Assembly: GCA_965219085.1 (NCBI GenBank)
Contig: OZ244720.1
Span: 2,496,001 to 2,560,000 of the forward strand
Length of the DNA stretch: 64,000 nucleotides
From: Dehalococcoidia bacterium
GTDB lineage: Bacteria > Chloroflexota > Dehalococcoidia > UBA2979
Direction of reading: 5' to 3'
The translations under genes and the position numbers were made by a program. A model generated the notes under the pieces. The model had not been told where the DNA came from, did not search any database, and saw nothing but the letters and a program-made list of their open reading frames with translations. Of the stretch, positions 1-64,000 are shown in pieces; the first letter of the stretch is position 1; each line of letters begins with the position of its first letter.

Positions 1-272
1 TCGGCGATGGCGCCCGCGTACGCGCCATCCGGCGCGGTCCCCGAGATGCGCATCTCCCCGGCGATCGGGGCGAAGGCGCCGAAGTCGAGCCCCGTGACGT
101 TGGTGTAGCGCCACGGGCGCAGCGCGCGTGTGGGCAGCGGGGTGGCGTCGAAGGCGCGGGCCGCCTCGGCGCGGCGATCGCGCAGCCAGCCGGGCTCGCC
201 GCGCCCATCGGCGGCGGCGAGGACGGCGGGCTCTGCGTAGTGGTCGGTAGTGGTCCGGGCGTCGGTCGTCAT
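1..272 (-). CDS. sufD: Fe-S cluster assembly protein SufD, N-terminal part (runs off the window)
   Basis: Hand translation from ATG at 272: MTTDARTTTDHYAEPAVLAAADGRGEPGWLRDRRAEAARAFDATPLPTRALRPWRYTNV, a typical SufD N-terminus; directly downstream of sufB. Confidence 0.8.
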   Translation of the reverse strand, partial: MTTDARTTTDHYAEPAVLAAADGRGEPGWLRDRRAEAARAFDATPLPTRALRPWRYTNVTGLDFGAFAPIAGEMRISGTAPDGAYAGAIA

Positions 273-293
273 AGCCGTCCAGTCGGGCCGGCG

Positions 294-1712
294 CTAGCCG
301 ACCGAGCCTTCCATCTGCAGCTCGATCAGGCGGTTGAGCTCGATGGCGTACTCCATCGGCAGCTCCTTGACGATCGGCTCGACGAAGCCGTTGACGACCA
401 TCTTGGAGGCTTCCTCCTCGGTCAGCCCGCGCGACATCAGGTAGAAGAGCTGGTCGTCGCCGAGCTTGGAGACCGAGGCCTCGTGGCCGATGTTCACGCG
501 CTCCTCGTCCACCTCCATGGTCGGGTAGGTGTCGGAGCGCGAGTGCTCGTCGAGCAGCAGCGCGTCACAGCGCACCGTCGACGTGGAGCCCTCGGCGCCC
601 TCCTCGACCTTGAGCAGGCCGCGGTAGGAGGTGCGGCCGCTGCCGCGCGAGACGGACTTGGAGACGATCGCCGACGAGGTGTTCGGGGCGACGTGGATGA
701 CCTTGCCGCCCGCGTCCTGGTGCTGCCCGTCGCCCGCGAACGCCAGCGAGAGGATCTCGCCGTGCGCGCCTGGCTCCATCAGGTAGACCGAGGGGTACTT
801 CATCGTGAGCTTCGAGCCGATGTTGCCGTCGACCCACTCCATGACTGCGTCCCGGTAGGCGACCGCGCGCTTCGTCACGAGGTTGTAGACGTTGTTCGAC
901 CAGTTCTGGATCGTCGTGTAGCGGACGCGCGCGTCCTTCTTGACGATGATCTCGACCACGGCCGAGTGCAGCGAGTCCGTGCTGTAGATCGGCGCGGTAC
1001 AGCCCTCGACGTAGTGCACGTACGAGCCCTCGTCGGCGATGATCAGCGTCCGCTCGAACTGGCCCATGCTCTCGGTGTTGATGCGGAAGTAGGCCTGCAG
1101 CGGCACCTCGACGTGCACGCCCGGCGGCACGTAGATGAACGAGCCGCCGGACCAGACGGCGCTGTTCAGCGCCGCGAACCGGTTGTCGCCGGGCGGGATC
1201 ACGGTACCGAAGTGCTCGCGCACGAGGTCGCCGTACTCGGCCAGCCCCTGGTCCATGCCCAGGAAGACCACGCCCTGCTCGGTGAGGTCCTCGCGGAGGT
1301 TGTGGTAGACGACCTCGGAGTCGTACTGCGCGCCCGCGCCGGCCAGGAACTGGCGCTCGGCCTCGGGAATCCCGAGCTTGTCGAACGTGTCCTTGATGTA
1401 CTCGGGCACATCTTCCCAGTCGGTCGAGTCGCGGTCGGTCGCGCGCACGTAATAGGTGATGGCGTCGAAGTCGATGGCGGCGAGCAGCTCGGGGCTGCCG
1501 GCCCAGGTCGGGTCATCCTTCTCGTAGAAGGTGCGGAGGGCTTCGAGGCGGAACTCGCGCATCCACTCCGGCTCGTCCTTCAACTCCGAGATCTGGCGCA
1601 CCACGTCCTCGCTGAGGCCCTTGTCGGCGCGGAAGAGCGGGACCTCGTCGTCGTGGAATCCCCACTGGTAGTCGCCGACGGCTTCGCGGGCCTTGGGGTT
1701 CACGGTCGTCAT
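294..1712 (-). CDS. sufB: Fe-S cluster assembly protein SufB
   Basis: [42 protein letters not shown]-terminal [11 protein letters not shown]. Confidence 0.97.
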
Positions 1713-1769
1713 CTTGTGCCTCGCTTCTTGCTCGGTTTGTTGCTGCGGACTGCGTAGCCCGCTGTGGCC

Positions 1770-2585
1770 CTAGAGGGCCGCGGCCCCGGCGGGTTCGTTG
1801 ATCGCTTGCAGGCTGAGTTCCTGCAAGATCGGGTCGTAGCCCTCGGACTCGATTTGATGCGCCAGCTCCGGGCCGCCGGAGCGGACGATGCGGCCGGTGA
1901 CCAGCACATGCACGAAGTCCGGGGTGATGTAGTTGAGGATGCGCTGGTAGTGGGTGATGAGCACGATGCCCATGTCGTCGGTGTGGAGCGCGTCCACGCC
2001 CTCGGCGACCGTGCGCAGTGCGTCGACGTCGAGGCCGGAGTCGGTCTCGTCGAGGATCGCGAGCTGCGGCTTGAGCATGCCGAGCTGGAGGATCTCGGCG
2101 CGCTTCTTCTCGCCGCCGGAGAAGCCGTCGTTGACGTAACGGCGGGCGAAGTCCTCGTCGATGCGGAGCGTGGTGAGCACCTCGCGCAGCTGCTGGAGGA
2201 ACTCGCGCGCCGAGGGCTCCTCGCCGCTGCGGGCCTTCATGGCCATGCGCAGCAGGTTCACCATCGTCACGCCGGGGATGGGGGTGGGGTACTGGAACGA
2301 CAGGAACATGCCCATGCGTGCGCGCTTGTCGGCGGAGAGCAGCGTCACGTTCTCGCCCTGGAAGTGCACCTCGCCGGAGTCGATCATGTACTGCGGGCTG
2401 CCGGCGATGGCGTTTGCCAGGGTGCTCTTGCCCGAGCCGTTCGGCCCCATCAGCGCGTGCACCTCGCCGGGCCGGACCTTGAGGTCGACGCCCTGGACGA
2501 TCTTGATCTCCCGGTCCGCGGTCACACTCACGTGGAGGTCGCGGACCTCCAGCAGCGGCTGACCGGGCTCGTTCATCTCGCTCAC
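1770..2585 (-). CDS. sufC: Fe-S cluster assembly ATPase SufC
   Basis: Walker A GPNGSGKS, FSGGEKKRAEILQ, ILDETDSGLDVDAL, ITHYQRIL; GTG start at 2585 overlaps the upstream stop (GTGA). Confidence 0.95.
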   Translation of the reverse strand: MSEMNEPGQPLLEVRDLHVSVTADREIKIVQGVDLKVRPGEVHALMGPNGSGKSTLANAIAGSPQYMIDSGEVHFQGENVTLLSADKRARMGMFLSFQYPTPIPGVTMVNLLRMAMKARSGEEPSAREFLQQLREVLTTLRIDEDFARRYVNDGFSGGEKKRAEILQLGMLKPQLAILDETDSGLDVDALRTVAEGVDALHTDDMGIVLITHYQRILNYITPDFVHVLVTGRIVRSGGPELAHQIESEGYDPILQELSLQAINEPAGAAAL

Positions 2586-3316
2586 AGCAACTCCACTCTT
2601 GCTTGTGCTTGTCCCGCTGGTTGCGGCCCCGGCATCCCAAACGCCGGTACCGATGTACCGCGCTCGGGGTCGCCGTCCACGGGCTTCTTCACGATGTACT
2701 CGCAGCAACTCGAGCCACCCGCGATGGTCGCGACCTGCTCGACCGGTGCGCCCACGAGCAACTCGATGCTGTACCGGTCCGCCTCGCAGGCGGCGCCGGT
2801 CTCGAGGGCGGTCGAGCGGCAGGGGCATCCGACGTTGCTGAGCCGGAAGGCGTCGCCTTCGTCGACGGCATCGTTGAGGACGCCGACCTCGCTCATGGCG
2901 GCGACGACCTCGGTGATGCGGTCCGGGAGGTCGTCGCTGCGGATGAACGGGGCATGCTCGCTTGCCACGCGCTCCGCGACGGACTCGAAGACGCGCCACA
3001 GGATCGCCGCGCCGGGCTGGCCCGCCACCTCGTCGGCGCCGAGGTCGGTGAGGGCGGGGTAGACGTGGTCCAGCAGGCGGGCGTAGTTGGCGGCCGATGA
3101 GCGCTCCTCGCCGGCCTCGCTCAGCGAGTAGACGGTGAGCGGGCGGCCGCGCGCGCGGCGCTCCTGGCGGGTCTCGATGAAATCGTCGGCGCCGAGGATG
3201 TCGAGGTGGCGCCGCACCGAGCCCTGGGACATGCGCATGGCCTCGGCGAGGCCGGCGACGGAGCTGTCACCGCGCTCGTGGAGGATGCGAATCAGTTCGT
3301 CGCGTGCTCGCTCCAT
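2582..3316 (-). CDS. sufR: SufR-like ArsR/HTH transcriptional regulator
   Basis: N-terminal HTH with RGRP..VYSLS; C-terminal Cys cluster (GCPC..AC..SSCCEY); first gene of the suf operon; ATG at 3316. Confidence 0.8.
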   Translation of the reverse strand: MERARDELIRILHERGDSSVAGLAEAMRMSQGSVRRHLDILGADDFIETRQERRARGRPLTVYSLSEAGEERSSAANYARLLDHVYPALTDLGADEVAGQPGAAILWRVFESVAERVASEHAPFIRSDDLPDRITEVVAAMSEVGVLNDAVDEGDAFRLSNVGCPCRSTALETGAACEADRYSIELLVGAPVEQVATIAGGSSCCEYIVKKPVDGDPERGTSVPAFGMPGPQPAGQAQARVELL

Positions 3317-3454
3317 GCGCCCTTCAGTCTGCGTCGGGGACTCTCGTCTCGCATCGTGCGCGAGAGCGAGGGTCCGTCGGTGCGTTTCGGTTCGGCCACC
3401 CCGCCAGGGGACCGGTGACACGTCCTGCGCTGAGTGTGCGCGGTCCGTGCATCC

Positions 3455-3501
3455 ATTATCGCCGCCCGGCGGGCTGGGTCAATCTTTTTTCACATTTTTT
3501 T
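3455..3501 (-). promoter_or_regulatory. putative sigma70 promoter of the suf operon with an A-tract UP element
   Basis: Minus strand TTGACC (3482-3477), 16 nt, GATAAT (3460-3455), preceded by A-tracts that stand out in high-GC DNA. Confidence 0.5.
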
Positions 3502-3659
3502 GTAATCAACGGTTAAATGCTGCGCAACCTGGGTCCGGCGATGGCGACAGGGCGGAGAGGCCGCCCCGGGCATCCCGCGTGGGCGCGATTCCCGCTATGC
3601 TCAACACACTTCGCGACGCGCGAGGAGCATACGCGCCCGCGGGCGCGGCAGGCGAGGGG

Positions 3660-4088
3660 ATGACGATGGCTGACGATGTCCAGGGTGTAAGCGTCGGGAC
3701 GACGGCGAGCTTCGAGAAGACCGTGACCGAGGAAGACATCGCGATGTTCACTCAGGTCTCGGGCGACACGAACCCGCTGCACCGCGACGCCGAGTATGCG
3801 GCGCGTACGCGCTTCCGGGCGCCGATCGCCCACGGCATCCTCGCCGCCGGCGTGATTTCGGCAGCGCTCGGCACGCAGCTGGCGCCGGACGCGGTCGTGA
3901 TCTACCTGGGGCAGAACCTCCAGTTCCGCGCCCCCGTCTCGGCCGGCGACACGCTGACGGCGAGCGTTGAGGCGACGGCCGTGAACACCGAGCGCAGCCA
4001 GGTCTCGCTCAACACGAACGTCACCAACCAGGACGGCACCGAGGTGATCCGCGGCGACGCGCTCGTCATGATCGACGCGCTGCGCTAG
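3660..4088 (+). CDS. MaoC-family (R)-enoyl-CoA hydratase (PhaJ-like)
   Basis: Hydratase-2 motif SGDTNPLHRDAEYA...IAHGIL; ATG at 3660 or 3666. Confidence 0.88.
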   Translation: MTMADDVQGVSVGTTASFEKTVTEEDIAMFTQVSGDTNPLHRDAEYAARTRFRAPIAHGILAAGVISAALGTQLAPDAVVIYLGQNLQFRAPVSAGDTLTASVEATAVNTERSQVSLNTNVTNQDGTEVIRGDALVMIDALR

Positions 4089-4134
4089 CCTCGCGCATAT
4101 CAGAGCACAGCGTCAGGGTCCGAGGAGCAGAACG

Positions 4135-5811
4135 ATGATGAAGCCGGAGCAGGCGACGGCAATCGAAGAGGCGCAGGGCGCGTGGGAAGAGGGCCCGCTG
4201 GCCAAGGTGCTGGGCCGCTTCCCCGAGCGCAGGCAGGCGTTCCAGACCTCCTCGGCGGAGGCGGAACGCGTATACACCCCGGCCGATGTCGCCGACGTCG
4301 ACTACCTCGATGACATCGGGTTCCCCGGCCAGTACCCGTTCACGCGCGGTGTGCAGCCGACCATGTATCGCGGGCGGCTCTGGACCATGCGCCAGTACGC
4401 CGGCTTCGGCACGCCCGAGGAGACCAACGAGCGCTTCCGCGAGTTGCTCGCGAACGGCCAGACGGGCCTCTCGACGGCGTTCGACCTGCCGACCCAGACC
4501 GGCTACGACTCGGACCACCCGATGGCGGCCGGCGAGGTTGGCCAGGTGGGCGTCGCGATCGACAGCCTCGCCGACATGGAGACGCTGTTCGACGACATCC
4601 CGCTGGACGGCATCTCGACGTCGATGACGATCAACGCGCCCGCGCCGATCCTCGTCGCGATGTACATCGTCGCCGCCGAGAAGCAGGGCCATCCGCCGAG
4701 CGTGATCATGGGCACCGCGCAGAACGACGTGCTCAAGGAGTATGTCGCGCGCGGCACCTACATCTTCCCGCCCGGTCCCTCGGTGCGGCTGGCCGCCGAT
4801 CTCATCAACTACTGCGCGCACGAGTCGCCGCGCTTCAACTCGATCTCCGTCTCCGGCTACCACATCCGCGAGGCGGGCTCGACGGCCGCGCAAGAGGTCG
4901 CGTTCGCGTTCGCCAACGCCTTCGCGTACCTCGACCGCTGCCTGGAGCAGGGCGCATCGATCGACGACGTGGCGCCGCGCGTGTCGTGGATCTTCAACAC
5001 GCACAATTACTTCTTCGAGGAGGTCGCGAAGTTCCGCGCGCTGCGGCGGATGTGGGCGCGCGCGATGAAGGAGCGCTACGGCGCAACCAACCCCAACTCG
5101 ATGATGTTCCGCACCCACACCCAGACCGGCGGCTCGACGCTCACCGCGCAGCAGCCGCTCAACAACCTCACCCGCTCGGCGATCCAGGCGCTCGCCGCCG
5201 TCGTCGGTGGCGTGCAGTCGCTCGCGCTGTCGTGCTACGACGAGGCGCTCGCGCTGCCGACCGAGGAGGCGCAGCAGCTCGCGCTGCGCTCGCAGCAGAT
5301 CATCGCCCACGAGACCGGCGCGGCCGACACCATCGACCCGCTCGCCGGCTCGTACTACGTCGAGTCGCTGACGAACCAGCTCGAGGAGGCCGCGCAGGCG
5401 ATCATCGACCGCGTCGAGGACATCGGCGGGGCGGTCGCTGCGGTCGAGACCGGGTACGTGCAGTCCGAGATCCAGGAAGCCTCGGTCGTCTACCAGCGTG
5501 AGATCGAGGCGGGCGAGCGCGTCGTCGTTGGCGTCAACCAGTACGTCGACGAGGACGAGAACGCGACGCCGATCTTCCGCCCGAACAGGGCGGTCATCGA
5601 CGCCCAGCTCGCGCGCCTCGCGCGCGTGAAGTCGGAGCGCGACCAGGGCGCCGTCGACGCGGCGCTGGCCGGTCTGCGCCAGGCGGCGCGCGGCGACGAC
5701 TCGATGATGGAGCCGATCCTCGACGCGGTGCGCAGCTACGCCACGCTCGGCGAGATGTGCGACGTGCTGCGCGGGGAGTGGGGCGAGTACACCCCACCGA
5801 CGGTCGTCTAA
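4135..5811 (+). CDS. B12-dependent acyl-CoA mutase large subunit (methylmalonyl-CoA mutase family, no B12-binding domain)
   Basis: PGQYPFTRG, WTMRQYAGFG, GLSTAFDLPTQ, QNDVLKEYVARG, SGYHIREAG. Confidence 0.93.
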   Translation: MMKPEQATAIEEAQGAWEEGPLAKVLGRFPERRQAFQTSSAEAERVYTPADVADVDYLDDIGFPGQYPFTRGVQPTMYRGRLWTMRQYAGFGTPEETNERFRELLANGQTGLSTAFDLPTQTGYDSDHPMAAGEVGQVGVAIDSLADMETLFDDIPLDGISTSMTINAPAPILVAMYIVAAEKQGHPPSVIMGTAQNDVLKEYVARGTYIFPPGPSVRLAADLINYCAHESPRFNSISVSGYHIREAGSTAAQEVAFAFANAFAYLDRCLEQGASIDDVAPRVSWIFNTHNYFFEEVAKFRALRRMWARAMKERYGATNPNSMMFRTHTQTGGSTLTAQQPLNNLTRSAIQALAAVVGGVQSLALSCYDEALALPTEEAQQLALRSQQIIAHETGAADTIDPLAGSYYVESLTNQLEEAAQAIIDRVEDIGGAVAAVETGYVQSEIQEASVVYQREIEAGERVVVGVNQYVDEDENATPIFRPNRAVIDAQLARLARVKSERDQGAVDAALAGLRQAARGDDSMMEPILDAVRSYATLGEMCDVLRGEWGEYTPPTVV

Positions 5812-5948
5812 CCGCCCGGTGCATCGGTAGTCGCGCCCCCGTTGCAGGGGACGCGGCGGACGCGAGGGGCGCAGGCTTGCGCCCTCGCCGCCGCACGGTC
5901 ACGATGCGGCCGTCGAACCGTGAACCCATGACACCACAGGAGGCGGAG

Positions 5949-6695
5949 ATGGCTGGAGCACTCGAGGGACAGGTGGCGGTCGTGACCGGCGGCGGTCGCG
6001 GCATCGGGCGCGCGTGCGCGATCGAACTGGCGCGCGAGGGCGCGAGCGTGATCGTCAACTACGTGTCGAACGCGGATACGGCTGAGGCCACGCGCGACGC
6101 GATCCACGAGTTCGGCGGCACCGTCGTGCTCGTCAAGGCCAACGTGTCCGACCCCGACGAGGCATCCGACGTGGTCGAGACCGCGGTCGAAGAGCTCGGA
6201 AAGATCGACATCCTCGTCAACAACGCCGGCGTGAACCGCGACCGCACCATCGCGCGGCTCTCCGTCGAGGAGTGGGACGAGGTCATCAAGACGGACCTGT
6301 CGTCGATGTTCTACTGCACGCGCGCGGCGGTGCCGCACATGCGCGAGGCGAACTACGGCCGGATCATCAACATGTCCTCGATCGTCGGGCAGATGGGCAA
6401 CGTCGGTCAGGCGAACTACGCGGCCGCGAAGGCCGGGATGATCGCCTTCACGAAGACGGCCGCGAAGGAGCTCGCGCGCAACAACATCACCGTCAACGCG
6501 GTGTGCCCGGGCTTCGTCTCGACCGACATGGTGACCGCGCTGTCAGACGAGATTCAGGACAACATCAAGTCGCAGATCCCCCTCGGCCGCTTCGGTGAGC
6601 CCGAGGAGATCGCGGCGCTGGTGCGCTTCCTGTGCACCGAGGGCGGCTTCTTCACCGGCGCGCAGCTCTCCCCGAACGGCGGCCAGTACATGTAG
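5949..6695 (+). CDS. SDR: acetoacetyl-CoA reductase (PhaB-like) or 3-oxoacyl-ACP reductase
   Basis: TGGGRGIG, NNAG, YAAAK; C-terminus TGAQLSPNGGQYM resembles PhaB. Confidence 0.85.
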   Translation: MAGALEGQVAVVTGGGRGIGRACAIELAREGASVIVNYVSNADTAEATRDAIHEFGGTVVLVKANVSDPDEASDVVETAVEELGKIDILVNNAGVNRDRTIARLSVEEWDEVIKTDLSSMFYCTRAAVPHMREANYGRIINMSSIVGQMGNVGQANYAAAKAGMIAFTKTAAKELARNNITVNAVCPGFVSTDMVTALSDEIQDNIKSQIPLGRFGEPEEIAALVRFLCTEGGFFTGAQLSPNGGQYM

Positions 6696-6970
6696 GGCGC
6701 TCCCCCTCGCAGGGAGCGCGGCGCGGGCGAGCCAGCCCGCGCCGCCGACTTCGGAACGCCGCCGCGCAGCACGCGGCGGCGTTTGCGTGTGACGCACGGC
6801 TGGACGGGGCGCCCGTGGTGAACGACGAACGCTGGGGGTGAGCCGGGTGCGAGCGCACGCGCACCTCGCGTTCGTGCGGCTGTAATCACCCAGCGAGACC
6901 GAGCGCCGGATCGCGACCGTCGAGGCGAGCCCGGCTGCCCCGGTGCGCTGAGCGCTGAGTATCGTGGCGC

Positions 6971-7279
6971 TCAGGCTTCGGCGGGCTCCATGAGGATCGC
7001 CTCGTAGAGCGAGACGTGCGGCGCGTCCTGCATCACGCCTTGCGTAAGCGGCTGTGCGTGCGAGCGGCGGAAGTCGTCGGACTGCGTCCAGGCGACGAAC
7101 GCGTCGCGCGACTCCCACGTCGAGTGCGAGATGTACTCGCCGGGCTGGTCGCCCTTGAGCAGCGCGAACGCCTGGTAGCCGGGCACCCCGGCCATGTAGC
7201 TGTCGCGCTCGCGCCAGGTCCGCTCGAACTCCTCCTCGCGTCCCTCGGCGATCTGGAACCGGTTCATCGCGATGAACAT
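6971..7279 (-). CDS. antibiotic biosynthesis monooxygenase family (IsdG/HmoA-like)
   Basis: MFIAMNRF..G.EEEFE..W, WES.DAF.AWT.S..F..SH. Confidence 0.85.
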   Translation of the reverse strand: MFIAMNRFQIAEGREEEFERTWRERDSYMAGVPGYQAFALLKGDQPGEYISHSTWESRDAFVAWTQSDDFRRSHAQPLTQGVMQDAPHVSLYEAILMEPAEA

Positions 7280-7395
7280 GCGTGGGCCTCACTCCCTCTC
7301 GCGCGCCGTAGCGGCGCTGCGCGGCGTTGCTCTCAGCATCAGGATACGTCGAGGTGCGGCGGGTCGCTGCGAGGCTTCGGGGGTAGGATGCCTGC

Positions 7396-8034
<639 letters not shown>

Positions 8035-8112
8035 GGCAGCGACACCTCAGTTGGGTATACTCGTCGAGCCGACTGCTCCCACCCATGCAGTTGGAAGTGA
8101 CGTAAGCAGACC

Positions 8113-8307
8113 ATGGGACCCGAAGATCACCCTCGCGACCCTGAGGCGCCCAAAGTGAGCCACCCGAACGTGGAGGAGCTCACTGAAGCTGAAATCGAAG
8201 CTCTCGAAGACGCCGAGGACCTCCGGATCGCGCGCCAACGGTCCCGCCTCGCGAAGATCGAAGGCACCGTCTCGTGGGAGTCCGTCAAGGAGAAGTACGG
8301 CCTGTAG
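8113..8307 (+). CDS. small antitoxin-like protein
   Basis: IEALEDAEDLRIA...TVSWESVKEKYGL resembles C-termini of RelE/ParE-cognate antitoxins. Confidence 0.55.
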   Translation: MGPEDHPRDPEAPKVSHPNVEELTEAEIEALEDAEDLRIARQRSRLAKIEGTVSWESVKEKYGL

Positions 8308-8953
8308 CCTCCCTGGACGCTTCGCCCACATCGAGCAGCAGGTATCGGAACTCGCCGCCCGGACCTTCAGCCGGCTGCGAGTAGTGCTCCCATCGAGTGA
8401 CGTAGCGGCCGCTGAGCTCGATCGGTTGCTCGCGGTTCTTCATCGTCCCCGCGCTCGCCCCGGGACCCCACGCCAGCGCGCCGAGGACTTCGTTGCCCTC
8501 GTGCGTGCGGAACGTCCCGTCGATGGCGCCAACTCCACCTTCATTCCAGTAAGACTGTTCGTTGGTCAAGGCCGCCACGTAGCCACCCGTAGCCCACCCG
8601 TGCTCGATGAGTCTCTCGATGCGCGCAACGTCCTTCCACAAGTCGTAACGCGAGGGAGGCTGTGCACCTTGCTGCCGCAGCTCGTAGTCCTCGCCAGACA
8701 CGAAAAGGTGCGCCTCGCGCGTCCAGTACTTCAACTCGAGCACGGTCTCCGTCCCACTACCTCGCAACCAGATGTCCACGTGGCCTCGCTCGCCCTCCAG
8801 AGGCACGGGCCGCTCCAAACGCACGTCGATGTCCTGGTGGTGACCGCGCACGGTCCACGCAAGCGCGTGCTGGAAGTCAGCCTCGGAGTGGAACACGGGG
8901 CGTTCCTCCGCGAGAGCGGAGAGCGCGGCCGTGAGGTCAGCGCGCCCGATCAC
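8285..8953 (-). CDS. PD-(D/E)XK-like nuclease-fold hypothetical protein
   Basis: FHSEADFQHALAW, HVDIW...VLELKY, YDLWKDVARIE; GTG at 8953 overlaps the MaoC stop. Confidence 0.65.
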   Translation of the reverse strand: MIGRADLTAALSALAEERPVFHSEADFQHALAWTVRGHHQDIDVRLERPVPLEGERGHVDIWLRGSGTETVLELKYWTREAHLFVSGEDYELRQQGAQPPSRYDLWKDVARIERLIEHGWATGGYVAALTNEQSYWNEGGVGAIDGTFRTHEGNEVLGALAWGPGASAGTMKNREQPIELSGRYVTRWEHYSQPAEGPGGEFRYLLLDVGEASREATGRTSP

Positions 8954-9342
8954 GCGTCGCCTAGGGCCACCGATGCAGTCCCGGTAAGCAGCACCGTGCC
9001 GTCCGCGGTCTCGCACCGCACCGCGTAGCTCGCCACGCCGTCCGTCACACCTCGAGGTTCCGCCGACGCCGTGACTTCGACGGGCTGGAGGGCCGGGGCG
9101 CGCCAGCGCACCTTGAGCGCGCCGCTCTCTGCCCAGCGCTGCCCGAACGTCGCGCTCATCGCCTCGGAGACGAGGGCGAGCACGAGCATGCCGTGGGCGA
9201 CGGGGCGGCCGAACTCCGTGGTCGCGGCGAAGGCCGCGTCCGTGTGGATAGGATTCGGGTCGCGCGCGGCTGCGGCGTAGCGACTCACGCGGTCATGGTC
9301 GATGAGGCGAGTGACCGGGGCGACCTCGGGTGGCGTGGTCAC
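8950..9342 (-). CDS. MaoC-family dehydratase (catalytic hot-dog subunit)
   Basis: ARDPNPIHTDAAFA...VAHGML; GTG start overlaps the upstream stop. Confidence 0.85.
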   Translation of the reverse strand: MTTPPEVAPVTRLIDHDRVSRYAAAARDPNPIHTDAAFAATTEFGRPVAHGMLVLALVSEAMSATFGQRWAESGALKVRWRAPALQPVEVTASAEPRGVTDGVASYAVRCETADGTVLLTGTASVALGDA

Positions 9343-9752
9343 GAGGTGGCCTCCGGGGCGGGCGCTGCGACCGTCGAGCGCCCGCGCAGCACGATGTCGC
9401 CGCCGGGCGCGGTGCGCAGCTCGATGTCCAGGGTGAGCAGCAGGGTGCCTCGGCGCTCGGAGCGCTGCGCGACGCTGACTGACGCCTCGACCAGCTCGCC
9501 GGGCGTGATGGCGTGCAGGAAGTCGAACTCCTGCCGGACGTGCAGCGCGCCCCAGGGTAGCCCCACGTGCTCCATGAACTGGCCGAGCACCCATGCGCCG
9601 GCCGCGAGGGGCGGAACCACACTGGCCCAGCGTTCGGCCGGCTCGCCCGTGGCGTCGAGGTAGGCACGCACGTCCGCTGCGTCGTATGAGATGGGCGGGA
9701 GCGGGAACTCGTCGCCCCGGGCGAGGCCGCCGAAGTCGAGTTCGATGGTCAC
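9339..9752 (-). CDS. hot-dog fold partner of the MaoC dehydratase
   Basis: VPPL, GALHVRQEFDFLHAITPGE; coupled to the MaoC gene, as in HadA/HadB-type pairs. Confidence 0.75.
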   Translation of the reverse strand: MTIELDFGGLARGDEFPLPPISYDAADVRAYLDATGEPAERWASVVPPLAAGAWVLGQFMEHVGLPWGALHVRQEFDFLHAITPGELVEASVSVAQRSERRGTLLLTLDIELRTAPGGDIVLRGRSTVAAPAPEATS

Positions 9753-9765
9753 CGCGGGAGCGCGG

Positions 9766-10110
9766 TCAGGCGGGCGAGGCCGCGGAGAGGTAGCGGGCGC
9801 CCCAGTGCTGAATCGGGCGCATCGCCACGTGCAACTCGCGACCGCGCGGGGTGAGGTCGTACTCCACCCAGGGCGGCATCTTGTGCACGATCTTGCGCCG
9901 CACGATGCCGAGTTCCTCGAGCTCTTCGAGGCGGTCGCGCAGCGTGCGGGCGTTGCAGCCGCCGATGCGGATGGCGAGCTCGTTGAAGCGGCGCTTCCCG
10001 CCGCCGAGCTCGTAGACGATGTGGGGTACCCACTTCTGACCGAGGACGGAGAGCATGGCCCGGATCGGGCAGTACTCGCCTTCCGGCGTATGGACGAGCT
10101 TTTCTTCCAT
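9766..10110 (-). CDS. HxlR-family transcriptional regulator
   Basis: CPI...LGQKW, RRFNEL, PPWVEYDLTPRG. Confidence 0.92.
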   Translation of the reverse strand: MEEKLVHTPEGEYCPIRAMLSVLGQKWVPHIVYELGGGKRRFNELAIRIGGCNARTLRDRLEELEELGIVRRKIVHKMPPWVEYDLTPRGRELHVAMRPIQHWGARYLSAASPA

Positions 10111-10167
10111 CACGAGCGCGTCACCCCCCGCTTCTCGTGACCTCTTCCCGTCGCTCGCACCCCGCCG

Positions 10168-10611
10168 CTAGGAGCCCTGGATGGCGGCGAGCACGTCCGA
10201 GTGGTCGCGCGCCTCCGGGATCGGGTTCTGCTTCGAGTAGGCGACGTTGCCGTTCGCGTCGACGACGACCGTGAGCCGCTCGGCGGCGCCAAGCGCCTCG
10301 TTCCAGGTGCCGTATGCCTGCGCCACCTCGCCCTTGAGGTCGGCGAGGAGCGAGTGCGAGAGGTTCTCCGCCTGCTTGAAGGCGGCGTGGGCGAAGCGGC
10401 TGTCGCGGCTGATGCCGAAGATGGTGGCGCCGGCGTCGCTCCAGCCTGAGTAGTCGTCGCGGATCTCGCACAGCTCGTTGGTGCAGATGCCGGAGAAGTC
10501 GAACGTGTAGAAGACGAGGACGACAGGTGAACCGCGCAACTCGGAGAGCGTCACCTGCTCGTTGTCTTCGTTTACCAACGTGAAGTCAGGTGCTTCCTGG
10601 CCGATCTCCAT
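10168..10611 (-). CDS. peroxiredoxin (AhpE/BCP-like)
   Basis: APDFTL, FYTFDFSGICTNELC, GISRDS, ERLTVVVD. Confidence 0.88.
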   Translation of the reverse strand: MEIGQEAPDFTLVNEDNEQVTLSELRGSPVVLVFYTFDFSGICTNELCEIRDDYSGWSDAGATIFGISRDSRFAHAAFKQAENLSHSLLADLKGEVAQAYGTWNEALGAAERLTVVVDANGNVAYSKQNPIPEARDHSDVLAAIQGS

Positions 10612-10734
10612 CGCCACGCGCGCCTCCCTTTCAGTACGGGCTCGGCCCCGCGGGCCTCGTCCGATGTTCGCTCCTTCTACTCTACCCGCTCGGCGCATGA
10701 CCCGACTACCGGGTGCACGCTCCGACCACTCGGC

Positions 10735-12231
10735 CTACCACTCGCCCGTGGCGAGGTACTCCTCGATCGAGGCGGCGGCGACGTGGCCGTCGGCCAGAGC
10801 CGTGACCACAAGGTCCGCGCCGTTGACGTCGTCGCCGCCCGCGAAGATGCCCGGGCGGTTGGTGCGCATCGTGTCCGGGTCGACAGTGAAGCGGCCCCAT
10901 GGGTCGCGGTTCACCTCGGGGGCGACCTCGCCCCACTCCTCGTCGACGTTGTAGCCGATTGCGAGCACGAGCGCGTCGGCCGCGATCTCGAATTCGGTGT
11001 CGGGGACCGGCTCGGGGCGCGCCCGGCCGGACTCGTCGGGCTCGCCGAGCTGCATGCGCTGGCAGCGCACGCCGCTCACGGCGCCGTCGGCGTCGGTCAG
11101 GATCGCGAGGGGCGCGGTGACGTAATCGAAGATGACGCCCTCTTCGTAGGCGTGCTGGCGCTCCTCGGCGCGGCCTTGCATCTCCTCCTCGGTGCGGCGG
11201 TACACGAGGCGCACCTGCTCCGCGCCGAGGCGGACGGCGGTGCGCACACAGTCCATCGAGGTGTCGCCGCCGCCGATGACCACGACGCGGCGCATCGGTG
11301 GCAGGGGCTCGCGGAGGTGCTCCGGCAGTTCCTCCGGCGTCAGGTTGCCGCGCACGAGGAAGTCCGTGGCCGTGTACACGCCCGGCGCATCCTCGTGCTC
11401 GAAGCCGAGCCGCGAGCCGGCGATGGCGCCGACGCCGATGAAGACCGCGTCGTGGTCGCGCTCGAGGTCCTCGAACGGGACGTCCTCGCCGATGCGCGTG
11501 TTCGTGACGAGCTCGACACCCATGGCGCGCAGGTCGTCGAACTTCTGGGCGACGGTGGCCTTGTTCTGCTTGAAGTTGGGGATGCCGTAGTGGAGCAGCG
11601 CACCGGGCAAGGGCCACGCGTCGTACATCGTGACGCCGTGACCGTTGCGCGCGAGCCGTTCGGCGACGCCAATGCCGGCCGGGCCGGCCCCGATCACGGC
11701 GACGCGCTTACCGGTCGCGGGCGCGGTGGCCGTCGAGGGACCCTCGCCGTGCGTGCGCTGGTGCTCGGCGACGAACGCCTCGAGCTTGCCGATGGCGACC
11801 GGGATGCCCTTCTTGCCGACGACGCAGTCGCCCTCGCAGAGGCGCTCCTGCGGGCAGAGCCGTCCACACATCTCGGGCAACTCGCTGGTCTCGCGGAAGA
11901 TGTTGGCGGCGCCGTCGAAGTCGCCTTGCTCGAGCAGCCAGAGTGCGCCGGGGATGTCGTTGTCGACGGGGCAGGCGACGATGCAGGGCGCGGCCGGGCA
12001 CTGGATGCAGCGCACGGCCTCGGCCTTGGCGGTCTCGGGGTCGAAGAGGTGGAAGACCTCATCCCAGTTGTGGACGCGGACATCGGGCGGCTGCTTCTCT
12101 GGCGTGTTGGCCGGCAGCGTGAGGCGCGCCTTGCGATCGACCGGCGGGCGTTCGGGCTTGGCGCTGCGCGCAGGCTCGTCCGCGGGTGCGGGCGAGTCGG
12201 GCGGTTCGCTGGCGGCGGGGTCGGCGACCAT
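10735..12231 (-). CDS. GltD/SudA/NfnB-like Fe-S flavoprotein oxidoreductase
   Basis: RCIQC...CIVACP, CGRLCPQERLCEGDC, GAGPAG, GGGDTSMDC, FAGGD; no gltB adjacent. Confidence 0.88.
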   Translation of the reverse strand: MVADPAASEPPDSPAPADEPARSAKPERPPVDRKARLTLPANTPEKQPPDVRVHNWDEVFHLFDPETAKAEAVRCIQCPAAPCIVACPVDNDIPGALWLLEQGDFDGAANIFRETSELPEMCGRLCPQERLCEGDCVVGKKGIPVAIGKLEAFVAEHQRTHGEGPSTATAPATGKRVAVIGAGPAGIGVAERLARNGHGVTMYDAWPLPGALLHYGIPNFKQNKATVAQKFDDLRAMGVELVTNTRIGEDVPFEDLERDHDAVFIGVGAIAGSRLGFEHEDAPGVYTATDFLVRGNLTPEELPEHLREPLPPMRRVVVIGGGDTSMDCVRTAVRLGAEQVRLVYRRTEEEMQGRAEERQHAYEEGVIFDYVTAPLAILTDADGAVSGVRCQRMQLGEPDESGRARPEPVPDTEFEIAADALVLAIGYNVDEEWGEVAPEVNRDPWGRFTVDPDTMRTNRPGIFAGGDDVNGADLVVTALADGHVAAASIEEYLATGEW

Positions 12232-12365
12232 CGCTGCTCTCGTGCCCGGGCGGCCGTCGAGGCGGCCTGATGCGCGTGGCCCGTGCAGTGAAGTCCAGCG
12301 TAGGGGTGACGCCGCTCGCGCTCAACCGGGGTCGGGAGACCGGGCCGGCAACCTCGTCCCGGCGC

Positions 12366-13217
12366 CTACTCGAGGGCGCCCGCGGGGAGGCGCGAGCCGC
12401 GGCGTGCCGTAGCCGCGAGGGCGACGCCGAAGGCGAGCGTGGAGGCGAGCACGATGGCCGGGCTGGCGGCGACGTTGGCGTGGAACGAGGCGTAGAGCCC
12501 CACCACCGAGGCGGCGACCGAGATCACGAAGCTGATCGCGATGATCCGCGGGATGCGACGAGCGAGCAGACTCGCGGTCGCCGGCGGGATGATCAGCATC
12601 GCCGAGACGAGCACGATGCCGATCGCCTGCAGAGCCACGACGACGGCAACGGCGATCAGCACGAGCAGCGCGTACTCGAACACCGACGCCGGCACGCCGG
12701 CCGCGGCCGCCATCGCTGGGTCGTAGGCGACCATCACCATCTCGCGGTAGAAGGCGAGCACGAAGCCCACCACGAACACGGCGAGCAGCAGTTCGCCCAA
12801 CAGGTCGGACTGCGATACGCCGAGGATGTCCCCGAAGATGAACGACAGGAGGTCCGGCGTGTAGCTCGTCCGCCGCGAGATCACGAGGATGCCGAGCGAG
12901 AAGGCGGAGACGAAGAAGATGGCGATCGCGGTGTCGTAGCTGACGCGCGAGTTGGTGCGTACGTAGCCGATGCCCACCCCCGCCGCCACGGCAGCCACCA
13001 GCGCGCCGACCGCGACGCTCACGCCGTTCACGAAGGCGATCGCCACGCCCGCGAGCGTTGCGTGCGCGAGCCCGCTGCCCGATGCGGCGAGCCCCTTGTG
13101 CACGACGAACGTCCCGACAACCGATCCGACGATGCTGACGATGATGAGCGAGGCCAGCGCTCGTCGCATGAACGCGAACTCGAACGGTCCGAACAGCCAC
13201 TCGGCGAGTTCCGCCAT
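12366..13217 (-). CDS. metal (Zn/Mn) ABC transporter permease
   Basis: GLAHATLAG, LFG-type motif FIFGDIL, IIPPATA; multiple TM segments. Confidence 0.92.
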   Translation of the reverse strand: MAELAEWLFGPFEFAFMRRALASLIIVSIVGSVVGTFVVHKGLAASGSGLAHATLAGVAIAFVNGVSVAVGALVAAVAAGVGIGYVRTNSRVSYDTAIAIFFVSAFSLGILVISRRTSYTPDLLSFIFGDILGVSQSDLLGELLLAVFVVGFVLAFYREMVMVAYDPAMAAAAGVPASVFEYALLVLIAVAVVVALQAIGIVLVSAMLIIPPATASLLARRIPRIIAISFVISVAASVVGLYASFHANVAASPAIVLASTLAFGVALAATARRGSRLPAGALE

Positions 13218-14170
13218 CAGTGGTGGTCTGCGTGGTCGTGGCGCCCGTCGTCATGGACGCCGCTGGCGCCGGCGTCGTCGAAGATCACGCCGTGTTCGCC
13301 CACGGTGATGAGCTGGCGATCAAAGGTGCGTGCAAGCACCTCTTCCGTGAGCACGTCGGCGGGTGCGCCATAGCCGTGCACGCGGCGGTTGAGGCAGCAT
13401 GCCTCGTCGCAGGCGGTGGCGACGCAGGACAGGTCGTGTGTGGCGATGAGGATGCTGCAGCCCTCGTGGGTGAGCTCATCGAGGATCCCCAGCAGATCGT
13501 GTTCCACACCCGCGTCGAGGCCCGCGAACGGCTCATCAAGCAGCATGAGCCGCGCGCCGCGGGCGATCGAGCGGGCGATCAGCACGCGCCGCCGCTGGCC
13601 GCTGGAGAGCTCGCCTACCTGGCGCTTCGAGAAGTCGGCGAGCTGGACGCGATCCAACGCCTCATGCGCGCTCTCGCGGTCCTCGCGGGACCAACGGCGG
13701 AACGGCCGCGTCCCGTTCCAGCGGCCCATCAGGACCACGTCCATGACGCTGACCGGGAAGTCCCAATCGACCTCCTCGGCCTGCGGCGTGTAGGCGACGT
13801 CGCGGCGTGTCTCGCCAACCGGCCGGCCGAAGATGCGAACCTCGCCGAGCAGCGGACGCACCACGCCGAGGATGGACTTGAAGAGCGTGGACTTGCCGGC
13901 TCCGTTCGGGCCGACGAGACCCACCATCTCACCCTCGGGGACGACGAAGCTGACGTCCTCGAGGGCGGGGGGTTTGCCCGGATAGCCCGCCCAGAGGCCG
14001 CTGACCTCGAGCGCGAGCGGACCGTGGGCATGCCCGCTGGCGAGCCTCGCCCGGGCCGGTACGTGTCCGGAGCCGTCAAGGCCCATCTCGTCGTGGAGAT
14101 GGGCGGGATCCTCGTGACCGACGGGCCCGTGCGCTCCGTGTCCGTGGTCCGCGCCGTGGTCTGCCGTCAC
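13217..14170 (-). CDS. metal ABC transporter ATP-binding protein with His-rich termini
   Basis: GPNGAGKS, LSSGQRRR, LLDEPFAGLD, ATHDL. Confidence 0.92.
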   Translation of the reverse strand: MTADHGADHGHGAHGPVGHEDPAHLHDEMGLDGSGHVPARARLASGHAHGPLALEVSGLWAGYPGKPPALEDVSFVVPEGEMVGLVGPNGAGKSTLFKSILGVVRPLLGEVRIFGRPVGETRRDVAYTPQAEEVDWDFPVSVMDVVLMGRWNGTRPFRRWSREDRESAHEALDRVQLADFSKRQVGELSSGQRRRVLIARSIARGARLMLLDEPFAGLDAGVEHDLLGILDELTHEGCSILIATHDLSCVATACDEACCLNRRVHGYGAPADVLTEEVLARTFDRQLITVGEHGVIFDDAGASGVHDDGRHDHADHH

Positions 14171-14200
14171 GGTCGGGTCCGTTCTCCGCCGCCGCGCACG

Positions 14201-15211
14201 TTACCCGCCGCCGAGCCCTTCGGCCAGCGCTTCGGCGTTGACTCGCATCAGTTGGACGTAGGTGCTGACGTCACCGGTGAAGGCGGCGGTGTAGAGCACG
14301 AGCACCTCCACGCCGGCCTCCTCGGCGATCACTTCCAGGGCGTCCGCGGCGAACTGCGGCTCGCGGTAGACCGCACCCACGTCGCGCCCGGCGACGATCT
14401 CGATGATCTCGGCGACCGCGCCCGCGCTCGCCTGCTGCGACGGGCTGGCCGGCAGGACGGCGGCAGCCAGATCGAGGCCGTACTCGGCTGCGAAGTACTG
14501 GAACGCGTCGTGGTAGACGATCAGGACGCGGCGCTCGGGCGGGATGCCGCTGATGATCGATCGCACCTCCTCGTCCAGGGCCTGTAGCTCGGCGAGGTAT
14601 GCCTCGGTGCGCGCCCGGTAGCCAGCCGCGTTGTCCGGGTCGGCCGCGGCGAGACCGTCGCTGATGTTGCGCACGTAGACCATCGCGTTCGGGACGGTCA
14701 GCCACATGTGTGGGTCGCCATCGGCGACGGCGAGCTCGGCGCCCGCGGGGCCGTCGGCCGCTGCGCGGTCCGCGTCGCCCTGGTCGTCGCCCTCAGCCTC
14801 CTCCTCGTCGTGGTCGCCACCCTTGTGTGGGGTGATGCCGGTGGCGGCGATGACGAGACGTGCGTCGTTCGGGATGTGCTCGAAGATGGTGTCGAGGGCG
14901 CCTTCCTCGAGGTTGAAGCCGTTGACGATGACGATGTCGGCGTCCGCGATGTTGCGGATGTCGCGGGTGGAGGCGCTGAACGTGTGCGTGTCCGCGCCGG
15001 CGGGGATCACTGCGACCACGGCGGCGTCGTCGCCGGTTATCTGCTCGGCGAAGTGGGCAAGGATGCCGGTGGACGCGACGACGTTCAGCGGTTCGCCCTC
15101 GGCGGGTGCGGCATCGTCGTCGTCGCCGCAGGCGAGTATGGCGCCGGCGATGAGCGCTACGGCCAGGAGCGGGATCGGTGCGCGCGTGAAACGGCAGAGT
15201 CCGTGTAGCAT
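14201..15211 (-). CDS. metal ABC transporter substrate-binding lipoprotein (ZnuA/TroA family)
   Basis: Lipobox ILAC, DTHTF, NGFNLE, DPHMWL, YHDAFQYF. Confidence 0.92.
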   Translation of the reverse strand: MLHGLCRFTRAPIPLLAVALIAGAILACGDDDDAAPAEGEPLNVVASTGILAHFAEQITGDDAAVVAVIPAGADTHTFSASTRDIRNIADADIVIVNGFNLEEGALDTIFEHIPNDARLVIAATGITPHKGGDHDEEEAEGDDQGDADRAAADGPAGAELAVADGDPHMWLTVPNAMVYVRNISDGLAAADPDNAAGYRARTEAYLAELQALDEEVRSIISGIPPERRVLIVYHDAFQYFAAEYGLDLAAAVLPASPSQQASAGAVAEIIEIVAGRDVGAVYREPQFAADALEVIAEEAGVEVLVLYTAAFTGDVSTYVQLMRVNAEALAEGLGGG

Positions 15212-15226
15212 GAGGCACCCTTAATC

Positions 15227-15282
15227 GATACTGGGTCGCATGGTGCTGACGGAACGGTACTGGGTATCGCTTGGAGAGTCAA
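15227..15282 (-). promoter_or_regulatory. putative sigma70 promoter and operator of the metal ABC operon
   Basis: Minus strand TTGACT (15282-15277), 17 nt, TACCGT (15259-15254); two related GATAC-N3-GTATC-like sites at about 15228-15240 and 15256-15268. Confidence 0.5.
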
Positions 15283-15359
15283 GACCCTGTATCAGTCTGA
15301 GTGTCGCGGCGGGGGGCCGCCGCCGGAGTCGCGGAGGGTCGCGCTGCGAGCGCGGCGAT

Positions 15360-15791
15360 CTACGCCGTGGGACTCGCCAGCGGCAGGCGGCAGTCGGAGC
15401 AGAGGCCGTAGACCTCCAGGCGGTGCGCCTGGATCTCGTAACCGGTGCGGCGGTGAAGCTCGTCGAGCAGGTCCTGGATGTCGCACGTCGCGAAGTCACT
15501 CATGGCGCCGCAGCCAGAGCACACGATGTGGTGGTGGTGTCCCTCGCTGGTGAGCCGGTAGCCGACGGTTCCACTCTCCATCACGACGTGGCACAACGCA
15601 CCGAGGTCCAGCAGCAGCCGCAGGGTGCGGAAGACCGTCGCGCGACCGACGCCCGGGGTGGCCTGCAGCAGCTCCTCGGCGGTGAAGTGATCGCCGAGGT
15701 CGCGCATCGCGTCGATGAGGGCCCGTCGCGGCTCGGTGATGCGGTGACCGGAATCGGCGAGGCGTATTTCGAGCGTTTCGGTGGAGACCAT
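15360..15791 (-). CDS. Fur-family regulator (Zur-like)
   Basis: RITEPR, HFTAEEL, ATVFRTL, HHHHIVCSGC, YGLCSDC; next to a metal ABC transporter. Confidence 0.92.
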   Translation of the reverse strand: MVSTETLEIRLADSGHRITEPRRALIDAMRDLGDHFTAEELLQATPGVGRATVFRTLRLLLDLGALCHVVMESGTVGYRLTSEGHHHHIVCSGCGAMSDFATCDIQDLLDELHRRTGYEIQAHRLEVYGLCSDCRLPLASPTA

Positions 15792-15909
15792 GGATGGTCC
15801 TCCTTAGGTCAAGTGAGATCGTGGCGCGTCCGGCGGAACCTGTCAACGAACGGAGGAAATCCGGCACAATGTGCCGCATGCGGGTGCGCGAGCGGGGCGG
15901 CGAGCGACG

Positions 15910-17139
15910 ATGACAGCAGCGCGATGGCGGATCGTGCTGTGGGCCGGCATGTTGCTGGTCGTCATCTGGGTCGCCTGGCAGGCCCGGTGGGCGTTGCTGC
16001 CATTCTCGATCGGGGCGCTGCTCGCCTATGTGCTGACGCCTGCCGTGGATCGGCTGGTCGGGCTGGTACCGGTGCGGTCGCGTCAGAACAACATCGTCCT
16101 CCGCGGATTCGTGGTGTTCTTCGTCTATCTCGTCATCGCGGGCCTGCTCGTGGGCGCGGGCGTTGCCATCGTGCCGGTGGCCGTGGACGAGATTTCGCAG
16201 TTCGTCGACCGTCTGCCGGACCTCATCGACGACTCACAGGTGCAGGTCAACCAGTGGCTCGAGGTCTACCGCGAGCGCGTGCCGGAGGACATCCGGGTGC
16301 GCATCGACGGGTACGCCGCGGACTTCGGCGACGATCTGGGTGAGCGCATCGCGTCCGCGGGAGCCCCGGTGTTCGAGTCGCTCACGGGTTGGATCGCGGT
16401 GATCGCCGGGTTCGTGGTCGTCCCGATCTGGATGTTCTACGCGCTGCGCGACCGCCACAACTTCGAGCGCAACTTCGCCGCCGCCGTCCCGGGGCCGGTG
16501 CAGCCCGACGTGCTGAACGCCATTCGCATCGCCGACCAGTTGATCGGGCGCTACCTGCGAGGACAGATCCTGCTCGGCTTCGTGGTGGGTGTCGCGACCT
16601 TCATCGGCCTGATGCTGCTGGACGTCAACCTGGCGATCGCGCTGGCGGTATTCGCGGGCGTCGCCGAGTTGATCCCGATTGTCGGGCCGTTCATCGGCGC
16701 GCTCCCGGCGGTGGTGATCGTCGCCGCCACTGACCCGGACAAGATCGTCTGGGTGCTGTTGCTGTACCTGCTGGTGCAGCAAGTCGAGAACCACCTGCTG
16801 GTGCCGCGGGTGCAGGGGCACGCGGTCGACCTGCATCCGGCGGTGATCATCATGTTGCTGGCGGTCGCCGGCACGGTATTCGGGTTCATCGCACTGATCG
16901 TCATCATCCCGCTCGTGGCGCTGCTGCGGGAGCTGTTCTGGTACGCCGACCACCGCCTCAGCGGGCTCGCGCCGGAGGAAGCCATGGCTCGCGCTCACGT
17001 CGGGCGACAGTCCGGCCTGGCGCCGGGGCCCGAGGACGAGGATGAGGAGGAGGCACCCGTGGAGGCCGCCGAGCCACCGGAGGGTGAGCAAGCAGCCGAT
17101 GCCGCTCGTGGCCCTGGCGGAGCAGAGTCGGGCGCGTAG
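15910..17139 (+). CDS. AI-2E family transporter
   Basis: YLRGQ, LIPIVGPFIG, QQVENHLLVPRVQG..VDLHP. Confidence 0.92.
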   Translation: MTAARWRIVLWAGMLLVVIWVAWQARWALLPFSIGALLAYVLTPAVDRLVGLVPVRSRQNNIVLRGFVVFFVYLVIAGLLVGAGVAIVPVAVDEISQFVDRLPDLIDDSQVQVNQWLEVYRERVPEDIRVRIDGYAADFGDDLGERIASAGAPVFESLTGWIAVIAGFVVVPIWMFYALRDRHNFERNFAAAVPGPVQPDVLNAIRIADQLIGRYLRGQILLGFVVGVATFIGLMLLDVNLAIALAVFAGVAELIPIVGPFIGALPAVVIVAATDPDKIVWVLLLYLLVQQVENHLLVPRVQGHAVDLHPAVIIMLLAVAGTVFGFIALIVIIPLVALLRELFWYADHRLSGLAPEEAMARAHVGRQSGLAPGPEDEDEEEAPVEAAEPPEGEQAADAARGPGGAESGA

Positions 17140-17164
17140 CCCGGTCTGAGCTGCTGCCCGGGGA

Positions 17165-17995
17165 CTACGGCATCGAGCCCGCGAGGACGATCGGCTGCTG
17201 CAGGCTTTGCGACCCACCGACCGGCGCGGGCGTGATGGCGACCGAGAACGGGCTGAATTCGAAGTCCAGCTCGATCAGGACCTGCGCATCGCCCTCCGGG
17301 GTCGGCACGAACGTGCCGCCCGAGACCTCGTGGAAGCCCTCGATCAGCCACAGCTCGTAGACGGTGCCGATGGGCAGCGGCGGCAGCCGCCGCGCGATCA
17401 CGACGCCCGCGCCGAGCTCGGCGCTCCAGAGGTAGCGGCCGCTCGCGCCATGGCCGGCGGTCGTGCTTTCGAGTGAGGCCTCCTGCACGTCGGGGTCGGC
17501 GAGGATGGCGATGATGCGCTGCTGCGTATCGAGTGCCGTCTGGATCTCAGTGCGGATCGCGTCGTCACCGCCGCCCACGCGCTCGGTCTCGATCGCGTCC
17601 AGACGCTGCGTGTCGGCCACAACGGCTGCCGCCAGCGAAGCCGACTCCTGCTCGAGTGTCTCGATGGTGTGTTGGAGCCGCACACCCCACGTGACCGCGA
17701 CCGCGAGGACGGCGAACGTTGCCGCGACCGCCGCTACGCGGAGTAACGGGAGCCGCCGCCGGCGCGAGGGTCGCATCCGCTGCGCCGATTGCAGCATGCG
17801 TTCGCGCAACGCGGGATCCGTGCGGCGCAGTGGGGCCTCGAGGCCGATCAAATCCGCGATCTCGCGGTAGGCCGCGAGCCGCTCGGCGGCGTCGGCATCG
17901 GTGCGGATGAGGGCCTCCACCTCGTCCGCTTCCGGGCCGCTCAGCGCATCGAGCGCGTACGCGGCAAGCAGCTCCTCGCGCTCCTCGGACCTCAT
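17165..17995 (-). CDS. anti-sigma factor (RskA-like)
   Basis: LLAAYALDAL, TM helix, YELWLI, AITPAPVGGS; coupled to the ECF sigma gene. Confidence 0.88.
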   Translation of the reverse strand: MRSEEREELLAAYALDALSGPEADEVEALIRTDADAAERLAAYREIADLIGLEAPLRRTDPALRERMLQSAQRMRPSRRRRLPLLRVAAVAATFAVLAVAVTWGVRLQHTIETLEQESASLAAAVVADTQRLDAIETERVGGGDDAIRTEIQTALDTQQRIIAILADPDVQEASLESTTAGHGASGRYLWSAELGAGVVIARRLPPLPIGTVYELWLIEGFHEVSGGTFVPTPEGDAQVLIELDFEFSPFSVAITPAPVGGSQSLQQPIVLAGSMP

Positions 17996-18711
17996 GGTCT
18001 GCTTCCCGGCGCCTCTCCCGCGGCCTGGGGTCTCATCTGATCCAGCGCATCGCGCAGCTTCCGCATCGCGAGCCGGACGCGGGTCTTCACGGTACCGATG
18101 GGCGTAGAGGTCTGCTCGGCGATCTCGGCCTGCGTCAGCCCCGCGAAGTACGCGAGCTCGATCACGCGCCGCTGGGCCGGCGGCAGCTGCTCGACGGCGG
18201 CGCGGACGGCGGCTCGCTCGTCACCCAGCGCCGCCACGGCCGCGGGATCGTCGAGGCGGTCGGCGCTCTGTAGCGTCTGGATGGTCTCGCCGTCGGCGTC
18301 CTCCTCGCGCAGTCGGCGTGCGCGGCGGCGCTGCTCGTCGATCGCGCGGTTGCGCGCGACGGACATCAGCCAGCTCACGAACCGGCCACGCGAGGGGTCG
18401 TAGAGGCGCGGACGCCGCCAGAGACGCAGGAAGACTTCCTGCGTCATGTCCTCGGCGAGGCCCTGGTCGTGGAGCACGCGCAGCGCGACGGAGTAGACGA
18501 GCGTTGAGTAGCGGTCGTAGAGCTGCTCGAGCGCATCGATCTGCCCTGAGCGGAGATGCCTCAGGAGCTGCTCGTCGGTTGCCGGTATGCGTTGCCGCGA
18601 CTCGACTGCCTGGCGTTCGGCTCGTGCCGCGGCGAGGGAGGCTGGGATGCGGGCTGCTCGGGAGTGTGCTTCGGCCATACGGCCCCCCGATCCGTGCGGG
18701 AAGGCGAGCAT
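17992..18711 (-). CDS. ECF RNA polymerase sigma factor (SigK-like)
   Basis: LYDRY, AEDMTQEVFLRLW, WLMSVARNRAID, IGTVKTRVR; alternative start at 18678. Confidence 0.93.
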   Translation of the reverse strand: MLAFPHGSGGRMAEAHSRAARIPASLAAARAERQAVESRQRIPATDEQLLRHLRSGQIDALEQLYDRYSTLVYSVALRVLHDQGLAEDMTQEVFLRLWRRPRLYDPSRGRFVSWLMSVARNRAIDEQRRRARRLREEDADGETIQTLQSADRLDDPAAVAALGDERAAVRAAVEQLPPAQRRVIELAYFAGLTQAEIAEQTSTPIGTVKTRVRLAMRKLRDALDQMRPQAAGEAPGSRP

Positions 18712-18776
18712 ATTGTACCTCGCCCGCCATAACGTCTAGCACCCAATACGCGATTGGAGCCGGGAACGTTCCGAGG

Positions 18777-19610
18777 TCAGACCGCCGCGCCCGTCGCGAA
18801 CAGGAGCCCGCGCGCCAGGATCTCACCGGTGAACACCGCGCCGACCGTGATGTAGAGGAGGCCGGTGGCCGCCATCATGCCGCGGATCGCGGCCGCTCTC
18901 CACGCGAGCCACGCGAGCACGCCGGGGAAGATCAGGCCGACACCGATGCGGAACCAGAACGCCGGGTTCTCGCCTAGCTCGACCCCGAACGCGGTCTGCG
19001 TGAGCGGCACCTCGCGCACCGGCGCGGCTGCCGCGACGATGGCGAACGCCGCCTGCGCCACGAGCGCGCCGAGCACCACGAGCGACATCTGCTCGAGCGG
19101 CTCCTTCGGCAGCCCGGAGTTCGTCAGGTACCAGTGCCCCCAGCTCATCGCCATCATCGAGCCGCCGAGGGCGATCGCCGCCGCAAGCATGCTCCCCAGT
19201 ACGCCGGCGTAGGACCACGCCGGACCGGCGACCAGCGCAGCGAGGATCGCGAGCGTGACCGCGCCGGCCACGCCGCCGGCGATGCCCGAGACCCGCGCCG
19301 CGTGCATGCGCTCGGCGAACGCGGCGACGAGGTTGACGACGGCGATGGCCGTGAAGACGAGCAGCGCTACCCGCAGCACGTCGATCGCACCCGCGCGCAG
19401 CGTGAAGCCGTCGATCACATCGACCGGGGTGATCGTGACGGCAACGACGATGGCGAGCAGCAGCGTGGGGACGACGACCACGCCGCCCATCTGGACGTAG
19501 CCGTGCGTGATCTGGCCGCGCCGCTCGAACCAGGTGACGAACACGAGCGATCCGGCGGCGAACTCGACCAGCAGGATGAGGACGGTGTAGGGCAGCGTGT
19601 CGGCGCTCAC
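18777..19610 (-). CDS. multi-pass membrane protein of unknown function
   Basis: About 8 hydrophobic segments, WGHWYL and AATGLLY motifs. Confidence 0.7.
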   Translation of the reverse strand: MSADTLPYTVLILLVEFAAGSLVFVTWFERRGQITHGYVQMGGVVVVPTLLLAIVVAVTITPVDVIDGFTLRAGAIDVLRVALLVFTAIAVVNLVAAFAERMHAARVSGIAGGVAGAVTLAILAALVAGPAWSYAGVLGSMLAAAIALGGSMMAMSWGHWYLTNSGLPKEPLEQMSLVVLGALVAQAAFAIVAAAAPVREVPLTQTAFGVELGENPAFWFRIGVGLIFPGVLAWLAWRAAAIRGMMAATGLLYITVGAVFTGEILARGLLFATGAAV

Positions 19611-19722
19611 GGGGCGAGCTTGGGCGCATCAGCCGTCCCGGTCAACGCGCCCGCAACCGGCGGCTTGCAGGCGGGGAAGCGGCAGATTGACAGGCCGGGC
19701 GCCGCGCGCCAACGATCGCGCC

Positions 19723-20235
19723 GTGCCACCCTCGACCCGCCGCTACGGCTCGAATCAGCGCTGGCTCATGAAGGCGCTACGCGAGGTCGCCCACGAGGTC
19801 GGGCAGCTGGTCTCCGGCCTGCCCGACGACGCGCTGCGGCGCCACCCTCCGGGCGAGGGGCTGCGTGAGCAGTGGTCGATCGTCGAGACCGTCGGCTTCC
19901 TGCGCGACTCGGAGCGCGAGGACCTGCGCGCGGTGCAGGCCATGCTGCAGCGCGACGGCGCGCGGCTGCCGGAGCGGCGCGCCCACCTGCTGCCTGCCGA
20001 GGGCAGCTATGAGTCGGCCGGGCTGCACGACCTGCTGTGGGACTTCGCAACGCTGCGCGAGCAGCTGCTGTGGGAGCTCGAGTGGGCCGGGCCCGGCTGG
20101 GAGCGCCGCGGCGTCCACCCGTACCGCGGCGAGGTGTCGCTCCCGGACTACGTGCACGAGATCAACGAGCGCGACCTCGACGCGATGTGGAACCTGCGGC
20201 GGCTGCGCGAGGAGGCCGAGGCGGTGGCCTTGTAG
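19723..20235 (+). CDS. DinB-family protein
   Basis: WSIVETVGFLRDSE, GVHPYRG; start codon uncertain. Confidence 0.7.
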   Translation: MPPSTRRYGSNQRWLMKALREVAHEVGQLVSGLPDDALRRHPPGEGLREQWSIVETVGFLRDSEREDLRAVQAMLQRDGARLPERRAHLLPAEGSYESAGLHDLLWDFATLREQLLWELEWAGPGWERRGVHPYRGEVSLPDYVHEINERDLDAMWNLRRLREEAEAVAL

Positions 20236-20303
20236 CGGCGTCCGGGGAGCGCGCGTAACGGGCGGCCTCTCTACGCTGTCGCCTGCGCTGGTGAGGGGCC
20301 ACG

Positions 20304-21386
20304 GTGGGCGACGACGCAGCACTGGACGACGCCGCGAGGCGTGCCGCGACCGACTCGGGCGCGTTCTGGAAGCTCGTCGCCGGTCTCCCCGAGCAGGCCG
20401 CCGAGGCCTGGGACGCCGGCCGTGCCTGGGCAGGCGCGCAGTCCCTGCCGACGCCACGCCGCGTCGTGTTCGCCGGTATGGGCGGCTCCGGTATCGGCGC
20501 GGAGATGGTCGCGGCGCTCGGCTCGACCCGTACCACGACGCCCATCGAGGTGGTGCGCGACTACGTCCCGCCCGCCCTCGACGCCGATTCGCTGTTCGTC
20601 GCCTGCTCGTTCTCCGGGAACACGGAGGAGGTGCTCGCGGCGTTCGAGGCGGCGGGCGCGCAGGGCGCGACGCGGGTTGCCATCACCACGGGCGGGAAGC
20701 TCGCTGAGCATGCCGCTCGTGCGGGTGTGCCGACGTTCACGTTCGCCTTCGACGGTCCGCCGCGCACCGCGCTCGGCTACGGCCTGCTCCCGCTGCTCGC
20801 GCTGCTGCGCCGCGCGGGTGTGCTCCGCGTGGAGGACGAGGAAGTCGCAACGGCGATCGAGGTGCTTGCGCGTTGCGGCGAAGCGGCCGCGCCGGACGTG
20901 GCCGCGTCCTCGAACCTGTCCAAGCAGATCGCCCAACGGCTGGCCGGGCGCATCCCGGTCATCGTGGGTCCGGGCGTGCTCGGTGTGGCCGCCTCGCGCT
21001 GGGCGGGTGTGATCCCCGAGAACGCGAGCCAGTGGGCGCTGTCGGCGGAGCTGCCGGAACTCGACCACAACCTCGTCGCGGGCTTCGCGCTGCCGCCGGC
21101 GGCGCGGGAGCAACTGCACGTCGTGCTGCTCGACGGCACGGGTGTGCACCCGCGCAACCGCCGTCGCGTGGACGTCACCGCGACAGAGCTTCAGCGCGCG
21201 GGCGTCTCCTGCGAGATCGTGCACGTCGAGGGCTCCGGCGGCCTCGACTCGATGCTGCACGCCGCGTACATCGGCGACTGGGCGTCGTACTACCTCGGCC
21301 TGCTCAACGGCGTCGACCCGTTCGAGGTGGCGCCCATCGGCCGCGTGAAGGCCGCGCTTGCCGCGCCCGACGGCCCGATCGCGTAG
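20304..21386 (+). CDS. bifunctional phosphoglucose/phosphomannose isomerase (SIS domain)
   Basis: GMGGSGIG, SFSGNTEE, TTGGKL, PRTALG, LPELDHN. Confidence 0.9.
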   Translation: MGDDAALDDAARRAATDSGAFWKLVAGLPEQAAEAWDAGRAWAGAQSLPTPRRVVFAGMGGSGIGAEMVAALGSTRTTTPIEVVRDYVPPALDADSLFVACSFSGNTEEVLAAFEAAGAQGATRVAITTGGKLAEHAARAGVPTFTFAFDGPPRTALGYGLLPLLALLRRAGVLRVEDEEVATAIEVLARCGEAAAPDVAASSNLSKQIAQRLAGRIPVIVGPGVLGVAASRWAGVIPENASQWALSAELPELDHNLVAGFALPPAAREQLHVVLLDGTGVHPRNRRRVDVTATELQRAGVSCEIVHVEGSGGLDSMLHAAYIGDWASYYLGLLNGVDPFEVAPIGRVKAALAAPDGPIA

Positions 21387-21414
21387 CGGCAGACTCGACG
21401 CCCCCAGTCGTGAC

Positions 21415-21603
21415 CTACGGCTCGAAGATCGCCTCGATGGGTCGATCGAAGAGGGCGGCGATGCGGAAGGCGAGGGGGAGGCTCGGGTCGTACTTGCCGG
21501 TCTCGATGGAGTTCACGGTCTGACGGCTGACCTCGAGCTCGCGCGAGAGGTCGGCCTGCGTCCATCCCCGCTCGGCGCGCAGCTCGCGGAGAGTGTTCTT
21601 CAC
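21415..21603 (-). CDS. XRE-family HTH regulator
   Basis: VSRQTVNSIETGKYDPSLPLAFRIA; GTG start overlaps the upstream stop. Confidence 0.92.
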   Translation of the reverse strand: MKNTLRELRAERGWTQADLSRELEVSRQTVNSIETGKYDPSLPLAFRIAALFDRPIEAIFEP

Positions 21604-21992
21604 AGCCAGCGCTTCCTCGCGAGCCAGCCGCCGAGGATCCAGAGGCTGGCCATGATCGGCCACACCCACCACCAACTGATGCGCGGCAGGCCGGCCTGGT
21701 CGAGGAAGCCGTACGCGAGCGTGATGAGCGCCGTGCCACCGAACGCGAACGCGAGCGCCTCGAGGGCTATGCGCTGCTGGAGTTCGTCGCTGCTCCTCAA
21801 GAAGCGCACATAGGACACTACGACGAAGGTCGCCGGGATCATGGGGAGTGGGGCGATGGCATACCGCCACCCGGCGTCCTGATTGGTGTTCACGATGAAC
21901 CCGCAGACCCCGAGCAGAATCGCATACGCAAGAATCGCTACGAGGAATTCGCGGTTGAAGCGTCTCTTCGCAGTGTCGTGCCCGGTAGTCAT
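21600..21992 (-). CDS. four-TM membrane protein coupled to the XRE regulator
   Basis: DELQQRIALEA motif and four hydrophobic segments. Confidence 0.8.
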   Translation of the reverse strand: MTTGHDTAKRRFNREFLVAILAYAILLGVCGFIVNTNQDAGWRYAIAPLPMIPATFVVVSYVRFLRSSDELQQRIALEALAFAFGGTALITLAYGFLDQAGLPRISWWWVWPIMASLWILGGWLARKRWL

Positions 21993-22023
21993 CTGGTCCC
22001 CTTGATCCGTGCATCCTCTCGGC

Positions 22024-22070
22024 AGTCAAGTCTCCTTTACACGTCGAGCGATTGTCAAGTGGCCTTGACA
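22024..22070. promoter_or_regulatory. tandem palindromic operators upstream of the membrane protein/XRE pair
   Basis: Perfect TGTCAAG-N4-CTTGACA (22053-22070) and a 2-mismatch copy AGTCAAG-N4-CTTTACA (22024-22041). Confidence 0.7.
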
Positions 22071-22163
22071 TGCCGACGGAGCGGCCGGGGGTCAGTCGAG
22101 GGTGGGCGACGGCGATCGTACCCTGTGCGGCATGGCGTCGAGGACTGACGACGAGGCTCGGCC

Positions 22164-23930
22164 GTGAGCGTTGATGCGTGGCTGACCCTCGCGGTCATCG
22201 CGGTCACGGTCGTGGTGATGCTGCGCGGGCTCGCGCCGCCCTCGCTGGCGCTGCTCGGCGCAGCGGTCGTGCTCATGGCGGCGGGGGTGACCGAGCCCGA
22301 GCAGGCCCTCTCCGGGTTCGCCAACCCCGCGCCGTTCACCGTCGGCGCGCTGCTGGTGGTGGCGCGCGCGGTGCACGAGACGGGCGCCCTCGCGCCGGCG
22401 CTCTCGACGATGCTTGGCGGCGGGCGCAGCTTCCTGCAGGCAGGCGTGCGCCTGCTGGCGCCGACGGCGGCCGCCTCGGCGTTCCTCAGCAACACCTCGA
22501 TCGTCGCGATCCTGACGCCGGCCGTCCTGGAGTGGAGCGACCGGCAGGGCATGCCGCCGTCGCGCTACCTGATGCCGCTCTCCTTCGCTGCCGTGCTCGG
22601 CGGGACGATGACCGTGCTCGGCACCTCGACGAACGTGGCGGTGGCCGGGCTGGTCGAGAGCGCGGGGATGGCGCCGATCGGGCTCTTCGAGGTGGCGAAG
22701 CTCGGACTGCCGCTGACCGTCGTGGGCCTCGTCGTCATCGTCGTGCTGGCGCCGCGCGTGCTGCCACCGCGCGCCGGCCCGCGCGCGAGCCTCGGCGCCG
22801 GGTCCCGGGAATACACCATGGAAATGGTGGTCGAGTCCGGCGGCCCGCTCGAGGGCGCCGAGGTCGAGTCGGGCGGCCTGCGCAGCCTGAACGGCGTCTA
22901 CCTCGTGGAACTTGAGCGCCCCGGCTACACCATCGCGCCGGTGTCGCCGCGGACGGTGCTGCGCGGGGAGGACCGCCTGCGCTTCGTCGGGCGCGTCGAC
23001 GACGTTGTGGACCTCCACACCATCGACGGGCTGCGGTCGAGCGAGGACGGGCAGCTGGCGCAACTCGGCACCGACACGGGCGCGATCTACGAGGTGGTGC
23101 TGGGGCAGTCGTCGCCGGTGGTGGGGCAGACGATTCGCGACTCGGAGTTCCGTGGCCACTACCAGGCTGCCGTGCTGGCCGTGCACCGCGCCGGGCGCCG
23201 CATCGACGCGAAGCTTGGCGACGTGCAGATGCGCGTCGGCGATACGTTGCTGCTGATCGGTGACGATGACTTCGAGAGCCAGTGGGGCGAACAGCCCGAC
23301 TTCTTGCTGGTATCGGGCGTTGGTGAGCTCGCGCGCCGCGGCGTGCAGCGCCGCGCGCTGGTGGTCGCGCCGCTCGTCGCCGCGATGGTGGTGCTGGCCG
23401 CGACGGACGTCCTGACGCTGCTCGAGGCGGCCCTGCTGGCAGCGCTGGCGGTGGTCGCGCTGCGCGTGCTGACCCCGATCCAGGCGCGGAACGCGATCGA
23501 TCTCGACATCGTGGTGACGATCGCCTCGGCGTTCGGGCTCGCTGCGGCTATCCAGCAGTCCGGCCTCGCTGATCAGTTCGCGATGGGCATCGTCGACGTG
23601 TTCGATGGCCTCGGGCCGCGCGGCGTGCTGCTCGGCCTCGTGCTCGCCACGATCGTGCTCACGGAGCTGGTCACGAACAGCGCGGCGGCCGTGCTCATGT
23701 TCCCGGTCGCAGTCGCCGCCGCGCAGGCGACGGGGCTTGACCCGCGCAGCACGGCGATCGCCATCGCGATCACCGCGTCGGCGTCGTTCCTGACGCCGAT
23801 CGGCTACCAGACGAACATCATGGTCTACGGGCCGGGGGGCTATCGGTTCCCGGACTACGCGCGGCTCGGCGCACCGTTATCGCTCACGGTGATCATCGTC
23901 GTCGTGCTGGCGACGCCTGTGTTCTGGTAG
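22164..23930 (+). CDS. SLC13-family permease with TrkA-C domains (putative sulfate/dicarboxylate transporter)
   Basis: SAFLSNT, GTSTN, TELVTN, TPIGYQTNIMVYGPGGYRF. Confidence 0.92.
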   Translation: MSVDAWLTLAVIAVTVVVMLRGLAPPSLALLGAAVVLMAAGVTEPEQALSGFANPAPFTVGALLVVARAVHETGALAPALSTMLGGGRSFLQAGVRLLAPTAAASAFLSNTSIVAILTPAVLEWSDRQGMPPSRYLMPLSFAAVLGGTMTVLGTSTNVAVAGLVESAGMAPIGLFEVAKLGLPLTVVGLVVIVVLAPRVLPPRAGPRASLGAGSREYTMEMVVESGGPLEGAEVESGGLRSLNGVYLVELERPGYTIAPVSPRTVLRGEDRLRFVGRVDDVVDLHTIDGLRSSEDGQLAQLGTDTGAIYEVVLGQSSPVVGQTIRDSEFRGHYQAAVLAVHRAGRRIDAKLGDVQMRVGDTLLLIGDDDFESQWGEQPDFLLVSGVGELARRGVQRRALVVAPLVAAMVVLAATDVLTLLEAALLAALAVVALRVLTPIQARNAIDLDIVVTIASAFGLAAAIQQSGLADQFAMGIVDVFDGLGPRGVLLGLVLATIVLTELVTNSAAAVLMFPVAVAAAQATGLDPRSTAIAIAITASASFLTPIGYQTNIMVYGPGGYRFPDYARLGAPLSLTVIIVVVLATPVFW

Positions 23931-23952
23931 CGGCCAGCGAGGGACGCGCCGC

Positions 23953-25128
23953 CTACGCGGCGCCCCCGCTGTAAGCCTCGACGAGCACCTCGGCGACCTC
24001 TGGCCGTGTGAACTCCGGTGGCGGCGCCTCGCCGGCTTCGAGCATCTGCCGCACGCGCGTGCCCGACAGGAAGACGTGGGCATCGTTGCCGTGCGGGCAG
24101 GTGTGCGAGCTGGCCATGCCCTCGCAGCTCACGCAATAGAAGCTGTGCTCGAACTTGAGCGGCTGGATCGCCAGCGCGCCGGGCTCGAGTTCGTCGAAGA
24201 TCTCCTGCGCTTCGTACGTGCCGTAGTAGTCGCCGACGCCCGCGTGGTCGCGGCCGACGATGAAGTGAGAGCAGCCGTAGTTCTGGCGCATGATTGCGTG
24301 GAAGATCGCCTCGCGCGGCCCCGCGTAGCGCATCGAGGCGGGGAGCACGGACAGCACGACGCGGTCCTGGGCGTAGTAGCCGTCGAGCAGCACCTGGTAG
24401 CAGCGCATCCGCACGTCGGCCGGTATGTCGCCTTCCTTGGTCTCGCCCACGAGCGGGTGCAGCAGCAGGCCGTCGACGACCTCGAGCGCGACCTTCGTGA
24501 GGTACTCGTGCGCGCGGTGCACGGGGTTGCGCGTCTGGAATCCGACGACGGTCTTCCAGCCACGCTCGGCGAACGCGGCGCGAGTCTGCGCCGGCGTCAG
24601 CCGGTGCGCGGGGAACTCGGGATCGGGCGGCAGCGCGAAGACGCGCACCGGCCCGCCGAGCAGCATGTCGGCCTGCTCGTTGACCGCCTCTACACCCGGG
24701 TGCGCCGGGTCGTTGGTGCGGTAGACCTGCTCCGCCTCGCGCTCACGGTCGTAGGCGTAGGCGTCGCCGGCGTCCATCACGGCGAGCAGCGTGCCGTCCT
24801 CGGTGGCGAGGGCGATCTCGCGGCCGGCGAGCTCCGCGGCTTGCCCGGACGTGACGGGGAGCGTGATCGGCACGCTCCACACGGCGCCGTCGGCGAGGCG
24901 CATGCCCTCGACGACGGCACGGTAGTCGGCCTCGTCCATGAAGCCGCCGAGGGGGCTGAGCGCGCCCACGGCGAGCAGTTCGAGGTCGGTGACCTGGCGC
25001 ACGCCGAGCCGCAGCACGGGCAGCTCTTGCGCCATCTCCGCGAGCGCCACGACCTCCTCGTGCGTGACGAGCAGTTCACGGAGCACGCCGCCGTGCGGGG
25101 GGACGAGTTGCGATGTGTCGGGGCTCAT
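23953..25128 (-). CDS. sat: sulfate adenylyltransferase
   Basis: [32 protein letters not shown]; ATG at 25128. Confidence 0.96.
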
Positions 25129-25682
25129 TGGGCGGCTCCGGTCGGGATCAACTCCTGGGACTCGAGGTAGCTCACGATCGCGCCGAGCGATTGCTCCTCG
25201 GTCTGCGACTCGGAGTTGACGCGGACCTCGGGATGCTCGGGCGCCTCGTACGGGTCGGAGATGCCGGTGAAGTTCTGAATCTCGCCGCGCAGGGCCTTCT
25301 CGTAGAGGCCCTTGACGTCGCGGCGGGTCAACTCCTCGATGGAGCAATCGACGTGGATCTCGACGAACTCGGCAGGCTCGTCGGCGATGCTGGCGCGCAC
25401 CTCGTTGCGGATCTGCTCGTACGGGGAGATGGCCGCGGTGATGACGGCCACGCCGTTGCGGGACAGCAGCCGCGCGACGTACCCGATGCGCCGGATGTTG
25501 GTGTCGCGGTCCTCCTTGGAGAACCCGAGCCCCCTGGAGAGGTTCGTGCGCACCTCGTCACCGTCGAGGACCTCTACGTTGCGTCCGCGTGCCGTGAGCA
25601 CGGGCGCGAGGTATTCGGCGAGTGTCGATTTACCGGAGCCGGAGAGGCCCGTGAACCACAGGATGATGCCGCGATCACTCAC
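25125..25682 (-). CDS. cysC: adenylyl-sulfate kinase
   Basis: [33 protein letters not shown]. Confidence 0.96.
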
Positions 25683-25913
25683 TGTCTGAAGCTCCTGTCT
25701 GCGCCCTGGACGGGCGCGATCCGATCGGCGGCTACTGTACCGTCATTCGCCGCTACGGACGCGCCGAAGGGCGTTGGGATGCCCTCCCGCTGCGGCGGGC
25801 TGGACATGTGTGGCAATATGCGGAGAACCGTACCGCGCGGTGGCCGGCAGGCGGCCCGCAAGGGCATCGGTCATGCGCGGCGGATTCGGACGACATCGGC
25901 AGAGGGGGTAGAC

Positions 25914-26099
25914 GTGCCAGAGGCTCGCAGCGTGACGACGGGAGATCACGTCCACCACTGGATTCTGTCGGAGCCGTCGGGCGGGGAAGTGCCGGGGCGC
26001 TGCAAGGGGTGCGGGGAGACTCGAGAGTTCCCGGCGAACCCCTCGAACCCGTACCTGCGAGGACTGGCGAAGAAGCGCCCGACGCGCCGCGAGTCGTAA
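25914..26099 (+). CDS. small putative Zn-ribbon protein
   Basis: HVHHWIL...GRCKGCGETREF; GTG start after GAGGGGG. Confidence 0.6.
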   Translation: MPEARSVTTGDHVHHWILSEPSGGEVPGRCKGCGETREFPANPSNPYLRGLAKKRPTRRES

Positions 26100-26381
26100 G
26101 CCTCCGGCGCATCGCTTCTTGCTGCTCGCGAGCGACGCGCCCGGCATCGGCCGGGCTCCGAGTGCGCGTCCGCATTGCATCGCGGACCAGAACGCGAGCC
26201 CCGGCACAGTCGCCGGGGCTTCTGCGTGGGCCGGCAGCGCCATGGGACGGCGGTCGTTCGCGCTGTTGAGGTAGCCTCGGTCGGCTCGTGCGTAGCGCTC
26301 CGGCGGCGACCAGGGCCCCGGCGCTCGCGGCAACCAGGGCCGGGCGGTCGCCTCGACGGGTCCCCTCGCGGTGACTGCGCG

Positions 26382-26636
26382 CTAGCGGCCGACCTTCTTC
26401 CAGAGCAGGATGCGCCTGGTCTTGTCCTCCCACGAGGAGCGAACCTTGGTCCCGGCTTCCCTTGCTGCTTCGGACAGGAGCCGCTTGATCCTGGTGGGAT
26501 TCTCACCTCGTCCGAGTTCGATCTTACCGGCATCGGAGGCACTCACGGCCTCGACATACTCAGCCCGCTCTTCGGCTGCCGATCGGGCGCGGCCAATGAG
26601 GACCTCGGAGGGCTCCATGGGAGTGAATTTGGGCAC
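26382..26636 (-). CDS. small hypothetical protein, possibly DNA-binding
   Basis: 84 aa, GAAGGAG RBS, basic C-terminal half. Confidence 0.6.
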   Translation of the reverse strand: MPKFTPMEPSEVLIGRARSAAEERAEYVEAVSASDAGKIELGRGENPTRIKRLLSEAAREAGTKVRSSWEDKTRRILLWKKVGR

Positions 26637-26773
26637 CGCTGGCTCCTTCGACTCATCTCATATCAGGCGCGGCTGAGCTTACGCAATACGCGTTGATTGA
26701 TCCAGTCGATTTGTTGGACAACAGCGCGCCTGAAGCGTACGGCGCTTACTCTTCCTTTTCGTGGTGGTGGTGA

Positions 26774-26790
26774 GAGCCCGTACCGGGCTC
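26774..26790 (-). terminator. hairpin downstream of the CoA-transferase operon
   Basis: GAGCCCG-TAC-CGGGCTC just after the last stop; no U-tract. Confidence 0.35.
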
Positions 26791-26802
26791 GTCGGAAACC
26801 GT

Positions 26803-26970
26803 TCAGCAACCTGGCTCACCGTGATTGCCGCAACACATCGAGAGCGTTCGTATCTTAGTCCAGTAGTTGCGGGTGAAGAGCCGCAGCTTCGTTGCGAACG
26901 GCGCGTCGTAGTCGCGCCAGTTGCGGCCGACGCCACCGAAACGCCCGATCCGGTCCTGTGGTTCCTGCAC
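26803..26970 (-). CDS. 55-aa protein ending in CCGNHGEPGC
   Basis: GTG start overlaps the CoA-transferase stop (TAGTG). Confidence 0.6.
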   Translation of the reverse strand: MQEPQDRIGRFGGVGRNWRDYDAPFATKLRLFTRNYWTKIRTLSMCCGNHGEPGC

Positions 26971-28292
26971 TACGGTATCGAGGGATCGTAGTCCATGCCG
27001 ATGTGACCGGCATGCTCGAACTCCTCGTACTCCGCGTCCGTGAAGCCCATGATCTCCTTGTAGACGTACTCGTTGTCCTCGCCGAGCCGAGGGGCGTGCC
27101 GCGCAGATCGAGGGTTCTGGCCGGTCGTGCTCCACAACGGGCCGGCGTGGCGTTGGGTTCCGGCCTCGGGGTGGGTGATCGTGCGCCAGAAGCCGCGTGC
27201 TTCGTGCTGCCGGTTCTCGAGTACGTCGCGCTCGTGCATGGCGACGCCGGCGGGGATGCCCTCGAGCTGCAGACGCTCCATCACCCAGTAGGCGTCCTTG
27301 ACCGCCGTCCACTCCGCGATGCGCGCATCGAGGGCGTCACGGTGTTCGTGCCGCGACTCCATGGTTGCGAAGCGCGGATCCGAGTCGAGTTCGAGCTGGT
27401 GCATCACCCCGCAGAGGCGGGCCCACTCCTCCTCGGACCGCGCCGCGATCGCGATCCAGCGGTCGGTGCCCCAGCACGGGTACACGTTGTGGGGCGCCAT
27501 CGTGGGGTGCGTGTTGCCGAGTTGCTCGTGGACGCGCCCGTTCATGGTGTAGTCCATGATGAAGTCGCCGATGAACGGGACGAAGTTCTCCGCTGTCGCT
27601 GCCTCGATGAGCAGCCCCTCGCCCGTCTTGCGTCGCTGGCGCAGCCCCATCAGGAACGCCAGGGCGCCTCCCACTCCGGACGCCGCGTCGGACGGCACGC
27701 CCGAGGGGGCGTAGTCGAGGCTGAGGTGGGGGTAGGCGCGCAGTACGGGGTGGCCGAGCAGCGCCTCCATGTGGTTGCCCCATGTGCGATAGCCGCGGTA
27801 CGGGCCGTCGAGGCCGAAGGCCGGCACGCGCAGCATCACGAACTGCGGGTTGATCTTCGACACGCGCTCCCACGTGATGCCCTGCTTCTCGATGTTGGGC
27901 GGCAAGTTGTTCTCGACCAGTCCGTCGGACTTCTCGATGAGCCGGTCGAGCACGGCCTGGCCCTCGGCCGTGCCGAGGTTGATGGTCACCGAGCGCTTGT
28001 TATGGCCGTGGTCGTTGAAGTTCGGTGCGCGGTTCCACGGCCGATCGCCCAGCAGGTCGTCGGGATACGCGCCCCCCTGGTTCGCGCTGTTGATCGCGAA
28101 CTCCGGCGGGGGGCGTGCGATCAGCCCGCGCGTCTGCGGCGCGAAGTGGTGCAGGGATTCCACGCGGATGATCTCCGCGCCCCAGTCCGCGAGCTGCATC
28201 GTGCCGTACGGGCCGGCCCACACCACCGTGAAGTCGATGATGCGGATGCCGTCCAGGGGGAGCCGCTTGCCGTCGGAAGGTAAGCTCGTCAT
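26970..28292 (-). CDS. CoA-transferase family III (CaiB/BaiF)
   Basis: DFTVVWAGP, GAEIIRVE, HNKRS, PSDAASG with the putative catalytic Asp, APRLGE. Confidence 0.92.
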   Translation of the reverse strand: MTSLPSDGKRLPLDGIRIIDFTVVWAGPYGTMQLADWGAEIIRVESLHHFAPQTRGLIARPPPEFAINSANQGGAYPDDLLGDRPWNRAPNFNDHGHNKRSVTINLGTAEGQAVLDRLIEKSDGLVENNLPPNIEKQGITWERVSKINPQFVMLRVPAFGLDGPYRGYRTWGNHMEALLGHPVLRAYPHLSLDYAPSGVPSDAASGVGGALAFLMGLRQRRKTGEGLLIEAATAENFVPFIGDFIMDYTMNGRVHEQLGNTHPTMAPHNVYPCWGTDRWIAIAARSEEEWARLCGVMHQLELDSDPRFATMESRHEHRDALDARIAEWTAVKDAYWVMERLQLEGIPAGVAMHERDVLENRQHEARGFWRTITHPEAGTQRHAGPLWSTTGQNPRSARHAPRLGEDNEYVYKEIMGFTDAEYEEFEHAGHIGMDYDPSIP

Positions 28293-28310
28293 CGCGCTGG
28301 TCTCCTCCCG

Positions 28311-29525
28311 CTAGATCACGCTGGCGTCGCGCAGCGCGCCGAGCTCGTCGGCGCTGAGGCCAAGCTCCCCGCCGAGCACGTCCTCGGTGTGTTCGCCGAG
28401 CAGCGGCGCGCGCTGGCGCTCCGGCATCGGCTCGCCGCGGTGCAGGGTGGAGTGGAAGCCGGGGTAGCGGATCGGGCCGGTCGTTGGGTGGTCGATCTCC
28501 TGGAAGAACTCCCGAGCCTGGAAGTTCACGTCCTCGAGCAGGTCGCCGACGGTGTTGAGCGGGCCGCCGAGGACGCCGAAGCGCTCGCACTCCGCGCGCA
28601 CCTCGGCCTTGGTGCGGGCCAGCAGCCACGGGATGAGGATCGTCGCGAACTCCTGGGCGCGCTCGGTCTTGGCGAGCTCGGCGACGCTCGACCAGTCGGG
28701 GTGCGAGAGCAGGTCCTCGCGGCCGACCATGCGGATCATGCGGTTGACGAGGCCGGCCCCCGCGTTGAGTGCGAAGTAGCCGTCGGCGCAGGGGAAGATG
28801 CCGCTGCCGATCGCCCCGGCGAGCCCGCCGCGGCCTGCCAGTTGCCCGTTGTACTGGTACGAGAGCGTGCGCCCGAGGCGGAGGTCGATGGAGTGGGTGT
28901 GCGCCTCGAAGATGCTGATGTCCAGGTGCTCACCCTCGCCGCTCATCTCCGCGCTCATCAGGCCCATCGAGGTGGCGAGCGCGGCAACGTAGCCGGCGTG
29001 GTACGTGGCGTGGTGGCCTGCCGTCTTCAGCGGCTCGTGGTCCGGGTCGCCGAAGCCGATCATGTTGCCCATGGCGAGCAGCGTCAGGTCCGTGCCCTGC
29101 CAGTCGCGGTAGGGGCCGTCCTGACCAAAGTTGCTGATCGAGGTCAGCACGACGCCGGGGTTCACCTCGCGCAGCACATCGAAGCCGAGACCCAGGCGGT
29201 CGAGCGTGCCGGGCGCGAAGTTCTCGATGACGACCTGCGCGCTCGCGGCGAGTTCGAGTGCGAGTTCGTGTCCTCGCGCGCTCTTGAGGTCGAGTGTGAC
29301 GCTCCGCTTGTTGGTGTTGAGCATCAGGAAGACGCCGCTGCGCTCCAGTCCGGGCTCGTCCTGGTAGAACGGCGGGAGCGAACGGGCGGGGTCGCCGGTG
29401 ACGGGCTGCTCGATCTTGATCACATCGGCGCCGTAGTCGCCGAGCACGCGGGTGCAGAACGGCCCGGAGGTGTAGCGCGTCAGGTCCAGTACACGGACGT
29501 CGTCGAGCGGCATCACGCCAGGCAC
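28311..29525 (-). CDS. CoA-transferase family III (CaiB/BaiF)
   Basis: VLDLT..SGP, GADVIKIE, NTNKRS, FGQDGPY, APLLGEHT. Confidence 0.92.
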   Translation of the reverse strand: MPGVMPLDDVRVLDLTRYTSGPFCTRVLGDYGADVIKIEQPVTGDPARSLPPFYQDEPGLERSGVFLMLNTNKRSVTLDLKSARGHELALELAASAQVVIENFAPGTLDRLGLGFDVLREVNPGVVLTSISNFGQDGPYRDWQGTDLTLLAMGNMIGFGDPDHEPLKTAGHHATYHAGYVAALATSMGLMSAEMSGEGEHLDISIFEAHTHSIDLRLGRTLSYQYNGQLAGRGGLAGAIGSGIFPCADGYFALNAGAGLVNRMIRMVGREDLLSHPDWSSVAELAKTERAQEFATILIPWLLARTKAEVRAECERFGVLGGPLNTVGDLLEDVNFQAREFFQEIDHPTTGPIRYPGFHSTLHRGEPMPERQRAPLLGEHTEDVLGGELGLSADELGALRDASVI

Positions 29526-29607
29526 GCGCAGCCTCCTCCCGGTGCGCCGGACACTCTAGCAGCAGCCTCCGAGGGCTGCCGTGCGGCGTCTTACGGCACG
29601 TCGGTGG

Positions 29608-30165
29608 TTACTCCCCGATGTCGCCGAGGTAGATGACCTCCGCCTCGGCGCTGTCCTCGGTGATGTCGAGCACCGCGACGTGGCCGAGCAGCATGCTCTG
29701 CTTGATCATCGAGGTGCTGCCGGGGTTGACGAACAGCACGTCCTGGAACGTCTCGACCATCGCCTCGTGCGTGTAGCCGAAGATCACGATGTCGACCGGC
29801 TCGCCAAAGACTTCCGTGAGTTCGTCCTGGACGTCGAGGCCCTCGGGGTACTTGGCGAGGGCGCCGGGGTAGATCTCGTCGACGATCGGCAGCAGCTCCA
29901 GCTTGTGGACGACGCCGACCTTTTGGCCCTCGAGTTCCAGCACCAGCGTGGTGCCGGTGCGCGGGGCTCCCTCGGCGAGGGCCGCGAAGCGCGACTTGGC
30001 CGACTCGACCGGCGCGATGCGGGCGAGCCACTCGAGGGCGGAGTCCGCGTAGATGTCCCCGGCGTGGACGATGAGGTCGACGCCCTCGAAGGCCGGGATC
30101 ACCTGTTCCGGGGGCGCGGGGCCCATGGACGGGATGTGGGTGTCTGAAATCACGCCAATCTTCAT
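29608..30165 (-). CDS. YfcE-family metallophosphoesterase
   Basis: ISDTH, HAGD, FGYTH, VNPGS; some metal ligands look substituted. Confidence 0.85.
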   Translation of the reverse strand: MKIGVISDTHIPSMGPAPPEQVIPAFEGVDLIVHAGDIYADSALEWLARIAPVESAKSRFAALAEGAPRTGTTLVLELEGQKVGVVHKLELLPIVDEIYPGALAKYPEGLDVQDELTEVFGEPVDIVIFGYTHEAMVETFQDVLFVNPGSTSMIKQSMLLGHVAVLDITEDSAEAEVIYLGDIGE

Positions 30166-30418
30166 GTTGTGTCCCTTCCGCGGGCATCTGCGAGAGTCGT
30201 CCGGATGGGAAGATAGCATCTGACGCCGCACCGCGGTTCCACGTCCGCCACAGCCGGCGTTCCCAGGCGTGATCGATCGTCGTCCTGCCGCGTGGCCGGC
30301 TGCGTTGCGGCATGCCGTGGCTCGGCCCGTTCGCCCACGCTGTTCGTCATGCAGGCTTTCGCGGTTCACGCCGTGTGTGATACTGCGAATCGCCCATCGA
30401 TCGAGGTTCGGAGACACC

Positions 30419-32956
30419 ATGAGCGGCGCCTTCCTGCCCACCCGGTCCGTTACACGACTCCTCGCGGCGTTGTGCGCCATGATCGCGCTCACGGCGGTGG
30501 CGCTCGTGCTGGACGCGCCCCGCACCGCGTTGGGCGAGGACGAAGCCGCGTGCGAGGTGAACGACCTCGGCATGCTCGACGACGACATGGTGGGGCTCTC
30601 GGCGGTGGGCGCCTGGACGACCGGGGACTGCGACTCGCGCTTCCGCATTGACAGCGATGCGCATACCTACCGGTTCCAGCACGCCGAGGGTGACCGGATC
30701 AGAGTCGACCTGGTGTCGGCCGACGGTGACCCCTACCTCTACCTGCTGGCTGAGGACGGGACCCGCATCACAGACAACGACGACGGCGGCGCCGGCCTGA
30801 ACGCACGCATCGAGCGTGACCTGGCGGGGGGCGTCTACCTCGTCGAGGCCACGACGGTCGGCGGGCGCGGACGCGGTCCGGCGGACTTCACGCTTTCCAT
30901 CAACCACGTCACCGGGTGCGATCCGGTCCACCTGGGCACACTCGAGCCGGGGGTCGATCTGACGGCATCCGGCTCCTGGACGATCGACACCTGCGGCGCA
31001 CGCGTCGTCCCGGAACACCCCGCCTACGCCTACTCCTTCAGCTTGCCGCGGGACGGTCGTGTGCGCATCGACCTGATGTCGGTAGACGGCGACCCCGTCC
31101 TCTCCCTGGCATCGTCCGACGGGCGCTTTATCGGCGCGAACGACGACGGTGGCGGCGTCCGCAACTCACGCATCGAGCAGTACCTGGCGGCCGGCGCCTA
31201 CCTGATCGAGGCGACAACCTATCGGCAGCGTGACCTCCAGCCTCTGGTGGCTGACTTCGACCTCGTGGTCCATCTGGTGGACGAGGAGGCGGAGCAGCGC
31301 CGCTTCCAACTCAAGATCGAGGCGAGCCACACCCCGGACCGCGTGATCGCGGGCGAGCCCTTCGACGTTCACTACCGGGCGGGCAATCCGGGCGGCGGCG
31401 ACCTGGCTGACGCCGGCGGCAGCGTCGTGTTGTACGTGGTGGCGCCCGGCGTGTTCGAGCGGATCGCCGTAACGCCCGAACGGTGGCCGGCCGGCGTCTC
31501 TTACCATTCCGGCGCCCAGATCGCGAGCGCGACGAGCGTCGCGGCCGCCGCGGTGACGCCGTTCGCGGTCACACTCAGGGGACCTGGTCCTTCGTGGGTG
31601 TTCGTCGCGATCATCGCGTTCGACGAAGCCGATGAGGAGATCGCATTCCACGGCATCTGGCGGAACCTGGTCGTGCTCACCGGCCCCACGTTCGATCCGG
31701 TCACCGTCGAGGTGGACGGCGGGCAGTACGTGGTCGCGCCCAGTGCCGGCGAGGACGGCATCGTGACCTACGCGGTCATCGCGGCCGGGGATCCGGTCAC
31801 GGACATCGATGCGTCCGTCGAGGCGAAGGCGATCTACGCGGCCGGCGTGCAGGCGCTCACCCTCGACGGCATCCTGGAGCGGCCCTCGATCGTCGCGCTG
31901 GGCGACGAACCCCCGGCGCCCGACGCGCCGCAGACGGCGGCGGTCAGCCTCGCGAACCCCTCGTCCACCACGCTGCTCGCGGCGTTCGGCCGGCACTACG
32001 CGGACGCGCTCGACGCGTCTGGATTGGCCGACTCGGTGGCTGCGGGCAACGTCATCACCTACGCCGGCATCGACCACCTCGTGCTCGTCGCGGCCGAGGC
32101 GGCCTCGGCGCAGTACGGGCCGATGGCGGCCGGATGGGCGGAGCTCAGCGCGGCGCTCGACGGCGGCGGAACGCTGACGTTCCAGCAGGCCTTCGCCGCG
32201 CAGCCCGAGCTCGCCTACGCGGAGGCCGTCCTCTCGCCGCTCGTGACCGCGGGCCGGGCCGTACAGCTTGGCGCCGACGGCCCGACCCTCGCCGAAAGCG
32301 CCTTGCAAGCCGAGCTCCAGACGCAAGCCAATTGCCTGAACCCGGCTACGCTCCGGGACGCGCTGCTTGCGGCCGGCGTCGAGGACGTCGACGCGATACT
32401 CGCGCTGGACGCCGAGTTCCGCGACGAGCATCGCGTCATCGTGTTCGCGACCGACGCAGTGCTGTGCGCCATCGGCGCCATCGACGGGGCGAACTCGGCG
32501 TTCCTGCAGCGCCTCACCATCGCGGGCACCGAGGTGCACGCGATGATCGCACCGGAGCCGCCGGCTCCCGCGCCGGCGCCGGCGCCAGAGCCCGCGCCCG
32601 AGCCCGTGCAGTTGCGCGTGATCGCGCAGCTCGCCGAGGACGGCCGCATCGAGCACGCGGTCGAGCTCGCCGGTGGCTGGGTGATCCGGCCCGAGCGGCG
32701 CTTCTTCGGCGCCCAGCCGGACGACCGCCGCTGGTTCCAGAGCGGCGATGTCGAGGTGGATGGCGGCTCGATCGGTGTCATCCGGGCACGACGCCTGGAC
32801 GACGGCCGCGTCGAGTTCGGCTTCCGCGACGTCGACGGCAACGTGATCGCGCCCGACGTGCGGTTCCTGCCGGCCGCGATGGAGGAGGGCGTCTGGCTGC
32901 GCAGCAGCAAGTTCGAGGCGCCGCCGCCGGCTCCGGCGGACGAGCCCGAAGAGTAG
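30419..32956 (+). CDS. exported protein with two PPC-like beta-sandwich domains and a tandem C-terminal module
   Basis: Signal peptide; two repeats DP.L.L....G..I..NDDGG...N.RIE..L..G.YL.EATT; Pro-Ala linker. Confidence 0.8.
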   Translation: MSGAFLPTRSVTRLLAALCAMIALTAVALVLDAPRTALGEDEAACEVNDLGMLDDDMVGLSAVGAWTTGDCDSRFRIDSDAHTYRFQHAEGDRIRVDLVSADGDPYLYLLAEDGTRITDNDDGGAGLNARIERDLAGGVYLVEATTVGGRGRGPADFTLSINHVTGCDPVHLGTLEPGVDLTASGSWTIDTCGARVVPEHPAYAYSFSLPRDGRVRIDLMSVDGDPVLSLASSDGRFIGANDDGGGVRNSRIEQYLAAGAYLIEATTYRQRDLQPLVADFDLVVHLVDEEAEQRRFQLKIEASHTPDRVIAGEPFDVHYRAGNPGGGDLADAGGSVVLYVVAPGVFERIAVTPERWPAGVSYHSGAQIASATSVAAAAVTPFAVTLRGPGPSWVFVAIIAFDEADEEIAFHGIWRNLVVLTGPTFDPVTVEVDGGQYVVAPSAGEDGIVTYAVIAAGDPVTDIDASVEAKAIYAAGVQALTLDGILERPSIVALGDEPPAPDAPQTAAVSLANPSSTTLLAAFGRHYADALDASGLADSVAAGNVITYAGIDHLVLVAAEAASAQYGPMAAGWAELSAALDGGGTLTFQQAFAAQPELAYAEAVLSPLVTAGRAVQLGADGPTLAESALQAELQTQANCLNPATLRDALLAAGVEDVDAILALDAEFRDEHRVIVFATDAVLCAIGAIDGANSAFLQRLTIAGTEVHAMIAPEPPAPAPAPAPEPAPEPVQLRVIAQLAEDGRIEHAVELAGGWVIRPERRFFGAQPDDRRWFQSGDVEVDGGSIGVIRARRLDDGRVEFGFRDVDGNVIAPDVRFLPAAMEEGVWLRSSKFEAPPPAPADEPEE

Positions 32957-33274
32957 CGGCCGCCAGGCGCAGCAAGGAGTCAGGGGATCCGCGGCTCCTC
33001 GCTGTGCCGGCGGCCGCGTGGCTTTGTGACGGCAGGATCGTGCGGGCGACGCCGGATGCGCTCGGCGCACCAAGCCACATGCGTGGGCGAACAACAATCC
33101 GCGTGAGCCAGAGCGTGCCGCACCTGCACGAGCACGTCTGGCCGGGCAGCCCGCGGCGCCGGCCTGCCAGGTGCTTCTGGCCGCGCCGCCCCTGCAAGAG
33201 CCCGCGGCAGACGCCGCGACGTGCGGGCTCGCCTGCGTGGCGCCATCGATGGGGCCACGGGCAAGGCGTCCTGA

Positions 33275-33886
33275 CTACAGAGCGAGCAGGCCCCGGCGCA
33301 CCGCTTCAGTGACCGCCTCGGTGCGCGAAGCCACATCGAGTTTGCCCAGGATTGAGCTGACGTGGAACTTCACCGTGTGCTCGCTGATTCCCAGCTGCAG
33401 GGCGATGCCTTTGTTCGGGAGGCCGTCTGTGACGAGGCGCAAGACCTCGAGTTCACGGTCAGTGAGCGCGCCGGCGGCCGCGGTCCTCATTGCGCTCGCG
33501 CCGAAAGACAGGTCGCCGACGCCGAGCGCCGGATCCACCACCAGCATTCCCGCGGCGACGGCACGGGCGGCTGCCGCCAGCACCTCGCCGGAGGCGTCGC
33601 GGTGCACGTACCCCCCAGGTGGCCCTTCGGCGGCGGCGGCGACCGTCCCGGTGAGGTCGTCCGTGAGTATGAGCACGGGCGCGTCTGCCGATTCGAACAG
33701 ACCGGCCGTCGCATCGCCGGCGTCGGCGACCCACACGTCTGCTGGTTCGAAGCCGCCGCCGCCGAGGTCACGGGGAGCGAACTCGCGGACGACCTCCAGG
33801 CCTGCACGCACGAGCAACTCCCTCAGCCCCGCGCGGACGGCGGGGTACTCGGCGACGACCACCACCCTCAGGCACGGCTTGCTCAT
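33275..33886 (-). CDS. NarL/LuxR-family response regulator
   Basis: LTDRELEVL...GLPNKGIA..LGISEHTVKFHV; degenerate receiver domain. Confidence 0.9.
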   Translation of the reverse strand: MSKPCLRVVVVAEYPAVRAGLRELLVRAGLEVVREFAPRDLGGGGFEPADVWVADAGDATAGLFESADAPVLILTDDLTGTVAAAAEGPPGGYVHRDASGEVLAAAARAVAAGMLVVDPALGVGDLSFGASAMRTAAAGALTDRELEVLRLVTDGLPNKGIALQLGISEHTVKFHVSSILGKLDVASRTEAVTEAVRRGLLAL

Positions 33887-33916
33887 GTCGTCAGAACCAG
33901 CCGGGCCCCCAGTTGG

Positions 33917-34834
33917 TCATGGCTGGTCCCGCTCCGCGATCGTCACGGACAACTCGTGCACCTCGCCGCCGCGCAGCACTGTCAGCAGCGTGGCGCGGCC
34001 CACACGGTCGACCCCGAGCGCCGCGTAGAGCGCGGCATGATCCTCGATGCCCTGGTGGTCGATACGCACCAGGATGTCTCCGATCAGCAGGCCGGCGTCG
34101 CCAGCCGGGCTGCGGGTTTCCACTCTCACAAGGAGCAGGCCACGCTCCTGTCCATCGAGCTTCGCGGCCAACGCCTCCGGCAACCGGACGGGCTGGCTTG
34201 CGACCCCGAGGTAACCACGGCGGATGCGCCCGTGCGCCAGCAGCGACGCCGCGATGCCATCAACAGCCGCGGCCGGGATGGTGAGCCCCGCGCCACGGCG
34301 CAGCCGGGAGCTGTTAATACCGACAACGCGGCCCCCGACATCGATCAGCGGGCCGCCTGAGAACCCGGGGTAGAACGTGACGTCGGGCCGCAGATAGCCG
34401 TCCACACGGCCACCCTGGAACGTGCGCCACGCCCCACCGATTGCGCTTACGATGCCCAGCGAAACCTGCACCGCGCCCGGCGTGGGCCGGCCGAGCGCCA
34501 GTGCGAGATGCCCCACGCGAATCTCGCCGTCCGGCGCCAACTCGGCGGCATCGAGGCCGGTCGCGTCGACACGCAACACGGCGAGGTCTGAACCGGGGTC
34601 GCGCCCCGCGATCGTGGCGGCCGCCTCGGAACCGTCGGGGAGGCCGACCGTGATGTGGTCGTCACGTTCAAGCACGTGGTCGGCGGTGACGACCGCACCA
34701 TCCGCGCTCCACACCACGCCGCTCGCGGGAATCCGGTTGCGGCCGTTCACGCGCAAGGTCCAGCGTGCCGCACGCTCCACGACGGCGGCGAAGCCGCCGG
34801 ACAGCGCTGCGAGCGAGTCGAGGTCTTCGGTCAT
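33917..34834 (-). CDS. HtrA-like trypsin serine protease with PDZ domain
   Basis: TADHV, SDLAVL, PGFSGGPL, RGYLGV; ATG at 34834; no signal peptide. Confidence 0.9.
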   Translation of the reverse strand: MTEDLDSLAALSGGFAAVVERAARWTLRVNGRNRIPASGVVWSADGAVVTADHVLERDDHITVGLPDGSEAAATIAGRDPGSDLAVLRVDATGLDAAELAPDGEIRVGHLALALGRPTPGAVQVSLGIVSAIGGAWRTFQGGRVDGYLRPDVTFYPGFSGGPLIDVGGRVVGINSSRLRRGAGLTIPAAAVDGIAASLLAHGRIRRGYLGVASQPVRLPEALAAKLDGQERGLLLVRVETRSPAGDAGLLIGDILVRIDHQGIEDHAALYAALGVDRVGRATLLTVLRGGEVHELSVTIAERDQP

Positions 34835-34998
34835 GTTGTGCTCCTCTTCCAGCGCACGCATACAGGATGCCTCATCGGCCTCACGGTCAGGATCACCCGA
34901 ACGGACAGGCGGGCTGCCTGCCCGTTTGGGTAGTCGGAAGCTTACCTTCGCCCGCCTGGCGTACACTCTGATCTCGCAGCCTTGAGGAGGCGGGACGG

Positions 34999-35220
34999 AT
35001 GGCAAGCGAACAGCTGGTGGTGATCGAGCTCGCCGAGGGCGGCAAGCCCCGCATCATCCTCGACCGCGAGGAACTGCCCCTGCTGCGTCGCGACGGCGAC
35101 ACCGAGTACCGCTGCGGCTCCTGTGACGCCGTGCTGGCCGAGCAGGTGTGGCAGTGGGAAGTCCGCAACGTCGTCTTCCGCTGCCCCTCGTGCGGCGCCC
35201 ACAACGAGGTGTCGAAGTAG
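34999..35220 (+). CDS. small Zn-finger protein
   Basis: CGSC...CPSC; GAGGAGG RBS. Confidence 0.7.
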   Translation: MASEQLVVIELAEGGKPRIILDREELPLLRRDGDTEYRCGSCDAVLAEQVWQWEVRNVVFRCPSCGAHNEVSK

Positions 35221-35245
35221 CCGCCGACCGCATCCGGGGGGCCAT

Positions 35246-36691
35246 CTGAGCCAACTCGCACCACCCGCCCCGCCTCCGACCGCCGAGGCGCCTCCCCAAC
35301 AGCAGGCCACGAACGGGGCCGGGCCTCCGCCGCGCGGGCCGGGCGGCCCTCCCCGGTCGCGAGGCTTCTCGATCCGCACCTTCGAGTCGCTCAAGAACCG
35401 CGGGTTCCGCTGGTTCTTCCTCTCCTCGCTCGGTGCGATGGCCTCGCTCAACATGCAGATCCTCGTGCGCGGCTATCTGGCGTTCGACCTCACCAACTCG
35501 TTCTCGGCGCTCGGCGCGATGGGAATCGCGAGCGCGGTGCCGATGTTCACGCTCTCCGTCTTCGGCGGCGTGCTCGCGGACCGCGTCTCGAAGAAGTGGA
35601 TCCTGCAGGTCGGTCAGGCGATCTCGGCGCTGCTCGCCATCGGCGTCGGGCTCCTCGTGGCGTCGGGGCAGTTGCGTTACGAACACCTCTTCGCGACGTC
35701 GATCGTGCAGGGCGTGGTGCAGGCCATCATGTTGCCGGCCTCGCAGGCGATGGTGCCCGAGGTGATCGGGCGCAAGGGCATGATGAACGCGGTCTCGCTG
35801 AACGCCGCGGGCATGAACTTCGTGCGGCTGCTCGCCCCGGCGGCCGGAGGCTTCCTGATCGCGCTGATCGGGGCGGCGTCGGTCTACTTCGTCATGGCGG
35901 GCACGTACGGCCTCGCCGTCGCCGCGCTCATCCCGGTCTCTGGCGCGTCGGCGCTGCGGCCGGAGCGCCTCGCCGCGTTGCTGTCGCATGGCGGCATGGC
36001 GCCTGCGCCCGAACCGGCGAACGGGGCCGGACCGGCGCCCGGACCGGGGATGCGACGCGCACCCGTCGAGGGTGGCATCCTGGCCGCCGCGCGCTCCGGG
36101 TTCGCCGACCTCGGCGACGGCGCGCGCTACATCGTCCACGACCGCAACATCTTCCAACTGCTCACGGTGAACTTCCTCACGGCGATGCTCGGCATGCCGT
36201 TCATGGTCATGCTGCCCGGCTACGTGAGCGAGGTGTACGGCGGCGGCGCCGACGCCCTCGGCCTGATCATCGCGATCAGCGGCGGGGGCGCGCTGATCGG
36301 CGCGCTCGTGGTGGCGTCGCTACCGGAGAAGCGTCGAGGCGTACTGATGCTGCTGTCCGCGATCCTGATCGGCGCCTCGCTCGTCGCCTTCGCAAGTACC
36401 GATCAGTTCTGGATCGGTGCGCTCTTCATGGCGACGGCGGGCGTGGGCACGGCCGGGCGGCAGGCGCTGAGCGCGGTACTCGTGCACACCTACGTCGAGG
36501 ACGCGTACCGCGGTCGCGTGATGGCCGTCTTCATGACGCAGATCAGCCTCATGCTCGGCGCGGCGTTCTTCGTCGGCCTGCTGGCGGAGGTGATCGGCGT
36601 GCGTTCGGCGCTCGCCAGCCTCGGCGCGGCGCTGGTGGTCATGATCCTCGCGTTCATGGCGTTCTCACCGACCCTGCGCAGGATGACCTAG
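35246..36691 (+). CDS. MFS transporter
   Basis: GGVLADRVSKK, YRGRVMA, about 12 TM segments; start uncertain. Confidence 0.88.
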   Translation: MSQLAPPAPPPTAEAPPQQQATNGAGPPPRGPGGPPRSRGFSIRTFESLKNRGFRWFFLSSLGAMASLNMQILVRGYLAFDLTNSFSALGAMGIASAVPMFTLSVFGGVLADRVSKKWILQVGQAISALLAIGVGLLVASGQLRYEHLFATSIVQGVVQAIMLPASQAMVPEVIGRKGMMNAVSLNAAGMNFVRLLAPAAGGFLIALIGAASVYFVMAGTYGLAVAALIPVSGASALRPERLAALLSHGGMAPAPEPANGAGPAPGPGMRRAPVEGGILAAARSGFADLGDGARYIVHDRNIFQLLTVNFLTAMLGMPFMVMLPGYVSEVYGGGADALGLIIAISGGGALIGALVVASLPEKRRGVLMLLSAILIGASLVAFASTDQFWIGALFMATAGVGTAGRQALSAVLVHTYVEDAYRGRVMAVFMTQISLMLGAAFFVGLLAEVIGVRSALASLGAALVVMILAFMAFSPTLRRMT

Positions 36692-36865
36692 CCGGTCACC
36701 AGGGCTGACCGCGTAGCCGGGACAAGCGCGCGCCCCCCGCGCGTGCGAGGGGCGCATGGCGGGGATGACCCCAGGGCGTCCGAACTCCTCGCAACGCCCT
36801 GCATGCCGGGCGCCCCATCACCGGCTCAAGCCAGTCGGAGGCGCCCGGCTCGTCGACGACCCGGG

Positions 36866-38644
36866 CTACTGGCTGTAACCCGTCGAAGGCGCCAGCTCGG
36901 CCACAGCCACCGTGAGGTGGTCCAACAGCATGCGGAAGTCGCGGTACGCCTCGGCTGAGCCGAGCCGCTCGTCCAGCGACTCCAGCTCCCACTGCAGCGC
37001 CTCGAGGTCGGCGTGGATGCCGCCGGTATCGACGTTGGCGTTCTCGACCTGGGGCGAGAGCGCGCTGTAGCGGTCGGCGGACAGCGCGACGATGGCGCCG
37101 AAGCGGAGGTACCGGTCGCCCGCGTCGAACGGCGCGGCGGTGTGGCCCGCCACGTCCAGGCTCTGGCCCAGCGTGTCGCCCGTGCGCGGGTCGACCCAGC
37201 GCACCTCGACTTCGCCCAGCGACACCTGGCGGTTACGAGCCTCGTTGTGGAGCGCCAGCTCGTAGAAGACCGTCGTGGCGGCCCCGGACGGGAGCTCGGC
37301 GAACTCCTTGCGGTTCTGCTCGAAGGTGTGGTCCGGCGTGACGCGGTTCTCGTAGCCGACGATGCGCCACGCGTGCACGAGCCGCGGATCCCAGGTCACC
37401 TGGGCGCGGGTCTGGTCCGCGAACGGCGTGGAGAGCGCGAGCCAGTTCTCGCGGCTGAACGTCGTGCGCGCCTGGTTGGTGTCGTCCAGGTAGCGGTACC
37501 AGCCGTTGCCCTGCTGGGCGAGCTGCTCCAGCAGGTAGTCGTTGTAGTTCTCGATCCCGACGCCGATGGTGATCAACCGCAGCGGGTTGAGGTGGTCCGT
37601 GTCGCGTGCCGAATCGAGGATGGCGAACGGGCTTGTCGCATCGACGTTCGCGACGCCGTCGGACATCAGGATGATGTAGTTGAAGGCGTCCGGCCGCTGC
37701 CGGCGCGCCTCGTCGGCGAGCCGCACGCCGAGGTTGAGACCGGCCTGCACGTTGGTGCTGTCGTGCGGCCTCAACCGCTCGATCGAGCGCGTGACATCCC
37801 GGTCGTCGGGACGGGTGTGCCGGACGGTGTAGGCGTCCAGGATGTCGGTCGTGAAGTGCACGACGGCGATGCGGTCGCGCGAACTGAGGCTCTGGCGGAT
37901 GGTCTCCGCCGCCGTCCGCGCGATGTTGACGCGGTCGCCGCTGGCCATTGACCCGGAAGCGTCGAGCACCAGCGTGACGTTCAGCGGCGTGGTGTCCGGC
38001 ACCTTCGGCGCCTGCATGGCGACGCGGGCCAGGTGGAGGCCACCGTCGATCGGATGCCCGATCACGTCGCTGGTGATCGAGAAGCTCCGGCCGTCGCGGG
38101 GCAGGTCGTAGTCGTAGAAGAAGGCGTTGATCCACTCCTCGGCCCGCACGGAGTTGGGGTCCACCTCGAAGCCGTTCCGCGCCCAGTTGAGCGCGAGGAA
38201 GTAGGAGGTGCGGTCCGTGTCGAGACTGAAGGTCGAGACGGCGTCCTGGGATGCATCGACGAACGGGGTGCGCCCGTAGTTCTTGAACGTCGTGGTCGAT
38301 GGCGCGGCCTGCTGGCCTGCCGGCACCGGGCTCTGGCCTGACGGCGCGGGCGTCGCAGCCGGGCGGGGCGGAGCCAGCTGCGCGATCACCGTTGCCCTGG
38401 GGGCTGGCGACGCGGAGTAGGAGCCCCCCGATGAGTCGTCATCCGAGGCGCTGTCGGACGCGCTGGTGGTTGTCGTGGTGGTGCTCGACGAAGTCGTGGA
38501 GCCGCTCGACGAGCGGGTCGAGGGCGCAGCCACCGCGGCGGCATCTTCGTCGTCACCAGCGTCATCTCCGCCGCAGGCGGCGACCGCCAGGGTGAAGATC
38601 GCGACGGTGAAGAGGATCAGGGAATTCCGCAGTGCGAGTCGCAT
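36866..38644 (-). CDS. VWA-domain lipoprotein (YfbK-like)
   Basis: Lipobox VAAC, STFSLDTDRTSY, VRAEEWIN, MIDAS DASGS, SDGVAN, GYENR. Confidence 0.9.
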   Translation of the reverse strand: MRLALRNSLILFTVAIFTLAVAACGGDDAGDDEDAAAVAAPSTRSSSGSTTSSSTTTTTTSASDSASDDDSSGGSYSASPAPRATVIAQLAPPRPAATPAPSGQSPVPAGQQAAPSTTTFKNYGRTPFVDASQDAVSTFSLDTDRTSYFLALNWARNGFEVDPNSVRAEEWINAFFYDYDLPRDGRSFSITSDVIGHPIDGGLHLARVAMQAPKVPDTTPLNVTLVLDASGSMASGDRVNIARTAAETIRQSLSSRDRIAVVHFTTDILDAYTVRHTRPDDRDVTRSIERLRPHDSTNVQAGLNLGVRLADEARRQRPDAFNYIILMSDGVANVDATSPFAILDSARDTDHLNPLRLITIGVGIENYNDYLLEQLAQQGNGWYRYLDDTNQARTTFSRENWLALSTPFADQTRAQVTWDPRLVHAWRIVGYENRVTPDHTFEQNRKEFAELPSGAATTVFYELALHNEARNRQVSLGEVEVRWVDPRTGDTLGQSLDVAGHTAAPFDAGDRYLRFGAIVALSADRYSALSPQVENANVDTGGIHADLEALQWELESLDERLGSAEAYRDFRMLLDHLTVAVAELAPSTGYSQ

Positions 38645-39461
38645 GTCAGCCTCCCAGGCTAGCGGCATCCGCGTGGAGACCGAGGTCGCGTCGGCGCCGG
38701 CGAGCAATGAGCAGGGCTCGTTGCCTCCGCCGCCAGCCGCGCGACCGGGTCGCCATGCCGTTCATGATTAGATATACGCGCCTGAGGCGGGGATGGTTTC
38801 CCTGACCCGCGGCCTCGCGAGTACCGATCGGCGGCATCGCCGTCGCACATCCGCTCACCGTGGGGGGTCCGGAGCGCAGGAGGGCGGCGAGTACGCGTCG
38901 CGCAGCTTGTCGAATCGGGCACTGACGCAGGCGCCGGCTCACCGGAGATCCGACGGGACCCACTGCGCTCCCCAGCACTCAATGTCACCCGACACCCACA
39001 CGCCGCAGGTGTGAACCGCACCGGTGCTCACCGAGCGGAACTTCCCCGGAGGCGCGTCTGCCTGGCCGAACCGGTTGTCTCCCCAGCAGACGACCTCGCC
39101 CGAATCGCGTACCGCACAGCTATGCCAAAGTAACGTGCTCACCGAGACGAATCTCCCGGGAGGCGCGTCCGTCAAGTTGGATGGCTCGGCGCCCCAACAG
39201 GCGAGCTCACCCGAATCCCGGACAGCACATGTGTGGGCCGCCCCCGCGCTGACGGAGAGGTACGTCCCCGGAGGTACGTGCGTTAGGCTGGATTCTCCCC
39301 AGCAGAGGATCCCACCCGACCCCGACTCGAGCACGGCGCACGAGTGCCGCTCCCCCGCGCTCACCGAGCGGTATTTCCACCTCCCCTGCGGCGCGTTCGC
39401 CTGGCCCCAATCGACCACCCTGATCAAGGAGGTAGACGTGCCCGACTCCTGTCGCGCGCCC

Positions 39462-40827
39462 GGTCACGTCCCTGCAAGTGGTGTAACAGTGCACCATCCT
39501 GATCATTTGCTAGCTGGCGGTCTGCAGTAGCACCTCCTCGCCTGAGGCGACCTCGGCCACGGCCGCCGGCAGCGGCTGCAGCATCGTCATGTAGCGCCGC
39601 CCCTCCGCCCACTCGTCGTGCTGCTCGGCGAGCACGGCGCCGACCAGCCGCACGACGGCGGCACGGTTGGGGAAGATGCCGACCACGTTGGTGCGCCGCC
39701 GGATCTCCTTGTTGAGGCGTTCCAGCGGGTTGTTCGACCAGACCTGCCGCCAGTAGACGACCGGGAAGGCCGTAAACGCCAGGATCTCCGGCCCGGCGTC
39801 GGCGAGCAGCGCCGCGGCCTCGGGGAAGCGCTCGGCGAGCTGCTCCACCACGCGGGCGTGTTGGGCCTGCACCTCGGCCGCCGAGGACTGCTCGTAGATC
39901 GTCCGCACCGTCGTCGCCACCAGCTTCTCGGCGCTCTTCGGCACCCGGGTCAGCAGGTTGCGCATGAAGTGCGTGCGGCAGCGCTGCCAGGAGGCGCCGG
40001 CGAAGACCGTCGCGATCGCCTCCCTGAGGCCCTGGTGCGCGTCCGAGGTGACGAGCTCGACGCCGGACAGGCCGCGCGCCACGAGCCCGCGCAGGAAGCT
40101 CAGCCAGAACGCCCCGTCCTCGGAGGTGCCGACGTCGATGCCCAGCAGCTCGCGCTTGCCGGAGGCGTTGACGGCGGTGGCGACGACCACGGCCACCTGC
40201 ACGACGCGGCCCTCCTCGCGCACGAGCTGGGTGAGCGCGTCGAGCCAGAGGTAGCGGTAGGGGCCCGAGTCGAGGGGCCGCTCGAGGAAGCTCGAGACGA
40301 CCTCGTCGAGTTCAGCGCAGATGCGCGAGACCTGGCTCTTGGAGATGCCGTCGCAGCCGAGCGAGCGCACGAGGTCGTCGACGCGACGGGTCGAGACGCC
40401 CTCGACGTAGGCCTGCGTGACCACGGAGACCAGGGCGCGCTCCGAGCGCCGCCGCGGCTCGATCAGCGAGGGGAAGTAGCTGCCCTCGCGCAGCTTCGGG
40501 ATGCCCAGTTCGATCGTGCCCACACGCGTGTCCCAGCGCCGCGGCCGGTAGCCGTTGCGCCGGGTCAGGCGCGTCTCGCTGCGCTCGCCGTGGGCGGCGC
40601 CGATCTGCGCCGAGACCTCGGCGTCCATCACCGCCTGGGCGAGCACCGCGACCGCCTCGCGCAGAAAGTCGAGGTCCGCTCCGTCCGCCTGCTTGCGCAG
40701 CAGTTCCAACAAGTCCACGCTCTCCTTGACCACAGTCGTCCTCCTCCACGTGACTGTTTCCTGTGTGAAGGATGGCGCGGTGGTCTCCTACGTCCACCTC
40801 TGTGACACCACTTCCTGGGACGCTACC
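39462..40827 (-). mobile_element. IS256-family insertion sequence
   Basis: 28-bp terminal inverted repeats GGTCACGTCCCTGCAAGTGGTGTAACAG and GGTAGCGTCCCAGGAAGTGGTGTCACAG (23/28); no target duplication. Confidence 0.92.
39510..40733 (-). CDS. IS256-family transposase
   Basis: RNGYR, IPKLREGSYFP, WLDA, SDAHQGL, WQRCRTHF, ERLNKEIRRR. Confidence 0.97.
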   Translation of the reverse strand: MVKESVDLLELLRKQADGADLDFLREAVAVLAQAVMDAEVSAQIGAAHGERSETRLTRRNGYRPRRWDTRVGTIELGIPKLREGSYFPSLIEPRRRSERALVSVVTQAYVEGVSTRRVDDLVRSLGCDGISKSQVSRICAELDEVVSSFLERPLDSGPYRYLWLDALTQLVREEGRVVQVAVVVATAVNASGKRELLGIDVGTSEDGAFWLSFLRGLVARGLSGVELVTSDAHQGLREAIATVFAGASWQRCRTHFMRNLLTRVPKSAEKLVATTVRTIYEQSSAAEVQAQHARVVEQLAERFPEAAALLADAGPEILAFTAFPVVYWRQVWSNNPLERLNKEIRRRTNVVGIFPNRAAVVRLVGAVLAEQHDEWAEGRRYMTMLQPLPAAVAEVASGEEVLLQTAS

Positions 40828-42117
40828 TGCTCGCGCGGGGCATTCAACAGGGAGCCGTAGTCAGACGCCCCCCAGCAGACCACCGAACCGGACTCATGGA
40901 TCGCGCATGTGAACTGTGAGCCCGCACTCACCGCGCTGTACCGTCCCGGCGGTGCCTGGGCCTCGCCGACGTCGTCTGCGCCCCAGCAGGCGATCTCGCC
41001 CGACTCGCGTACTGCGCACGCATGCGACTCGCCTGCGCCGACCGAGCGGAACGTCCCGCCGGGGGCGTCCAGCTCGCCCTTCCTGCGGCCTCCCCAGCAA
41101 ACCAGCTCCGCCGACTCGCGAATCGCGCACGTGAACCCATCGCCCGCGCTGACCAAGCGGTACTTACCGGGGGTGCGGTCGCCTCACCCCTGTCGTTCCT
41201 GCCCCAGCAGTCGATCTCGCCAGACTCCCGTATTGCACAGGTGTGGCTGTAGCCAGCACTCACGGACCGGTATGTGCGCACGAACGCACGATGCGCCTCA
41301 TTCGAAGTGTCCCCCCAGCAGGAAACTGAGCCCGCCTCGCGTACCGCGCACGTGTGAGTACCCCCCGCGCTCACCGAGCGGAACTTCCCCGAAGGCGCGC
41401 TGGTCAAGCCATAATTCTCATTCCCCCAGCAGCGAACGGCGCCCGATTCGTCGTGCACGGCGCAGGCATGACCACCCCCCGCGCTGACGGACCGGTAGCT
41501 ACCCAGGGGGGTGTCCGCTTCAAGCATGTACTCGTTGTCTCCCCAGCACCTGAGCTCACTCGACGCTCTGACAGCGCATGCGAATCCGCGCCCCGCACTG
41601 AGCTGCACCGCCGGGTCCGACGGCGGAGGGCCGGACGGGGTGGCGCGAGGTTCGCGAGTGGTAACCGGTGTGCCCGAGGGTGCCTGTACGGAAGTCTGGT
41701 CCTGCGGGCCCGCGCAGCCGGCGACAACAGCCGCTGCGACTACCAGTAGAGCCGCGCCCAACACCGCCGGCCACGTCGCCATGTCGCGGATGATAGATAT
41801 ACGCTCCGATCGCCGGGATGGTTTCCCCACCGAGAGCATCGATGGTGGGGATCGGCGATATTGCAGTCGGACAGCCGCCAGCCGGGGATGGGAGAGGCCG
41901 CAGGCCACCCCGATAACGCTCGCACGCCATCCCGGAGCGTCGCGCGGGACCATCGTGGAGCCGCGCGCAGTTGCGCTTGGGGTCCAGGCCGTATCCCGAA
42001 GTCGCTGGAGGCTGGCTGGCCAAGGAAGACTGTACTGCGAACTTTCGAGCTGGCGGTGTCACTGTAGGTTCGGTGGGCCAGACTCTGCGGGGCCCGCTGC
42101 GCCCAGCCTGCGTTCGA

Positions 42118-42954
42118 CTACAGCATAAGTGTCGTGATCGCGCCGCCGGCACGGGTTCGCCGTACGCCGTTGATCATCTCTGACACCGCGACGGGGCAGA
42201 GCCTCGCCGGTCCTTGGCGTTGGGGCGGAGGTGGCACCGCGCGGACGTCGGCAGCGCAGCAGTCCTTGAAGCGGCGACCGCTCTCGCACGGGCAAGCCTC
42301 GCGTGGCCTCACCTTGAGTCGCTGCATCGCCCGCATCTCGTTCACGTACTCCCTCATGCCGGCCCGGCCGTGACTGTATTCTCCCCAGAGTTCGGCTCTC
42401 GCAGCCTGCAATCCGAATGCGTCGACGAACGACAAGCGATAGAAGAAGGGAATGACCAAGTCGTGAATGAACCGGTCGATTCGCAGGTGGGCGTCCAGAG
42501 CAAGCCTAATGCTCAGGCAGCACGTCTCGTCCTCGTAGAAATGCAGATCGGCGAGAGTAGCGCCTTCCTTGCGAGCGATTGCGGCGCGCCGCCCCCCGAT
42601 CTCCCTGACGCTCGGCCAAGGGGGGGAGTTGCCTGATTCGGGCTCAGGGTATTCGAAGGGGTTCAGGTCTGCGGCTGGCGGCCACTGTATCTGGAACGGA
42701 TCAGGGAAAGAGGGCGCTGGTGTTTGGGGCAGCAAGCGTATCTCGACATCAAACACGTCGGCGATGCAGATTCGGGACGATCCGTTTCCGTCCCCACCTC
42801 CCGACATGTCGCAGTCGACGATCAAGTCTCCGTCCGCCTTGTCGTAGCACGCTTGGAAATCCAGCGCCCCGACAATCGTCATGGAGCTAGCGTCGAAGGT
42901 GAGGTTGGGGTAGTGGTCGCGGAGCCAGGCGACGTCGGCCTTTGACATCTTCAT
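42118..42954 (-). CDS. prokaryotic E2-like protein with C-terminal SEC-C Zn motif
   Basis: WPSVREIGGR...DLHFYEDETCCL, PFFY, WGEYSHG..G, CPCESGRRFKDCC. Confidence 0.7.
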   Translation of the reverse strand: MKMSKADVAWLRDHYPNLTFDASSMTIVGALDFQACYDKADGDLIVDCDMSGGGDGNGSSRICIADVFDVEIRLLPQTPAPSFPDPFQIQWPPAADLNPFEYPEPESGNSPPWPSVREIGGRRAAIARKEGATLADLHFYEDETCCLSIRLALDAHLRIDRFIHDLVIPFFYRLSFVDAFGLQAARAELWGEYSHGRAGMREYVNEMRAMQRLKVRPREACPCESGRRFKDCCAADVRAVPPPPQRQGPARLCPVAVSEMINGVRRTRAGGAITTLML

Positions 42955-44081
42955 CTAGCGTACGGCTTTCTCGGCTTGACCACCGTGGGCGCCGACACCT
43001 CAGTGCGGCTAGGTTCACCCCCCGTCCATAGCCTGACTCCGAGGCGATCAACGACTACTACGACCGGCTTTGGCGACTGGCGTGTGGGATGTTGCATCGT
43101 CACCACGAACTTGCCACGATGTTTAGCGCTGACCGCCCCATAATACGCCGCCGCCTGGCGGTGGGGTGGCTGGTCGGTGTCACTGTCCGGGATCGGGTCG
43201 CTCGTAGCGACGGCGATGCTGCGCGTTGCTCCCTGCTGCTCGAACAGCCAAGCCACCTCCGGAACAGGCTCGGTTACGCGCTTCCCCTTCTTGGGCCCGA
43301 GCGAGAGGTACGAGCAGTGGTGCGGGAGTTTGAACACGTCCCATTCGAGGCGGTGCTCGTTGCCGTGCATCCTCGTCACCGTCACGACGCGAGTCCAAAT
43401 CTCGTGGGGGACGTCGCTGCCGAGCATCAACCTCGAGTCGCGCCCGGCCTCGGTGAACGTGGACTGCAGCACGATGGACTCGGAGTTTCGGTCGACGAGC
43501 TTCCCGTCCTCGCGGTCTGCGAAGGGCGAGTGCGCGAAGAACTCGACGTGGTGCACATCCTTCTTGAAGCTGGGGACGAGCTGTCCAGCGTCGGTGATCA
43601 GGTGCGCGCGCGACTCGATCGTGAGCTTGTGCTCGTCGAGCCACTCCTTGAGCGCCTCCGGCCGGGAGAAGACCCGTACCCCCGCGCCCCGTTCCAAGCG
43701 ATAGCGCGCCTCGGCTTGGACAACGCGCCCCTCGTCACTCAGGGCACCCTTGCTCTCCGTGATAGCCGCGGCGGGCACCCACAGGTCCGAGATCTTTATC
43801 CGGCCGCGTCCCTGGTACTTCTGGGCGTGCTCGAGAACGAAGAAGTCCGATACGCCCTGGATGTGATCTTGATCCAAGTGCGTGAGGGCCAGCACGTCCA
43901 CATGGTCGCGGCCCAGCTCGTCCAGCCGCTTGCGGATCGCCCGAGGGAGATCGATTCGGCGATCGTTCGGATCGTCTGCGTCGGCCATGGCCGCGTAGTC
44001 GAACAGCAGAACCGCCCCTGCGGACGTCTCAACGAGGCACGTGTCGGCGTTGCCCAGCGGGAAGAATGTGAGCTTGTGCAT
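42951..44081 (-). CDS. ComEC/Rec2-type metallo-beta-lactamase-fold hydrolase
   Basis: FFPLGNAD, THLDQDH, LGSD, KLPHHCS, QPPH; ATG at 44081. Confidence 0.88.
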   Translation of the reverse strand: MHKLTFFPLGNADTCLVETSAGAVLLFDYAAMADADDPNDRRIDLPRAIRKRLDELGRDHVDVLALTHLDQDHIQGVSDFFVLEHAQKYQGRGRIKISDLWVPAAAITESKGALSDEGRVVQAEARYRLERGAGVRVFSRPEALKEWLDEHKLTIESRAHLITDAGQLVPSFKKDVHHVEFFAHSPFADREDGKLVDRNSESIVLQSTFTEAGRDSRLMLGSDVPHEIWTRVVTVTRMHGNEHRLEWDVFKLPHHCSYLSLGPKKGKRVTEPVPEVAWLFEQQGATRSIAVATSDPIPDSDTDQPPHRQAAAYYGAVSAKHRGKFVVTMQHPTRQSPKPVVVVVDRLGVRLWTGGEPSRTEVSAPTVVKPRKPYAR

Positions 44082-44171
44082 GAGGGGATCTCCTCTGGTC
44101 CCGGCTGGCCATGGGTCGCCGTCGAGGCACCCATGAGCCATGCTTTAGGTGAACATGTACAAGACCACGCG

Positions 44172-44190
44172 TTACAGCGGTAGACTGTAA
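44172..44190. promoter_or_regulatory. palindromic operator in the divergent promoter region
   Basis: TTACAG-N7-CTGTAA in a relatively AT-rich spacer between the MBL gene and the higB-like gene. Confidence 0.55.
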
Positions 44191-44234
44191 ATCCTGAACG
44201 CTAGTAGTATCAGCTATGAGGGTGAGAGACGCAA

Positions 44235-44525
44235 GTGGACATTCGCTTCGCCGACGAGAATCTCGCGCGGTGTTTCCGGGAGGAGATGCACGCCACCGCG
44301 TGCTGGGGGCTGGATGTGGCGCAGCAGTACGTCCACGTGGTGAACTTCCTCACCTGCATCGAAGGGGCGGGGGACGTGAGCAAGTTCGCGTTCCTGCGGG
44401 CCGAGACCCGGAATCACTCCGGGCCGACGCGCTGGATCGTTCCGCTGGCTGATGGCTGGCATGTTGCTCTCGACGTCGCAGAGGGTGGGCGGGCCCTTAT
44501 CGTTGCAGAGGTGGTGACACAGTGA
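44235..44525 (+). CDS. HigB/RelE-like protein, divergent
   Basis: MDIRFADENL N-terminus, 96 aa, GTGA overlap with the higA-like gene. Confidence 0.6.
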   Translation: MDIRFADENLARCFREEMHATACWGLDVAQQYVHVVNFLTCIEGAGDVSKFAFLRAETRNHSGPTRWIVPLADGWHVALDVAEGGRALIVAEVVTQ

Positions 44526-45619
44526 CCGATTCCACGGAAGCAAGCTCGATCGGCCGAGCCATCGCGCCAGGAACCTACTTGCGCGAGGAACTAGCCGAGC
44601 GCCATATGAGCCAGACCGAGCTCGCACGCCGGATGGGACGGCCCATTCAGGCAATAAACGCGGTCGTGAACGGCAAGAAGGCGCTCACCGAGGTGACGGC
44701 TCTCGAGTTGGAACGAGTCTTGGGCACGCCGGCGCAGGTCTGGGTGAATCTCGAGGCACGGTACCGGCTGGCGCTCGCCCGCGCCTTTGAGGATTCGTCG
44801 CTACGGGACGAGTTGGATTGGTTGAACTACTTTCCGTTGGGCCAGATGGAGCGCCGCGGCTGGATTCCGGCTGCTACGCAGCCACTAGATCGATTGCGGG
44901 CCCTCTTGGAGTTCTTCGGCGTCGCGTCCTTCTCGAATTGGGACGCTGAGCAGCAAGAGGCTCTAGGTTTCCGTGTTACCGGGAACGCGGCAATCGATAC
45001 AGGGGCACTTGCGGCTTGGGTACGCAGAGGTGAAGCGAACGGCATCGCTCTCGAGACGGAAGACTACGACGAAGCGCGCTTCCGCGAGGCGATCGCCGAA
45101 GCACGTGCCCTCACGATGCGCCCGCCGCGTGAGGCTTGGACAGAGCTGAAGGAGATGTGCGCACGAGCGGGCGTAGCAGCGGTAGTTGTGCGTGAGTTCC
45201 CCAAGATCGGTGCCAATGGCGTCGCTCGGTGGATCAACCCACGGAAGGCCCTGATTCAACTGAACCTTCGTTACCGGTGGGCGGACATCTTCTGGTTTAC
45301 GTTCTTCCATGAAGCGGCCCACGTGCTGATGCACGAACCCCGGCGCGTCTTCGTCGAACTGGAGGGCAACCCTCGGAGAAGTCCGCGGGAGGAGGAGGCG
45401 AATCGCCTCGCGGAGGAGTTCCTGATCCCGGTGGACGATTGGGAAGAGTTCGTGCTCCGGTCGAGGTTCGATGCTCTGAGCATCAGGGCCGTCGCCTCGG
45501 ACCTTGGTATCGATCCAGGGATCGTGGTGGGCCGCCTTCAGCACAGGGGCTTGGTTCCATGGGGCTCGAAGCTCAATTCGCTTCGGAGCCGCCTGGAGTG
45601 GGCCGAGGCGGATGCCTGA
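44522..45619 (+). CDS. HigA-type XRE HTH fused to an ImmA/IrrE metallopeptidase
   Basis: PGTYLREEL..MSQTELARRMG, W.NLE..Y, FWFTFFHEAAH, EEEANR, GIVVGRLQH. Confidence 0.92.
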   Translation: MTDSTEASSIGRAIAPGTYLREELAERHMSQTELARRMGRPIQAINAVVNGKKALTEVTALELERVLGTPAQVWVNLEARYRLALARAFEDSSLRDELDWLNYFPLGQMERRGWIPAATQPLDRLRALLEFFGVASFSNWDAEQQEALGFRVTGNAAIDTGALAAWVRRGEANGIALETEDYDEARFREAIAEARALTMRPPREAWTELKEMCARAGVAAVVVREFPKIGANGVARWINPRKALIQLNLRYRWADIFWFTFFHEAAHVLMHEPRRVFVELEGNPRRSPREEEANRLAEEFLIPVDDWEEFVLRSRFDALSIRAVASDLGIDPGIVVGRLQHRGLVPWGSKLNSLRSRLEWAEADA

Positions 45620-45738
45620 TCTTTTGAAGCTCGGAACGCGAGTTCGGCGATCTTCATGTGACCAGACACCTGCGCCGAGCCCTTTGCTGTTCCGATAACG
45701 GCTGGAGGGCTCCCGTTCGCTGCTGGTCACCGAGGGTG

Positions 45739-46215
45739 TCAGGATTCATCTCCATCGCCGAAGAGGGCTGCGACTCTTCGGTCAAGCCAGGCGAGCACTC
45801 GCGTCAAGCTGAAGCCTGCGGCAAACGCAATTGCAACGAAGGGCAAGGCTGATTGCTCGTCCATCGGGCCCGGAACCCGCACAGGACTCAGTGCTACGCG
45901 TGCGGCTACGTACCCGATTAGCCCCAAGACGCTGCCTGCGATCGGGCGGAGCACGTACCACCATGTCCATGAGGGATCATATGTGAATCGTGGGCTGTCG
46001 GCCCGCTGTGGTCCTACGGACCAATAGAAGCCTCGAAGGGCGTACAACGTGGCGCCAAGCCCACCAGCCGCCGCGCAGTGGAACCAGACGCTCACCGCTG
46101 TTTCGAGGGGGGCTTGTGCTGGCCACCACCCGAGGGCGACAGCTCCCGCTATGTAGAGGTAGCCGGCGATCGCGACGGTAAACCAAGCGCCTGTCGCCAC
46201 CTTCAGCCAGAACAT
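45739..46215 (-). CDS. four-TM membrane protein of unknown function
   Basis: AGGLG, WYVLRPIAGSVLG, AFAAGFS. Confidence 0.7.
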   Translation of the reverse strand: MFWLKVATGAWFTVAIAGYLYIAGAVALGWWPAQAPLETAVSVWFHCAAAGGLGATLYALRGFYWSVGPQRADSPRFTYDPSWTWWYVLRPIAGSVLGLIGYVAARVALSPVRVPGPMDEQSALPFVAIAFAAGFSLTRVLAWLDRRVAALFGDGDES

Positions 46216-47078
46216 CGGGACCCCTCAAAGGCTCGTGTGTAAGGACTCAACTGGCGAGGTCGACTCTAGCGTCTCACGCACTCGGCTCGCCTGCCGATCC
46301 CGCGACTGCGTCGTACACCTCGCGGGCGGGCACCTCCGAGGCTGTCATCCGGAGTCCGCGTCGCCGAGGAACCGCGTGACGATGGCGTCATTCTCCCCTA
46401 TTGCCTGCCGACTGGTGGGGCCGTGTCCTTGTCGGCGTCGCCCGCGCCGACCTCGGTCGTGGTGGTGACGAAGGCTGACCCCTCCTCGTCAGCTTTGAGC
46501 CACCAGACTGGACAGAATCGAGAACCTCCATCCTGACATTCCGGCTGGCGATGTAGCCTGCTGTAGGCATCGTCCACCCATTGGAGCCCGACACCGACTA
46601 GCAACGGCACAAGCTCAGGCGGTCGGACGTCTGCCGTTCGTTCATGCCTAGCGGCTGTTACATGCGTTCGAGCTCGTCGAGGATGTCCTGAATCACGTCC
46701 GCCGCCTCGAGCGCTTCTCGTACTTGGGCTTGTGCCAGTGCGGCCCAGAATGTGGCTGCCCACTGCTCGTAGAGATGCTCGAAGTCGTAGATGCCGTCGA
46801 CGTGGACGGACTCGATGGTGGTGCCGAACGAGTCCGTCACGCTCACAGCGATCGCAGGCCCGCCTCGAGCGCCGGGCCCCAGGACGAGCGCCACGAGAGC
46901 GTCTCGAAACTCGGCGAACAGAGGTGACTTTGGGTAGCTCGGGTAGCCGCCCGGACCAGGATCCTCCACCGTCTCCGACGCCTCACCAGGATTCGCTCAC
47001 TGACCTGACCCCTTGAAACGGGACCACCGTTGATGAGAGTCCTTTGGCCCATGAAAGTGGGCAGAGGAGGACATCACG

Positions 47079-47357
47079 GTGAAACGACGCAGGCACACGC
47101 CCGAGCAGATCGTGCGGAAGCTGCGGGAGGTGGAGCGGCTGCTCGGTGAGGGGCAGACGATCGCCGAGGCGGCGAAGCAGGTCGAGATCTCGGAGCAGAC
47201 CTACCACCGCTGGCGCAACCAGTACGGCGGGATGAAGGCCGACGACGCCAAACGGCTGCGCGAGCTGGAGCGCGAGAACGCCCGGCTGAAGCGGATCGTC
47301 GCCGACAAGGAACTCGAGATCGACGCGCTCAAGGAGATCGCCCGGGGAAACTGGTAA
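47079..47357 (+). CDS. IS3 transposase OrfA
   Basis: HTPEQIVRKL, TYHRWRNQYGG, LERENARLK; slippery GGGGAAAC at 47344-47351. Confidence 0.93.
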   Translation: MKRRRHTPEQIVRKLREVERLLGEGQTIAEAAKQVEISEQTYHRWRNQYGGMKADDAKRLRELERENARLKRIVADKELEIDALKEIARGNW

Positions 47358-47386
47358 GCCCGTCGCGCCGGCGCGAGGCAGTCTGC

Positions 47387-48211
47387 ATGTTGCAGGACCG
47401 CCTCGAGTTGTCGGAACGGCGGGCATGCCGGGTCACCGGCCAGCACCGCTCCACACAGCGCCGCCTCCCGACGCGCGGCCGCGGCGACGACGCGCTGCGC
47501 GCGGAACTCCACGCCTTCTCGCGTGGCCACCCCCGCTGGGGCTACCGCCGGGCCTGGGCGACCTTACGCGAGGAGGGATGGGGCGTGAATCGCAAGCGGG
47601 TGCAACGGCTCTGGCGTGAAGAAGGGCTGCGCGTCCCGGTGAAATGGCGCAAGCGTCAGCGCCTGGGGGACTCGGCGGTGCCCGCCGCCAGGCTGCGCGC
47701 TGAGCGGCCGAACCACGTCTGGGCGCTGGACTTCCAGTTCGACCAGACCGCGGACGGGCGGGTCCTGAAGCTGCTCAACATCGTCGACGAGCACACACGG
47801 GAGGCGCTGGCGATCGTGGCCGCCAGGAGCATCAACGCCGACGCCACGGCCTCAACGCTCGACGGGATCGTCGCCCGGCGCGGGACGGCGCCTGGGTACA
47901 TCCGTTGCGACAATGGGCCCGAGCTCACGGCCAACGCGCTGCGCGACTGGTGCCGGTTCAGCGGTACGGGCAGCAGCTACATCGAGCCCGGTGCGCCGTG
48001 GGAGAACCCGTACGTGGAGTCGTTCAACGGCCGGCTGCGCGACGAGTTCCTGCCGGTCGAGCAGTTCGACAGCCTGCTCGAGGCGCAGGTGCTGCTCGAG
48101 GACTGGCGGATCGAGTACAACACGAAGCGCCCGCATAGCAGCCTGGGCTGGCTCGCCCCGGCTGCCTACGCCGAGCGCTGGGAGACTCAGCTACACGCTG
48201 GACTCTCATAA
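47387..48211 (+). CDS. IS3 transposase OrfB (DDE domain), probably reached by -1 frameshift
   Basis: WGYRR, WALDF, CDNGPE, ESFNGRLRDE, RPHSSLG. Confidence 0.93.
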   Translation: MLQDRLELSERRACRVTGQHRSTQRRLPTRGRGDDALRAELHAFSRGHPRWGYRRAWATLREEGWGVNRKRVQRLWREEGLRVPVKWRKRQRLGDSAVPAARLRAERPNHVWALDFQFDQTADGRVLKLLNIVDEHTREALAIVAARSINADATASTLDGIVARRGTAPGYIRCDNGPELTANALRDWCRFSGTGSSYIEPGAPWENPYVESFNGRLRDEFLPVEQFDSLLEAQVLLEDWRIEYNTKRPHSSLGWLAPAAYAERWETQLHAGLS

Positions 48212-48455
48212 GCGGTGGACTCGCGAAGGGGGTCCGGTCACCACCACTCGACACGGCCTTCCCTTGTTCGGTCGTCCAACGCCTCCATCAGACGCTTGAT
48301 CGCGGTCGGTACCGGGGGAATCTCGGGGAGAGGGATGACAGGGGGTTCGTCAACCATTCCTAACTCCTGAACGCCTTCTATGACGACATTCACTGAAACC
48401 TGCAGCTGCCTGATCTCGCGAAGGACGACCTGCCCTGCGGGCAGACGCACACTAA

Positions 48456-49631
48456 GGATGGTCTGAACAACTCGCCTGAGCGGGTGAGCAGATGCGATCA
48501 TGGGGCGACCCGGAGAGGGGCGCCCCATGCAGCAGCGTTCGTTCGGCAGCGTCGAGTACGAGCACAAGAAGGTCAAGACGAGGCGGCAGACGTTCCTCGA
48601 GCGCATGGACAGGCTCGTCCCCTGGGCTGAGCTGGAGCAGCGCATCGCGCCCGTCTACCCGAAGCGCGGCCGCGGACGCCGCCCCTACGCGCTGCGCGTG
48701 ATGCTGCGCATCCACTGCCTGCAGCTCTGGTTCAACCTCAGCGACCCCGGCATGGAGCAGGAACTCTACGACTCCCGTTCGATGCTCGAGTTCGCCGGTC
48801 TCAGCCTCTCCGAGCCGATTCCCGATGAGACGACGATCCTCAACTTCCGCCACCTGCTGGAGCGCCATCAGCTGGGAACGGAGCTGTTCGCGACGATCAA
48901 CGCGCACCTGGCACGGCAGGGTCTGCAGGTGCGCGAGGGCACGATCGTGGACTCCACGATCATCAGCGCGCCGTCATCGACGAAGAACCGCGAGCGTGCG
49001 CGCGACCCCGAGATGCACCAGACCAGCAAGGGCCGGCAGTAGTTCTTCGGGATGAAGCTGCACACCGGCACGGATGCGCGGACGGGGCTGGTCCACAGCG
49101 TGAGCACGACGGCGGCGAACGTCTCCGACGTGACCGAGGCGCATCGCCTCTTGCACGGCGGCGAGACGGAGGCGTGGGGCGACGCCGGCTACCAGGGAGT
49201 GGAGAAGCGCCCGGAGCACGCGGGGTCGGAGGTGAGCTGGCAGGTGGCGATGCGTCCGGGTCTCAGGCGGCAGCTGGCGCCGGGGGGCGAGGAGGCGCAG
49301 GCGGAGCGGCGCAAGGCCTCGGTGCGCGCCAAGGCTGAGCATCCGTTTCTCTACGTGAAGCGGCACTTCGGGTACGCGCAGGTCCGCTACCGGGGTCTTG
49401 AGAAGAACCGCCAGCGTCTCATGCTGCTGCTCGGTTTCACGAACCTGTTGCGAGCCGAGCCTCAGCTCGCCTGATCGCGGGAGCCGTGCGTCCCGAATCG
49501 CCCGCCGGAGCGCTTCCGGAGCGACATGGAGGCGAGACCACCCATGGACCGCGGTATCGGGCCCCCACAGCGCGGCTCGGCCCGCTGATCGATACGCACC
49601 GCGCCCGACACGCCACCTGATCAGACCATCC
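48456..49631 (+). mobile_element. IS5-family insertion sequence
   Basis: Inverted repeats GGATGGTCTGAACA and GGATGGTCTGATCA (13/14); CTAA target duplication at 48452-48455 and 49632-49635. Confidence 0.95.
48527..49474 (+). pseudogene. IS5 transposase with an in-frame nonsense mutation
   Basis: PDETTILNFRHLLE, IVDST, RDPEM; TAG at 49040-49042 in KGRQ*FFGMK where Trp is expected; then GDAGYQG, YRGLEKN. Confidence 0.92.
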
Positions 49632-49717
49632 CTAAGGATACTCGGCGGAACAGCAGCGCGGGCGCGGACCGTGCCCCTGCCGGCTCCTGCCGCAGTCTGC
49701 TCAGCTCCCGAACGAAC

Positions 49718-51832
49718 CTACCGTGCTGTCGCTGCGCGGCGCGCTCGCAAATCATCGAGAAACTCCGACCCCGGAGCCACCCCCGTGACCAGGAGGTGGT
49801 CGCGCGCGCGGGTGCAGGCGACGTAGAGGAGATGGCGCTCGGTGTTGTAGACGTCCTCGAGGTCGGCGGTGTCGGCGACAGCCTCGATGCGGGACTGGAG
49901 CGGGATGACCTCGTCGTCGCAGGCGGCTACCACGACGGCGCGGAACTCGAGGCCCTTGGCGAGGTGCATCGTGCCGACGGCGGCGTGGCCCAGCTCGGCC
50001 TCGGCGCCGCCCTCGAGTCCGCCGGCGGTGAGGCCGGACGCTTCGATCGCAGCGCGGGCGCGCTCCAGCTCTGTCTCTGACCGCACGAAGACACCGATCT
50101 CCTCCAGCGGCACGCCCTCCCCCGCCCGCGCCTCGATCCATTCGGCGATGGTCACGGCTTCCTCCTCGACCGTGTCGAGGACAGCGACGGTCGGCTCGGG
50201 GCCGTTGAAGGCAGAGACTGTGCCGCGGCGGATATCTGTGTTGCCGTCCACGTCGCTCATCTCGGGCGGGAGCAGACGGTCAGCCTGGCGGCGGATCTGG
50301 TGCGAGGTGCGGTAGTTGATGCGGAGCGTGCTCGACCGGCCGCGCACGTCGACGCCGAGCGAGAGCCACGAGAACGGCGTCTGGAAGATGCGCTGCCCGA
50401 GGTCGCCAGCGAAGAAGAGGCCGTTCTCGCGCTCGCCCCGCAGGGCCGCGAGGAAGCGGAGTTGCGGGACGCCGATGTCCTGGCTCTCGTCCACGACGAT
50501 GAAGTCGTAGGGACTCGCGCCGGCCCCAGCCGCGCGCTCGGTCGCCGCGGCGAACACGCTGGCGAGGGTGCGGAGGTCGCGCTCGGCGAGTTCGGAGCGG
50601 ACGCGCTCGAAGATCGACCAAAGCAGGACGCGCTGGTTCTCGCCGAGGCGCGTCTTGCGGCCGAGGCGGGCGACGTCGCGATACGCCTCCCACGTCGCGA
50701 GCTGCCAGGCATCGACCACTTCGCGCCACTCGGCCTCGAGGAACCGCTCGCTGAAGCGATGCTCCTCGGCAGCCGCCGACGCCTCATGGAGCAGCGTCCG
50801 CAGCGTCGGTTCGTCCACCAGCCGTGCCGGGCCGAACGCCGCTTCGAATAGCTCGACGCCGACCTGGTCGATGGCGTTCACGGTGATGCGCTCGCGAGCG
50901 GCGTCGCCCCCCACGAGTCGGCCAAGCTTCACGCGGAGTGCGGCCGCGAGCGTGTCGCTGAAGGTGGTGAGCAGCACGCGGGCTTCGGGATGCGTGCGCG
51001 CGAGGTGTACCGCGCGATGAAGCGCGACGACGGTCTTGCCCGTGCCGGCGGACCCGGCGACGCGCGCCGGCCCACTGTAGTCCCGCTCGACGATGGCGCG
51101 CTGGGCCGGGTGAAGGAACACCGTCCACTGCTCCCAGGGGTAGTCGAGGGCGCGCTCCAACTCGGCGGCGTTGTCCATCAGCCGGAACCGGCGCTGCGCG
51201 TCGGGGTGCTCGAAGGGGTCCGCGCCCGCGTCCGCGTGCACCGGCTGCGCCGGAGTGCCGCCGGTGGCCAGTTCCAGCAGCGCCTCCGCGGCCTCGGCCG
51301 GTAGGTGGTCAGCAAGCTCGAAGAGTGTGTCCTCGGTTGCGGCGCGGGCGTCGGCGAGCCATTCGAGCGGCACCCCGTAGCCGAGCAGCGCATCGTCCGT
51401 TACGTGATCGAAGAGGCGCGGCCTGGACCCGAACGTCGCCGGAGCGGGCTCCGCGACGGACTGCTCCGCCGGGACGTAGACCGGGACCTCAACCTCGCGG
51501 ACGGTCTCGCGCACCTCGACGAGTTGGGCGGCGCCGGTGCGTGGGTGGCGCTCGAGAACTCGTCGCTCAGCCCAGCGGTAAGCGGCGTCGTGGTGGTCGG
51601 CGTAGCAGAGCATCAAGCTCGCGTCGGTGCGATGCACGATCAGGCGCAGGTCGCGGCTGATACGTGCGGACCAGAAGCTCTTGTCCTTGCTGCGGTCGAT
51701 GCGATGGAGTTGGATGCCGGGGTTCGCCGGGTTGAGCTGCAGGTCGAAGGCCGTGGTCTTCGCCGCCTTCTGCTCGTCCGCGGTCAATCGGTCGAGGCTG
51801 GCCGTGAACGTGTCGGCTATCCGGAACTCCAT
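49718..51832 (-). CDS. SF1 UvrD-like helicase with an N-terminal RelE-like domain
   Basis: FWSARISRDLRLIVH, Walker A GSAGTGKT, VDESQD, INYRT, KGLEF, YVACTRAR; ATG at 51832. Confidence 0.9.
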   Translation of the reverse strand: MEFRIADTFTASLDRLTADEQKAAKTTAFDLQLNPANPGIQLHRIDRSKDKSFWSARISRDLRLIVHRTDASLMLCYADHHDAAYRWAERRVLERHPRTGAAQLVEVRETVREVEVPVYVPAEQSVAEPAPATFGSRPRLFDHVTDDALLGYGVPLEWLADARAATEDTLFELADHLPAEAAEALLELATGGTPAQPVHADAGADPFEHPDAQRRFRLMDNAAELERALDYPWEQWTVFLHPAQRAIVERDYSGPARVAGSAGTGKTVVALHRAVHLARTHPEARVLLTTFSDTLAAALRVKLGRLVGGDAARERITVNAIDQVGVELFEAAFGPARLVDEPTLRTLLHEASAAAEEHRFSERFLEAEWREVVDAWQLATWEAYRDVARLGRKTRLGENQRVLLWSIFERVRSELAERDLRTLASVFAAATERAAGAGASPYDFIVVDESQDIGVPQLRFLAALRGERENGLFFAGDLGQRIFQTPFSWLSLGVDVRGRSSTLRINYRTSHQIRRQADRLLPPEMSDVDGNTDIRRGTVSAFNGPEPTVAVLDTVEEEAVTIAEWIEARAGEGVPLEEIGVFVRSETELERARAAIEASGLTAGGLEGGAEAELGHAAVGTMHLAKGLEFRAVVVAACDDEVIPLQSRIEAVADTADLEDVYNTERHLLYVACTRARDHLLVTGVAPGSEFLDDLRARRAATAR

Positions 51833-52589
51833 CAGCAGCCTCTGCGGACGTAGTTCACTGAACCAGACAGCGAATCGATGGACTCGGTTGGACGAGTGCC
51901 CCGGACATACACGCAGCGGTAGCCCGGCCAAGCCTGCTTGAGGGCATCAGCGCCATCAATTCGTACGCTACCAGAAGCGCCACCAAGGTCTGCCTTCTTG
52001 TAACGTGGCTGATGGATGACCCGTCCCTTCCGCTGCCCGTTCCTGTCGGATGCGGAGGATCAGGGTGTGAATCGCAGATCGTTCAGTCCTCTCGCTGCAC
52101 CACCGCGCAAGAGTGAGCGCCAGTTCTCGCGAGTCGCCATCCAGAGTGGTCGACACGAAGTATGCCTGGAGGGCTACGGCGCCCATCGCGCCGCTGAGCT
52201 GGGTGTACGTCATTTCTTCGGGCAAGTAGGCGGGAGGCACTGTCCCGGTCTCAACTCCTCCGAATATCCCTGTGAGCTCGTTGAGGTAGAAGTGCGCCAG
52301 TTGTACGGAAAGCGGTGCGTCGACGGGATACGGCCGCTGTCGGATGGTCTCGTAGAGGGCTGTACCCAACTCACGACGCGCGTCGCCAGAGGACAGTGGG
52401 ATGTCCATCGCACGCAGGAAGGCGGGAAGAAAGCCAAGGGAGAGTTGCAATGGGTCATGGTCGAGGTCAGTCATAAAGCCCCTCTCGGGTCTGCCCGGTC
52501 GTTCTCAACGCAAGCAAGGCGGTGCGCTCGTCCGCAGTCAGCCGGGCGAGGCTGGCCGTGAACGTGTCGGCGATGCGGAACTCCATCAG
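51772..52589. repeat. 64-bp imperfect direct repeat of the helicase 5' end (51772-51835 and 52526-52589)
   Basis: 58/64 identical by hand alignment; both encode MEFRIADTFTASL.RLTADE. Confidence 0.9.
51968..52474 (-). CDS. hypothetical protein ending in RPWWRFW
   Basis: 168 aa, GAGGGG RBS, lower GC than its flanks. Confidence 0.7.
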   Translation of the reverse strand: MTDLDHDPLQLSLGFLPAFLRAMDIPLSSGDARRELGTALYETIRQRPYPVDAPLSVQLAHFYLNELTGIFGGVETGTVPPAYLPEEMTYTQLSGAMGAVALQAYFVSTTLDGDSRELALTLARWCSERTERSAIHTLILRIRQERAAEGTGHPSATLQEGRPWWRFW

Positions 52590-55453
52590 TCGACTCGGAA
52601 CACCTTCATCACTTCGTCGCCGAGGTGGTTGATGACCTTCACCGCGATGCGGCCCGACTCCGGCTTGTCGAAGGGGCGCGACGTGTCGCTGTGCAGCGTC
52701 TCCCACGCCTCCTGGTTGATCTCGGCCTTGAGCGTGGTCTTGAGCGCCTTGTACGGGTCGTTCTGGCCGAGGAAGTAGGCGTGACGGACGAAGAAGCTCT
52801 CCTGGTTGTAGTCGGTGTCGATGAACCAGCAGGCGATGCCGTCCGGGCCATCGCTGCGCACCTCGCCCGTGTTCGGGTGGAACACGTCGACGCCATTCAC
52901 GCGCAGCTTGACCTGCCCGGGCTCGGCATCGTCGTCGCCCGACGCGTCGAGGATGTCGATGTCCGGCTCGCCGAAGATGACGAAGAGGTTGCCCTTGCCG
53001 GTGTTCTTCAGATCGCCGGCCATGTGCAGGTCGGCGTTCATCCGCGCCTTGAGGACCGGGACACGTCCGAGCTTGTTGAACTCGGTGGCGTGCGCCTCGT
53101 AGTTGAAGGCGCAGGCGATAAGCACGTCGAAGCCTGCGTCGGCGGCCTCGCGGGCGGCCTCGACGAGGTCGGGGCGCGAGACGGTGCCGAACTCCGGCCC
53201 GATGAAGATGCCGGCGCGCTTCTCGGGGCCCGTGCCGTTGGACCCGGAGCCGCCATCGGCGTAGCGGCCCTCGGCGCAGATCATCTCGCCCGGCCACGGG
53301 GAGACCGAGGAGAACTCGATGCGGTCTTCCTTGTGCGCCTGCTGCACGCCGGCGGTGCTGAGGTGAGCGAGGATCGTGGAACCGAAGTCCTGTGGCTCGC
53401 CGTACGAGCCCGGCGTCTCTGCCACGCCGTCGATGAGCTCATCGTCCTCGTCGAGGCCGAGGACGCGGTGGGGTGAGAGGCTCTCGACCGTGAACGGCCC
53501 GGCCACGCGCACCTTGCGGTTGTCGGTGTACGGCTTGTCGTAGAGATACTCGAAGTCCGCCTTTGCGGCGATGGAGGCGTCGATCTCGCGCTGGCGCGCA
53601 ATGCGCTGCTGCCACCACTGCTCGTGCAGCGCCCGCGCATCGGCCGGCCACCCGTCCTCAGCCTCACGCGGGATCTCCCACTCTTCCCACGACTCGTCGA
53701 GCACTGCATTCAACTCGTCCCGGAGGGGCTCGAGTTTCGTCTGGAACTGCTCCCAGATGACGTCGAGCTCAGCGTTGCTGGCAATGTCGCGAAGCTGGAT
53801 GTGGGGAACGCGTTCATAAACGAAGCCTTGACGAACGTTGTCGAACGATGGAGCGTCGGACGGCTGCCCGCGTGTGATCTCTGCCTCTTTCTGTTTTCCG
53901 TCGGTGCCATCTGTTAGCAAGTAGTAGGGATATCGGGCACCCATGATGCGTACTCGCGCAAGAGCGAGTGCCACACGAGAAGTGTCGACGGTGATCCAGC
54001 GGCGCCCCCACTGCTCTGCGACGTATGCGGTGGTCCCGCTGCCACAGGTAGGATCGAGAACCAGGTCGCCCGGGTCGGTGGTCATGAGTAGACATCGCTG
54101 GACGACCTTCGCAGAGGTCTCGACTACATACCGCTTCTCCGAGGCGAACCCCGCAATCCCCGTATCGCTCCAGACGTTATCTTCATTGAACGCCCTAAAA
54201 TCATCGAAGTAACGAACGTAGTAGAGGCCGGAACGGGTCGCGCTCAGGCGATCTGCCTTCTTGAGCCTCGCCATCCCGGTGGCATTGGTCTTCCATCGGA
54301 CGCGATCCGATGGCTTATAGGTCTTCCCGCGGAAGGCGACCGGGAACCATGACGCGGCCCCTTCGCCCTTCGCCCGACCGACACTCTGGCTTGTGAGGTT
54401 GTCCACCCGAAACACAAGCGCATGTTCGGGCAGCCCGGAGGGATCCGTGAGTTCCGCACGCGTGAGGGGGCGATCAGTGCCATCCGGGAAGCGAGCACGC
54501 TTGTAGGCCGTACCGCCGACGCCCCCCACTTCTTTCGCTTGGAGCGGCTGGCGATACTTCAGGCGCTCACGGTCCTTTGCATAGAAGAGCAGGACATCAT
54601 ATGTGCCTGCCAAGAATTCGGAAGTTGCGCTGGCAGTCTTCGAGAAGACTATCTGCGATACGAAGTTGTGCGAACCGAACACCTCATCCAAGAGAGCCCG
54701 AAGAAGGTGGGAGTTCTCTTCCCCGATCTGCACGAACAGCGAACCTGAATCGTGGAGGAGGTCGCGAGCGATCTCAAGGCGATCGCGCAAGTACGACAGG
54801 TACGAGTGGATGCCGTCGCGCCACGTGTCGCGAAACGCTTTCACCTGTTCCGGCTCGCGCGTGATGTGTTCCGTGTTGCCGTCACGCACGTCGCGGCTCG
54901 CCGTCGACCACTGGAAGTTCGAGTTGAACTTGATGCCGTACGGCGGGTCGATGTAGATGCACTGCACCTTACCGCGCAGACCCTCGCGCTCCGCCAGCGA
55001 GGCCATCACCTGCAGGCTGTCGCCGAGAATCATGCGGTTCGACCAGTTGGCGTCGTGCTCGTAGAAGTCCGTGCGGTCGGCGCCCTCCGGCAGCCCGTTG
55101 AAGTCGGCGAACAGGTCCGCTTGGTACCCGTTCTCGGCGATCGCATCGTCCTTCGCCGCCTGCTCACTCCTCCGCCGCAGGTCGTCGATGAGTACCTTGG
55201 GGTGCACCTTCTCCTGGATGTAGAGCGGCGGCGCCTGCACGACGAGGTCGGCGAGGTCCTGCTCGTCCTTGCCGCGCCAGACGAGCTGCGGGTCGAGGTC
55301 GCGGTTGCGGCGCTCGTATGCCACCTCGATGGGGCTGCGGTCGTCGTCCTCCAGCGCCGCGCTGTACTCGGCGGTGGGGATGTTGGTCCGCTTCGCGTCG
55401 TCGTGGACGATCGTCTCGACCTGCTTGCGGCGGCTCTTCTTCCGACGTGGCAT
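52586..55453 (-). CDS. mod: type III restriction-modification methyltransferase (Mod)
   Basis: NRMILGDSL, YIDPPYG, LDPTCGSGTT, AVKVINHLGDE. Confidence 0.92.
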   Translation of the reverse strand: MPRRKKSRRKQVETIVHDDAKRTNIPTAEYSAALEDDDRSPIEVAYERRNRDLDPQLVWRGKDEQDLADLVVQAPPLYIQEKVHPKVLIDDLRRRSEQAAKDDAIAENGYQADLFADFNGLPEGADRTDFYEHDANWSNRMILGDSLQVMASLAEREGLRGKVQCIYIDPPYGIKFNSNFQWSTASRDVRDGNTEHITREPEQVKAFRDTWRDGIHSYLSYLRDRLEIARDLLHDSGSLFVQIGEENSHLLRALLDEVFGSHNFVSQIVFSKTASATSEFLAGTYDVLLFYAKDRERLKYRQPLQAKEVGGVGGTAYKRARFPDGTDRPLTRAELTDPSGLPEHALVFRVDNLTSQSVGRAKGEGAASWFPVAFRGKTYKPSDRVRWKTNATGMARLKKADRLSATRSGLYYVRYFDDFRAFNEDNVWSDTGIAGFASEKRYVVETSAKVVQRCLLMTTDPGDLVLDPTCGSGTTAYVAEQWGRRWITVDTSRVALALARVRIMGARYPYYLLTDGTDGKQKEAEITRGQPSDAPSFDNVRQGFVYERVPHIQLRDIASNAELDVIWEQFQTKLEPLRDELNAVLDESWEEWEIPREAEDGWPADARALHEQWWQQRIARQREIDASIAAKADFEYLYDKPYTDNRKVRVAGPFTVESLSPHRVLGLDEDDELIDGVAETPGSYGEPQDFGSTILAHLSTAGVQQAHKEDRIEFSSVSPWPGEMICAEGRYADGGSGSNGTGPEKRAGIFIGPEFGTVSRPDLVEAAREAADAGFDVLIACAFNYEAHATEFNKLGRVPVLKARMNADLHMAGDLKNTGKGNLFVIFGEPDIDILDASGDDDAEPGQVKLRVNGVDVFHPNTGEVRSDGPDGIACWFIDTDYNQESFFVRHAYFLGQNDPYKALKTTLKAEINQEAWETLHSDTSRPFDKPESGRIAVKVINHLGDEVMKVFRVD

Positions 55454-55457
55454 GTGC

Positions 55458-55814
55458 TCAGTCCTGTCGCTCGGCTTGCTGCAGCAAGTCGCGTAGTTGG
55501 GGGATCAGGTCGGGGACGCTGCGGGTCACCATCACCCAGATCAGATTGTCATCGACACCGAGGTAGACGTGCATGATCACGTTCCTCGCGCCGACGATGC
55601 TGCGCCAGGGGATGTCTGGGTGCGAGTCACGGACGGACTCGGGGATGTGGGTGGCCGCCTCACCGAGGAGTGCGAGGTTGTGCAGGGTCGCGTAGTAGGT
55701 GCGCGCGTCCGCCGCGAAAGCAGCCTGATCCATCGCGGCGGTGAACTCAGTGACCCGCTCACAGGCTTCCAGCATGTCGCGCACGTAGAGATCCCACGGC
55801 CGGTCCTCAGACAC
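55458..55814 (-). CDS. HepT-like HEPN ribonuclease toxin (DUF86)
   Basis: LGEAA, IPWR, RNVIMHVY (Rx4H plus Tyr). Confidence 0.92.
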   Translation of the reverse strand: MSEDRPWDLYVRDMLEACERVTEFTAAMDQAAFAADARTYYATLHNLALLGEAATHIPESVRDSHPDIPWRSIVGARNVIMHVYLGVDDNLIWVMVTRSVPDLIPQLRDLLQQAERQD

Positions 55815-56112
55815 GAACCGCCTCGGCCTCGACGTACGGGCGCAACTCGGAGCGCAGCGCCTTGTCCGTGACGAGGTCGACGGGCCGGCCCAGCAGGTCC
55901 TCGATGTAGAACTGGACGCCGAAGTAGCAGTCCGGGTCGGTCGGTCGGTCGAAGCTCACGAGGATGTCGACGTCGCTATCGGGCCCGGCCTCGTCGCGTA
56001 CGGTGGACCCGAATAGGGCGAGATCGACCACGCCGAAGCGCTCGGCCATGGCGAGCTTGTGCTCGCGCAGCAGGGCCAGCACCTCGGTCTTCCTGATCGC
56101 CTGTTCAACCAT
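55807..56112 (-). CDS. MNT minimal nucleotidyltransferase antitoxin
   Basis: LFGSTVRDEAGPDSDVDILV (GSx10DxD), VDLVT. Confidence 0.92.
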   Translation of the reverse strand: MVEQAIRKTEVLALLREHKLAMAERFGVVDLALFGSTVRDEAGPDSDVDILVSFDRPTDPDCYFGVQFYIEDLLGRPVDLVTDKALRSELRPYVEAEAVRV

Positions 56113-56145
56113 CCCAGCCCTCCGCGGGTGGACGTGTCCTGTTCT

Positions 56146-59100
56146 CTATCCTGCCACGACCGGGGCGGTGCCTGCGGCGCTCTCGATCATCTTGTCGAAG
56201 TGAGCGTCGATCTCGGCTGCGAGCTCATGCTGCATCGCCCACACATCGGTGAACTCCGCGAACGCCCAGCGGCCATAGGCCCCGAGGTGGTTCACGCCCG
56301 GCACCCAGTAGCTCTCCATCGTCGACTTCTTCTCCTTGGCGTCCTCGCGGCGGTAGCCCTTGATCTCGACAACCAAGTGCAGCAGGTCGTCCTCGCCGCG
56401 CCCATCATCGACGAGCACGATGAAGTCCGGGATGTACCGGCGAGCCTCCGAGCCCCACTGGTACGGAACCTCGAGTCCGAGTCCTTGGTTCTTGACGTAG
56501 GCGCGGACGCGCGGATGCCTCTCGGCGATGCGGCAGAACTCCGCCTCCCAGTCGCTGTCGCAGACGACGTAGTTGACGTGGGACCGGCGCGGATCCGTTC
56601 GCCAGCGCGTCCGCTTCGAGGTGGTGAAGCGCACATGCCGCGTCGAGCCTGAGGCGTTGTAGGGGTCGAGCACGGCCTTGATCGGCCGCTCGCCCAGTAA
56701 CGCACGGTTGATGCCCTGGGTGATCCGCTCGCATGCTGTATCCGCGAGGCTCTGGTACATCAGCTGTGCCGGGTACGTTCCGCCCGTGCAGACGAGGTGC
56801 TGCTCAAGCCACTGGCGCGTGATGCGCTTCAGCTGCCCGAAGAGGTGAAGCTTGGGTTCGCCGCCCGGGTCGCGCCACTTCGTCTCCACCAGCCGGCGCG
56901 CGAGATGAAACTGGAGCGTCGACGGTCGCATGTCACCCGTGTGGACGAGGTTGAGGTCGACACCCTCGCCGATGATGCCCTCGTTGCGAGTGATGGACGG
57001 TCCGATGACTTCGGGCGTCAGCTCGAAGGTGGAGTCATCCGTGAATTCCGCCTCGAGCCGTTCGCTCGGCAGCTCCACCCGGTAGCCCTGGACTCGCGGG
57101 AAGCGGATCTCGAGGTCATCGCGCTCGGGCGAGACCGCGCGCACCTGCACGGTCTCGCGCGGTGGCGTCGGCTTGGCGACGACCGGCTTGGCGGTGAAGT
57201 CGAACGGGATACCGAGGACGTCGGCGTACTCGACATCGAAGCGACCGTCCTCGTTCAGGTCGTAGGACTGCCGGCGCAGCGCCCGACCGATCACCTGCTC
57301 GCAGAGCAGCTGCGTGCCGAAGGCGCGTACGCCGAGCACGTGCGTCACGGTGTTCGTGTCCCACCCCTCGGTCAGCATCGAAACCGACACCACGCAGCGG
57401 ATCGACCCGCCGAGCTGGCCTGGCTTGCCGACGGTGTTCATCACCTCGCGCAGCAGGTCCTGCTCGCTGATCTTGTCGGCCGCCGCGCGGTCGCCCGTGC
57501 GCTGCACCTGCTCGCGGCGGAAGCGCTCGATTTCTTCGGCGGCGGCCTGCCGGAAGTTGCGGTCGAGTCCTTCCCCGGACTCGAGCTGCTGGCTGTCGAT
57601 CAGCAGCGTGTACGGCCGGGGGTACGGGTTGCCGTGCTCGTCGTAGTTCCGGAAGAGCTCGAGGCGCCCGTTCTCAAGGGTGGTCGAGCCATCCTCGTTC
57701 TCCCTGTGGAAGCCGGAGATGTAGTCGTAGACGAGCTTGGATGTCGCCGTGTTGTTGCAGACGACGATGAAGCACGGAGGCGCCTCGGTGTCGGCGTCGT
57801 CCCAGAGCTTGAAGACCTCGGCATAGTGGCCGTAGAGGGCCTCCAGCGCGGTCTGAAGCTCGACGGGGATGCTGAGCGGGTCGAGCTCCCCCGCCCGGCC
57901 CCGGCCCTTCCTCGGCATCTTCCGCCTGATGTGCTCCCAGAGTTCGCGGAACATCGGCATATCGCCGCCAGGAATGTTGTCGGCTACCGGCACCCGCGGG
58001 AGTTTCACGATGCCGCATTCGATGGCGTCAATCAGCGAGAAGTCGCTCATGGTCCACGGAAACAGCGTTCCCTCAGCGTAGCCGGAGCCGCGAAGGAAAA
58101 ACGGCGTCGCCGACAGGTCGAGGACGCGCCGGAGCCTGAGCTTGCGGTTGACTGCCTCCAGGCCGGAGATCCAGAGCCGCGCGGCCTCGCGGTTCTTCTC
58201 GGCCTCCTTCCGGTCGTCGCCCGTGAGCTTCCCCTCGTCGGTCTCGCCGGGCTTCTCGCGGTAGCAGTGATGAGCCTCGTCGTTGAACGCCATGATGCTG
58301 CGCATGCCCATCAGCCCGGGCATCACGCGCTGGAGCATCTGTCCCTCGGTCTCGATCGACTGGATCTCAGGCCCGCGGCCCTGGAGCAGGGAGCGCCCGC
58401 CCCGCGAGAGGTCGAGCGTCTCGCGCAGCTTGAAGGCGTGGTAGTTGGTGATCACGATCCTCGCCTGCTCGAGGTCGCGGAGCATGTCGCGAGGGACGAG
58501 CTCACGGCTCTCGTAGTAGCTGTCGGGGTCGTTCGGTTGAAGGACGCGCAAGCGGTCGCGGATCGTGATGCCGGGCGTGACGACCAGGAACCCTCGCGTG
58601 AAGTTGCGACTGCTCGGGTGCCGTACGGCGTTGACCGTTTGCCAGGCGATGAGCATTGCCATCACCGTGGTCTTGCCTGCTCCTGTCGCGAGCTTCAGCC
58701 CCAACCGGGCAAGGTCGGGATTAGACTGCTCGTTCGCCCACTCAAGGCGCTCCCGGATCTCGATCACCTCGCGCCGACGGCTCTGCGGCGCAACCTCGGT
58801 GAGCCAGATGACGGTCTCCACGGCCTCGACCTGGCAGAAGAATGGCCGGATGTCACTGAAGTCGTGGCGGCGCCAGTGTTTCAGGAGGCGCGCGGTCTCT
58901 GGCGTGACGTTCCAGTCGGATTCGGGAGAGGAGCGCCACCGGTCGACTTCGCGCCTGAGCACGTTGATGGTCGACGTAGGGTCGTACTCCTGATCCTCGG
59001 TGGAGAGGCCCTCCCCTTCGTCGAGAATCATCCGCTGCTGCTGTGCGCGACCGCGCTGCCTCCGAGGCTGCGGGACAGGCGTGATGTACGCCGCTGGCCG

Positions 59101-59214
59101 CCTCTGCTCGGCGATCTGGTTCGTCGGCTGGCGCTCGTCGTCGAGCTCCCAGTGCCGCGCCGGGTACTCGTACGGCGAGTTGAGGACTGGCGATTCGAAG
59201 AAGCGGTCGGTCAT
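56146..59214 (-). CDS. res: type III restriction endonuclease Res subunit
   Basis: ATGAGKT, NDEAHH, LSATP, MLTEGWD, EQVIGRALR, YIPDF...VEIKG; ATG at 59214. Confidence 0.92.
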   Translation of the reverse strand: MTDRFFESPVLNSPYEYPARHWELDDERQPTNQIAEQRRPAAYITPVPQPRRQRGRAQQQRMILDEGEGLSTEDQEYDPTSTINVLRREVDRWRSSPESDWNVTPETARLLKHWRRHDFSDIRPFFCQVEAVETVIWLTEVAPQSRRREVIEIRERLEWANEQSNPDLARLGLKLATGAGKTTVMAMLIAWQTVNAVRHPSSRNFTRGFLVVTPGITIRDRLRVLQPNDPDSYYESRELVPRDMLRDLEQARIVITNYHAFKLRETLDLSRGGRSLLQGRGPEIQSIETEGQMLQRVMPGLMGMRSIMAFNDEAHHCYREKPGETDEGKLTGDDRKEAEKNREAARLWISGLEAVNRKLRLRRVLDLSATPFFLRGSGYAEGTLFPWTMSDFSLIDAIECGIVKLPRVPVADNIPGGDMPMFRELWEHIRRKMPRKGRGRAGELDPLSIPVELQTALEALYGHYAEVFKLWDDADTEAPPCFIVVCNNTATSKLVYDYISGFHRENEDGSTTLENGRLELFRNYDEHGNPYPRPYTLLIDSQQLESGEGLDRNFRQAAAEEIERFRREQVQRTGDRAAADKISEQDLLREVMNTVGKPGQLGGSIRCVVSVSMLTEGWDTNTVTHVLGVRAFGTQLLCEQVIGRALRRQSYDLNEDGRFDVEYADVLGIPFDFTAKPVVAKPTPPRETVQVRAVSPERDDLEIRFPRVQGYRVELPSERLEAEFTDDSTFELTPEVIGPSITRNEGIIGEGVDLNLVHTGDMRPSTLQFHLARRLVETKWRDPGGEPKLHLFGQLKRITRQWLEQHLVCTGGTYPAQLMYQSLADTACERITQGINRALLGERPIKAVLDPYNASGSTRHVRFTTSKRTRWRTDPRRSHVNYVVCDSDWEAEFCRIAERHPRVRAYVKNQGLGLEVPYQWGSEARRYIPDFIVLVDDGRGEDDLLHLVVEIKGYRREDAKEKKSTMESYWVPGVNHLGAYGRWAFAEFTDVWAMQHELAAEIDAHFDKMIESAAGTAPVVAG

Positions 59215-59420
59215 GGATCGCAGTCTATCAGCGGCTGCGAGTACTCGGCGTCTTGCCGCCGCCAGACGCCTCTCCATGAGCAGCATCGGGCCGGCGGTGC
59301 GGGCGTTTCTCACGGAGTTCGGAGTCCCGTCGGATCGCTTTGGCGCGACTCCGAAAGATGCTCAGCAGCAGGAGCCGCCTGAGTCGCAAGGCAACCAGTG
59401 AGCCATCCTCGCGGGCTCGG

Positions 59421-60242
59421 CTACCGCCACCACAGTCCGAGCGTGAAGGCGCGCCGTACCCTCGCGCGGCCGAGCGCGCGCTCCGTGTCGCGGAGCGCCG
59501 CCTGGCGCCAAGTGGTCTGCCCCCTGCGCGCGAAGCCTCGCAGCGGCTGCGTCTCCGGCGGCAGCGTGAGCCCGTGTCCCTCGAGCATCTCTAGCTCGAG
59601 GTCGAGGATGCGCGCCTCGGTCGCCAACCAGCGCACGCCCCAGCCGTCGGCGGCATGGTCAGCGCGCAGCTCGCGCCACTCCTCGACGAGCGGCCACGCC
59701 TCGCCGTAGACATCGGGGTCATCGCCGGCGGGCTCGACCGTCACCACGTCCGGGAACGGCCGTCGCAGTGCTGACGCAGTCCGGGGCCGCATCCCCGCGA
59801 CCGCCGGCGTCGGCTTCGCAACCGGGGGCTCGCCGCCCGGCGCAGGCGTCGACGAGTGATCCTCGTCCCGTTGCTGAGCCTCGTCCCCCGAGGATTCGCT
59901 CAGGCTCCCCTGACCCTCGCCCGAAGGCTCCTCCGCCAGCGCGGCCAGTTCGGCCTCCAGTTGCCCGATGCGCCGCTCCAACGCCCCGACGTGCTCGGGG
60001 TCCGCCTCCGCGCCGCGCCTGCCCCGCGACGCCTCCAGGCGTTCGAGTGCGTCCCGCACGTGCGGGGTCAGCCGGCCCGACTCAACGACACGCTTGACCG
60101 TCTTGTAGTTGACCCCGAGCAGGTCCGCCGCCTGAAGCCGGCCCTGCTCCGCCACGACCTCGCGCAGCAGCGCCATGAGCCGCCGCTCGCGCTCCGCGCC
60201 GGCGTGAGGCTTCCCGCCTCCAGTCGCGTGGGTCCCGTCCAC
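59421..60242 (-). CDS. hypothetical protein with putative N-terminal HTH and coiled coil
   Basis: AADLLGVNYKTVKR; divergent from the mobilisation genes. Confidence 0.65.
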   Translation of the reverse strand: MDGTHATGGGKPHAGAERERRLMALLREVVAEQGRLQAADLLGVNYKTVKRVVESGRLTPHVRDALERLEASRGRRGAEADPEHVGALERRIGQLEAELAALAEEPSGEGQGSLSESSGDEAQQRDEDHSSTPAPGGEPPVAKPTPAVAGMRPRTASALRRPFPDVVTVEPAGDDPDVYGEAWPLVEEWRELRADHAADGWGVRWLATEARILDLELEMLEGHGLTLPPETQPLRGFARRGQTTWRQAALRDTERALGRARVRRAFTLGLWWR

Positions 60243-60576
60243 GTGCCTGCCTCCCCCATCCTCTCGACGGCCATCACCGGCCTGGTGCTGCGCCCATCAG
60301 GTGCCGCACACGGAGCAGGCTGACCGCCCGTAACCGCCCCGAATCCCGGTTCCCTTCGTGGGCACTGCTGTCCGCGTGGCCCGGAACACGGCCGAACACC
60401 GCAGTGCTTGCTGCGATGTAGCCGGCAGCCCCCGACACCCGTATTCCCCTTGCGACGCAACACTCACGACCGCCACTTCCCGTTCGGGAACTCACGCCTT
60501 TCTCTGTACAGGCCCCGAACATCCGCACGGCTCCGCAGCACCGATCTCAGCACGATCGGCGGCCCGCCGTGGAGGC

Positions 60577-60612
60577 CCTGTAAGGGGGCTCGTCGAGAGG
60601 CCCCCCTACAGG
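60577..60612. other. inverted repeat, candidate oriT/nick-site hairpin
   Basis: CCTGTAAGGGGGC-N10-GCCCCCCTACAGG (12/13 paired) upstream of the coupling-protein/relaxase genes. Confidence 0.35.
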
Positions 60613-60719
60613 CCATTAGAAAGCGGACGCCCGGCGGCCACACTCGATCGTTGACGCCGCGAGCAACGGGCGCGCGGCGAGGACACCCGGAATGACCCGG
60701 TAGGAGAAGGAGCGAAACG

Positions 60720-62223
60720 ATGAGACTCAACCCTTTGCGCCTGTTCAGGCGCCACAACGACCCGCCGACGCTGCTGGCGCTGACGCCGCCGCGCACGGGT
60801 GAGCGCACGCTGCTCGCCGTCGAGAACCTGCTCGGCTCGATCGCCGTGCCCGAGCCGTTCTCGCTGGAGCTGGCGGGCGACGCGGATGGCGTCACGCTGC
60901 TCGCGCGTTGCGAGAGCGACCAGGTCGTGCGCGGCCAGATCGCCACCCGCTAAAGACCTGCTCGGGCACGTGCCCGAGTCGCTGATCGACCAAGTGCGGC
61001 TGGTCGACCTCGCCGACGCGCGCGGCGAGCCCGGCATCAACCTGCTCGACACCCGCGTCTTCACCGACCGCGACCGCACCGCCGACTCGGTCGTGCGCGT
61101 GGCCAAGGGCCTGTGGGAGCAGTGGGGGCCGCGCATGCAGTCGATCCTCGAGCAGACCGTGAAGACGCTGCACGAGGCCAACGCTCACCCCGACACGGCG
61201 GCGGACGAGCAGCACACGATCCTCGACGGCCTGCCTCTGCTCTCAGACGAGGGGTTCCGCGCGAGGGTGCTGGAGAAGGTGAGCGACGAGTACCTGCTGC
61301 CGTGGTGGGGGCGCGACTTCGCTTCCTGGACACGCCAGTACCAGGCCGACGCGCTGGCGCCCGTGCAGACGCGGCTCACCTACTACGCCTCCTCGAAGCG
61401 GGCGCGGGCGATCCTCGGCCAGTCCCGCTCCACGATCGACCTCGGGAGGACGATCCTCGACGGCGGCATCCTCTTCGTCTCGACGGCGCAGGGCACGGCC
61501 GGGCGGGACGTGGCCGCCCTCGTGGGCTCGTCGATCCTCAACCTCGTGGACGCCGTCATCCGCGAGCAGGGCGGGCTGCCGCCGGAGCAGCGCCGGGGCG
61601 CGCTGGTGGTGGTGGACGAGATGCAGGCGATGCCGGGCGTCGACTACGAGGCGATGCTCTCGGAGCTGGGCAAGTTCGGGGCCTCCTTCGTGCTCGCCAC
61701 GCAGAGCCTCGCCAAGCTGTCCGACCTCTCGCCGACGATGCAGGACACGCTGCTCGCCAACGTCGGCTGCCTCGCCGTCTTCCAGGTGGCGGGCGCGGAC
61801 GCGCGTCAGCTCGTCTGGGAGCTCGGGAAGGAGCGCGTCACCGAGGAGGACATCGTCTCGTTGCCCGTGCACCACGCCTACGTGCGCGCGAGGGCGAGCG
61901 GCGAGCGCATGTCCACGTTCTCGATGGCGGTGCGCAAGCCCGAGGACGGGAACCCGGATACCGCCGAGTGCATCCGCGCGGACGCCGCGGCCTACGTCAC
62001 GCCGGCTGCCGACATCGCCGAGCGCGACGCCGGGGCGCGGGAACGGGCCGAGCGCTACCGCGCGGGCCTGGGCGAGCTGCGGAAGGACAGGAACGGCGCG
62101 CAGGCGGCGGAGGGTCCAGCCGAGTCTCCCGAGCAACCGAGGAAGCGCAAGCAGCGCAGCAGGCGCGACCGCAGGCCCGGCGGCGACGCGCCGGACGCGC
62201 CGGGGGATGAGCGGGCCGGATGA
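60720..62223 (+). pseudogene. VirD4/TraD-like type IV coupling protein, internally deleted
   Basis: 77-aa N-terminus stops at 60953; another frame continues DLLGHVP..INLLD..WGPRM..VVVDEMQ..LATQS..LLANVG; no Walker A seen. Confidence 0.8.
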
Positions 62224-63987
62224 GTCCGGCTGCGAGCACCCTGGAGGTGCTGAGCCGGCTGGCCGCGATGCCCTTCCTCGACCGGCTGGAGCTGGTCGCC
62301 GTCTCCGGCTGGTCGAGGGGCGCGGTCTACGAGGGCGTCCGTCGCCTCGAGGACGCCGGGCTCGCCGCCTCCGTTCCGCACGCCACGGAGCTGATCGCTC
62401 CCACGCGCAGGTTCCACCTCACCGCTGCCGGCGTGCGCGCTCTCGCCCTCGAGGAGGGGATGGTCGAGGAGGAACTGTTGCGCCAGCGCCCCGTCTCCTC
62501 GCAGTGGCAGCGCATCCTGCTGGAGCGCCTCGACTCGGTGGCCGCGATCTACCGGCTTGCGTGCGCAGCAGCGCATCCTGCTGGAGCGCCTCGACTCGGT
62601 GGCCGCGATCTACCGGCTTGCGTGCGCAGTCTCCGAGGTGGGCTGGCCCATTCGCTTCCGCTGGTACCGCGGCCTGCCGCTGGACGCGGCCATCGCGCTG
62701 CCTGGCGGGCGCTACGTCGGCGTCGTGCGGCTCGGCCGCAGCGGAGACCGCACGGGCATCGCCAACCGGCTCTGGCGGCTGCGCGCGGGGTCGCTCCCCG
62801 GCGCGGTGCTGCTCCTCGTCCCGGACGAGGTGCACCTCCGTCATGCGCGCGGGTTGCTGGCCGGCTTCCCCGTGCCCGCCGTCCTGGCGTTTGAGCGCGA
62901 GGCGGTTGTCGCCCCCAGCGATGCGGTCTGGCGGCTGCCCTCGGTCAACGTTGCCATCCCTCTCGGCACAGTCCTCGACCGGGCGGTTCCGCACGGCGTG
63001 CTGCCCGAGGAACGACCGCTCGCACGCGCGGCGCCGCCCACCAAGCTGGCCCTCGATGCGTCGGGGCGTGACGTGCCCAAGTGCCTGTTGCCCGCCCTGC
63101 TCAGGCCCGCCGAGAAGCGCGCGCTCGACTTGCTCGCCGACTGGCCATGGCTGAGCCCGGAGCACCTGCGGGCTCTGCTCGGCGTCTCGCGCGCGCGGAC
63201 GGCGCAGATCACCTCGGCCTTCCGGGACCACCGACTCGCGGCGCGCGTGCCCTCCGCCAACGGCCGTCTCGTCCTCACCGAGCGTGGGCTGACGCTGATC
63301 GCCCGGCGCGACCGCACCTCCGTCGGCCTCGCGAGGAAGCGCTGGAGCGCCGCGCCGCTGGACGGCGGCGCCGCGGGCGGCTGGCGCGATGTCGCCGGGC
63401 GGCGCAGCCGGCAGTTGCTGCGCAACATCGAACACACCGCCGCGGTGCACGGCTTCATCGCGGCGCTCGCCGCGCAGTCGCGCGCCCTCGGCTGGGATCT
63501 CGTCCAGTTCGACCCACCGCACCGCGCCTCGTGCTACTTCCGCCACGACGGACGCCTGCGCTCGGTCCTCCCCGACGCCTTCGCAGTGCTGCGCCGCGAG
63601 AATGCGGTGTGGCCGTGCTTCGTCGAGTGGGAGCGGCGCGCGGTGCGCCCGAGCACGATGGCGGCAAAGCTCGCGCCCTACCTGCGCTACTACGCTTCGC
63701 CGCGGCCCACCGACGACCACGGCGCCCGGCCCGCCGTGCTCGTCGTCTTCGGCGACGATCTCGCCGCGCACCACTTCCTGCGCGTGGCCCGGCAGGAGAT
63801 GGACCGCACCGGCGTCGACCTGCCGCTGCGGGTCTCGCACGCGAGCCTCGTTGACGCGGAGGGGCCGCTGGGACCGGCGTGGCTCACGCCTGGGGGCGGC
63901 TGGGAGCCCTGCTCGCCCGACCTCCCTATGATGGTTCGTGACGGCAATCGATCGGAGCACGCCACTGGACTGGGCGACCATCGTTGA
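62220..63987 (+). pseudogene. replication-relaxation (Replic_Relax) family protein, frameshifted
   Basis: HTH-like N-terminus, EHTAAVH, PDAF, FVEWER, KLAPYLRY; a 61-bp duplication splits ORFs 62220-62894 and 62557-63987. Confidence 0.78.
62507..62628 (+). repeat. perfect 61-bp tandem duplication
   Basis: 62507-62567 equals 62568-62628 (GCAGCGCATCCTGCTGGAG...GCGTGCGCA). Confidence 0.95.
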
Positions 63988-64000
63988 CATCGAGGCTGGC

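Follow-up and report, generated by a model that had tools for sequence, protein, structure and literature searches.

In type II CBASS, Cap2 and Cap3 supply an E1-E2 fusion and a JAB protein; Cap2 requires E1 adenylation, and Cap3 undoes the conjugation. A related arrangement is the 6A-MBL system (Iyer et al. 2006, Table 1, row 6a), which NCBIfam represents by NF058524 for its metallo-beta-lactamase-fold (MBL) enzyme and NF058523 for cap2_3, the E2-E1-JAB protein. The canonical system is reported as anti-phage in its NCBIfam name, in a review (PMC13276650) and in a methods description.

The Serratia marcescens CdnG-E2 pair is an E2-CBASS, or short type II CBASS (Yan et al. preprint; Xiao et al. 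2026). According to two reports (bioRxiv 10.1101/2022.05.25.493364; PMC12948482), its E2 (SmE2) trims the residue after G406, forms a thioester at C101 and an isopeptide at K159, accepts the G406A substitution and cleaves off C-terminal fusions. A defence-associated MBL has been described in a preprint (bioRxiv 10.1101/2025.11.14.688446) as a Zn-dependent dsDNA nuclease.

Here we analyse a gene pair that combines elements of these systems, found in a 64,000-nucleotide stretch of a Dehalococcoidia genome (the window). We propose, with a probability of roughly 0.65, that a module swap has produced here a shortened 6A-MBL anti-phage system with an E2 as its only ubiquitin-type enzyme. The pair looks like a natural module swap because the hydrolase bears the tail that this E2 family normally meets on a cyclase.

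The hydrolase and its E2-like partner

The features discussed below are located as follows.

42118..42954, minus strand: gene for the 278-aa E2-like enzyme; C-terminal zinc knuckle of SEC-C type (ORF, PADLOC, Pfam)
42951..44081, minus strand: gene for the 6A-MBL-family hydrolase with MBL fold, 376 aa counted from M21 (ORF search, NF058524)
42954..42974, minus strand: codons for the MBL C-terminal tail P-R-K-P-Y-A-R, the same 7-mer as on CD-NTases; putative E2 recognition or conjugation tag
42185..46269, no strand: 4.1-kb block shared at 82% nucleotide identity with positions 4679-8767 of contig L036 (blastn)
44172..44190, no strand: palindrome TTACAG-N7-CTGTAA, lying between the divergently oriented MBL gene and orf96; candidate operator
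44235..44525, plus strand: orf96, 96 aa, a cassette member that overlaps the HTH-M78 gene at its start, where a HigB-like toxin would be encoded (ORF)
44522..45619, plus strand: fusion of a Xre/HigA-type HTH with an M78 (ImmA/IrrE-like) peptidase, 365 aa (Pfam HTH_3, Peptidase_M78)
45739..46215, minus strand: predicted membrane protein, 158 aa, last gene of the shared cassette (ORF)

The MBL open reading frame spans 42951..44141 on the minus strand (396 aa) and contains THLDQDH and KLPHHCS. Although the frame stays open upstream of 44081 to 44141, the true start is most likely M21 at 44081, because homologues align from query residue 21 and GAGGAG lies 8 nt before this ATG. The protein matches the NCBIfam 6A-MBL_enzyme model NF058524 at 386.9 bits (cut-off 220) over model positions 1-345 of 346. 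Its metal motifs are intact in conserved alignment columns (H68-x-D70-x-D72-H73, H184, D223 and H254-H255, numbered from M21). In the predicted structure (pLDDT 80.5, pTM 0.84) the tail, residues 356-376, is disordered and lies away from the core. For this model Foldseek ranks first the ComEC beta-lactamase-like domain 9ic4 (E 9.6e-12; TM-score 0.71 normalised to target length; sequence match E 2.7e-4), and the models of Avs1a match weakly (1e-6 and 2.4e-6) and in the N-terminal motif only. In our proposal the MBL protein is most likely a metal-dependent nuclease and the toxic effector.

The partner ORF contains WPSVREIGGR, DLHFYEDETCCL, WGEYSHG and CPCESGRRFKDCC. The two genes overlap by ATGA: the MBL gene ends in GCT AGA TGA, and the ATG of the E2 gene lies within AGATGA. 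This overlap between a ComEC-type MBL gene and the gene for a 278-aa protein, part of the original prediction, was read directly, and the predicted motifs were located in both ORFs. The SEC-C knuckle that had been named is likewise there (Pfam PF02810, 25.2 bits against a cut-off of 20.4, residues 219-234). In PADLOC the protein matches the CBASS 'E2' model PDLC00872 at E 3.8e-18, with matches to E2 models spanning 3.8e-18 to 6e-4. Residues H138, C145, C146 and H195 are invariant across 30 sequences of the family alignment, making H138, C145/C146 and H195 candidate catalytic residues. Two features are specific to the clade of this protein: an insert of about 30 aa at approximately 77-111 and a C-terminal extension at approximately 240-278.

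The expected UBC fold was found by one structural method and not by another. With the E2 model (pLDDT 77.6), the best PDB match in VIA-align is 8hsb_B, the E2 chain of the Serratia CdnG-E2 complex, with 126 residues aligned at 3.3 rmsd and a Z of 8.9, which is only moderately over the background quoted for this method. UFC1 and other E2s follow at Z of about 7. Seventy-two chains reach Z of at least 5, and the best 50 of these 72 are all of E2, UEV or UFC1 type except for one chain of the Fanconi anaemia core complex. The alignment gives an E2 core fold with the putative catalytic Cys in the loop following the His motif. Foldseek returned nothing at E <= 0.001; because this search alone was not significant, the fold assignment rests on VIA-align. 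Against PDB sequences the family profile matched only the SEC-C peptides of SecA and YchJ, with SmE2 absent.

We were able to collect 239 homologues of the E2-like protein, mostly of 205-245 aa and carrying SEC-C. The window protein is 30-42% identical to E2s from patatin - CD-NTase - E2 operons. Among 68 genome loci of the homologues, at least 52 have a CD-NTase-cluster gene directly upstream of the E2 gene, and in 47 a patatin-cluster gene stands beside the CD-NTase (second upstream in 42, directly upstream in 5). A scan of fourteen representatives returned PADLOC Cyclase (1e-95 to 1e-144), SMODS and Patatin. The partner protein is thereby placed in the short type II CBASS family of E2s. Neither tblastn against plasmids with the E2 nor scans of viral contigs with the E2 or with the MBL alignment found a match.

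The enzymes that usually accompany either protein are missing. The host genome is a 3.3-Mb single contig, 92.7% complete, and no SMODS or CD-NTase was found in it. Its best match to cap2_3 (NF058523) reaches 42.6 bits against a cut-off of 320 and lies at 1.468 Mb, about 1 Mb off the window; its sole Prok-JAB is at 1.472 Mb. As positive controls, canonical pairs from two genomes in this phylum scored 343 and 372 bits with the cap2_3 model. The 278-aa protein itself has no match to NF058523 at E <= 1, and the best cap2_3 match in the genome of L036 is 50.4 bits. No cyclic-nucleotide-activated effector such as patatin was found among 22 window ORFs scanned against Pfam (about 36.9-60.7 kb). The absence of E1, JAB and cyclase near the pair had been noted; for cap2_3 and CD-NTase it extends to the 92.7%-complete genome.

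We also considered that the E2 gene could be a remnant of a full E2-E1-JAB gene cut by a nearby IS256. This reading was rejected because the protein has no cap2_3 match, its homologues of 205-245 aa stand alone, and the gene is intact in L036, which lacks that IS.

A shared cassette in an IS-rich island

The shared block joins the pair to three further genes, and its second copy lies on L036, a MAG contig titled Gammaproteobacteria. The block has a G+C content of 0.62-0.66, lower than the surrounding 0.70, and among 98 further genomes from this order none had a close MBL. Compared with L036, orf96 is 91% identical (dN/dS 0.28) and matches no family in Pfam, PADLOC or NCBIfam. The HTH-M78 protein, 82% identical, matches TIGR02607 (HigA) at 52.6 bits against a cut-off of 47.7, PADLOC PD-Lambda-2_B at 3.4e-34 and, weakly, capP at 1.3e-6; it is a candidate regulator or antitoxin. 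The 158-aa membrane protein is 89% identical (dN/dS 0.09) and falls only in unnamed clusters in the Atlas. With 68% identity the E2 has diverged further than any other gene in the cassette. The values of dN/dS are 0.20 for MBL and 0.33 for E2, and those of all five genes lie between 0.09 and 0.33, indicating that the cassette is under purifying selection. Both arms of the palindrome are kept in L036 while the flanking bases vary. A scan of 41900-44400 for sigma-70 promoters and terminators gave nothing exceeding shuffles.

Around the block we found IS256-, IS3- and IS5-type transposases, a UvrD-like helicase, type III Mod and Res and a HepT/MNT pair, so that the predicted island with type III restriction-modification and toxin-antitoxin modules was recovered. 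One IS element interrupts a neighbouring gene.

The clade is narrow, with 5 MBL clusters at 83-100% identity, and the gene pair was inspected directly at two sites, the window and L036; its recurrence may therefore reflect one cassette spreading. Reading frames are intact in every clade member seen. A third case of the pair may be P0004 with P0272, whose longest contigs have an equal length of 199,375.

A cyclase-type tail on the hydrolase

The two MBL proteins end in KPRKPYAR (window) and RPRKPYAR (L036). Exactly PRKPYAR forms the C-terminus of 20 of the 52 CD-NTases adjoining E2 homologues, and the looser tail [KRQ]x[YWFH][AG]x is found on 48 of these 52. Substrates of short-CBASS E2s have a small residue next to last, and here such a residue is present, but on the MBL. 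The ending differs from that of the canonical 6A-MBL enzymes: in 80 metagenome loci, all 79 complete MBLs end in xR[AVFIM]G, whereas the window MBL lacks the canonical xR(A/V/F)G ending, a feature of 6A-MBL derived in this analysis and not taken from the literature. Among the nearest 120 MBL clusters, the E2-type tail occurs in the 5 closest only (83-100% identity), and the other 115 end in RxG.

At canonical loci cap2_3 lies downstream of the MBL gene in all 50 metagenome loci having at least 2.2 kb of downstream sequence, and the window MBL is 48-67% identical to MBLs followed by cap2_3. The original prediction had looked to the neighbourhoods of MBL homologues for recurring E2/SEC-C partners; the pair does recur, in L036, but this E2 stands beside the canonical MBLs at 0 of 80 metagenome loci. 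The family models and the neighbourhood surveys thus agree with the predicted hybrid of a 6A-MBL-type MBL and a lone E2 of short-CBASS type.

A predicted complex of the two proteins scored 0.65, and the best of 3 controls scored 0.00. Of 80 solved complexes 58 attained that mark, as did 2 of 110 mismatched pairs. The prediction used unpaired alignments; its runs share at least 90% of contacts, and the pLDDT of the partner is at least 77. The predicted interface sets MBL residues 365-376 against E2 residues 42-49, 135-141, 146-149, 164-173 and 189-196, and the MBL tail is accordingly modelled as inserted in the E2 catalytic groove. The score could, however, reflect the model's memory of the solved Serratia complex.

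We also found a natural fusion (P0165) in which an MBL 41% identical to that of the window is followed by a linker and an E2/SEC-C domain, with ...SKPWAE... at the junction. This protein represents one cluster only, and a frameshift or faulty gene calling could have given rise to it as an artefact.

The tail, the predicted groove contacts and the fusion together favour the proposed coupling of MBL and E2. PRKPYAR has a single occurrence in the genome, which also yielded no CD-NTase, so the MBL is the only candidate substrate of the E2. The reading in which the E2 serves a cyclase elsewhere in the genome was rejected on the same grounds, the genome showing no CD-NTase and no second tail motif.

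Proposed mechanism and its place among known systems

We propose that an MBL of the 6A-MBL family lost cap2_3 (E2-E1-JAB), and gained a short-CBASS E2/SEC-C protein together with the CD-NTase tail ...PRKPYAR. By the model of the Serratia E2-CdnG pair, the flexible tail of the MBL would enter the catalytic groove of the E2, whose Cys/His protease-like activity would trim the terminal Arg376. The catalytic Cys (C146 or C145) would then form a thioester with Ala375 of the MBL, which would be transferred to a lysine on the E2, on another MBL or on a target. Such conjugation or chaining would govern MBL activity in infection, with activation as the supposed direction, and a putative nuclease so controlled could act in phage defence.

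The five-gene cassette as a whole may instead be the functional unit, with MBL-E2 only a part of it: HTH-M78 and orf96 would regulate expression at the palindrome, much as CapH/CapP do, while the 158-aa membrane protein would confer immunity or act as a further effector. The joint travel of five genes at 82% nucleotide identity, each at dN/dS 0.09-0.33, speaks for this, as do the palindrome conserved in the divergent promoter region and the PD-Lambda-2_B match (3.4e-34), the capP match (1.3e-6) being weak. Yet the three extra genes occur at 0 of 67 CBASS-type E2 loci, bar two weak HTH-only matches, and the HigB/HigA-like pair can be an independent addiction module stabilising the island; since only two cassettes were seen, the linkage may be hitch-hiking, and we consider this reading unlikely. 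We regard it as quite unlikely that the E2 is a processing protease or covalent brake on the MBL tail, which would trim it or hold it in an inactive 1:1 adduct, without target conjugation or chains, until a phage cue frees the MBL. SmE2 is reported to be cysteine-protease-like and to form a stable 1:1 covalent complex, the E2 family shows no K159-like acceptor Lys seven residues past H195, and proteolysis turns on other defence MBLs according to one preprint (bioRxiv 10.1101/2025.11.14.688446). However, the modelled tail is short, disordered and off the core, so that a one-residue trim would be unlikely to gate the active site, and in Serratia the adducts are reported as activating, not inhibiting.

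It is very improbable that the pair is a recent, non-functional product of recombination, in which the cyclase and effector of a CBASS operon were replaced by chance and which is now drifting to loss. The IS-rich island with one IS splitting a neighbouring gene, the small and young clade and the divergence of the E2 (68% identity, dN/dS 0.33) would fit such a history. Against it stand intact frames in all members seen, conserved catalytic and metal-binding residues, dN/dS far below 1, a junction that retains the exact tail and the ATGA overlap, and the independent, distantly related MBL-E2 fusion.

Going beyond the E2-only form of 6A-MBL, we tentatively suggest, at somewhat less than even odds, that the PRKPYA-x tail is a portable address tag by which an E1-independent 'super-E2' captures any effector, here a DNase that would be trimmed, thioester-linked and covalently chained or targeted, as the first non-cyclase substrate. 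If this were true, ubiquitin-free and ATP-free conjugation would be a general switch of immune effectors and not a peculiarity of CBASS cyclases.

With Cap2/Cap3 the pair would share ubiquitin-like transfer of an immune enzyme's own C-terminus; it differs in encoding neither E1 adenylation nor conjugate reversal. It would resemble the protease-activated MBL DNases of Avs and other defence systems (Evans et al. 2025 preprint) in the use of ComEC-related defence MBL effectors under post-translational control by a partner enzyme, but those are reported to undergo two internal cleavages and do not involve a C-terminal tail and an E2.

The resemblance to E2-CBASS lies in the SmE2 fold (Z 8.9, moderately over background), in the substrate-type tail and in the way the E2 gene overlaps its upstream neighbour (ATGA type). 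That neighbour here encodes a hydrolase, and the pair lacks a CD-NTase, a cyclic-nucleotide signal and a separate effector; its E2 clade has in addition the insert of about 30 aa and the C-terminal extension. SmE2 is not detectable by sequence with the window E2 family profile, and any equivalence to its residues H87, C101, H152 and K159 is tentative: the His-to-Cys spacing is 7-8 in the window family against 14 in SmE2, and the Lys at the K159-like position is missing.

The closest described system is 6A-MBL. Full-text searches on 6A-MBL and on Cap2 with metallo-beta-lactamase, covering main texts other than the primary 6A-MBL defence paper, turned up no E2-only pairing; the pairing may thus be new, but the pair is better named a short variant of a known system than a new system. 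Both forms have an equivalog-level MBL in a two-gene operon, MBL first and a ubiquitin-type enzyme second, and the MBL of each carries a flexible C-terminal tail with a small residue at the end. The window pair has no E1, JAB or triple-module protein; its partner is an E2 without cap2_3 match, and its tail is PRKPYAR in place of xR(A/V)G. The same hydrolase family thus occurs in two forms, E2-E1-JAB with an R(A/V)G tail and a lone E2 with PRKPYAR, a natural experiment which suggests that 6A-MBL conjugates its own MBL, as CBASS does its cyclase, that each tail goes with its matching enzyme, the two co-varying, and that the E1-independent chemistry described for a single E2 from Serratia may serve further effectors.

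The gene pair and its two halves

The two genes overlap on the minus strand as the original prediction described, and every motif that it cited was found in their translations; in the sequence, the MBL stop codon and the E2 start codon have ATGA in common.

Open reading frames of the pair
42951-44141, minus strand: MBL, open frame of 396 aa
42118-42954, minus strand: E2/SEC-C protein, 278 aa

Because MBL homologues align from residue 21 of the 396-aa frame, and GAGGAG stands 8 nt 5' of the ATG at this residue, the MBL most likely starts at 44081 and has 376 aa (residues are numbered here from M21).

The MBL matches the NCBIfam equivalog NF058524 ("anti-phage 6A-MBL system MBL-fold protein") with 386.9 bits versus a cut-off of 220, and its metal-binding motifs (H68-x-D70-x-D72-H73, H184, D223, H254-H255) are kept across homologues. 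In its AlphaFold model (pLDDT 80.5, pTM 0.84), residues 356-376 form a disordered tail to the MBL core; the closest solved structure is the ComEC beta-lactamase-like domain 9ic4 (Foldseek, E = 9.6e-12). Since the fold is ComEC-like and one defence MBL, distinct from 6A-MBL, is reported as a Zn-dependent dsDNase (bioRxiv 10.1101/2025.11.14.688446), we infer by analogy that this protein is a nuclease.

The partner is matched by the PADLOC CBASS E2 models (best 3.8e-18) and by Pfam SEC-C; the proposed hybrid is indeed composed of a 6A-MBL equivalog and a member of the short type II CBASS E2 family. The expected UBC fold was recovered by structural comparison of the model (pLDDT 77.6; insert 77-111 disordered), whose nearest structure is 8hsb_B, the E2 chain of Serratia CdnG-E2 (Z 8.9, rmsd 3.3, 126 aligned residues), followed by UFC1 and further E2s at Z ~7, although Foldseek alone gave no significant match. 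Most of the 239 E2 homologues have 205-245 aa with SEC-C. An alignment of 30 out of 120 listed homologues (A1) shows no variation at H138, C145, C146, H195 or the zinc-knuckle cysteines. In a FastTree phylogeny of 46 sequences (every third of the clusters P0001-P0120, plus P0002, P0003, P0005, P0006, the window E2 and the E2 domain of the MBL-E2 fusion P0165), the window E2 groups with P0001-P0006 alone (support 86, stem length 0.59), a clade that shares an insert of ~30 aa and a C-terminal extension.

Genomic neighbours of the MBL and of the E2

In "row 6a" of Iyer et al. (2006, PMC1779556) a triple-module E2-E1-JAB protein stands beside a specialised MBL, and this canonical 6A-MBL is reported as anti-phage in a review (PMC13276650), in the methods of another paper and in the name of the NCBIfam model. 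The partner is modelled by NCBIfam NF058523 ("6A-MBL_cap2_3", hereafter cap2_3), and canonical pairs occur in two genomes of the same phylum (cap2_3 343 and 372 bits). Among the best 80 loci of a metagenome contig scan with the MBL alignment (MBLs 48-63% identical), a cap2_3-like gene follows on the same strand in 50 of the 50 with at least 2.2 kb downstream, and a window-type E2 in 0 of 80; the recurrence anticipated for E2-SEC-C partners beside MBL homologues was found at L036, a locus in a MAG labelled Gammaproteobacteria, but not in this set. As originally claimed, no E1, JAB or cyclase gene lies near the pair: the genome that holds the window, a single contig at 92.7% completeness, has its best cap2_3 match ~1 Mb away at a sub-threshold 42.6 bits, adjoined by the sole Prok-JAB, and a CD-NTase search found none. 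The genome of L036 gave 50.4 bits for cap2_3, counted as absent.

A genome scan with A1 yielded 68 loci, read with a crude ORF caller and blastp clustering. The gene directly upstream of the E2 falls into one single cluster in at least 52 of 68, a lower bound because 15 further loci are truncated, IS-hit or beyond the ORF caller; an MBL takes this slot at L036 only (1/68). A second cluster of 47 proteins adjoins the first: 42 of them lie two genes upstream of the E2 and five immediately upstream. The 14 cluster representatives scanned proved to be either CD-NTases (PADLOC Cyclase 1e-95 to 1e-144, SMODS) or patatin phospholipases; the arrangement patatin - CD-NTase - E2 corresponds to the short type II CBASS (E2-CBASS) operon. 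In the L036-L103 set, this operon with E2/SEC-C spans MAGs labelled Poribacteria, Latescibacterota, Caldilineaceae, Dehalococcoidia, Entotheonella, Binatia, Acidimicrobiales and others, many of them sponge-associated lineages. Some loci (L048, L069, L070) have two E2 copies, and at L086/L087 a truncated 161-aa cyclase gene has an rve-type transposase gene directly upstream.

The C-terminal tail and the predicted complex

The last residues are VVKPRKPYAR in the window MBL and VVRPRKPYAR in the L036 MBL. Of the 52 CD-NTases beside an E2, 48 have a C-terminus that fits [KRQ]x[YWFH][AG]x, and 20 have PRKPYAR as their exact end. A 5.8-billion-protein collection was searched for related MBLs: of the 120 nearest clusters, such a tail is confined to the five closest (83-100% identity); below them identity falls to 67%, and the remaining 115 of 115 end in RxG. 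Within the window's genome, PRKPYAR plus stop occurs once, at the MBL end. Canonical MBLs (L104-L183, P0276-P0390) bear a near-universal C-terminal (A/S)PR(A/V)G, often up to the last residue: 79 of 79 complete MBLs in the best 80 metagenome loci end xR[AVFIM]G, in 35 as the very last residue. This tail (79/79; 115/120 clusters) suggests, by analogy with the cyclase in CBASS, that the canonical MBL is itself the substrate whose C-terminus cap2_3 activates.

In Serratia, the cyclase tail is reported to sit in an E2 pocket; the E2 itself cuts off the residue after Gly406, Gly406 becomes linked to C101 and then K159, C-terminal fusions are cleaved off, and a G406A mutant is tolerated (bioRxiv 10.1101/2022.05.25.493364; PMC12948482). 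By analogy with Gly406 and the residue after it, Ala375 of the MBL would be joined and Arg376 trimmed.

A complex of the MBL with E2 residues 1-245 was predicted with a score of 0.65 (best of three controls 0.00). Among solved complexes, 58 of 80 attained this mark, as did 2 of 110 mismatched pairs. Between runs, at least 90% of contacts agreed, with partner pLDDT of at least 77. The confidently predicted interface places MBL 365-376 against E2 42-49, 135-141, 146-149, 164-173 and 189-196, including the invariant H138, C146, W190, Y193 and H195. Because a similar complex has already been solved, this pass shows likeness to it, and the model's memory of that complex may be its source. We propose, at a probability of about two in three, covalent capture of the MBL tail by the E2 as the means of controlling an MBL effector in phage defence.

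Relatives of the two proteins also occur fused: P0165 (660 aa, one sequence) consists of an MBL part (41% identical), a linker (junction SKPWAE) and a domain of the E2/SEC-C type that is 28% identical across 150 aa (E = 4e-9). Four same-family MBLs (P0132, P0158, P0160, P0191) carry a C-terminal AGS-C fusion (Pfam PF18134, E = 5e-19 to 3e-40). AGS-C, typical of SMODS cyclases, is named for its C-terminal place in cyclases, and MBL-AGS-C is, as read from these architectures, a second one with an MBL in the usual cyclase slot.

The cassette, its island and its proposed origin

Window positions 42185-46269 match L036 4679-8767 with 82% nucleotide identity; the flanks do not match.

Shared block and surrounding island
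42185-46269: shared block (E2, MBL, 96-aa ORF, HTH-M78 protein, 158-aa membrane protein)
44235-45619: 96-aa ORF, overlapping the start of the HigA-type HTH-M78 gene
39510-40733: IS256/Mutator-family transposase (Pfam 9e-133)
49718-51931: UvrD-like helicase, 737 aa (Pfam UvrD-helicase, UvrD_C)
52586-55453 and 56146-59313: type III R-M, Mod and Res

Pairwise dN/dS between the two copies is 0.33 for the E2, 0.20 for the MBL, 0.28 for the 96-aa ORF, 0.14 for HTH-M78 and 0.09 for the membrane protein. G+C is 0.62-0.66 in the block versus ~0.70 around it. A close MBL homologue is missing from all 98 other genomes of this order, of which one holds a relative with 28% identity. The MBL-E2 clade is narrow and probably a single cassette, seen directly in two neighbourhoods (the window and L036).

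The 96-aa ORF has no family match; HTH-M78 combines a HigA-type HTH with an M78 peptidase in one protein (PADLOC PD-Lambda-2_B, 3.4e-34), and the two may form a toxin-antitoxin or regulator module moving with the pair. Between the MBL gene and the 96-aa ORF, which diverge, there is a palindrome, TTACAG-N7-CTGTAA (44172-44190); both its arms are kept in L036 and adjacent bases vary. It is possibly the operator of HTH-M78.

The island setting, earlier cited for an antiphage role, was confirmed: IS elements and defence-type genes surround the cassette, including the type III R-M genes with a HepT/MNT toxin-antitoxin pair (55458-56112) between Mod and Res. RCC1-repeat coding pieces (38939-39427, 40928-41953) flank the IS256/Mutator transposase, which has apparently inserted into a single RCC1-repeat gene and split it (38939-41953). 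The helicase, whose N-terminal ~270 aa have no family match, is positioned between IS elements and the R-M genes.

Full-text searches of the literature on 6A-MBL (supplements and the primary 6A-MBL paper being outside their scope), and on Cap2, JAB or E1-like proteins with metallo-beta-lactamase, returned no description of an E2-only form. The residue equivalence of the window E2 with SmE2, the Serratia enzyme, is putative: the His-to-Cys spacing is 7-8 versus 14, and the K159-like position has no Lys. The simplest history would be recombination within a CBASS cyclase gene, at the end that encodes the tail, so that a 6A-MBL hydrolase came to stand ahead of the E2 gene and the final codons of the cyclase; its outcome would be an E2-only form of 6A-MBL, parallel to E2-only CBASS.
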